From: Girardia tigrina
Lineage: Eukaryota
Assembly (NCBI GenBank): GCA_001938485.1
Contig: MQRK01218853.1
Span: forward strand, 1 to 64,000
Length of the DNA stretch: 64,000 nucleotides
Direction of reading: 5' to 3'
Position 1 is the stretch's first letter; each line of letters starts with the position of its first letter. The notes under the pieces are model-generated. The model searched no databases and was not told where the DNA came from. It saw only the letters and a list, made by a program, of their open reading frames with translations. Below, in pieces: positions 1 to 64,000 of this stretch. The translations under genes and the position numbers were made by a program.

Positions 1-11846: not shown

Positions 11847-12373
11847 TGTCGTGTTCCCTCCTCTCTTCAACATCTTTGTAAGCTCTTAGCCCCCATCAGT
11901 TTTTAGAGTTCAACGGCAACTCTGACACATGTTTTATACTTCCTCGTACTAACACTTGACCGTATATGGGAAACAGATGCGTCTCCTCCGCTCACATCAA
12001 CAAGTTGTGTGTACGTCGGAGCGCCTTCGGGTTTTAACTAGTAACGAGTATGGCCCGACTGGTGGTCTCAGTTTCTGACGGGGTTGATAATTGCATTCGT
12101 TATGACTGACTATTGTTATTTTATACATCTGTTTCCGAAGAGTCTTGTATTTCGTGAACGAGGAGAGCCTCAAGGAAGCAAGCGATGATCAAACCGCGTG
12201 CCCCTTGCATGCTACGGTCTATCTTCGCCACCTCCAGAATGTTTCTCACCACTGTTAACATTTTCATAGCTTATTAATACTTTTATGATTTGTTCAATTT
12301 CAACAATATCTTGCATTCTCACCTTTAATTTAAATCGCGATCGCTGCATGTTAATTTTAAACCTATAATGACA
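11847..12373. repeat. LTR-like repeat, homologous to 30180-30673
   Basis: Starts TGTCGTGTTCCC; shares blocks such as gcgtctcctccgc.cacatcaacaagttgtgtgt..tcggagcgccttcggg with 30180-30673; right boundary approximate. Confidence 0.65.
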
Positions 12374-12669
12374 CTATGTGTTGATTCTATGAGTTCCTAT
12401 GTTTGTTTTAAACCATATTATGCCTCCCTAAATTTTTCTATTTAATTCACGTCACTTTATGTCTCTTTAATTATTTAATAGAATTAAAGGAACGATAATA
12501 CGCTCATCAAAATTATATAAAACTGTTTCGAAATATTTTTAAATGTGATATTTGATTATTGCGGATTTTAATCTGACTTCATAACTTATTGCAACCTCAC
12601 TAATGTTACAAAATATATCGTTCCAATCGTCGTTTAATAACATCGTAATTTTGATCATCATTTATCTAT

Positions 12670-15260
12670 CAATTGTATGTGTATCCAAGAAGAACTCAGA
12701 AGAGATACGCATGTGTTTAGATTTTAGATTATTGAACGCTAAATCAGTGAGGCCAGCTTTTCCTCTTCCAAATGTTAACGAGATGATGGGACTCTCTGCA
12801 CGGATCAAAATATTTTTCAACTATTGACCTAGGTAGTGCGTATTATCAAGTCGAATTAGAAGAAAAATCAAAAGAAAAGACTGCATTCTCTACAAAATAT
12901 GGTCAATACTGCTTTAACAGAATGCCGTTTTGGATTGCAGCAGCCCCATCGACATTCCAAAAATTGATGTCAATAGTTATTGGAGATATTAATTGGAGAG
13001 AGAGTTTAGTATACTTGGATGACATTTTAGTTTTTCTAAGACTTTGGAGGATCACTTAAGGATAATAGAAAAATTATTCACCAGAATATCTGGCGCGGGT
13101 CTGAAATTAAATCCTGATAAATGTAAATATCTTGTACCAGAAATAAAATTTTTAGGTCATATAATAAATTCCGAAGGAATAAATACTGATATGGATAAAA
13201 TTGATGTTATAAAGAAATTCGAAAGACCAAAATGCGTAAAACATGTGAGAAGTTTTCTCAGTCTAGTCAATTACTATAGGAAGTTTATTAAAGACTATTC
13301 AAGATATTCAAGACCGTTAGAATTATTAATAAATGTTAAAAATAAAAGTATTGTCTGGACGAATGAATGTGACAGAGCTTTTACGGAATTGAAAGAAAAA
13401 TTGTTGAATACTCCTATTTTAAGATACCCAGATTTTTCCCAAGAATTTATTCTTGACACAGATGCGAGTTTCGATACAATCGGAGCGGTATTGTCACAAA
13501 CAGACAGAGAGGGCCGAGAAAGAGTCATAACTTTTGGATCTCGGAGCATGACTAAGCATTAACTTGGATATTGCATAACAAGGTAGAAATTATTTGCAGT
13601 ATTTCATTTCACGCAACATTTCAAACATTATCTTTATGGTAAAAGATTCATTTTAAGGGCTGATCATCGAGCCATCACATTTATGTTCACGACTAGAAAA
13701 CTGATTACTGCACAATTCCAGAATTGGATAAATTTTTTGAGCAGCCTGAACATAAAATTAGAATATCGAAAAGGAGAGAAGCATGGTAACGCAGACGGAA
13801 TTTCAAGAATGAACACTGAGTTGTGTAAACACTGTAAAGTGTCAGATGGAACATATAGATGCAAAAAAACAAAGTGTCAAACAAGATTGTTGGCAATGGA
13901 TCAGGAGAATTTTATACCCTCTCTGCAAGAAGATTGTCAGAAAATTAAAGAAATAAGTAAAAAATGTGAACAAAAGAATGTTTAGAATATAATATTGTAG
14001 ATGGACTTGTTCGAAAGAAAAACAAGATATATGTACCGAGAGAGAAAAGAGAGGAATTTATAAAACTCTATCACCGCATATTATGTCATGCAGGCCCTCA
14101 AAAGGTTTTTAAATTTCTATAGGATAATTATGATCAGTTTGAAGAAACAGTGAGAAACATTGTTCGGAGTTGTAAAATCTGTCATGAAGGAAAGGCTTTT
14201 ACAGAGAAAACTAAAGAAGTCAGCCAAACTCTAACAGCGAAATAACCGTTTGAATCATTATATATAGATTTTTGTGGACCTTTGAGAACAACATTGTCGG
14301 GAAAAAATATATACTTGCGATCATTGATCAGTTTTGTAAGTATATAATGCTGAGACCAGTAACAAGCCAAGACGAGAAAACATTAGTGAAAATACTAACG
14401 GAATATTGGATACTAAAATTTGGAACTCAAAAAGTAATACATGATGATAATGGCAGATGTTTCGTATCAACAATATTCAAACAATTAGCAAAAAAGTACA
14501 ATTTTGACATTCAATATTCAAGTCCGTACTATCACCAAGCGAATGGGCAGATAGAGAGACAATTCCGTACTATTCGAGGGTGGCTCTACTGTTGTATCAA
14601 GGATAAATTATTTCGAGATTGGGAGGAATGCCTTCTACACATTGAGTTCACAATGAACTCAACTATTCAGAAAACCAATATGTGTAGCCCAGGAGAAGTA
14701 ATATTTGGTAGAAAATTAAGCATTGATCGATTTGTAGAAGTTAATGAGGACACAAAAGGTAAATGGATAAGATACAAGAAAATAGCTCAGTTTATGGAAC
14801 ATACAGGATCAGAAAAAGAGAAAGTAACCAGTCGATGTTTTGAAATTGGTGATCTTGTATATGTGAAAATCGAGAATCGATAGAAACAGGAGAAGAGATA
14901 TGATGGTCCATACATCGTAATAAGAAAGAATCACAAGAGAAGTTACCGACTACAGAAAAGTGACCGAACGGAAATTGTTCGGAATGTAGAGTGGCTTACA
15001 CCTAGTCGGGCGGGGAGATGTGAGTAGGAATAGTTACATAATAAATATTGTTTGTTACTACCTGAAATAACTAAGATTACTTACGTAGTAATTATTGTGT
15101 GATTGCTGATCACATTGATTGTGTAAAATCAGTTGTGATGATACAATAAAATGGGTTACTTGTCTGATGTTGAATGTATGCTGAATGTATGTTGATAGTA
15201 TATGTGTGTTTGAGAGTGTAAACCAATGAAAAGGCTTTGAAAATGTGAGTCATTATAACA
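12670..15260 (+). mobile_element. Gypsy LTR retrotransposon remnant: RT-RNaseH-integrase, PPT, 3' LTR
   Basis: RMCLDFRLLN, YLDDILV, DTDASFDTIGAVLSQ, HDDNG..SPYYHQANGQIER; many stops; purine-rich gggcggggaga then TG at 15019; LTR ends about ..aaca 15260. Confidence 0.88.
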
Positions 15261-18106
15261 TCACTATTTTCCCCATTAAATAGTCGAGATTATGGATATT
15301 GTGTTATAATTAATAAATCTTAGAATCATTCTTAGTCATTCCGAAGTAAAAATTTTTTGAAAATAAATAAATATTTATAATATAAATATATATTTCTGTA
15401 AAAAACAAAGTCAAATTTTAATTTGATATTTTTACACAAAAAGTTATTTTAAATGATTTTAAAAATTAATAATATTTAAAAAACAATTTAAAGCTTATTT
15501 ATTTAATTTTAATTTGCATGTAAAAGGTGTTTTGAAAAGATATTGAATTAATTCAGTATTTTTTCACTCGGAATTTTAAAAATTGATTTTATATTTTCTG
15601 TCAACAAAATGAGATATTTTAAATAAAGTTTACATATGTTTATAAAACTTGATAAAACTTTAAATTTTAATTCATTGAATTTAAATTTCTTTAATTTTTG
15701 GTTCGATTCTTAAAGAGAGATCCGATCATTATATTTTCAAGACTGTTTATTAATTATATTAATTACAATTATTATTTGTAAAAAAAGTTATTTTGATATC
15801 TTTTCAAGAACTCAATCGTCATGACAAGTTTCTAAAAAAAGTGTTTTATGGATCATAGAAGAAAAGTAAATATTATAAGAATAATGAGGAGAGGACAAAC
15901 TTTATATTCTTCTGTCATTTTCTGTAATTCTTTCATATTTTGTTATTGTTTTTTTTTCATTTTAACTTTTTCCATGTAAAAATAAATATTGACAAATTCA
16001 GTTATTTTTTATTTATTTTAATATTTTATTCAAGAAATTTTATTTTCGTTAAATGAATAAGATTTTCATTTTTATTTTTGAGTCAAATTTAAAAATAAAT
16101 TATTAATTATAATTATTATCTAATGAATTATTCAGTAATTATAGAACTATAACTAAAAATTAATATGTTATTAATTATTAATTTAAATTATAAAATCAAT
16201 TATTAATTAAATGAATTTAATATGAATTAAATTTGTTTTAAAGATGTGAAACGTTTTTTTGTTAATTTGATGTATCATTCATTTGTATTTTAGGTTTTCC
16301 ATATGAAAAGTTTTTCGATCAAGTCTTAAAATAACTGTAGTATGAATTGGGATTAATAATTCAGTTGTTTAAATCGTTGAATTGTGTCTTGTTAATTAAA
16401 TTTAAAAATTATTTAAAAATTCATCGTTTATATTTATTCTTTCTGACGACAATAACATGTGAAGCTTGTTTCATGAGATGGAAGCAGATGAGTTTTAAAA
16501 TTAAACATATTTTAAAGTGAGTGACTTCATAGAAAGACAACAACAATTCCATTAACAACAACAAGAAGACAAGTGTTAGTAACAGTGAATCAAAACATCT
16601 TTGATAATCTTTTAATATCTTTTATTAGTCATATATAATTATCTATGTATAAAATTTATTTTAATATTTTTAATTTCTCTATTTACATATATTTTATTTA
16701 TTTTTATATTTTTTCCCCCAATTTTGAAAGATTTTTTAATTTTACATATTTTTTAAATAAATAATTAAATAATAATAGTAATATAAACAGTATTTTTACT
16801 ACATGTATATAATATTGCTTAAGTATTAAGTTATAATTATAAAATATAAATGCTTTAAAATTATAAAAATTATTTCAGAATTAAAATTTCCGAATTTATA
16901 TTTAAAGTTTCAATTCTAAAAAAATGCAAATCGAAATCGAAAATCTCCAATTCAAATCAAAAATCTCTGGTATAAATCAAAAAAAAATAATAGGAATAGA
17001 AATAATAAGTTTTGTTACTGTCATTTTCTTTGAGTCGAGTATTGGGAACTGTTTTTTTAAATAATAATATGGGATTTTATTTTTTTGTCACACCAAGATA
17101 CTTTGTAAATTTATTTATTTTCTTTCAAGTTACTCTTTAATTACTTGAATTATTAGTTAATTAATTTCTCAAGAAATGATATTAGATACGAAATTTTAAT
17201 CAAAAGTTCATTTAACTTATCCATGTAACCATCAGTTTTTTAGCATATGTTGAAGACAGAGACAAAAATCTAAATAAAAGTTTTATCAATTTTGTTGATT
17301 TGTCTCCTAACGACTCGAATTCCTCAAATGATCAAATTTTAATGCAGTGAGAAACCATTCTGTTCAAGTTCAACCGTGAAAACAGTATTTAAATGTACAT
17401 AAATCATATAAAACCAAACTGGCAACATGTACAATTATGCAGATATTTTTAAAAATTTATTTTCCTAATGTTTTTGTTAATTCAATATGGTGTTATTTTT
17501 TAATAAATTAATTATATTAAATTAAATAACTAGATATATTTTAAAAGGTAAAATGTGAATTTTTTTTCTAAAATTTTATTTTAAAATATAGTTTATAGAA
17601 CAAGAAATTGAAAAACAAAAATATTAAAATCATATTATATCCTAGAAATATATTTTTTATCACATATTTTAAAATAATCTTTAACATTAAGTTATCCACT
17701 TGATATATATTAACAAAAATTTGATGTACATAATAAATAAAATATACTTTTATTTTTAAAAAATAAATAAAAATAAATTTATTTAAAAATAATAAATTTA
17801 TTCAAAACATAAACTTGAAAGATTAATTAAATGATTAATATTATAAATGGATAAATTTTATTAAAATAGTGAAAATTCGTAATTTTAAAAACATTCTTTA
17901 AATGTAATTTAAATTTAAAATCTCATTTTAAATGACACAAAATTTTTGCACTAAAATCAAATTTTTAATCATTTTAAATAGTTTAAAAAATTCTTAAAAA
18001 TATATTTAACCAATATAATTTTAAAAATAATTAATTTGAATTTTAACTTTACCATTTAATAATTAATTATTTAAATTATTATACTATTAACAAATCAATA
18101 TATAAA

Positions 18107-18196
18107 ATGGATGAAGAAATAGCAGGAATGACTTATGAGGAAATGAGATTGAGACTTTCGTTAATAAATAGTGAGATCAAAATTTTAGAATCCGAT
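18107..18196 (+). pseudogene. PSMC3: Duplicated 5' fragment (30 codons) of PSMC3
   Basis: Near-identical to 19381-19470 (two synonymous differences), plus a similar ~30-nt leader; diverges abruptly at GTATTA. Confidence 0.8.
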
Positions 18197-19380
18197 GTAT
18201 TAATTTATAATAATAGTTTAATAATTTATAATTAAATTGCCATTTTATTCATTTATGAAAAAATGAAAATATAATTTCGTACAGAAAGTAATAAAATAAA
18301 TCAAAAGTTTTTGATATAAAGAATTTTAAAAATTAATATATGAAACTGAAAATTTAAAATAATTAAAAATAAATATTTTTTAAATATGTTTGAACAAATA
18401 TAATCTAAGAAAATAATTAATGAAAATTATTTGTTAATTAATTATTTTAAAAAATAAAAGCATAACATTTTCATATCTTGATTTTTATTTAATTATTTTT
18501 TTAAAAAAATAATCTTTGCATTTATATTAAATTTATTTAAATAATAATCAATTTAATAATTAATACTTATAATTTTATAATTGTGAGAAGCGGTTGCAAT
18601 CTCAATATCAGGATTCATTTTTTTAAACACCAAAATTTATTTATTCACATCTTTAAAATAAATTTTCCTATTAATTTAATATTATCGACCCAAATTAATC
18701 TATTAAATTCTTTTCGATTTAATTTTCAAAATCCTGAAAATTTATTTCGAAATCTTATTTCAAAAATTATTTAAACTTTACTTTCAAAATTTATTTCAAA
18801 GTTTTTTTTAAATTGCTTATTAAAAATATTTTTATTTATAAATAAATATTTAATATTTTTGTTTTCTTGACATTTTTAATTTTAAGATATTTAATAGATA
18901 NNNNNNNNNNNNNNNNNNNNNNNNNNNNNNNNNNNNNNNNNNNNNNNNNNTATCATTTTTAATTTTAAAATATTGAATAAGCATATTAACATAAAAATAT
19001 TTTACCCTTTAAATTAAAAAATAATAAATTATTCAGGCGAGATAAAAATTTAAATTAACCCCTCGTAATAATTATTCACCGAGTTTATTAAATAAAATTA
19101 TTTTTCAATTTTTACTTTAAAATTAAAATGACAATTTTATTCATCTAAAAGACATAATTTGTTGCAGAAAGTAATAAAATAAATTCATGAAACTTATTTA
19201 AATTACAGTTTTTGTAAAATATTATTTGAGGTTCTAAAATGTAAAATATTACAAAAAAAGTTCTTTTTAAATAAGTCTTATCAAATAAAATTTATGAAAA
19301 TAATTATCTAAAAATTATATTTTATCATATTATAATTATTTATTATAAAAGTTATACTATTAAAATATTAAATATATAAA

Positions 19381-20610
19381 ATGGATGAAGAAATCGCAGG
19401 AATGACTTATGAGGAAATGAGATTGAGACTTTCGTTAATAAATAGTGAGATCAAGATTTTAGAATCCGATCAAAAATCTTTGGAACACGAACTTGGTGAA
19501 AAACGAAAAAAAATGAAAGGTGTACAGGATACAACCGAAAAATATAAAGTTTGTCCTCTTCTCATTGCTCATGTAGCAGAAGTAGATGTTAAAGAAGAAG
19601 ATACATTTGAAGAAGGAGATACAAACTTGTATAAACAAACAAAAGGAAAAAATATTATTATCAAAACAACTACAAGAGAAGCAATATGTCTAGAAAATAG
19701 AGGTTTGTTAGATGATGAAGAATTAACACCAGGAGATTTTGTTGCTGTCAATAAAGATTCATTCATACTTATTGAAAAGATTCCTTCTGAGATCGATCCT
19801 CGAGTAAAAGTAATGGAAATAGACGAAAAACCGACCGAACAATACAGCGACATTGGAGGATTGGACAAACAAATTCAAGAGTTAATAGAAGCGATTGTTC
19901 TACCGATCACACACAAAGATAAATTCGAAGCNNNNNNNNNNNNNNNNNNNAAAGGAGCTATTATGTACGGTCCTCCTGGTACTGGGAAAACACTTCTCGC
20001 TCGAGCTTGTGCTGCACAAACAAATGCAACATTTATGAAGTTAGCTGGACCTCAACTTGTACAAAAGTACATTGGTGACGGAGCAAAAATAATCAGAGAG
20101 GCCTTTCAATTAGCGAAACAAAAAGCTCCGACTATTATTTTCATTGATGAATTAGATGCGATCGGAACAAAACGATTTGATAGCGAAAAGTCAGGAGATC
20201 GCGAAGTTCAAAGAACGATGTTAGAGTTACTGAATCAACTGGACGGATTCCAATCGAGTGACGGAATAAAAATTGTAGCAGCTACAAATAGAATCGACAT
20301 TCTCGATCCGGCTTTGTTGAGAAGTGGCAGAATCGATCGAAAGATAGAATTTCCAGCACCGAATGAAGAAGCTCGAGCAAAGATCATGCAAATTCACAGT
20401 CGTAAAATGGCTGTTTCNAAAAATGTTAATTTCGAAGAATTATCGAGATCAATGGAAGATTTCAATGGAGCACAATGTAAAGCAGTTTGTGTAGAAGCCG
20501 GAATGATTACTTTAAGACGAAACGGAAATGAAGTTTCTCACGACGACTTTATGGACGCGATTTTAGAAGTTCAGTACAAGAAGAAAACACAATTGACATA
20601 TTACGCATAA
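19381..20610 (+). CDS. PSMC3: 26S proteasome regulatory AAA-ATPase Rpt5 (subunit 6A), intronless
   Basis: [14 protein letters not shown], Walker [17 protein letters not shown], Walker [30 protein letters not shown]-terminal HbYX TYYA. Confidence 0.96.
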
Positions 20611-21835
20611 ACGAAAATATATTTTATATTGAGTTTAAAAAAACATTTTATCTTAATTTATTTTAGTTAATTTGTTAAAAATCTAAAAGAAAATCATTAT
20701 TTTAACTTATTACTATTTTTTCAGTAATATTATATTTTTTCTTATAATTATAGATAATATTACTATTTATATTAATTACTATAATAATAAAAGTTTCATC
20801 TGAAAGAAAATTTAAAAGGTTGGTATATATGTTGGATTTTATTAAAATTATCTTTAATTTCAAATTTTTACTTTTAAAAACACAACTCTTAAATCTTTAT
20901 CTTTAATCTTTATTCTTTAATCAATAATTTTAAATCAATAATTCTCAATCAATAATCTTTATTCTTTGATCTGACTCCAATTAATCAGAAGGGACTTTCA
21001 ACATAAATATATGAATAATGAACATAAATTCTTTTATGAAACTTTATTTCAAATAACAAATATTGACAAGACACAAATAATGATAATAATTCAATTCTTT
21101 GATGACAGAATACAAATACAATCAATATTTCGTACGAGTTAATAGATTACAATAAAAACTGTGAACCTCCCAAAACGAACGATATTGTACTCTTTAAATT
21201 ATTAAACCCTCTTCTCCCATACAGGGTACTTATGGTTTAATAATATTTTCAAAAGAATAAAATAAAAATAAAATAAGTTTTTACGTTACTTGTTAACACG
21301 ACTTCTTCTTGGCTAAATTTCTTGCAAATATTATTGGGCAAATTTTTGGACAAACTAAAACTAGATTTGCTGTTGTTTATATAGTAATTTTCCTCAGCCT
21401 TGAAAATTGATGAGATAAACAAAGACTAAAATATTTATAATTTTTGATGAAGTAAAACAAATATTTATAATTCTTTATTCCAAGTTTTGTTAAACTAAAT
21501 ATTATTTTGTTTGAAGTTAATAATTTTACTAAAAAAATTATTTTAAATTTTTACTTATATAAAATTTTATCAAGAAGTGTTCATATGCATTTTCCAAAAC
21601 CCTAACATATATAATTTTTTATTAAGGTGAGTAAATTTTTTGCTCTATTATTTAGGAATAAAATTTTATTAAGTTGGATAAAAAAGAAAACATTATCCAA
21701 AGAAAAAGAGAAAACACATTACAATTATTAGTAATAATTAATTAATAAGCTTTCTAAATTTGTAATTTAATTTAATAATTTATTTTGATAATTTTAAAAA
21801 ATAAAACGTAAAAAATATTAAGAAATCATTATAAT

Positions 21836-22344
21836 AATTTTTAAAAAACAAAAAATTTTCGTCAAAATGTATTGTTATTAATATCGACGGATCAACCGTG
21901 ATCATCAGACTGAATTAACAATGATATACTCGCATTTATATATGAAAGCAATGTTTGTAATTTATGTCATTTAAATCATGAAAATACTTTCAATAAAGTT
22001 GAAGAGGATGGTGTTTGGATATTGATTTTTAGATCAAAAAATTTGATCAACAATGCTTCATACATCACCCTCTCCCAGTAATTATCAAATTGTGAACACA
22101 AAATCTTAAAATTACTAAGCACAACGTTACTATTCAAATAGTTTTTCTTATGTTGAGCAATATTGCTATCACTTTCTCTGCGATTATGTTCCTGAATCCG
22201 TTTACAGAGATGAACAGATTCATAAACATTGCTTTGATATATAAACGCGAGTATATCATTGTAAATTCAGTCTGATGATGGCGGTTGATCCGTCGAAGTT
22301 ATTAACAATATATTTTGACGAAAATTTTTTGTTTTTAAAAAATT
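21836..22344 (-). mobile_element. 5'-truncated Penelope-like element: GIY-YIG C-terminus between inverted pseudo-LTRs
   Basis: Minus frame about 22213-21976 reads HLCKRIQEH..SNIAQH..NFKIL..ERVMYEALLIK..INIQ..LKVFS*. Inverted arms about 21836-21962 / 22217-22344 each carry CTGATGA-stem-GA hammerhead-like cores. Confidence 0.82.
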
Positions 22345-22678
22345 CCTTATCGTCATTTTTTACATATTTATATTATAATAATTATTAATAATATTACAAG
22401 TATCTCAACAGTTACAGGTTTTTATACAATACATATAACATCATTCTTATTTTTGACATTTGTAATTTTATTTTGACTATTAAGTACAGTAAAAACCGCT
22501 TAATTGAAGCACATTGGGACATAATATTTTTGGTAAAATTTGATCTTATTATAAAAACATTGATTTTTTTAAGTTAAAACTTGAAATAACTTGTTTTTGT
22601 AAGGTTCAAGTACAATAATTGTTGCATCATTATGCGCCTTTCAATAGTTACATTAAAAGTTACATAGTTACAATAGTT

Positions 22679-22753
22679 ACATTACAATATCTAATGAACG
22701 TCCTATGTAATAAAATTATAATGTTTAATAAACGCTATTTGAAAATTATATAT

Positions 22754-22819
<66 letters not shown>

Positions 22820-22896
22820 GTATATATAATTTTCCAATAGCGTTTATTAAACATTATAATTTTATTACATATGACGTTCATTAGATATTGTAATGT
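22679..22896. repeat. Near-perfect palindrome with about 80-bp arms around a (TA)n core
   Basis: acattacaatatctaatgaacgtc...tatatac mirrored by gtatata...gacgttcattagatattgtaatgt. Confidence 0.85.
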
Positions 22897-22903
22897 TATA
22901 TTT

Positions 22904-22957
<54 letters not shown>

Positions 22958-23293
22958 TATTTTAAGGTGGTAAAACATATATAGAGTAGTATAATATATT
23001 AACATGTATATATGTATAGAGTAAATATATAATACTCATCTACTAATATAAAAATAATTATATGGATTTTTATTAATTTGTTTTAATGCATCACTTGTAG
23101 TAAATAGACACAAGGCGGGAGTTTGAATTTTGAATTGTAGATTCTTCAAATAAAGAACAGTGCGGGACTTTGAATTGCTAATTCTCTAAATATAATCGAT
23201 TTTTGGTACAAATTCATGTCAATATGTTTTACACTTTGCTAGCCTAGGCTAGCCCTTAATCCATCCAGTTTACCTACCATATCACCAATATTA

Positions 23294-23703
23294 ACGGATA
23301 ACATGAAATAGTAGGACACCTACTATTTTAATAGTAGGTGGAAAAAAAATTGAAAAGGCGCCCAATATTGGTTTACACCTACTATTTGGTGCTTTTGTTT
23401 TGANNNNNNNNNNNNNNNNNNNNNNNNNNNNNNNNNNNNNNNNNNNNNNNNNNNNNNNNNNNNNNNNNNNNNNNNNNNNNNNNNNNNNNNNNNNNNNNNN
23501 NNNNNNNNNNNNNNNNNNNNNNNNNNNNNNNNNNNNNNNNNNNNNNNNNNNNNNNNNNNNNNNNNNNNNNNNNNNNNNNNNNNNNNNNNNNCGATACACC
23601 TACTATTTGATTCCACCTACTATTTTAATAGTAGGTGGAAAATTTTTTGAAAACTTCATTACACCTACTATTTCATGTCCACCTACTATTTGATGTTATC
23701 CGT
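23294..23703. mobile_element. TA-flanked MITE with cacctactattt subrepeats
   Basis: TA|acggataacat.aaatagtagg ... cctactattt.atgttatccgt|TA; internal N gap. Confidence 0.75.
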
Positions 23704-24404
23704 TAGTATACAATCTATTGAAGTCATAAATGATTATGGTCAATATATTAATACTATGGATATATATGAATATGAGCGATATATAGTCTGTTGTGTATTA
23801 TAAAGATGTACAATTGTGCAATTATTCAACCTTTTCGTTGACTTTGATGCTTTATGAAATGTATATCAATATATGAGTAGAGGTAATTATACTATAAGAC
23901 ATGTATTACATATATCTTCATCAATGAAAAAATGCATATATTACATGATTTTACATGAAATCATGTATTTGTCTATGTTTTTCAGTAATTTATGTAAATT
24001 TTTATATATACATTCTTACAAAACCTATAAATAGTTTACACATTACATACAGATTATAGCCTGCCTAGACTTAGTGCAGCCTATCTAGTCCTAATCCATA
24101 CATGTAACACATAGATTGCATTTACTTTGATGAATTAAGTTTCAGTGTGCTATATAATCATAATATAATACAAATAGATAATAATATAACATGTAAACAC
24201 CATAGAAACATTTGAACTGGGTTTACTGTGTTGTGAATCACTATATGATCACAGCTTGTGATCATATAGTATGTATATAATGTAATATATGTATATTAAA
24301 ATGTTCACTTTTTGAAAGGTTGATAAGGTAATGGTTGATACAATTAGGGTCACTTTTTATCGCTGTTAAGGTAGATTTGAAGGTTTTTATATACAAATGG
24401 CTGT

Positions 24405-24620
24405 TCAAGAGGTGATTGTGATGGTTGATGATATGGCTAATAAGGTGTTTTTAATGGTTGATATGGTAATTTTGATGGTTTTTGAGGTAAATTTGATGTT
24501 AATGATATAGTTGATGAGGTATATTGGATAGTTGATATGGTGATTTTGATGGTTGTTGAGGTACATTTGATGGTTGATATGGAAAATTTGATTTTGATGG
24601 TAATGGTTGATAAGGTAGTT
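24405..24620. repeat. Degenerate GT-rich minisatellite (gatggttgatatggtgatttt-like)
   Basis: Repeated atggttgat / gatatggt units. Confidence 0.6.
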
Positions 24621-26095
24621 CTTATAGTATTTTATATGTTATTCAGTATTTTCTGTATTTTTTACATGTTTAGTTGTGCATTGATGTGATGAATGCAATA
24701 CGTTCACATGATGGATGCATGACGATATCACTTTGGGTGCGACCATGTTTTGAAGCGTTGATTTATTGGTTGATAACATAGTATAATATCATAATATAAT
24801 ACATATCTATTATATAATATTTACACACATAATGTGCATATGTTCGAAAAAGCACTACATATTGATTTTTTCAAAAATCAAAGATCATATTCTGACTATT
24901 CATATATGAGTTACTATCCATGTGTTCAAACAGATTTTTCATATTTTGCTTGCTTTGCCCTTTATACCCTATGAGAGTTCGACCCCACTTTAAACTATAT
25001 TATATTAAAACATGAATATATTGTACTTTGTACAATTGTGAACTTATTTATTTTACACACTTGCACATGTGAAGTATTGATTAACACATGTGCAGCCTGC
25101 CTAGGATTAGTGCATTATTGATTAGAACATGTTCAGTATTGATTAGCACATGTGCAGACGAGTGGAGTATTGATTTTTGCACTTTTTTGTGTAATTTTGA
25201 TGGTTTTTACATGTTTTCGGTGATTTTTAAGGTGTTTTTAAATGTGTTTTTCATGGTTTTAAAGATAACAGTGATAGTTTCTAAGGTGTTTTAGATTATT
25301 TTTATATATAATATTAAAAGGTTATGCATCATGGTTACGGTAATCATGGTACTTTTGATGGTTAATGTCTAGGCTCAGCTACTTTGGCAGATCATGTACA
25401 TGTTATATATAATGTCCATGTACGTTTTAAGTACTATAGGAGTTTTATACATGTAGATTTTACATGTAAAATAAAAGGTTATGTATCTTGGTTACGGTAA
25501 CCATGGTACTTGTGATTGTTAATGAGATACATTAGGCAATTCATGAGGTATTGTTTGATGGTAGACAGCATACATATATCATAGGAGTTTCAGATATATA
25601 CGAAAAAAACAATTTTGAGCACTTTTTTAAAATTTCAGAAATGTTCGAAAATATCTATATTTCAGCACTTTTTCGAAAATGTTGATGTGGAATCAGAATG
25701 TACGTATATGGGTTACTATTCAAGTGCATGAGCACTTTTTGATATTCTGCTTCCTTGTACATCTAAAATCGATGTGAACTTTGTGTAAATTTGCACATTA
25801 TGTTCATTATAGGGAAAAGTAATCAATATATGAAGATTCTAATTGCACATTCAGATAGAAATTCAAAATGTGCATCAAACACATGATATCGATTATTGAT
25901 ACTAACACTTTTAAAAAATTTGATGTATTGATTTTTGCACTTTTGTACATGTGGAACTTAAAAAGCACTATGCTAGTACATTAGAAATGTGCGGCACAAT
26001 GTGCACTATCGATTAGCACTTTAAAAGTATCGATTAGTACCTCTGGGCACTGTGCAGCGATTGATTAGCACTTTTTTCTTTGGTTGCTATAGATA

Positions 26096-26371
26096 CGGTA
26101 ACCGTTACCATGGTTACAACCACCTTGAATCACTGTATCCGTTGCTAATGAAAAACGCTCTTGGTTACTGTTGCCATGGGAACCGAACCCGTTACTAAGG
26201 ACCTTGAAACCAATCAGAAGTGTTTCCAAGGTACCGGGGACCAATCGGAACTGTTGCTAAGGTGATTGGAATCATTGTTTAGGTGACCGGAACCGTTGCT
26301 AGGGTAATCGCGATCGTTGCTATGGTAACTGCGACCGTTGTTATGGTAACCGGACCCGTTGCGATGGCAAC
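26096..26371. repeat. Array of X-box-like palindromes (GTTGCTATGGTAAC)
   Basis: About 10 variants, the last four at a 21-bp period (26293, 26314, 26335, 26356). Confidence 0.75.
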
Positions 26372-26659
26372 GGACTACCCCCCCTTCTCCTGGAGGTGAG
26401 GGAGAATGCCTATTTTCCCCCTACTCGTGTACAAAAATACTTTCATTGAGAAAAAGTCTCAAATATAAAAAATCATGTTATTGGACCTTACATTGAAAAT
26501 CAATCCCAGTGGTCCCAATAAGCGGCTAATCCGATTATCCAAAATCAACAACATTAAATAACGCCAAATCGGCCTAAAAAATCACAGTCATATTTCGCTT
26601 TGTAACAAGTGGTCCGATTAAGCGGTTTCCTCCATGTTTTCGTAAATCAACCGAGATAA

Positions 26660-26872
26660 AGTTTAAACACTTAGAGGGGTATTTTAGTATACCAACGTAT
26701 GTTTAAAAGATGTTGTCATAATAACTTTCGGATCACATAACATGGAATTTAGTGACTTCATTAAAACATGTAGAAAAGACACTAAATTTCATGTTGTATG
26801 GTCCAACAGTGATCGTGGAAACATCTTTTAAACATGATTTAGGGTACTAAAATACCCCATGGAGTATTTAAC
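26660..26872. mobile_element. Diverged fold-back MITE (about 210 bp)
   Basis: ggggtattttagta / tactaaaatacccc, atgtttaaaagatgtt / aacatcttttaaacat, aatttagtg / cactaaatt arms. Confidence 0.7.
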
Positions 26873-27169
26873 TGTTAATATGCTAAATTTAAAAATGAAA
26901 TTTATAAATTTATTTAAAGAATTACAACGTGAGTTCGGATTTTATTAAAGAAAGCATGATATTAAATAAATTAAGGTAATTTTCTTACGTCAAATTATTC
27001 TTGAAAATTATCCAACGTGCTATGATGCAATCTTTTAATACATTGTTTTCTAACAAAGTTATTACAGACATAGGTCTACCTTCATTCTCTTCTTGAATAA
27101 AAGAAGAACGCTATATTTCGATAAATTTAGGTGTTTCGTTTGCTTTCACTTGAACCTGACTAATTATTA

Positions 27170-30100
27170 TGTTGCGATACAACGGTTGTGATAAAATAAT
27201 TTACTCAAAAGATATAAACCCCATGAAGAAAATATTATAAAGAAAAAATCAATAAATGAAAATGAAGTCCGCAAAAAAATCCATTAACTTTATTAGAAAC
27301 ACGCCATGTAAGTGTTCAAAGAGTGAGAATGGCTGAGACTTCCCTGAGAGTCCTTATGAGGTAGAAAATCGAAGTATAATAACCTGAGTCAATAAAAAGC
27401 AGTGACAATTTACATGGAGGCCGGAGAAGAAAGAATCCGATGCGGAAGAGGCGGGTCGATTTTTCTAGTTGATCCCTGACATTAATCCATCATATTACCC
27501 TCATAGAACCCTGCGAAGACCCTATAAAATAATAGATAAAAGTCCAAATTCTTAAGAAATTAAAAACTAAAAATTCCAAAATCCATTGCAATTTACATTT
27601 TTCGTTTATTAAGCCGCGAATAATACTATTCAAATGATCAGTTTCATCATTCAATTCACTGTTAGAAGACTTTACGTTATCAATGACTGTATCAGAACTA
27701 ATAATTTGATTTTTTGTTTGAATCAATTTATTTTCTAAAGGATCAGCTCTATTAACGGAATCCACAAATTTTGATTTAATTTCGTCCATTTCGAATCGAT
27801 TATTTTCCTCGCCATCTGCCCATTCATCGCGGCCACTGTCACTGAAGGCAAAACCCCAAGCTGGGCAACACCGACAACCGATCTCCAGCGCCAAAACACG
27901 ACTTACTTCCCAGACCACGACCAAGGAAAGAACAATTCACTAGACCTCCCGCATAGCCGCCGGACGAGGAATCGATCGGAGATACACTCTCGGCCGATCA
28001 TCCGAAAGCAATTGCTGACGATTCCCATTTAATTCGAAACAGGATCTGCTTCCAAAATAGTTAGCCATTTTTAAATTTTGTTTTCAAATTTTCGATTTCC
28101 AATTCAATGCAAAAACCAAAACTCAATTCACCTTTTAAAAATTTTATTATTTTATTCAATTACGTTTTTATTAGTTAAACAAACTGCAATTTAATCAATT
28201 TATTTTTTTTACAAATTTCAAATATTTAATCAAAAAAACTAATTTTAATTTGTGACAAAACAAATCAACCAGTAAATATTAAAGAGTTCGAGGTAAATAA
28301 AAAAAAGTAATTATACACACAAATGTTTATAATTAATTGATTCATTAATTTGAATCTTCCAACCGGTTCCCCGTATTTCACTCCGAACTTCAGGAAATAA
28401 TTCAGTAAAAGGCAGTTCGGTGTCAAGCATCTGAAATCGAGTTAAATCGACTGGCAATATCGCCGTTATAAAAAACAGATCACACAAAATATTCACGATC
28501 GACAAATCCGTTGTTTCGGTGAATATTAATTGATAGATACCGACGTTGGACTCACTCTGACGCATTATCAAAAACGAATCCAAAACTGTCGCGAATTTCA
28601 GGATTGCCAAAACCGTTGCAAAGGACGCAAAGAATACATTTATTCGATAATTTAACTCAATCATGGCTGAACAAATCAAAAATCGAATTTCCGCTAAAAT
28701 TTTTATTTGTGATTTTGTACAATCTATTCAAACAAATCTTTTCAATTATTTTTAATAAATTTTTTATCGTAAAATTACTTTTTACAAATAAATAGCGAAT
28801 TAAAATTTTTTATATATATTTTTTACGATTTTCATAAACATAATTGTTGTGGTACACAACATAGCCCCCCTGTTTAAAAAAATTGAAGAGAATCGAGTAA
28901 AACTGCATATCAATCGTCTCTCCGCTGAAGACGGGTTGTGCCTGTGGCTGTGCGCACTGGAATCCAGATGAAAAATCTCCGTGGTTGGTATCCGTGGCTG
29001 CTTCTGTGATCTCCGAGCGTGGCGAAACCATTGAAAGAGAGATCTGGGGGTTGTGATGTGTTAAGTAGGTGATGCGTATTGGACTGTAATTGGACAACAA
29101 CGTCTGCATTGTTATTGTTTTGGTTCGGTAATTGCAAGGTAATGGTATTTGATTTGTCTGGAACCGGTGTTTTGAACAAATCTGTTTAAAGAAAGGTTCT
29201 AACGTTGTTATGGAAATCGAAATAATCATCGATGGTGAAAGCGGGTTTCATGTTGGTCAAATGTACAATAACTTCTTTGCCATCTTTCAACACTTTGGTA
29301 TTGTTTGAAAACAATTCGACAACTTTGTGAGGTCCCGTAAATGTCGGTTGGAAACCATGTGCGGTGTGGTTTTTTAACCAAAGGTATTTGGCTGCGAATA
29401 AGTTTGCAGGGAGGAAATCTTTAAAACTGTTCGGTATCGTGCAGTATTTATCGAAGTCTTGGTCTAAAAATCGCTTTCTCGAATTCATTATATCCATGTC
29501 CGAAGGTGTCGGATTGCAATCTGTGAGATCGGTTAAAAAACGTTTTGACGTGCCGTACAAAGCCTGTGTCGGTGACGTTTCGGTAGTCAGGTTTGGGGTG
29601 TTTCGCCAACCGAAAAGTATAAAAGGTATCGTGTCTACCCAACGGTTGTCTCTATCAGTTAAAATTTTTAGTGAAGTTTTGAACTTGCGGTGGAAACGCT
29701 CGATTGCTCCATTAGATTGTGTGTGATACGCGGAAGTATGAATACGAGTGGTTCCTATATTTTCGACCAATGTGTTGAACAATTCGGACTCGAACTACAT
29801 GCCGTGGTCAGTAATGACATGTTTGGGTGCTCCGAAACGGCAGATTCAAGTGGATAAAAAGTTTCTGTAAATTGTTTCGCTGTCTATGCTCTTCAAAGCG
29901 ACTGCTTCCGGCCATCTTGATGCGCGATCTAACATCGTTAAAATGTACTCAAAACCACGGTCATTTCGGAGAGGTTCGACTAAATCTATGTTAACCGTCT
30001 CGAAACGAGAGGTCGATGGGAAATGAAAAAATGGCGGTGTGATCTTCCTTGCGGTTTTATATTTTTGGCATTGCATATACTGAGCTACCCAACGTTTTGT

Positions 30101-30179
30101 GTCGCGTCGCATGCAAGGCCAAATCACGCGAGTGCGCAAGAGTTTCTAGGTGTTAGTACTTCCAGGGTGATGTAGGTTG
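27170..30179 (-). mobile_element. Gypsy element, 3' portion (integrase, PPT, 3' LTR); partner of 51361-52377
   Basis: HHPG..VIWP..C..C region, IDLV, TDHG, YHTQSNGAIERFHR; PPT aaacaggggggc then LTR starting at 28861. Left LTR boundary 27170 inferred from TGTTG and tatta/tattg flanks. Confidence 0.8.
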
Positions 30180-30673
30180 TGTTGTGTTCCCTCCGTTTCA
30201 AGACATCTTCGTTGACCCAGAGGCCCAATCCCCTTTCCTGAGTTAAACGGCAACTCACGCTTATCTTACACCTCTTTCTACTCCCCTCGGTGATTGCTCT
30301 CTGTCTTCTTATTGCTTATGGGAACAGACGCGTCTCCTCCGCGCACATCAACAAGTTGTGTGTGCATCGGAGCGCCTTCGGGTTCAAACCGGTAGCGAGT
30401 ATTGCCCGACCGGTGGTCTCAGCTTCCTGAGGGGTCAATGTTTTTATCCTTTACTAACATTATTCTAAGCTTTGGGCTTCCATTACATGTCGTGAATGAG
30501 AAGAGCCTCAAGAAAATAAGCGACGATCGAACCACGTGCCCCTATGCATTCTATGGTCGACCTGCACCATCTCCAAAAGGGTTCTCGTCACTTCTTATTT
30601 ACCATTCAATTAATGTTCAGAATTTACCTATTCCCATTTAATTATAGTACGAGATATTTTATATTCGACGACA
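30180..30673. repeat. LTR-like repeat at the left edge of the block inserted in the Gypsy integrase
   Basis: Starts TGTTGTGTTCCC exactly at the integrase break; homologous to 11847-12373; right boundary approximate. Confidence 0.65.
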
Positions 30674-31149
30674 TGTATCATTTGTGACTCTGCAATTCAA
30701 ATTTTATTAAGTTTATTTCGTTAAGTTATCAAATATAACTCAGGGTTCTTCCTCGAAAAGTAACCCTTCCTTACTATTACTTGGTTTCAAATTCAGCCAC
30801 GGAAGTCCAATAGTTATGACGATACGACTGTGACCTCCTACCCTTTTATCACCGTAACTCTCACAAAACTAGTTCTTCTGCTTTAATACTCGTCTTGAGC
30901 TCCTACGCCTTCCTTACAATTTTGAATAAACTTTTATCCGTCTAATTTTCACAATCACATATTGTAGTCCTAAAGGGGACCGTTGCTCGTTCTTTAGCGA
31001 CTCTTTTCGTCACATTATAATTCCCTCGTAATTAGTGATCTTCATCTCACAAACTTGCCTCAGAATATATATTTATTCGATTTCTTCGTTTATCTTAAAA
31101 ATTTATATGTTTCGTCTCATAAAATATAATATTTTATATATACAGATAC

Positions 31150-31194
<45 letters not shown>

Positions 31195-32294
31195 CACATA
31201 CATGTATATATAACATTTATATATTTACATTACATTCGCTTTAATAATATATTTAATTAATTATATAAAAAAATATATATAAAACTAGCTATTTTAATTA
31301 CAATTTTCATCTAAACTATTATTGGATTTGTAACTAATATTTTCAAATGCAGCTTAATTTCTCCATTGAATCTTTAAAAATGGAAATAAATAACATAATA
31401 TTTATTTCATGATCAAAACTTATGATGGATCTGAAATTATTCTTCACACAACATAACTTCATATTTGGTTTAGCCTTTCAAGATAACCAGACCTTTGGCT
31501 TCCTTTACGTGCCGTTATATGAATTTTGTCATTCTTCTCCTTGAATTTTATTTTATTTTGTCGTGAATATAACAAAATATATAAAATTGATGATAAAGCA
31601 AAAACCTAAAGAGTATGACTATTTGATTTATTGTAATGCAAAATAATTTATACAAGAATAATAATTTGAATATTTGACATAATTTTTATTTTTTTTTGAT
31701 TTATTGTAAGTTATTTTAAAGGATTTTTTAATCTTTTCAAAGGAACGAAGTTTATAAAAATTATAACTTAAATTTAATTCCGATAACCATCGCATATTTT
31801 CATTAGTTATAGTTGGTTTCAAATATCTTTTATTATCTCATTTAATTATTATTTTATTAATCTCAAAAAACTTACAGCTGATTATTTCTCTCTCTTTTGA
31901 CTCTTCTTTATTTTATTTCATTTAGAAGGTTTATTTCAATGTAATAGTAGCTTGACGAATTAAAAAAAATTTTTAAATACATCAATTGATTTATACGAAG
32001 AACTCCTTAAAGTAAAATTTAACCCATTGTTTGGATTTCTAAATTCATAATTAGACTATCTAAATTCTAACTATTTAGTAATAATAATATTTATAATAAT
32101 TAATAATAACTAGTTATCAATTCGTTGGATAATGAATTTAGTATTAAGTGTTTTGATTAATAGAAATAATTCAAACTAGTATTTAATTGCTAAAGGGATA
32201 TCTATGTCCTAATCTCCAGAAAACCGGTTTCCAAATAGAAAATAGAAATGTGGATTACAAATTCTAGAAATTATTCGACAAAATCGTACCCCGG

Positions 32295-32591
32295 AGTAGT
32301 ATAAAAAATGCTCGGATACTATCCTACCCTCGAAAAACGCTGTTTTTCGCGCCTTTTTCGAAGTTATAAAAAAATCGATATCCGACCCTCGAAAAACCCT
32401 CGAAAAACGCTGTTTTTCGCACCTTTTTCGAAGTTATATAAAAATCAATATTTTTATCGATAAAACACTATATTTTTCGAAAAAATCGCAATAATTCAAT
32501 ATTTTTATCGATAAAACGCATATAATATTCAAAATGTTATATTATTTATATCAAAAATGAGAACTCGAAGAAAAAAAAATAGGTACCAAAA
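32295..32591 (+). repeat. Polinton left TIR (297 bp)
   Basis: Reads as exact reverse complement of 49245-49541; internal duplication of accctcgaaaaacgctgtttttcgc.cctttttcgaagttata and palindromic ttttatcgataaaa twice. Confidence 0.95.
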
Positions 32592-32612
32592 AGCCATACC
32601 GTAGTATGGCTT
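32582..32612 (-). terminator. Hairpin (9-bp stem, cUACGg loop) plus T5 downstream of pPolB
   Basis: Minus strand AAGCCATAC-TACG-GTATGGC-TTTTT-GGTACC; function inferred. Confidence 0.5.
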
Positions 32613-32684
32613 GTTTTATCATTTAGAAATTAAAATTATCATATAGAAACTAAAATTATCATATAGAAACTAAAAAATAAAAAT

Positions 32685-35600
32685 TTATAAGTTATAAGTA
32701 TCAAATAATTCCTCAGTATTATATCCATGTGGAAAAGAATTTATAGTTTTTATAATATCGTCTTTTATTGTCATATCCAGAAGTCCCCTTTTTATTTGTA
32801 TGTATAATATTTATTTCATGGTTTACAGATTTAATACTATAATTTTTTATATCAATAGTTTTATTATTAAATAAAACATTTATTCTATTTTCAAAATTTA
32901 TCTCATCTTTTTTTACCCCTTTATTCTTATTCTTATCAATTATTTTATTTTGATTTTCTATTATTCTATAGGAGTAGTCTTTCGATTTTATAGCTAATAA
33001 ATATTGAATAAATTGTCCCCTTTCCAATTCATCTTTGAATTTCCCTAAATCAGTTGGATGTACATAATCTTTTAATTTATTATTAATATTTTCTAAATTA
33101 TCATAAATTTGAACAAATAATGAATCAGTGTCACTATAATGCATTTCAATGTTTCCACTTTCAAAATCCCAAATTCGATGAAGAGTATTATATGCAAAAT
33201 CATACATAATCAGTTTAGATATTTCCAAAACCGTGAATCCGATGTAATTAAATTTATTGAAATAGATTTTTGATTTTTGCATTTCAAGAGCACAAAGATT
33301 TTTTGAGAAAGGATGAATGAATTTGAATTCCGGTTTTCCAACTAATTTTTTAAAATATTTCCCATTATTAACTATTTTTATGTTGCAGTGATTTCGCACA
33401 TTCTCTAATGTTTTCCCATAGAATGCATTATTCAGTAATTTAAAAAAGAAATCTCCAAATGAATCTTTTTTTCTGTTTTGCTTCTTTTCGTTTTTCAATG
33501 TTAAATTCAATATATGGTTTAACCAAGGTGATTTTTCATATTTCAATTTCCTGTGTATTTTCTTTAGAATCATTCCTTGGCTCAGATAGAAATCTAATGT
33601 TCTTCCTTCAACAATATATTTTTCTTTATCGAGAAAATTCAGTGTTAATTTTTCAATTTTTGAATTTTTTAAAGGGTAAATCAGATTTCCGCTTGATGAA
33701 TTTTTTGAAGGAAAAACAGATTTCTCATATTCACTCATTTCTTCCATTGGGATATTCGGTATGATTCGTTCGGGGCAAAAAGGATAATAGAATGATTTTT
33801 TTCTTTATGGAATCAGGATATTCCAAATCTACTTCATAAACATATCCATAATTACTGTTTTCTTTCGATTTATGGTATATTTTCCTTCGACACCACCTCA
33901 TTTCTCCATTTGGTAAAAAATAAGTCATTGCCGCTGCATATAATGAATTCGCATCCAAATAGAATATATAACTTTCACGGAAAAATTTATTAAAATCAAA
34001 ATTCTCTTTATTTTTTATCATTTTAAATTCTTCAATAATTAAATTATATTCCCAATTATCAGATTTATATATATCAAAATCAAATTTTTCCTTATCTTCA
34101 CATACTAAATAATCATTATAAAACTGTCTAAAGAAATCAATTGAACTTGAAATATATTCATTAAAATTTTTATCAACATGTGGATTATTAGCTTTCGCAA
34201 ATCGATTTCCTAATACCCCCTGAAAATCCACCTCTAGTTCCTTCCTCAAAAAATAATAACATATCATAAGTTTCTTCTTTAAAATATTTCAATTTTACCC
34301 CAGTAAATTTCATGCCAAACATCCATGTTAAACCAGGAGTTGAAAATCCGTAACATGGATCTATCTGAAAATAGTTCATACACATTTTTCGAAAATTCTC
34401 AAAGAAGTCAGCCAACAACATGACATCGGTTTTCATGTATTGCATCATGTAATCTTGTAAATTTCTACATTTCAAATCTTTCCAATTTTGTTTCGCTATT
34501 TCATATTCCGCTTCGGAAATATTTTTCTGTGTTAATATATCGAAGAATTCACAATGAGGAGGTAATCTCTTTTCTTTTAATTTCTTTTTAATATCTCGAT
34601 AGTTATTTCCAGTTAAATAACTATAAGGAAATATTCCTTTTTTTGGAGCATAAATATGTTTTGATGAATCTAGTTCATGGGGATTTGACAAAAATAATAA
34701 ATTATTTTCATTTAAAATTTTACATTCTTCTTTTTTTAATTTGCTTGTACAATTTTGTAATGAGGATCCATCACCAAATTTCCTTGCGTCTAAAAATCTT
34801 ATACATCCCAATTTGAAAACTTATATAATCTTCACTAGTTTTTGGTAAAACACTTGTTTCAATATTCATCTCATTACATTTAATAAACAGATCTTTAAAA
34901 AATAAATGTGTATCGTATTTCGCTCCATTGAAAAAAAATAGTGGTATAAAATTAATTTGTTTAGCATTCAGATTACAAATATTATGTGAGGCCCCTCTAT
35001 ATTCCCCAGTTAAGTGATTATGATCTCTAACTTTATATTCTTCAAATTTTTCTCCACAATAATGACAAACTTCTGCATCTTGAAAATCTTCTTCCTGTTC
35101 TGGAGTCATTGCCAAAGGAATGTTTCTCTCTGCAAATATCTTAGTATATTTTTCGTTAATTTCCATTATATAATTAATATATTGTGTAATAACATCTTCC
35201 CCAATGAATTCTCGATAATAACTTTCCTCAATTTCAGGGATATCCGAATGAAAATATACCCCATTTGAAATTGCTTTCTGCCTAACATCATATTTTATTT
35301 TTTCAGTATCTTTAATCTGTGCTGGGGGAGTAACCTCATTGAAATCGATAAAATCCGTTGTTGATGTTTCCATGAATTCATTGTTAAAATTTTCTAATCT
35401 ATAATTCGCACATTCAAAATCACTATAGATGACAAATGGAACCCGATTCTTGTATTCCCATTTTTCGAAAAAATAATAATCTTTTTTCGGGAATACCGCT
35501 TTCGTTGGTTTATTTTCCAAACAATTTTCTACATGTTTTCTAAATCCTGATTTTGTTGTGAAAAAACATAAACAATTCAAACATAAATCTTTTCTATGAC

Positions 35601-37041
35601 CATTATTATCATTATTCAATAAAGTTGCTAAATTTTTACAATAAACTAAATGGGAAATTTTTCTTTTTCTAATTTTTTTAGTATATTGAATTATATTAAA
35701 TCCTTTGGTATTTAAATGGGAAAGCAGAATACAACTCAATTCTCCTTTTTGATTACAATTGAAAACATTAACAAGATTATTATCATTAGTTTGTTGTTTA
35801 TTGAATTGTTTAAAATCTTTTATTGTACTTGAAAATTTTATATCTTTGAATATTAAATCATAATATTCTTTATTCTGATTATAAAAATTTTTATAGTGGT
35901 AAACTTTCTCTTTATTATTTAAATTTCTAATTTCTTCCCATTTGTGGTATTGAATGAAACACCAGAGAAAGCATTTATCATCCTCATTTTTTATATTAAT
36001 AATCATACGAGAATTTTTAAGATTTTTCGGTAATTCCAAATAAACCCCTGAAATGGCATTTGTATAATTCATCCGTATTAGTGTTAGACTTTCTATCCGT
36101 TTCACTGATAAATCCGAAGGTCCTTGAATATGATTTGTGATTCCCTCATTTATCTCCATATAGGATTTATCTACAAATCTTCTTAAATCCGATCTCGTTC
36201 GAATTGTTTTTATTTCAGAATTCTTGATCACTGGAGAACATTCCAGATAAGTCGCTGTATCGGGATCAATTTGAGTTTTTCTTTCATAAATAACTGAAGC
36301 AGACAATTCCAATTTATAAGGCATTTTCTTTTTCTGATTTTTTAAAATATTAATTAAATATTCCACTTCTTCTTTCCCGATAACAAATTTATTTTCCGAT
36401 TCCGGAAACCGATTTATTAAATAAGAGCATTCATCATTTTCAACTATTTCAATGTTTTCATCTTCACTAATTGCTCCTCCTTGAAGATTCACGTTTCTTA
36501 TATGTTGAATACTTCTATTATGAGAAACAATTCCCGATCTATTTTTAAAATGTCTTCTACAATATCGACAATATAAAGGATCATCGATATCATCATTATC
36601 ACTCGAACACATAGATTCAACTTCTGTTTCCGTTTCTGTTTCCGATTGACAAGAATAATACCCATCATAATCCAAATCATCCAAATCCATTTCTTGTTCT
36701 GATTTTTTTTTATTATTTATTTTTATAAGAAAATCTTCATCATCACTTTCATCTTCAAAATTGAAATCGATATCTCCTCCAATAATATTCTGGCCAATAT
36801 TATTAGATTCAGTATCTGTTTCAATCTCATCTTCATCTCCAACATCAATATTATCGGATTCAACTTCTGTTTCAACCTCCTCATCATCTTCAACATTGAT
36901 ATAGAAATCAAAATTAAAATCATATTTTTTTATATCAGGATTAGAGAATAACCACTCAAAATTTAAACTCTCTTCATCCCAAATATCAAATTTTCGCGAT
37001 CTCTTTTTTAAACTTAACTTTTTCAAAAATTTAACCAACAT
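32685..37041 (-). pseudogene. Protein-primed family B DNA polymerase (pPolB) with Zn fingers and endonuclease-VII-like insert; frameshifted
   Basis: Exo motifs YSDFE, FFNGAKYD, Y...DV; CHYC..RDHNHLTGEYRGASHNICN; LDANSLY; KLLNNAFYGKT; YSDTDSL. Indels near 34808, 34218, 33800, 33520/33470 and 32750. ATG at 37041 preferred over the TTG at 37083. Confidence 0.93.
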
Positions 37042-37075
37042 TTTCTTTAAAAATATTATAGCATTTCCCAAATCG

Positions 37076-37105
37076 GGTGCCAAAAAGCTATTCCGAAGAA
37101 TAGCT
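37076..37105 (-). terminator. Hairpin (8-bp stem, cUUCGg loop) plus T5 upstream of pPolB
   Basis: Minus strand AGCTATTC-TTCG-GAATAGC-TTTTT-GGCACC; function inferred. Confidence 0.5.
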
Positions 37106-37166
37106 ATTGGTTATTATTTTATTGCTGAAAATAAAAATATTAGATTATTTATGACCATTTAAATTT

Positions 37167-37418
37167 TTATTCATTTTCATCATCACAAGAGGAACTATTT
37201 GTCGGTATATATTCAGGATCAGAATTATTTTCTGTATTCGGTATATATTCATTATTATTATTATTTTCTGAATTGGAATTATTATTATTTTTAACAGCTT
37301 GATAAACTTTTTCAAAATTCGATTTTACATGATGTTTTTTACTATCCAAATGTCTCTGTTTATTTTGTATTAATCCTTTAAAATTGCATACATCACAAAT
37401 AAATATTTCTTTCTCCAT
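37167..37418 (-). CDS. Small C2H2-type zinc-finger protein (Polinton)
   Basis: CDVC..NKQRHLDSKKH; ATG preceded by A-run; C-terminal EYIP repeat. Confidence 0.7.
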   Translation of the reverse strand: MEKEIFICDVCNFKGLIQNKQRHLDSKKHHVKSNFEKVYQAVKNNNNSNSENNNNNEYIPNTENNSDPEYIPTNSSSCDDENE

Positions 37419-37441
37419 TTTATTTTTTTTTATTTTTATTT

Positions 37442-38074
37442 TTATAATTTCTCTAATAATATTCTTAATTTTTCCAAATGATCATTCGTAATTAACGTAT
37501 TCGTTTTATCCTCTCTTTTTTGTCCGTCATTTAATTTTCCAATATTTATTTTACACTTTTCCAAAATATCTTTACTCATTTTTAACTCGTCATCAGTTAT
37601 CAAATTATCACTCAATGCNNNNNNNNNNNNNNNNNNNNNNNNNNNNNNNNNNNNNNNNNNNNNNNNNNNNNNNNNNNNNNNNNNNNNNNNNNNNNNNNNN
37701 NNNNNNNNNNNNNNNCCATTATCTCCAATATTCGATAAAACCCCCAATCCGGCAAAAGCAGCAGTTAATGGAATTGTTAAAGCTCCCAAAGTTGAAATGG
37801 AAACAACAATTATCGCTCCAACAGATCCAACCAAAGTTAATACCCCATTACAATATTTTACTGTTACAGCAATTCGTTTCCATCTTTTATGCAATTTCTG
37901 ATAATGGGCAATATGTTCGCTTAAATATTCCAAATCTTTCTTAAAATACTGAATATGTAAAGTATTCAATTCTTTTTTATAAGTTTCAGGAGTTTCCTCT
38001 TTTTGTTTATATTTTAACATAAAATCCTCCAACTCTTTTTCCGGATATAAATTAGCATTTTCTTGTTCATCCAT
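37442..38074 (-). CDS. Polinton membrane-associated protein (two hydrophobic helices)
   Basis: GVLTLVGSVGAIIVVSISTLGALTIPLTAAFAGLGVL; ALSDNLITDDEL; partly N gap. Confidence 0.7.
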   Translation of the reverse strand: MDEQENANLYPEKELEDFMLKYKQKEETPETYKKELNTLHIQYFKKDLEYLSEHIAHYQKLHKRWKRIAVTVKYCNGVLTLVGSVGAIIVVSISTLGALTIPLTAAFAGLGVLSNIGDNXXXXXXXXXXXXXXXXXXXXXXXXXXXXXXXXXALSDNLITDDELKMSKDILEKCKINIGKLNDGQKREDKTNTLITNDHLEKLRILLEKL

Positions 38075-38103
38075 TTTTGAGAAGATTTTTTTTCTATGAA
38101 ATA

Positions 38104-39471
38104 TTACTTGTTATCATCCATTTTATTAAAACTATTTCTATTATACTCCCACTTATCATCAAATAAATAATAAAATATAAAATTTAAAAAAGTAACTTCA
38201 CCTGATTTATTCTTTATAAAATATATTTTTCTTTTTTTAAATTCATAATACCCAAAATTTGATGCATATGTTAAACGAATATGTTTTTCAAAATTTAATT
38301 TATAATTATATATATTCACATAAAATTTATATGGTTCTATTTCAAATATTTCCGCAAAATTTAAATATGGAAAAGTAAAATCACCTTCTTTTTTCTCATA
38401 TTTTTTAATGAATTTATTTTCAAATAATTTCTCACTCTTTTTAAGAAAACCTAAATCCGATATTTTTAATTCTTTTAATATTTTCATTCTTAGATTTATT
38501 ACTTTTAGGGAGATTTCTTCCATAAAAAATTTAAATGATTTATTATAAAAAGATTTTTCAACGTATTCTTCAAATTCATAATAATTTTTATTGGAAAATT
38601 TTTTATCAAGATTATTCAGTAAGATTTTTAAAATTTCAAAAGTTCGCGGGGTATTATACGGAGTATTAAAATAAATATTTAACTCTTTATCTTTTAATCT
38701 ATTAAATAATGAACGTAAATGTTGAAAAGGGAGTTTTAATAATATATCTTGAATATTATATTTTTTTAATGTTGCATCATCAACTTCTTCTCGTATTATT
38801 ATCTTATTTTCTTTAGGGATATAGAAATTATACCGTCTCGAATTTTCTGCTAACATACTAATATATTCGTGGTATTCATTTTTTATATATTTAAATTTAT
38901 TGGTTTCAACGCTAAAATTGAAATCTTTAATTTTTAAATTCATATTCCAAATTGGTTTTAAAACTGTTAGATATTCAATTTTTTCATCTAATTCTTCAAT
39001 TTTTTCCTCTATTTCCGTTTTTACGGTTTTCACTATTGAAACAATTTCCATTTTCACGGATTTCACTATTGAATTTATTTCCGTTTTCACGGATTGTTTC
39101 GCTATTAAATCAATTTCCGTTTTCACGGATTGTTTCGCTATTTAGTCAATTTCCTTTTTTACGGATTGTTTCATTGAATCCCGATTCTGAATAAATTGTT
39201 TCTTCATTTCATCCCGATTCTCATTAAATTGTTTCACCATTGAATCAATCTCTTGTTTCAATTTTATAATACTTTTCTCAACATCCATATTCCCAATCTC
39301 GATTTTTTCTTTAACATGCAAAGAATTCACAGGATCGTCACCCTGTTCATTCACAAATCTACTATCCAATATCCGATTATTTGCTTCAATTTTTTCAAGT
39401 ATTTTCTCTTCTCGCATTCCACCAATCTGCATCACTATTCCCAATTTATTCACAGGAATGTAATTATTCAT
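38104..39471 (-). pseudogene. Polinton coiled-coil repeat protein with one in-frame stop
   Basis: ORFs 39142-39471 and 38104-39126 are in frame; KQSVKTEIDLIA tandem repeats; TAA at 39142-39144 corresponds to TTA in the next repeat unit. Confidence 0.7.
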
Positions 39472-39562
39472 TTTTTATAAAATTAAATCATAAAAGGGTT
39501 TCAGGCCATAAACAATCTAACATTTCCTCAATTATATCATCAAACTTTTGCGTCTTATTAAT

Positions 39563-39946
39563 TCACTGATTCATTTTAAATAAAAAATATAAACTCAATT
39601 GACCACATAATCGTGTTCCAAAAGGTTGTACTTGTACAGAATTATATATACATTTTGGAAAATCTGGTAAAGGCTCTATTCCATACGGATCAAAATAGTA
39701 AGATACTGATTTCTCATTATCAACATTCCCATTAAAATATCCCATCCAATGACTCCCCTTTTCATCCGAATCCTGGTAATTTATTATTGATATTTTTTTC
39801 TGATTTATTTTCGCATCCACTTCATCAGCCATCAAGACTTGTATTTCAATTTTCAATTTTCTTGCCCAATCTTCAAGTTGTCTATTCGTTGAAGTGTCAA
39901 CTCCGAACATTAGCATTATGTCTCCCAAAGTAAAGAATTCTATCAT
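39563..39946 (-). CDS. Adenain-like cysteine maturation protease
   Basis: IINY..GSHWMGY..YFDPYG..QVQPFGTRLCGQLSLYFL: His, Asp, Gln, Cys in order. Confidence 0.9.
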   Translation of the reverse strand: MIEFFTLGDIMLMFGVDTSTNRQLEDWARKLKIEIQVLMADEVDAKINQKKISIINYQDSDEKGSHWMGYFNGNVDNEKSVSYYFDPYGIEPLPDFPKCIYNSVQVQPFGTRLCGQLSLYFLFKMNQ

Positions 39947-40083
39947 TTTTTATAAAAAATTTTTTATAGCAAGATAGAATTCTTTACCCGAAGGGTTACC
40001 AAATTCTATCATTTTTTATAAAAAAATTTTTATAGCAAGATAGAATTCTTTACCCGAAGGGTTACCAAATTCTATCATTTTTA
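39930..40083. repeat. 66-bp tandem repeat with nested hairpins over the protease start
   Basis: Units start 39936, 40002, 40068; gtaaagaattctatc / gatagaattctttac 15-bp stem; accc-gaa-gggt mini-hairpin. Confidence 0.85.
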
Positions 40084-40092
40084 TGAGCATAT

Positions 40093-40947
40093 TCATAATA
40101 TACTCTGTCTTAAACGTAAACAGATATTTATTTTTTCATTTCGGAAATCAATCAACCGCCCTTTATTATCAATAATTCTCACAGTAAAATCATTTATTTG
40201 ATAAATATATACTGGGTAATAAGTTACAAACGCTGGTCTTTCTGAAATTTTATACCCGATTGGAACTGTAAATGCTGGAAACGAATAAATAATATTAGAG
40301 TTCTTTACATTCTCATTTTCTTTATTTCCATCATCAAACGAAATGTATCCTCCATTCGCAATATTGCAATCGATATTACAGATATTTATATCCGTGATTT
40401 GAAAAGTATATTTCGATTCGTAATCTTTCACTGGACCTTTTATATTAACCTTATATAAATTCTCTTCATCATCATCTTGCCAAATTGCAAAATTATTATT
40501 TGTATCAAATCCATGCATTGAGTATAGAAATGATCTATGATTGAATTCTAATGAATATTTATCGGGTATATTAATTGTTGATTTTGCAGTTTTTTCATCG
40601 GTTTTCACTTGAACAATTTGTTGTGATAAATCTTCAATTTCTTTATTGATTTCCTTAAATCCTTTCGCCCCTGGTTTCAATTTTAAATCCGTATATACAT
40701 ATCCTTTTTCCTTTTCCACATTTTCGAATTTTTTATCAGCTGGAAATTCTTTTCCTTTATAGAGTAATGTAATTTCATTATTCCTTTCTGTGATATTTGA
40801 AACCAGATTATAAGTCGAGAACCAGACTAATCCGATTTCGTATTTATGTTTTGGATCCAGATTCAACTGAACAGGTAACTGAACCTTGATCTCTGATTTC
40901 GCAGCAGAAATTGTAAACGTTGTAGAAAATCCACTTGATTCACCCAT
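40093..40947 (-). CDS. Minor capsid protein (penton, single jelly-roll)
   Basis: LPVQLNL..YEIGLVWFSTYN; INICNIDCNI; IIYSFP..GYKISERP..YYPV..VRIIDNKGRLIDFRNE; typical Polinton position. Confidence 0.82.
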   Translation of the reverse strand: MGESSGFSTTFTISAAKSEIKVQLPVQLNLDPKHKYEIGLVWFSTYNLVSNITERNNEITLLYKGKEFPADKKFENVEKEKGYVYTDLKLKPGAKGFKEINKEIEDLSQQIVQVKTDEKTAKSTINIPDKYSLEFNHRSFLYSMHGFDTNNNFAIWQDDDEENLYKVNIKGPVKDYESKYTFQITDINICNIDCNIANGGYISFDDGNKENENVKNSNIIYSFPAFTVPIGYKISERPAFVTYYPVYIYQINDFTVRIIDNKGRLIDFRNEKINICLRLRQSIL

Positions 40948-42178
40948 TTTTATCAAATATTTTTTTCAATAATTCCTCCTGTTTTTCTTTTGTTAATAAT
41001 TTTTTCCGTCTTAATTTCTTCATAATATCAATAATATTATCATCCACTCCATCATGACCAGCCTTCTTTGCAGCGATATATTTATACAAATACGAAAACA
41101 TTGAAATCGGATCTTTAGGTATTCCTTGTCCTTCAGGTGGTGGCGGTATTGCTTTTCTTTCTGGAGCTGGTGATTGAAGAGTATCGTAAAATTTTTCTTT
41201 TGGTTTTCCTTTTTGTGATCGTAACCGTGGTAATGATGATGTTCTTTCCTTTTTCAGGGGTCCTACTGGTTGTGCAAATTCTCCTACATTTCCTTCAGCT
41301 TTATTTAAAGCATCAAAACAAAGTTTAGTATAATAATAATCTCTTTCTCGAGCGTTTATTCCATTATTTAGTAGAAATGATAAATATTTATCAAATGATG
41401 TATGTTTTTCTTCCAGAGTATATTTCTTTTCATAAATAATATCATAATTCCCAATTAGAAAATTATTGAAAATCTCATCAAGCTCTACCCGAACCCGATT
41501 ATCATTTCTCACGAAATAATATTTTCCGCCCTCATTCACGAGAATATATGTATGTTTATTGAATGTCATAAATTGTTTTCCCTCGATATTCTTTCCAAAC
41601 GTTGGACGCAACATCGAAGTTGGAGTTCCGAAATTTTCATAATATTTTGTCTCAAAGAATATTTCCAAAAAGGGAGCAGCTTGTGGTAATTGAGGTTCGA
41701 ATTTCGTTCCCAATTTCTGTGCCAACTCTCCCAATAATTTTTTTGTTATCTCATGATGACTGGTGATAAATTCCTTATCTTGAGGATATTTCTCACTCAT
41801 TTCCTGCATTATCGGAGCTAATTCCTGTTGGATTAATAAATATTCCTGCTGGTATTGATCAAAAAAAGATTTGGATTTCACATTGTCATAATTCTTTATA
41901 TCCACCTCAATAAAACGTTTGAGATCGTTTTCCAATTTAACGACTTTGGTTTTTAGTGCAGAGATTCTGTCTGTGATGGGACCTTGTAATCCAGTCATTA
42001 AAGGTTGGAACATTTTCGACATTGACGATTGAAAATCGGATATACCGCTTTTATATTCCAATTCTTGGCGATTGTATTCATGGATTGCTAGTGAGGATTG
42101 AGCCAAACTTTTTCGTAAATAATCAAAATATTTTTGGTGTTCATTCAAATTTTCTCGTTCATTTAATTGTATAGTCAT
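40940..42178 (-). CDS. Polinton conserved protein of unknown function
   Basis: Intact 412-aa ORF; MFQPL near N-terminus and C-terminal AAKKAGH..NIIDIMKKL, reminiscent of a conserved Polinton ORF. Confidence 0.7.
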   Translation of the reverse strand: MTIQLNERENLNEHQKYFDYLRKSLAQSSLAIHEYNRQELEYKSGISDFQSSMSKMFQPLMTGLQGPITDRISALKTKVVKLENDLKRFIEVDIKNYDNVKSKSFFDQYQQEYLLIQQELAPIMQEMSEKYPQDKEFITSHHEITKKLLGELAQKLGTKFEPQLPQAAPFLEIFFETKYYENFGTPTSMLRPTFGKNIEGKQFMTFNKHTYILVNEGGKYYFVRNDNRVRVELDEIFNNFLIGNYDIIYEKKYTLEEKHTSFDKYLSFLLNNGINARERDYYYTKLCFDALNKAEGNVGEFAQPVGPLKKERTSSLPRLRSQKGKPKEKFYDTLQSPAPERKAIPPPPEGQGIPKDPISMFSYLYKYIAAKKAGHDGVDDNIIDIMKKLRRKKLLTKEKQEELLKKIFDKNG

Positions 42179-42193
42179 TTTTTAAACAAAGAT

Positions 42194-42922
42194 TTAAATC
42201 TGATTCTGATTATTCGGATCCCAAGGTTCCAAGTATAATCCCTTTCCCGTGAAATGACATTTCAATTTCCCACCCAATTTTTTATTTTTATTCAATAGAG
42301 CCTTTTTCGATTTTGAATCTTTATCTGATTGATTTATTTGTTCACGAAAAAATTTTTGAATTCCTTTACCAGTATAATCATCCAAGTACAACCCTTCTCC
42401 TTTACTATTTTCTTTAAAAACATCTATTGTTACATCAATCATTTTTTTCAAATGTGGATCTAATTTTGATTCAAATTCTGATATTTTAGTAATAATTGGT
42501 AAAATTCCTCCTTTTTTTCCTTTTCGTAATCCCGATCCTGTTGGTGTTGTAGTTGGTGTATTCAATTTATCAAGTTCCTTTTGTTTTATTTGTTTTTCAA
42601 TTTCTGCTTTCTCGGTTTCAACCTTATTCTTTTGTGCTTCACGAGCATTTGCAACAGTTTTTGCAACTCCAGTTGCTACTCCTGCAGCTGCTCCTCCTAC
42701 TGTGAAAAGAGTAGTTAAACCAGCAATTATAGCGGGGATAAGTGGTAAAATTCCTCCACTGTGATAATATCCACCAATCTCCCCTCCATTCTTTTCTAAA
42801 TCTTTAATCTTTTTCAACATTTCCCGATTTAAATACACTTCCTTTCCATTCACTCGAATCAAACCGGGAGTTTGTGTATCTATTAATTTTCGTATTTTTA
42901 ACGCATCTGTTTTTGGAGCCAT
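42194..42922 (-). CDS. Basic core-like protein with GG-ILP repeats and amphipathic segment
   Basis: HSGGILPLIPAIIAGL..GGAAAGVA; KKGGILPII; GEGLYL / GKGLYL repeats. Confidence 0.72.
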   Translation of the reverse strand: MAPKTDALKIRKLIDTQTPGLIRVNGKEVYLNREMLKKIKDLEKNGGEIGGYYHSGGILPLIPAIIAGLTTLFTVGGAAAGVATGVAKTVANAREAQKNKVETEKAEIEKQIKQKELDKLNTPTTTPTGSGLRKGKKGGILPIITKISEFESKLDPHLKKMIDVTIDVFKENSKGEGLYLDDYTGKGIQKFFREQINQSDKDSKSKKALLNKNKKLGGKLKCHFTGKGLYLEPWDPNNQNQI

Positions 42923-43034
42923 TTTTTAATAATTTTTGTTCTCGCTGAGAAAAAAATTATTAACCTTCGGAGATCCAATATTTTATTTTTCACAAAATTA
43001 AAATATTTATCAAACCTTCGGTAATAAATATTAT

Positions 43035-44449
43035 TTATTTCTTATCCACGGTTCCTTTGAATGGTTCGATTATCGTGATTTGGGATCCGCGTAGAGACAT
43101 TTTTATTTTTGCTTCTTCCAAAATTACGCAATACATTTTCGGTTGAAAAGTTTCAGATTTCCGAATGAGAAGTGTAACGGTAACGTTGTTAACATCNNNN
43201 NNNNNNNNNNNNNNNNNNNNNNNNNNNNNNNNNNNNNNNNNNNNNNNNNNNNNNNNNNNNNNNNNNNNNNNNNNNNNNNNNNNNNNNNNNNNNNNNNNNN
43301 NNNNNNNNNNNNNNNNNNNNNNNNNNNNNNNNNNNNNNNNNNNNNTTTCATTCACCATTGGCTGAATAGGGTAATAGGTATTGTTCAATTTCAGCTGAAT
43401 CGAGAATTCTTCAGTATCCATATGAAAACGGGAATTATTCCAGTTGTAATTTGAATCTTGTAATTTTATTCCCACGAAAATATATCTTGGTAAATAATTT
43501 AGATATGCAACATTCCAGGAGAAAACTTTCTCGGTTTCCAAAGAATACTCTACGGATATGCGTTTGAGGAAATCCACATAAATCGGTATGTCTTTAACAT
43601 TTAATCGCTCTACCAATCGAGCATAATAATCGATATTCAATTCCAATTGATTCATATGCAGTTCCAGGGAATTTATCGTTAATTTTCCTTTGTTTCCTTT
43701 TTCTGAATAAAAATACTTTTATCATCAAGTTTTCGCACCATTGTGAATTCTAGAAGAATATTGTAAATAACTCGGTTATAATTTTGCAGAAATCCAAAGA
43801 GATGTTTCAGTGAGAAAGCACCTCTAAATCTATTTTTCTTAAACTGATCTTTACGAATTTCAAATCCAATATTTTGGTATCGTAGACCCGCTGGAACTTC
43901 TTTGGTATTGTTAGTACCTCCGCTCGATCCGGGAGTATCCTCTTCATCATCAATTTTTTTACTTGTAGATGGCGTTGATACCGCAGCTATTTTCTCTCCA
44001 TACATCATTTCATAATGATCTGGAATAAAATCAGTTATTTCTCCGCAAGGTAAATAGTTTCGGTCTTTAGACACATATAATAACATATCCGATACAACTC
44101 CAGGATTATTTATCGATTCAACGACATAGTTACCTAATTTCAAAGACATGCATGAAAATAATTTAGGGAAGAAGTTGGTCTCCAAAACACAATCACTGTC
44201 TTTAATTTCAATATCATAAACCAGTTTAGCATTACAAATATCTATTGGATCAGTGGTTTGCGATAATTGGTAAACCAGAGTTCCGTTCTGATTCATGTAT
44301 GCAGCCGATCCAGATGTTGGAGCTAGTTTTATTACATCGGATTTTTTCAAAACATGAGTAAATTCCTTATTATTATCAAGATCTAAAATTCCCAAGGGAA
44401 TCATCCCTGTGGTTAATTGATTTATTGGTTTTTCAAAGCTTGTTTCCAT
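43035..44449 (-). pseudogene. Major capsid protein (double jelly-roll), split by one frameshift
   Basis: NFFPKLFS..LKLGNYVVESINNPG; SLKHLFGFLQNYNRVIYN..LEFTMVR; LPRYIFVG..QLKLNNTYYP. One added T near 43710 joins the ORFs (IFYSEKGNKGKLTINSLELHMNQ). Confidence 0.85.
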
Positions 44450-44504
44450 TTTTTACATATAGAATTATTTTGTACTTAACAGGTGAGTTTGAAGAACTCC
44501 TTGC

Positions 44505-45400
44505 TCACTTTTCAATTTGAGTCTTTTGTAAATCCGCTTCATAGAACCGACCGAATAGTTCCTTATTATTTTTTTCAGGATTTATCAATTTATAAGTCAC
44601 TGGATATTCATGATCCAAAACTTGAGAGATTTCATAAATTTCCCTGGTCCACTTCGGTTCATAACCTTTTCTAAAAGTCTGTAATTTCCGTTCCCGATTT
44701 TTATTTTGACTACCTTCAGGTTTATCTCCGCTGAATAATTTTGTTTCGAATACTCGAACTCGATCTCCGACTTTGAATTTTGGTTTCACTTTTTTCTTGG
44801 GTAATTTTTGTGGTTTTGGTTCTGGAATAGCATCATTAAACATTACATCGTGTGGAATTTGCCGGATAGAGCTATGAATTCTATTATTATAATCAGATAA
44901 TATTTCTTGCATTTCCGACTCAGTGATAACTTTCTCTCCTTTCTCGGTAAATAGTTTATAGATTTCAGATTTTAATGTTCTATTAAATCTTTCAATAAAA
45001 ACAGGTTTTTCCTTTACGAAATACATTTTAATATTATTCGCTTTTAGGAATTTTTTATCAAATTCTTTGTTTGTGAATTCAGCTCCCTGGTCGACCCATA
45101 AATATTTCGGAATTGGTAATTCAGTATTTCCTAATTCCGTTAAAATTGAGATGAAAGCTTGGATTATCGATTCAGATTTTTTATTGGGTAAAAACCGAAA
45201 GAAACCATAACGGGAATAAATATCTATAACTGTTAAAATATAATATTTCCAAATTTTTCTGGTTTGTCCCGCTTTAGTGATTGTTGTCGCAACGACACCA
45301 TTTTCAGTATCTTCTTTAGCGTCAACAGTTATCAAGTCGGCTGACCAAATCCGATTCAGTGATTTAATATTTATTCGGAGAAAGTCTTTATTTTTTTATG
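44505..45400 (-). CDS. Retroviral-like (rve) integrase
   Basis: IWSADL (upstream of listed ORF), YILTVIDIYSRY, LWVDQGAEF, IERFNRTLK, YNNRIHSSI, KFKVGDRVR..KGYEPKWT..GRFYEADL. Confidence 0.93.
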
Positions 45401-45925
45401 TTCTTTATGTAATTCTTTACTTAATTGCTTTCTCGAAGAGGAAGAATTAAGTAAATCTCGATTCTCTCGATCTTTAGCTAATTGTTTATTCGAATTTTCC
45501 AATTCACCACCAAAAGTTATTTTACCTTTCATAATTGTTTTTATGAGAAATCTTTCGAATTTTTGGCGTAAAGTCAGATCTTGAAGTTGATTGATATCGT
45601 GAATTAAATTTATATCAGCTAAATGCCGATCTCGTAAATCTTCAGATCTGTAAGCGATATCATGTTTGTAACATGCCTGATCCAATCCGTCTACTGGTTT
45701 ATTATCTTCACCGATTGGTTGATCTTGACCGTCTAATCGAATATCCAACCGAGTCAATGGCCCGCAATAATTTTTACCTGGTAAATGCAGTTCACCGTAT
45801 TTTGTTTTCATAAATCCAGGAATATATTTCGCAAAATTTCCCATGGATTGTTGAACGTCGCCTCCTTTGGATACGCGCTTCGCACTATCAAAGTCGTCTC
45901 CACCTTCTTTTTTAATAATCATCAC
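45371..45925 (-). CDS. Parvovirus-VP1-like phospholipase A2 domain protein, apparently the N-terminal part of the integrase ORF
   Basis: ELHLPGKNYCGPLT (Ca loop), LDQACYKHDIAY (HD), RHLAD; ends with LSKELHK just before an A7 frameshift into the integrase frame. Confidence 0.85.
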   Translation of the reverse strand: MMIIKKEGGDDFDSAKRVSKGGDVQQSMGNFAKYIPGFMKTKYGELHLPGKNYCGPLTRLDIRLDGQDQPIGEDNKPVDGLDQACYKHDIAYRSEDLRDRHLADINLIHDINQLQDLTLRQKFERFLIKTIMKGKITFGGELENSNKQLAKDRENRDLLNSSSSRKQLSKELHKEHKKIKTFSE

Positions 45926-46097
45926 TTTTGGAAGTAATTTATTTTTTTCAAAATCAAATGTACTTCTTAATAAAAAATTTCCAATACTACCAAGCTATTT
46001 TTCTATAGACATGATATTAAAGGTATACTGTTAGATAAGGAAAGAATAATATTATTTATTTGAAAAGGAAAATCTAAGTTTTTTATTTTTATTTTTA

Positions 46098-46997
46098 TTA
46101 TTCACTTTCAAGATCCGAGCCAATATAAGGATTTTCAATTGATATTTCTTCTTCTGTAAATAAATTTTTATAAATTTTTTTTTCAGATCGATCGAAATAA
46201 ATATAATTATATTTTTTCCGCTGCCAGTGGTGAATAATTTCCCGCTGATATTCGTTGATATTTTCACTATTGGGTAAGAGATCAGAGAAGATATAAGATT
46301 TATCCCGTTTACCTAATTCGAAAAAAATGAATCCAGTGGAATTATTCCGGATAGAATGCTTATCCAATCCGTAGAAAGTTTGGGAAATGTATATCGTATT
46401 ACAATTATTATGGCGTCCTCTGGTGAAATACGATTTCATTATTTTCTGATCTGACAGATTCACCACGTCATCAAAAATAATGAGATTTTTTGCATCTTTT
46501 GGTAGTGAGTCGCAAGCGACGATTTGATTGGGATCCGAGGAAAATAGGACTGATATCGCTTTATCAGGATCTCTAATCAAGTATTTTGATTTATCAATAT
46601 TATTAATATTATTAATAAATCTTTTATACGCATAAACGAGATATTCCGGAGGAGGAACATAATCTTTATCAGAATTATTTCCTAATTCTTTTTTTATCAT
46701 TTCCAGTAACATTTTCTGTTTATCGAAAACATCACGAATTCCCATTTTTGTTAAAGATGATCCATCCTCAAAACGGAATCCACTTGAAATAACTTTCAAT
46801 TCCGGTTGATCAATAGTTGTGGAATAAAATATTAGATTGTTGAAATCGAGAAATCCATCTTCTAGTAACATTTTAGTTAATAAAACATTTTTACCACATC
46901 CCGATTCACCAACTATTAGTAATCTAAAGTTCTTTTGGAATAATTTATTCTTGAATTTCGACTCGTACATTGTTAAAATATTCAGTTTTTCCTTCAT
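46098..46997 (-). CDS. A32/FtsK-like DNA packaging ATPase
   Basis: LLIVGESGCGKN (Walker A), LIIFDDV (Walker B), FTRGRHNNCNTIYISQ, IRNN; ATG at 46997. Confidence 0.92.
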   Translation of the reverse strand: MKEKLNILTMYESKFKNKLFQKNFRLLIVGESGCGKNVLLTKMLLEDGFLDFNNLIFYSTTIDQPELKVISSGFRFEDGSSLTKMGIRDVFDKQKMLLEMIKKELGNNSDKDYVPPPEYLVYAYKRFINNINNIDKSKYLIRDPDKAISVLFSSDPNQIVACDSLPKDAKNLIIFDDVVNLSDQKIMKSYFTRGRHNNCNTIYISQTFYGLDKHSIRNNSTGFIFFELGKRDKSYIFSDLLPNSENINEYQREIIHHWQRKKYNYIYFDRSEKKIYKNLFTEEEISIENPYIGSDLESE

Positions 46998-47111
46998 TTT
47001 TAAGTTGGAAAAGTATTTTTCCAAGCTTAAAAATACGGAGGCGAAGCCGACCCCTTCATTTTTAATTTTTTGGAGAAAAAATTTTGAAAATTCAAATTAT
47101 TTTAAAAGAAA

Positions 47112-47615
47112 ATGAGTGAAACAAAGAAAAATATTTTGGTGGAAATGTGTTTAGAATGTGATTTTTACAAATCACTATTAGAAAATAAGGATTTTCTTTA
47201 TAAGAAGGAAAAAGAAATTTTTATAAAAGAAAAAGAATTTTATAAAAATAAAGCGGAAGAATATAAATTATTAGCATTTCAATCTCAAACGATGCTAAAG
47301 AATAAAAACGAATCATCTGATTTTAATAGTAATAAAATTCAACAATTGGAAAATACTATAAAACTTCTAAAAGAAGAAAATTATAATCTTAATGCAAGAT
47401 TAATACAAAAAGATGAAATTAATAATGAGGGGACATTTTTGAAGGATCTTAAAGAACATAATTTAGAAGAAAAAATTAGTTCTTGGAAAATTGATGATGA
47501 GAAATCTTCTTCTATTAATGAATCTGCAATTAGTGAATCAATAACATCATCGAAAAGAACTGGAAACTGGAAAGGAAGAACACCAGGAAGTAAAAATAAA
47601 AAAACTAAAATTTAG
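47112..47615 (+). CDS. Coiled-coil protein with C-terminal AT-hook-like motif
   Basis: Intact ORF with AAAGAAAATG start; KGRTPGSKNKK. Confidence 0.65.
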   Translation: MSETKKNILVEMCLECDFYKSLLENKDFLYKKEKEIFIKEKEFYKNKAEEYKLLAFQSQTMLKNKNESSDFNSNKIQQLENTIKLLKEENYNLNARLIQKDEINNEGTFLKDLKEHNLEEKISSWKIDDEKSSSINESAISESITSSKRTGNWKGRTPGSKNKKTKI

Positions 47616-47765
47616 AATTTAGAATTTAGAATTTAGAATTTAGAATTTGGATTTGGAAATTTAGAATTTAGAATTTAGAATTTAGAATTTAGAATTTGGA
47701 TTTGGATTTGGATTTGGATTTGGATTTGGATTTGGATTTGGGATTTGGATTTGGATTTGGGATTT
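47611..47765 (+). repeat. (TTTAGAA)n / (TTTGGA)n tandem array
   Basis: (TTTAGAA)5, (TTTGGA)2, (TTTAGAA)5, then about 11 TTTGGA-type units. Confidence 0.95.
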
Positions 47766-47801
47766 TGAGAATTTATAAATTCTAATATATTTTTAAAGAA
47801 A

Positions 47802-48119
47802 ATGACTAGTAAAAATTTTGGAAATGTTTATGAAATTAAAGAATATAAAGATAAAAATGGGGTTGAAAAATATAAATATATACCAATAACAAAAGAAAAG
47901 CTAATAGAAGAAAAGCTAATAAAAATACAAACATATAAAAATGCTATAATAAATTTAAATTATTTTATACATAAAAATGAAAAAAAATATCCTGATTGGT
48001 GGCTTATTAAAAAGAAAAAAAAAGATAGAAAAATGTTATTTAAAAATATTATTGAGCTTGAAAGTGAAGCTTATGAAATAAGCATATGTGATGATGAAAA
48101 TCTTGAAGATTTTATTTAA
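47802..48119 (+). CDS. Polinton hypothetical protein
   Basis: Intact ORF with the same TTTAAAGAAAATG start context as pPolB. Confidence 0.55.
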   Translation: MTSKNFGNVYEIKEYKDKNGVEKYKYIPITKEKLIEEKLIKIQTYKNAIINLNYFIHKNEKKYPDWWLIKKKKKDRKMLFKNIIELESEAYEISICDDENLEDFI

Positions 48120-48283
48120 AATAATAATTTTAATTTTTTTTCCATTCGAATATTAAAATTAGTATATCACTATCGTTTAGATAGGGATTTATTGCGAATG
48201 GATAGTGTAAAAGTACCGCGTTTTTTCAGGTATTTTACACTATATTTTATTAAAAAGTAAAGTTTTCTTAAGTTTTCCGCGGT

Positions 48284-48733
48284 TTAACTTATTTTTTCAT
48301 TATCCTCTTCATTTGTTAAATATTTATTTGCTGAAGACGTGAACGTAAGTTCCAAAACAGATGTAAAATATTTTTTATATTTTTCTTCGAAAGGATCACG
48401 ATTTTTATTCAATTCATATTTTCTATATTTTTCATCCAATACGCGGCATTGATTTTCATATTCAGTTTGTAATTTAACATTTCCTGCTTCTCCCAATTTG
48501 GATGTTGCGACGGCTAATTTTTCTTCCGTTATATTCAATTTTTCTCTCGTGTGGAGAAAATCAATTGTTATTTTCTTATTGGTTTCACCAACTATTTCCA
48601 GTGCAGAATTTAAAATTTCTATTTCACGAATATTTTTTTGACCAATATCCGAACGATCTTGAAGAGGTAATTTCATAAAATTTATTTCTTTTTCTCTGGC
48701 TAAATTCCTAGCCACGCGATCCTTCCTAGCCAT
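48284..48733 (-). CDS. Polinton hypothetical coiled-coil protein
   Basis: Intact 149-aa ORF with TAAATG start. Confidence 0.55.
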   Translation of the reverse strand: MARKDRVARNLAREKEINFMKLPLQDRSDIGQKNIREIEILNSALEIVGETNKKITIDFLHTREKLNITEEKLAVATSKLGEAGNVKLQTEYENQCRVLDEKYRKYELNKNRDPFEEKYKKYFTSVLELTFTSSANKYLTNEEDNEKIS

Positions 48734-48781
48734 TTATAAAATCGTTTTTTTATGTTCAAGTTCCATTTTTATTACTATATT

Positions 48782-49221
48782 TTAATCTTGTTCTTTTTCA
48801 CTTTCACTTTCAGTTACAACAGATTTAAATGTTTCTTCAATTTTTCCTTTTCCGATTTCAATTTCTTTTTTCGGTTTCGGTTTCGATTTTAATTTTGGAA
48901 TTGGTTTAGGATTTTCTTTTTCTTTATCCATTATTTTCTTTCCTTTTTTCGAAGCAACTGGAACACTATGACGATTCAAAGATGGAATGCCCATATCTTT
49001 TAACATTCTAGCGAATTTATACTCAGTACTTCCAATTTTTTTACAAGCATCTTTATGGTTAAATCCTAAATCTTTATACTTTTGATATTCCTCTATTTTT
49101 TTTCGTTTGCTGTATTTATATTATCAATTATTCTTAAACGAGAATATTCTCTCGCTAATCCAAAATCGAATTCCTCCATTCTTTTCATGTTCGCAACATC
49201 AGGTGAATTTTTTTTACTCAT
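48782..49221 (-). pseudogene. HTH-like basic protein, frameshifted at an A8 run
   Basis: ATG 49221 MSKKNSPD..ANEKK; one added A near 49100 gives IEEYQKYKDLGFNHKDACKKIGSTEYKFARMLKDMGI. Confidence 0.6.
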
Positions 49222-49244
49222 TTTTTCTTTAAAATAAAATAACA

Positions 49245-49541
49245 TTTTGGTACCTATTTTTTTTTCTTCGAGTTCTCATTTTTGATATAAATAATATAAC
49301 ATTTTGAATATTATATGCGTTTTATCGATAAAAATATTGAATTATTGCGATTTTTTCGAAAAATATAGTGTTTTATCGATAAAAATATTGATTTTTATAT
49401 AACTTCGAAAAAGGTGCGAAAAACAGCGTTTTTCGAGGGTTTTTCGAGGGTCGGATATCGATTTTTTTATAACTTCGAAAAAGGCGCGAAAAACAGCGTT
49501 TTTCGAGGGTAGGATAGTATCCGAGCATTTTTTATACTACT
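49245..49541 (-). repeat. Polinton right TIR (297 bp)
   Basis: Reverse complement of 32295-32591. Confidence 0.95.
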
Positions 49542-51360
49542 CCCCGGTCGCAAGTTATTTCTCTGAACCAAAAGGTTAAGGCAAATCACGCAAATTATAT
49601 GGTGACATGAAATAAAATTATTTGGCATTATGTAAAGGTACAATATCGTTATTAAATAAATCCAATTGATTAAATTTGCTTTTATAAATAGTAGTATTTT
49701 AGATGTCTTTATATTGTGAATTTTCAGAATTAAACGATGTAATGCAAGGTTGTTTAAAGTAATTTCCTAATGTTTGATCAGATGGATTGTACTTCTCAGA
49801 CTCTCGGGGATACCAAGAACAGGTCTGGAAAGAAACCGTATTAAAGTTATTCAAAAAAATGATTCGAATAATAAGTCGATGATCAATTATAAGTTCCTAG
49901 GTTTGTCATGTGGGCGATAAGACCAATGCATTCCCAATCATTAACAAAACAATTCCATTACACATTATTTACAAATTTATTTAAAATAAATCAAAAGAAA
50001 CTTGATAAAATTTTTCTAGAGGGATTTATTATAATATTACTCGACATAATTTAATCAACATTCAGATAAAACTAAATTGATAAATAATTTACCAATAAAT
50101 TATAATTAATAATCAATAATACCATTATTGATTATTAATAGGGACTAATCAACAATAAGTATTCAGATGAACGAAATAAATGCACACACCTAACCCAACT
50201 ATCTATTATTTTTTCTTATGACTTCTCAATTAATTTTCGCAATCAATTATCATCAACTAATCATTATATTTACAGGCTTAACCTTTATATTCATATCTAC
50301 ATATTTACATGACGCCCTGGCTTCTACACCTCGTACTCCTTCACAACTCTTACTTCACTACGTCCTAACCCTGCGTTCTTGCTCAACACCGACTCTTTCG
50401 ACTTCCCTACCTTCAAACAGCAGCTTCTTCTCATACAATTCATCGTCGCCTCATAACGACTATCAATACGGCGGGTCGTCCCTTGAACTCTCTTCATAGT
50501 TACATGAAATATCAATAATAATGATGAAATATTACTATAATAATTAAAAGAAGAAGGGATTAAATACATATATTGAAATTCATCGAATCGTGGAACAAAA
50601 CGATCGTAATCAACAATTAATAATAATAAAAAAAATAAAATAAAAGATAATAAAAGGGTAGGTGTTACCTCGTTCGGGTTCCTGAAATAATAATAGCAAC
50701 TGAGTTCGCGAAATAACTCCGACCGAAACGAATGTACAAAATAATAACGAAGGTAGCCGCTCAAATTAATTTGTTTTGCTTTCAAAATTGTGTTGAACTG
50801 AAATAATTTGGCGAAGTAAATCGGTCAAATATTGGTTGTCGTAAAATTCTGGAGGAATGGATAATTGCGCTTAAATTATCACCTCATGTCAGAACGCACC
50901 GGACGCCGGCACGTGCACTGTAGGCACCCGCGCTGTTTATCGCTGCGACCGGATTTGGGTAATAATTAAAGTAATTAAATCCGGCAAACCACCCTCTGAT
51001 AATTGCTTATACAGGATGTGAGGGGAAAAACAATTGCAATTATCTGCAATGACTATCTGGTGGACTTGTTTGGAAAATTATTCGACGGTACTTTTAATTA
51101 ATTAATTAATTAAAACTTATTATTTTTTTTACTTTTAAAAGACTCAAAAGACCGGCTGCGACTGAACAAAAGGAACGGGCCAAAACACAGGGACCCCCTC
51201 TCACGCCTGGCGTTCGGTATGCTTGAAAAAAATTTAAAAATAACGGGGATAGTCGAGTTAGACTATCCCCACAAATTTTCGCTAACGGTTTCATGCGTAC
51301 TGGGCGTCGGATGAGAAGGAGGGTTTCCTTCAGGTTATTTATTCGAGCCGTGTCGTAACA

Positions 51361-52377
51361 GTTGTGTATATGTTCGAATGCTTCTTTTCGCAAATTATTA
51401 CCTAGTATTGGCCGTAAGTGCCAGCTATACTGGTGTCACAAGCTATTCCTTCATTGTATACAATGTTTTTAAAGTGGGTGAGGTCTTCCGGTGTCGAATA
51501 GAAAGATAGAAGTCTGTCCGTTGTAAAAACAGGTTTAAAGATGATGCTACCTATGGAGCGAGACAAGCAATCGGCTACACTATTTTGTTCACCGGGTAAG
51601 TAAGTTATCGTTCAATTAAATCCTGATAAGAAAGATATTTGGAGTTGTTGCTGAGAGGAAGGATTTTTCATGGTCTTTAAGAAAATCAGCGGTTTGTGGT
51701 CAGTTTGGATGGTACAATTTCACCATTACAAGAAAGGTCTGAAATGTTTCACTGCTGACACGATTGATAAAAGTTCTCGATCGAATGTTGAATAGACTTG
51801 TTCTGCGGTACTGAATTTAACCGAAAAGAATTCTAGTGTTTGGTGTGTGCCATGAATTTCTTGATGTAGAACGGCTCCTGCTGCCGTGGTAGAAGCGTCT
51901 GTCGTGAGGAATAGATATGCGAGTATCGGAAGATTTTCTTGTTCCTTTTTGAGATTTTCGAAATCGGAGAGGAGTTTGTCGTTCCATTGTATCTTGGAGC
52001 ATTTGGGACCGACGCTGATAACAGATAAGTTAGCGGTCAAACTGGATCAGTGTGGTGTATAGCGGTGACAGAAATTAACCGTCCCCAAGAAACTTCTTAA
52101 TTCCGTCACAGTGATTGGTAGTGTTATGTTTTTAATAGATTGTAGACGTTCGGGCAGTGGAGTGTGTCCACTTAATCATGGCTGAACAAATCAAAAATCC
52201 AATTTCTGCAAAAATTTTTATTAGTGATTTTGTACAATCTATTCAAACAAATCTTTAAAATTATTTTTAACAAATTTTTTATCGTAAAATTACTTTTTAC
52301 AAATAAATAGCGAATTAAAATTTTTTACATATATTTTTTTACGATGTTCATAAATATAATTGTTGTGGTACACAACA
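51361..52377 (-). mobile_element. Gypsy element, 5' portion: partial LTR joined by deletion to RNaseH and integrase start
   Basis: 52174-52377 matches 28659-28861; LTTDASTTAAGAVL..YSTFDRELL..VKHFR; RKEAFEHIHN continues at 30175 as LHHPG. Confidence 0.85.
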
Positions 52378-52399
52378 TATTGGTTGTCTATCGTTTATT

Positions 52400-53170
52400 T
52401 CATTCAATAGATATGTTGTCCTCATAAATCTTAGCTTCCGCTCTTATTTCGTCCACGGAGATGTTAAGTTTGAAAACAAATCGATCCTTCAGAACTTGAA
52501 ATTTTATACGCTTTTTCAAAAATTCAATCAAAATTTCTTCATCGCTGTGTTTCCTAAAATTTTCAATTGTTTTCCGAACCCTTAATTCGAATATTAACAA
52601 TCTTTCATTCTCACCTTGACAAATTTGGCTTTGTTTGTTCAATTCTTCCAACAGCGGGACTTTCTTTATAAATGTTTTCTGGAACCAATTTTTGGATTCC
52701 ACATCTGACATTGGTTTCTTACCCTCTTCTATTGCATTCCCCCAAAGAATATTTGCATCATCTATCAACAAATAGTTACACTTTTCAGAGAATGTTAACC
52801 CAAAAAAATCTGAGCATTGGCATATGTCTCTATACCATATTAGACCTTCTTCAGAATCCAATTCATTGTACTCCTTCATTTTCTTCTCGAGGGTTTCCTT
52901 AAAGATTGATGACAGTTCTAGATTATGAAGCCTCAAAACTTTTATTGGAACACCAGCGTGGTCGCCAGTTGAATCTCCAGGTTTCACTTCAGTATTCATT
53001 ATAACAACAAGTAGAATTTATTAATTATTTACAATCTTTTTAGAATACTTAAACAAATAATAATCACAACTCACACTTTTTAAAATTTTATTTATTTCAT
53101 AGCAGACACAGTCTTCCAAAGTATGTTTCCAATTTTTGCTTAAGTTTCTCTTTCTGAACAATTAGCAACA
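52400..53170 (-). mobile_element. LTR retrotransposon 5' remnant: short LTR, PBS, gag-like ORF
   Basis: Minus strand TGTTG (53170) to TTCA (52970), then TGGCGACCAC PBS-like at 52967; gag-like QGENE..FELRVR. Confidence 0.55.
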
Positions 53171-53949
53171 CGATATGAAAATTCCGCAAAGCTCCTTTCT
53201 CTTTTTCAAAATGACAATTTATAATAGCAATTTTTTTGATTTAAATCTTTATATTTGATGATTACAAAACAATTTTTTAAATTTAGAAAAACAACCTATT
53301 GTAAATCGGAATTTAACAAATAAAATTCGGTAGTTACTAAATACTAGCTAGATAGATTCAAGTCGAAGTATAACGATAAAAACGACAACTTTTTCTAAAC
53401 ATATCGTAAATTGTTCATTTCTTTCAAAGAGAAAAAAAATTAATTTTCAATTTTCAAAAGTTTTCAAATAAAAAAAAACTAAAAATATAAAGAAATTTTC
53501 CTCATAATTTTTTTTCCAAATACAAATCGTTTTTTTTCTAATTTTAATAAATTACCTAAATATTTTACTATAATTTCAAATAACGAATTTGTTTTACTGC
53601 ATAACAATTTCAATTCAAAATACCGAAGTCAAATAACAAAGATGAATATAACAAGTAGATTTTTTCTTCATCAAATCGATTTTCATTTCTTAATCGATCT
53701 AATTTCAGATTCCCATTCAATGAATTCAAATTCCAAGTGAGTTTTATTTTTCTGGTTTTTTTATTTTAATTTTGATAATAAATTAAATGACGATTTTTTC
53801 TTGACTCAATTATTTCGTATTGTCGCCACCGAGACGAAAACTATGTTGAATTAATTTAGTTATTGATCTCCATCGGTTTAATCGATAATCTATGGAAAAA
53901 TTTAACCTAAACCGCTTATTTATCTTCATTTAAGTTGTTTAAATATTTC

Positions 53950-54715
53950 TTTAGTTTCGGTTTCATTAGATAAAAGATTCTGATATTTTTTAGTAAATTT
54001 TAAAAATATTTAATAAATTATTTTAATTCAAAAATATTCTTTTATTTTATTTGTTATTTCTCAAAATCGAATAATTAATAAATTATAGCAAGCGAAAAAT
54101 TGACTTTCATTCCTGAATAAATATTTTAAAATCGTCCACTATTAACTGACAAAAATCAAAATAATTATCAATTAAAAAGAATTTTAAAAAATAAGAAAAA
54201 AAATATTTCTAGAATTAACTGAAAATTATTTTTGGAAAAATTATGAAACATTAACTGAAAATATTTAAAAATTTAAAGAAATAAAGGAATATTACAAATA
54301 ATTAAGTATTATCAAATATTAACTGAAAAAAATAAATAAGTTAATTAAAATATTTATTATTGAATTTTTAGAAAAAAATGAAAAGAATTTATTTATCTAT
54401 TTTACTTATTATCAAATTTTTAATGAAAAAAATAATTAAAAATTTTTTTAATTAACTTGAATATTTAATTAAGAAAAGGAAAAAAATATTTTTAAATTAT
54501 CAAATATTACCCGAGGAAAATATTAGTAAGTTATTTAAAAATATTTTAGAATGTATTTTGCTATGAGTGCCAACTAGTTTAAGAGTATAAATCAATGAAA
54601 ACATTGTAAGTCTTAATTTATATTTACTATTTAATAATTTAGAAAAATGTCCAATGAATTATTTTAATTCAATAAATATAAATAATTATTTCTAAAAATT
54701 CCTTTATTTTACTTT

Positions 54716-54762
<47 letters not shown>

Positions 54763-55070
54763 NNNNNNNNNNNNNNNNNNNNNNNNNNNNNNNNNNNNNN
54801 NNNNNNNNNNNNATATATATATATATATTCAGTTTTTATTTAATATTCGATAATTTTAAACTTTTTTTCCTGAAATGAAAATCAAATTTATCTTTAATAT
54901 CTATAAATTTATTAAATATTCGATTTTGATAATTTCTTAAACAATAGATATTTTATTAGAATTGTTTTTAGAAATGAATTAAAATAATTTATTAAATATT
55001 TTAAAATTTATTAAAAAAATCAGAATCTAATTTCTAATTAGACTGAAACAAAAGATAAATTTAAGCAACC
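53950..55070. repeat. Diverged AT-rich long inverted repeat around a (TA)n tract and gap
   Basis: agattctga..aatatttaataaattattttaattc (about 53975-54029) mirrored at about 54976-55028; tcaaaatcgaata (54061) mirrored at about 54917-54929. Confidence 0.55.
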
Positions 55071-56558
55071 AACCAAGTCAAAAATCTTGTTTTCAAAGTC
55101 ATTTTTGTATCGGAGTTTAAGATAAATGGTTGTATTACAATATCGCCACTATCGTTACTGAATAAAGTCATATTTGAAAATAAATTTGTAATTTTAAATA
55201 AAAATAAAATTAATTAAAAAATATTAAATAGTTATAATTTAATTTAATTAGATAATTGTATTTAATATTGTGTCTTTTGAAAGCTATTTTTAAGTAATTG
55301 TACATGTTCCAGATTTTTTTTATCAGCAATTATATTTTTTAGTTATGTCACTTTTTTATAAAATTATTAAAAGCGAACAATTACTTATTCAATGGCAAAA
55401 ATGTTTAAAAAATTTTATTTTATGATTTGAAAGGGCTTTATTTTGTCCATTTTGAATGTTTATTAATGGGTGTTAGTATCTTATAATGATTCATAAAAAT
55501 TGCTCTCGGAATGTGATTTAAAAATTTTTTGTAAAACAAAAAACTTATTTTTTGAAATAGAAGAGATTCTACTTTTATAAAAATATTATTAATCATGATG
55601 GTTCTTTAAAGAAAGAAATTGAAGTTATATTAGATATTACATTAAATATTTTTTAATTTTTATGAAATAAAATAAAACTTAATATAAAAGCGCTTGAATT
55701 CAATGAAAAAAATAATAAATTTTAAAAAGTTAAAAAAAATTTAAAAATAAATATTTATTTGTCATTGGTGGTGAACATACGGCATATTAACATTTTTTGA
55801 AATTGTTAAAAGAAAAAATGTCCGATTATAACATTAATAATAATTTGATTTATCTAACGATAATTGGATTTTTTTTAGTCTTTTAAAACGTCGTAAAAGC
55901 CTTAAATCGATTAAATTGGCGAAAATAAATCTTTTACAAAAGACGCAAAATCGTAAGAATCATTATATTGGAGATCGGTAATTAGAATGTTTAGAGATTC
56001 ACGTTCCGTTAGTCCACACAGTTGAATGAATATTTTGATGATTTTTTTACTAATCGCGAATGATTTACCATTTTCAAAGTTCTATTTTAATGTTTAAAAT
56101 TTTTGTTTACTTAAATTAATTAAATTAAACATTTATTGGGTGTAATTTAAAATGGATCTCTGATGAGTATTTATATAAAGTTCCGTAATCTAGAGAACTG
56201 GATAAGTCGACCGGGATATTTAACATCTTAAAATTTAAGAATAGAGAAAGAAGGGTACACATCATTTAGCCGCTGTTCATTTTGGCGCCGTAATAAATTG
56301 TATTAAAGTAACATCTTTTGTTATAACTAGGGATGTACCGGTTTCCTTTTTTAAAATCCGGCCGGTGCCGGATCATTATTAAAAATTATTAAAAATAGAA
56401 ATAAAAAACCAATTAGGGCGATGTCAAATAATGAACGTTCTTCCGAGAGTTGTGATGACTCAAAATGTGATAATAAGAAAAATTCTAATACAAATTGTCT
56501 CAATGTTCTTAACAGAATATATGTTAATTGCCTAAAATTAATTTGTTAATAATAAATA

Positions 56559-58230
56559 CCGTAATTTCCGCACTATAAGGCGGAAAAATCCAGTATTATA
56601 AGCCGTACATTGCCTGCTTTTCCCAAAAAACATTAACGTATAAGCCGCATGTACAATAGGCCGTATTATAAGCCGCACACTAAATGTAAGGATTTTAAGC
56701 CCATTTTAAATAAATCAGTTCAAAGGAAATAAACTAATAACACTAAATAATATATTCACAAAATATTTTATTAGTTTTCTAAGAAATCATTTAAATTTTC
56801 GTGATACTCAGAATTGCTATCAGTTACTGCATCTGAATCCACAGCTTGATTATTGGTCTCAATTACACCTTGTACGCCAGAACTATTAATAATGCCTGCC
56901 TTATTGAAACCGTTAATGATTGTTGAGGTTGGTATAGTGTTCCAACTTTCAAGAATCCATTTAGTTATAGTAACAAAGAAAACTCTTCGCTGTCTACCTG
57001 TTTTAGTAAAAGTATGATCTCCGGACATCATCCACTCTTCCCAAGTGTTTCTTAATTTGGCTTTAAATGATTTATTGACTGAGATATCTAGAGGTTGAAC
57101 AATCTTAGTCAATCTGCCAGGGATAACCGATAAGACAGTATTGGCACGTCTCAGTAATGACTTTACAGCTTCGGTGCACGCATTGGATCACAGATAAGCA
57201 TTGAGGATGATGTGTGGAAGAACCAACCTGGTCTCTTAATAAAAACTTCACCAACCCATGCTTGCATTAATTTTTCATTCATCCATCCTTTTTCATTTGC
57301 CTTTACTACAACTCCATCAGGAAATTTACCTTTAGGCAACGTTTTCCTTTTAAAAATTACCATTGTTGGTAACTTTAATCCACTCGAAGAACAAGCTAAA
57401 ACAACAGTACAGGATGTTTTTTCGTTTCCCGTTGTCATAATTGGAACTGATTTAGCACCAACCTGTTCAATGGTGTGATTAGCTGGTATATCAAAAGGGA
57501 TAGATACTTCATCCATATTGAAAATATTATAATGATGTATATTCTTCTCTGTAATTTTTGTTTGACAAAACTCGAGGAATATGCTGGCCTTTTCTTCAAA
57601 ATCTGCAGGAAGGCGTTGGCCTAATGTCGTTTTGCACCGAATCGAAAGATTATTTTGTTTCATGAATCTGGTGCACCAAGATTGTCCCGAGAAATTCATA
57701 ATTCCCAATTCTTTAGCTAGTGTCTTGACTTTGAGCCGTATAGAGACCGTTGAAATGCTTCTACCATCTGATCTCATTTCATAGACCAAATTCTTAAGAT
57801 CATCTTCAAGATGTGCTCATCTTGGAGTGTTTCCACGAAAGTTCTTACGAGATTTTTTAACTTGTCTCAACTCATCTTCTTGCTTTCTCCATCTTCTGAT
57901 CATTGACTCATTGACATTGAGATCTAATGCAGCTTTACGATTTCCATTTGATTGAGTTAATTTAATTGCTCTTAATTTCCACTCTGGGGTAAATGAAGAT
58001 CGGTTCATGACTAAAATTGAAATAATTTATTATAGCGTAAACTAACCGTAAAATGAAAATATACCGTAAGAAATTTTGAATTATGACTTGTTTAATGAAT
58101 ATTTAAACAAATATTTAAATTAATTTAAAATATTTTTTTGAGCACTTAAAACATAAACGTATAAACCGCAACTCTTAAATTATGACTCATTTCAGGTTTT
58201 TAAGTGCGACTTATAGTCCAGAATTTACGG
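56559..58230 (-). mobile_element. Pogo/Tigger-family transposon, degenerate
   Basis: TA|ccgtaatttcc..ctataag and cttatag.cc..aatttacgg|TA; HTH (WKLRAI..SMIRRWRK), CENP-B-like HTH, NMDEV, KGWMNE, QPLDISVNKSFK; tataagccg subrepeats. Confidence 0.92.
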
Positions 58231-59539
58231 TAATATTAAAATAATAAAATGTTTTCTAAAATATAAATTTTATAAATGCATTGAAAATATGTTGATTAAT
58301 TAAATCTTTAACAGTAAAAATAATCCTATCATTGACAACGACAGTGCGGACAAGAAGGAAAGCAGCGACATCGGAACTAAAAATGTTTAAATTTTTTTAA
58401 TGTTTTCACTTAAAGAATTTATGAAAATTATTTTGGATGCGAGAACGATATTAGGTAGTAAAATCCAAAAAGTATTTTAGATAAGTAGACTGAAAAATTC
58501 AATTCGAATTTTGCAAATGATTTTGGAGAAATGAAATGTTCAGATATTTCAAAAGGTTTAAAGTTTGAGAAAATTGTTTATTAAATGACTTAATGAATTT
58601 TTCATTTTTTAAAGAAAATATTATTATTTTGGCCCCTCCCCGCACCTTGAAATACCTTGTAGATGTCACTGCATCCTACTATTTATACCTTGTTCTATCA
58701 TTTCCATTATGAACCAGACATTTTTGTGTCTTGTTCAAATAAATTAAATTCTAAGTAGTTAATTATTAATTAATTTCCATTAGGGTAAGCGGTTTCAAAT
58801 TAAATTTATTAATTCGAAAAAACACAATTATTATATTTGTTTGTTTTACAAATTTGAAAATTTTACAAAAAGAAAAAAATGAAAAATAAATTTTCAAAAT
58901 AATAAATTATCATTTTAAATACTTCAAAAAAGGAAATCTTCATTCAAAAGTTTAGACAGCTGTATGGATTAACGGTAATGTAACCGAATCGATTGACAAT
59001 AAATATTAATTGATTTGTTAAAGAATTATGGCGCATCGGGCAGTAATGAATTTCGAAGATATTGAAACGATTCGAAATGCAAAATGCATCAGCGAAATTG
59101 GAAATAATAATGATGATTTATCAGTTCGAACTTTAATCAATAAAACGATGCATCCGTCGGGCAAGCGCGTTCTGAAGCTGACACTTCATCACAAGTCGCC
59201 TACGGTAGAGGAAAAGCTGGAAAATTTAATTAGAAATACGCGACATTTTAAACCGAAGCTAAACAGACAAATATCGATTGTACGCTTTTTTATTTTATTC
59301 TTTCTTCTAAGACCATTTTCATTTGAAAAATTGATTGTCTTAGAAAAATCAATGATTTAATTTAATTTTAGATAAAAAGTCTCAATTTTTATTTTAAATT
59401 CCTATTTCTAATTTCAATCTATACTTAATTTTTTAATCTCATTTTTCATTGTTGACAAATGATAATTTGACGTTACCTACTATTTCATATGTATAAAACT
59501 CTTAGTACAGATTATCAACATTTGTTTTTCATCTATCAC

Positions 59540-60807
59540 TCAGAAGTGCGAAAAATATTACTAACTTTAAATCTCTATAACTCCAAAATAAGTTCACAAA
59601 TTACAAAACACTAATCAACTAGGCTGTTGTTTGAATAAATCAAAATAAAATTCATTTTAGTATTCGTTTTTAAATTACATTTTTCATGAATGTCGTCAGA
59701 AACAGGAAGTCGCGAATTAATTATTCGTTTATTTCAAGAAAATCCACAACCAAATCAGAAAATAATTGCTAGAAAGGTAAAGGTTTGTCAGAAAACAGGT
59801 CTATTAAAATCTTCAATGAGAATTTGAACGTTTTTAGAAAAATTGTTCCGGGAAAAAGAAATGACTTTTCGTGTGCACATAATGTGAAGAAAGTAAAGGC
59901 TCTGTTAGAGAGAAATCTTCGTCTATCAAATCGAAAACTGTCGGTTAAGGTAAATCGTAGCGAGAAAACAGTTCGGAAAATTACACATTATCTGGGTTTA
60001 AAAACGTATAAAGTTCGAACAGTACCAGACCGGAACGCAAATGCGCAGCAGCGAGCCAGAAAGTTGGAATCTGGTTTTCTTGCGAAGAAAAAATGTTGCA
60101 TTATATTGATGAGATTTATGTGCTCTACGAGTTTTCCCAGCTACCTGAACAAGAATTTTACTCTGAAACTAAGAGAGGAGGAGTTTAAGAAAAATTTAAG
60201 AGCAAGAAAAAATCTAAATTTCCCAAAAAAATTCTTAATTGGCAGGCTATATGTGAATGCGGGGAAAAGAGTAAATGCTTTGTTACATCTGGCACAATAA
60301 ATACTGAAGTCTTTGTGAAGGAGTGCTTGCAAAAGCTTTTATTACCATTCATAAGTCAGCACGGAGGTCTTACTTTATTTTGGCCGGATTTGGAATTTCG
60401 TGCCACTATGGTAAGGCAGCCAAGAAGTGGTACGAAGACAATAACGTCGATTTGGTGCAGAGGCAAACCAATCAAATTGTCCAGAGCTTCGCCCAATCGA
60501 AAGAAATTGGGCCTTGCTAGAAAGGAAATTAAAGACTACAAACAAGAGTACACAGACAATTGCAGATTTTCGGAACAAGTGGAATAATGTAGCCAAAAAC
60601 GTGACAGAAACTACAATTGCAAGTCTAATGGTAGGCATTCCGGAAAAGCTCGTAGAATTTATTAAAAAAATAAATAATCTTTCTTCGCTTACTAAAATTA
60701 TTTTGAATTAAACACATTTTTCAAAACAGTCGGTATTTTTTCAATCGAAAATATGGTTTTGAAGGTAGAGGATTTTGAAGTTTGTAAGATTTTTCGCACT
60801 CAGTCCT
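59540..60807 (+). mobile_element. Tc1-superfamily transposon, DD37E (ITmD37E/TRT)-like, degenerate
   Basis: FWPDL..SCHY and NCPELRPIERNW across frameshifts; TIR agtgcgaaaaat.ttac / gtaa.atttttcgcact; left end eroded; D-E spacing not countable exactly. Confidence 0.75.
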
Positions 60808-60944
60808 TAAGTGAAAATCAACTAATCAACTATTTTCACAATTCTTTTATTGATACACATTTTTTTTGATAAAATTTTAAGGGATAAAAAATTTAAAGAT
60901 AATAAAAGAGATAAGAAAAGACCATTTACTTTTTGAAATATATA

Positions 60945-62629
60945 CAGTCTACTCCGGCTAATACGAACACAGAAAAAATTTCCCTACATTTCCTAATATA
61001 ATTTTCGCTGGCTAAACCGAAAACCGAACAACTTTATGTGAACGAGCACAATAGATACTTTTTCGAACAAATTACTTTATACCTTGTAATTTTATTCGTC
61101 TTTCCCGAACAGTACATGATTGTATAATATATATTGCGTACTTTAAGTCAATACTTATAAAGGACTTTTCAAGTCAATGAAGTAAATTCTTTTATTTCTA
61201 ATAAACATGCATAAAAAATAAAAATTTAGGAGCTAAACATGCTTTCCTTTATTATTGGGATCAACCTTTGTTAGGTCTATTAGGTTAATTCGAACAGTTA
61301 TTCGTATTAGGTTGTTGCAAAAGCAATAAAGGTTTTTGAACCTAAACTTTAAACAAATGTTATTCAGCACAAAATAAACTTTATTAATCGAAATAAAAAC
61401 CATCAGAATCAATATATTTTTTCCAACGAAAAACAAGTTTATTGATGCCCCTAGTTTAGAACTATTGAGTTCTGGATGCTATTAAAACGTCTATGACGTC
61501 GTCTTGGTTTTTGAAGCATTTTTCCTGGAGGAAGTTGTCCAGATGCTTGAAAAAATGCTATTTGGGGTGCGAGAGACCCGGTGAGTACGGTGGATGAGGC
61601 AGAGTTTCGTAGCCAAATTCGTTTAGCTTTTTAGGGTCGGTTTTGCGATGTAAGGCCGGGCGTTGTCGTAGAGGAGAATAGGCCCCTTCATATTGACCAA
61701 TCTCGGGCACATACGTCAGAGCTCGTGATGCATTTTGTCAATTTGTTGGCAGTACTTCTCTGCAGTGATCGTTTCACCCGTATTCAGAAAGCTGTAATAT
61801 ATGAGACCGCCTGCAGACCACAAAACAGTTACCATAACCTTCTTTTGGTGGAGATTCGGTTTCGGAAAGTGTTTAAGAGCCTCATCGCGGTCCAACTATT
61901 ATGCCGATTGTCGTAGAGAATTCCCTTCTCAACACACGTCACAATCCGATCATTCTTGCTGCGCAGAAAAAGCGCGGAAGATACCTCAAAACGACGATTT
62001 TTTTGAATTTCGTTCAATTCTTGAGGCACCCATTTATCGAGCTTTTTCGACTTTCCAATTCTCTTCAAGTTCCGAGCGACGGTTGAAGGATAAATGCTAA
62101 GCTCTTCTGCAAGCGCTCAAACAGTTGGGCGTGGATCGGCTTTCACCAGCTCCTTCAATTCTTCGTTGTCAATCGTCGATGGGCGACTGTCAGGAGGCTC
62201 ATCTTCCAGGCTGATATTGCCATAGCGAAAGTTTTGATACCAGTGTTGCACCGTGCATTCGTTGACACTTCCCTTGCTCCAAACTTCGTTGATGTTTCGA
62301 GCGGTTTGAGCTGCATTACACCCTAGCTTTAACTCGCAGAAGAAAATGTTGCGAAAATTACGTTTTGACATCTGCAATTACAATCGAAATTATTAACAAA
62401 AGAAACATCATAAATTTTAGACAAATATAAGAGTATAAATTAAGCTTTCGAATGACTCATAACATCCTACATGCTTTAGTCGTGTCACATTTCGGTAAAT
62501 AAAAAAAATCAAAAATCTGCATTCCCTTTGCAACAACCTACTATTACTCGATTTCCGGCTAAACGTAAAATCGGCTAATCCGAACGTTTTTTGTGCATTT
62601 TGGGTGTTCGGATTAGCCGGAATAAACTT
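60945..62629. mobile_element. Pogo-type MITE interrupted by a mariner
   Basis: TA|cagtctactccggctaatacgaacac and gtgttcggattagccggaataaact; internal ggctaa..cgaa repeats. Confidence 0.7.
61307..62541 (-). mobile_element. Mariner (Hsmar1/cecropia-like) transposon, degenerate
   Basis: TIRs ttaggttgttgcaaa / tttgcaacaaccta with TA flanks; AAQTARNIN..LEDEP, WVPQEL, EKGILYDN, YSP.L..HFFKHLDNFL. Confidence 0.92.
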
Positions 62630-62663
62630 AATATGTATCTTCTAGAATGAATAATGGTATTTT

Positions 62664-63670
62664 TAATAATAATAAAAACAAAGTCCGTTTAAAGACCATT
62701 GGTAAGGCCATAGATCTTCATATGGTTTTGTGTTCTGGTAGTCATTGCGAACATGTCGGTTCCATTCTTTTGTTTAGAGAAATCTTAGTAGCGGTTCTCT
62801 AAGTGATATTGGATTAACTTCATTCTCTGTTTGATCAGTTTTGGTAAGCCGGTTGTTGTTTTTCCTGTAGTTTTCTTTGTTCGATTAATAGATTGAACCT
62901 TTCTCGCACTCAGAGTTGAGCACCATCCTGCCTGAAAAGATTAATTTATTCTTCGAAGATGGTGGTTTTTTGTAATAGCCATTCCACATCGATTTTCAGT
63001 CATTCTTCTACTTTATGTTTTCTTCTCCAATTGATTTCTTTGGATCTTTCCATCGTACTTTGAATGTTAGGAACACTTCTTTGAGGTCTTCCCCGACAGC
63101 TAAGGGAACATGAAATAGAAACAGTCTCTTAGCATGATGTCTAATAGATGTATCGAACTAATGATGATAGTTTCCATTCTGATTCTGTCTCTTTTATTAA
63201 CATTAAGCGCTGTTCTTGTGCATGTATTGTACAGTGCTTCTAGTTTTCAAATCTGCTTTCCATTTATTCGCCAATTTTAGGTTCCATAATAAACGATTGG
63301 GAAGATGCATCTCTCAATTTTAGTTTTCTTGTTTCTGATCTCTAGGTTAAATTCGTTTTTCCATTTTATAATTTTTTATACGTTCTCTGAAATCTGAATC
63401 GCTTGTGCTTTCTGCAGAAAATTACGAACCGAAGTAGTTAAATTCCAAAAAAACCCACTCAATTTTCATGTCTTCTGAATTTTTAATTTCGTGTATACAT
63501 GGTCCATTCTTTCAAATATACAAGGCTTCTGGTGGCATTTAAATTGACATATAATTTTTTTAGACTTTCAAATGAGTTTAAGATTTATTTGAAAAGAAAC
63601 TCGATACGTTATTAGTAGTAAAAATTTCTATCACTTAAAAAAATTACTCAAGTTGTCGTCTGTAATGATT
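62664..63670 (-). mobile_element. Non-LTR retrotransposon 3' fragment (RTE-like)
   Basis: Degenerate minus-strand EFNYFGS, YYGT, KLEALYNTC..DRIR; (TTA)n tail near 62664-62675. Confidence 0.6.
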
Positions 63671-63879
63671 TTTGAAATTATTAGAGCCCTCAGATAATGG
63701 TATTTTTAGATATTGTTTGTCAGATTCTCATTATTATTTAGAACATTTTTGTAATAGGAGTGATTTTAGATAAATAAAATCTCGGGTATTAGCGTTTGTT
63801 TATTTTTTTTATTGTACCCATTCTTTTCTAATCTATTTTTTGCTCTTCTATATATCTATTTTAACAGGTTCCCAGATGT

Positions 63880-64000
63880 TTCCTCACATGACATTTGCTC
63901 ACACGAATATTTGTTCACATGGACATTTACTCACATGGACATTTAATCACATAGACACTTACTCACATGGACATTTAATCACATGTACATTTGCTCACTT
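63880..64000 (+). repeat. 16-bp tandem repeat (cacatggacatttact), probably subterminal to a DNA transposon
   Basis: About 7 units running off the window end. Confidence 0.8.

Follow-up and report, generated by a model that had tools for sequence, protein, structure and literature searches.

The members of a large Polinton family in this genome are found almost exclusively at the hexamer CCYRGG, and two subfamilies with different termini do so alike. The copy carried in the window, the whole stretch of 64,000 nucleotides of DNA analysed here, is probably a recently inserted, frame-broken copy of that family, whose choice of target would likely arise because its integrase, fused to a phospholipase A2 (PLA2) domain that is predicted to breach membranes, reads the hexamer directly. 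Taken alone, this copy is ordinary; the family-wide target is the result worth following. Descriptions of Polintons usually go no further than their 6-bp duplications, and the mavirus integrase, a related enzyme, shows no sequence choice. Elements of 15–17 kb that enter a single hexamer thousands of times more often than chance predicts offer a direct handle on DNA recognition by the Polinton integrase, which is not worked out in the literature searched. The novelty probably lies in the strict CCYRGG target of the family; the gene set, ends and 6-bp TSD of Polintons were already known, and the fusion of PLA2 to integrase is already present in database proteins.

Insertion of the family at CCYRGG

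Ends of the first subfamily were collected by a pattern for their first 19 bases, which gave 94 ends (control, 1), 91 of them with six flanking letters. Compared with CCYRGG, the hexamer at these 91 ends was exact in 47 cases and carried one mismatch in 32, two in 11 and five in 1. The motif is thus present within one mismatch at 79/91 ends, and a perfect CCY or RGG half-site at 90/91. In about 72 kb of flanking DNA (29.6% GC), exact CCYRGG occurred 7 times in about 72,000 positions (9.7e-5) and a half-site at 2.1%, which puts the enrichment of CCYRGG at the ends near 5,000-fold over background. These ends represent about 83 independent insertions, since 12 of them are the paired ends of six insertions and two flanks occur more than once. 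When the 21 ends that had served to define the motif were left out, 33 of the remaining 70 still read exactly CCYRGG (hand count).

The second subfamily, which has a different terminus, contributes 42 ends. Its census covered 30 loci taken in contig order, with 29 distinct ends, of which 25 read exactly CCYRGG (21/25 among those held out); a Polinton ORF lies within 1.5 kb at 25 of the 30 loci. What is conserved is just the hexamer that becomes duplicated, at a fixed position relative to the ends; the DNA outside it is varied. A single shared target repeat as the source of the motif was rejected, the flanks being different apart from two duplicates. The target of the window copy, CCCCGG, differs from CCYRGG by one mismatch.

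Neither a target motif for Polintons nor a PLA2–integrase fusion was found described in the literature searched, with subscription papers and Repbase reports lying outside its scope, and an earlier mention of a Polinton target preference is possible. No target consensus is given in the accessible portions of PMC8097293, PMC11131425 and 10.1101/2025.02.07.637071.

Ends, duplication and genes of the window copy

The element and its borders are as follows.
32295..49541, minus strand: Polinton, 17,247 bp, 28% GC, with every core gene on the minus strand
32295..32591, plus strand: left TIR, 297 bp, starting AGTAGT
49245..49541, minus strand: right TIR, 297 bp, same sequence as the left TIR
32289..32294, unstranded: left TSD CCCCGG, differing at one position from the family target CCYRGG
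49542..49547, unstranded: right TSD CCCCGG, direct repeat of the left hexamer
31800..32288, unstranded: interrupted host repeat, left part, start approximate
49548..49789, unstranded: interrupted host repeat, right part

The original prediction had announced identical 297-bp TIRs and a perfect CCCCGG TSD, and both were borne out. Alignment of the element ends gives 297/297 matches, with mismatch beginning at base 298, and the termini AGTAGT..ACTACT are of the AG..CT end type of Polintons. CCCCGG stands in the same orientation at both borders, inside a host repeat, multi-copy and about 740 bp long, that the element has split. We take it as a true TSD because 18 of 19 other copies of this repeat are uninterrupted at the site and carry one hexamer, the 19th stopping at a contig end. 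The hexamer as a part of the TIR was ruled out, since it is a direct repeat and is single at empty sites. The flanking DNA is of an ordinary eukaryotic kind and contains relics of transposons. Copies of COX1 in the genome are read best with genetic code table 9, which has AAA at a conserved Asn and ATA at Ile; these few codons agree with a flatworm, the likely host, and would suit an echinoderm too.

Within the element, the following genes and features were recognised.
32719..37041, minus strand: pPolB, in four overlapping frames (34771-37041, 34188-34820, 33731-34288, 32719-33804), with an endonuclease VII/HNH domain inside
37167..37418, minus strand: 83-aa ORF with a C2H2-like N-terminus, kept in sister copies
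37442..38074, minus strand: 210-aa ORF with a hydrophobic hairpin, dN/dS 0.20
38104..39471, minus strand: fast-evolving accessory gene, two same-frame ORFs (39142-39471 and 38104-39051) with an in-frame stop between them
39563..39946, minus strand: adenain-like cysteine protease, 127 aa, open; PF00770 (Peptidase_C5) E 0.0099, dN/dS 0.22
39936..40082, unstranded: tandem 66-bp unit bearing a hairpin, immediately upstream of the protease start
40093..40947, minus strand: minor capsid protein (penton), 284 aa, open, by predicted fold
40940..42178, minus strand: 412-aa ORF, conserved, no family match
42194..42922, minus strand: 242-aa ORF with a GGILPL motif
43035..44449, minus strand: major capsid gene of double jelly-roll type, split over the overlapping frames 43679-44449 and 43035-43718
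44505..45922, minus strand: PLA2–integrase fusion gene, split over the overlapping frames 45371-45922 (PLA2) and 44505-45395 (rve core, carrying D, D and E)
46098..46997, minus strand: A32-like packaging ATPase, 299 aa, open; Pox_A32 E 5.6e-10
47112..48119, plus strand: two accessory ORFs (47112-47615, 47802-48119) flanking a tandem array of 6-7-bp units
48284..49275, minus strand: right-end ORFs, one of 149 aa (48284-48733) and a gene divided between two frames

All six genes that had been named beforehand (pPolB, integrase, ATPase, protease, major and minor capsid) were recovered by profile or fold matches of uneven strength. The integrase matches PF00665 (rve) at E 9e-10, above cut-off, with its DDE words present, and the PLA2 part of the same gene matches PF08398 at E 2e-10. 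For pPolB the PF03175 match is weak, a single piece giving E 1.8e-4, which is below cut-off; Endonuclease_7 matches at E 8.8e-4. Its 242 database homologs include a best one that is 44% identical and has its own PF03175 match (E 4e-16); among the matches listed, PF03175 was found on few of 120 pPolB homologs. The major capsid gene matches PF21738 at E 0.003, and its sole database homolog, 42% identical, is itself PF21738-positive. The 284-aa ORF is a predicted penton, according to a model of moderate confidence (pLDDT 59.9) built with a 13-sequence alignment, a single-sequence fold having given pLDDT 30.6. The top match of this model is the mavirus penton (E 7.4e-7), followed by Sputnik and adenovirus pentons, and the ORF also matches minor capsids in a viral library. 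A PHROGs search of the element matched endonuclease VII and terminase only.

The Walker A motif of the ATPase ends in GKN both in the window and in 24/24 sisters where the motif was found; a lesion private to the window copy was therefore rejected, the whole family having GKN. Beta-class adintoviruses are marked by an OTU domain at the PolB N-terminus, and the Beta virion module by GasderminX and cupiennin-like genes. Among the element proteins, Pfam returned neither an OTU domain nor a gasdermin; the DDKCF cysteine word of pPolB presumably resembles the vOTU motif. The 210-aa ORF may resemble the 'cupiennin-like' accessory protein of adintoviruses, a trait possibly common to the element and Beta adintoviruses. 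The 242-aa ORF matched nothing in Pfam or in a PDB sequence search, and its GGILPL motif may be pX/PZ-like; the putative pX-like motif of the element would then lie in a separate gene, unlike that of Alpha PLA2X.

Integrity of the window copy

The element had been called complete, which holds for its ends and its full core gene set and is not borne out for function. As assembled it has seven breaks, six frameshifts and one in-frame stop, distributed over pPolB (3), integrase (1), major capsid (1) and two accessory genes. The three pPolB break sites are crossed by a single open frame in 11/11, 9/10 and 6/8 sister loci (12 examined), and that of the major capsid gene in 18/24 (29 examined). At the integrase break, PLA2 and integrase share a single open frame in 22 of the 28 sister loci where both are present. 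The split right-end gene is a single frame in 6/6 sister contigs, and the accessory gene at 38104..39471 in six of the ten contigs with both its parts, the other four leaving it unjoined. An autonomous 'intact' Maverick is one with uninterrupted core ORFs, and the five core breaks (pPolB, integrase, MCP) place the copy as assembled outside that class. In this state its replication, integration and capsid building would depend on sister copies.

It is possible, if rather doubtful, that the copy is intact or nearly so in the animal, most of its frameshifts being sequencing or assembly errors, and that we are looking at a very young, potentially competent provirus. Every catalytic word is present in it, its TIRs are identical, unlike those of the five other copies with both ends, and the assembly is fragmented (255,254 contigs). 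Frameshifts make up 6/7 of its breaks versus 16/38 in sisters. Restricted to the core, the window shows 5 frame changes and no stop, and the sisters 16 frame changes and 22 stops, a comparison in which the method of counting breaks possibly undercounts sister frame changes; because of this skew towards indels, part of the seven breaks may be assembly errors. Against near-intactness, one break is an in-frame stop (though at a site also unjoined in some sisters, as noted above), the homopolymer runs at the break zones (5–7) are no longer than background, and the core break density of 0.62 per kb falls inside the sister range of 0–1.62 (40 stretches). Two short N runs make the stretches concerned unreadable inside ORFs. 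Public sequencing runs contained relatives of the element only, with at most 41% of its words, and one raw-read run covered almost nothing. The identity of the TIRs is odd beside seven breaks.

Age and diversity of the family

The genome holds at least 136 family ends (94 and 42 in the two subfamilies) and relatives of the element body at 72–97% DNA identity. In six elements both ends lie on a single contig, 14.5–17.4 kb apart, and all six are bordered by perfect 6-bp duplications. Only in the window copy are the TIRs identical; the other five show 3–21 mismatches plus gaps. For this reason the window copy is likely the youngest of the six. The best matches to its TIR elsewhere are 90–92% (40 of 441 candidates scored), and the host repeat it interrupts is 94–98% identical to its sister copies. 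In these relative terms, the recent integration put forward by the original prediction is upheld. Collapse of the TIRs by the assembler had been named as the finding that would remove the argument for youth; general homogenisation of this kind was rejected, given the mismatches kept by the five other copies.

The idea of divergent proteins, and possibly of a new lineage, survives in part. The best database identities are 44% for pPolB, 42% for MCP and 55% for the PLA2 frame, and related loci were absent from the viral and metagenome contigs searched. The element is no lone newcomer, as its many relatives in the same genome make plain. Core-gene dN/dS of 0.09–0.22 against sisters (61 partly overlapping stretches) shows the family to be under purifying selection, as is typical of a lineage that diversified while active.

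The PLA2–integrase fusion

Both the PLA2 domain and the target choice of the family had escaped the original prediction. In sister copies PLA2 and integrase lie in one frame, mostly of 440–490 aa, with the catalytic HDxxY in 27/29 loci and the DDE words in 27–29 of 29; dN/dS is 0.14 for the PLA2 frame and 0.11 for the integrase. The PLA2 calcium loop reads YCGPL family-wide, the commoner form being YxGPG or xxGPG, and with such a loop enzyme activity is uncertain. An FGG word follows the PLA2 domain at the join in 25/27 sisters. By pattern match, a word resembling a protease site occurs at the join in 6/21 fused database proteins versus 0/160 control stretches. No Chromo match was found in the window integrase frame or in P0003-P0005.

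PLA2 has been described as a separate gene (PMC8502044, excerpt; PMC5803895; PMC3671162). Fused proteins are nevertheless found elsewhere: three database proteins have both domains, 21 of 150 PLA2 relatives (many being fragments) have an integrase match, and three ESM Atlas clusters (72–184 members, scores 0.81–0.83), which are leads only, carry both, two of them with chromodomains. The fusion is common in databases and not unique to the family. Its conservation under purifying selection lends indirect support to a possible particle stage.

Proposed mechanism of target choice

Integration by an rve enzyme with a 6-bp stagger and the possession of a capsid module are established for Polintons. 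Protein-primed replication by a pPolB with a terminal-protein domain is also established for the group (PMC11161782, excerpt), and by analogy pPolB would copy the linear genome of the element from its TIRs. The rve integrase would join the element ends to host DNA six bases apart, and would read a symmetric target through base contacts at the outer CC/GG with a bendable pyrimidine–purine (YR) step at the centre. In retroviruses, the intasome favours palindromic targets that have a flexible step at their centre (PMC5053271, excerpt); the integrase of this family would be far stricter in its reading. The PLA2–integrase protein would likely be cut by the protease of the element at the conserved FGG linker and then packaged in the particle, where the PLA2 part may help the integrase through membranes and so couple membrane entry to integration. 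As for the broken state of the window copy, it may reflect decay soon after insertion, a defective parent moved in trans, or some assembly errors.

A factor other than the integrase might set the motif: a nuclease that opens CCYRGG, such as the HNH of pPolB, a DNA-binding protein of the host, or the chromatin of GC-rich patches. Certain flanks are locally GC-rich, pPolB does contain an endonuclease VII/HNH domain, and CCYRGG is absent from the 17 kb of the element, a weak point given that about 1.7 occurrences are expected. We regard such a factor as unlikely. The motif coincides with exactly the six duplicated bases, symmetric and in fixed register, and tethering would not give single-base register; the half-site tolerance (90/91) fits a two-fold symmetric intasome; and there is an rve-type precedent in Ginger1, whose TSDs are CCGG in 75% and CCGT/ACGG in 24% and which is described in hydra and others (PMC2836005, excerpt).

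Returning to direct reading by the integrase, we tentatively extend it to a wider proposal: a PLA2-fused rve integrase lacking a chromodomain may read the palindrome CCYRGG in a widespread clade of animal polintoviruses that would package the entry enzyme and the integrase in a single polyprotein and locate scarce GC-rich sites in AT-rich genomes. The target predicts where family elements would build up in the AT-rich genomes of flatworms, where Mavericks have expanded; such an expansion is reported for Dugesia genomes (10.64898/2025.12.11.693146, excerpt).

Relation to known elements

By every defining feature tested (pPolB, rve integrase, TIRs, 6-bp TSD, virion genes) the element is a Polinton, and the label 'Polinton/adintovirus' given to it originally is supported. 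It is an adintovirus of neither module described, since the chromodomain and the stand-alone PLA2X are both absent. That it could be an assembly chimera of several family members, whose gene mix and ends do not come from one molecule, is very improbable: identity to the same sister contigs does vary from 72% to 97% along the element and no public contig spans it, but the TSDs match at both sides, the host-repeat halves rejoin exactly, the TIRs are identical to each other and match no other scored end at more than 92%, and module swapping is described for such elements (PMC8502044; 10.1101/2023.08.22.554363, excerpts).

Similarity, rather than a tree, suggests a placement in the Beta/group 1 class of PMC8502044 (excerpt), because the PF03175 match is weak and the named relatives of pPolB come from insects and molluscs. 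These are leafhopper, mussel, aphid and psyllid genomes, at 31–35%, and no reference adintovirus protein is among the named hits. With Beta adintoviruses and group 1 Polintons (Starrett et al. 2021, PMC8502044, excerpt) the element shares rve integrase, FtsK/A32 ATPase, adenain, hexon, penton and ITRs, and seemingly a pPolB with a weak PF03175 match. Alpha virion modules in that source have a stand-alone PLA2X with a pX tail, whereas PLA2 is fused to integrase here, and its accessible text mentions no target preference for adintoviruses. Their integrases have a chromodomain, called distinctive of them in 10.1101/2024.03.25.586562, unlike that of the element.

Among other systems, Ginger1 (Bao et al. 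2010, PMC2836005, excerpt) shares an rve/Gypsy-type integrase and a highly specific GC-rich TSD. It differs from the element as a cut-and-paste transposon of 2.6–7 kb with a 4-bp TSD, without polymerase or capsid genes and on another integrase branch. Mavirus and EMALEs (Hackl et al. 2021, PMC8547959, excerpt) have an rve integrase, pPolB, jelly-roll capsids and TIRs like the element, and the penton fold matches; unlike the family, they are protist virophages for which, in the accessible text, no sequence-specific integration was found. An HNH-type endonuclease within pPolB is also known from the nematode and oomycete pPolB2 Polintons of Jeong et al. (10.1101/2023.08.22.554363, excerpt), but their HNH inserts all lie in group 2 pPolBs, and no named hit of the element is from nematodes or oomycetes. 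Finally, vertebrate Mavericks (Barreat and Katzourakis 2021, PMC8097293, excerpt) have the same (AGT)2..(ACT)2 ends and perfect 6-bp TSDs, with most copies degraded; their eight conserved ORFs form two modules, whereas the core genes of the element lie on one strand.

Divergence among the Polinton modules

Along window positions 32600-43000, identity to one and the same sister contig, which carries another copy of this Polinton family, stands at 84-92% within pPolB and at 72-77% across the accessory/protease block, and this shift in sequence identity suggests that modules have been exchanged among Polinton subfamilies. The fastest-evolving part of the element is a 315-aa accessory frame (38104-39051, minus strand), with ~50% identity to its sisters and a dN/dS of ~1.0 obtained from a doubtful alignment. 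Coding repeats of 33-36 bp are found in the gene that holds this frame, whose product is a candidate for a receptor-binding or host-interaction role. The packaging ATPase (46098-46997, minus strand) has a dN/dS of 0.09 relative to sister loci. Its Walker A motif is non-canonical and ends in GKN; of 29 sister loci examined, 24 yielded the motif, and every one of them shares this ending. Immediately upstream of the protease start, a 66-bp unit occurs twice in tandem (39936-40082), each unit containing one small TTCG-loop hairpin and one AT-rich palindrome.

Flanking sequences and COX1 copies

The flanks hold several frames:

2180-3247, partial eIF3a-like frame (PF22591, E 2.6e-46)
4618-8751, minus strand, intronless ORF of 1377 aa
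19372-20610, intronless 412-aa ORF of a 26S proteasome AAA ATPase subunit

The proteasome ORF may be a gene, a retrocopy or an assembly duplicate; its first 100 bases recur at 98% identity 1.3 kb upstream (18097-18196). A Pfam search with the 1377-aa ORF returned no match; by eye, its C-terminal half looks helical-repeat-like and its N-terminus possibly protease-like. Decayed pieces of Tc1/mariner, Gypsy-type and pogo-type transposons are scattered at 10336-11481, 13023-14883, 29186-29794, 56771-57816 and 59773-60587. A 109-bp inverted repeat (22679-22896), with perfectly abutting arms and a TA microsatellite at its centre, is possibly an assembly fold-back.

Elsewhere in the Girardia tigrina assembly, COX1 gives 31 matches, many of them broken copies. 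These carry AAA codons at conserved Asn positions and ATA at Ile positions, which fits NCBI table 9 (flatworm/echinoderm).
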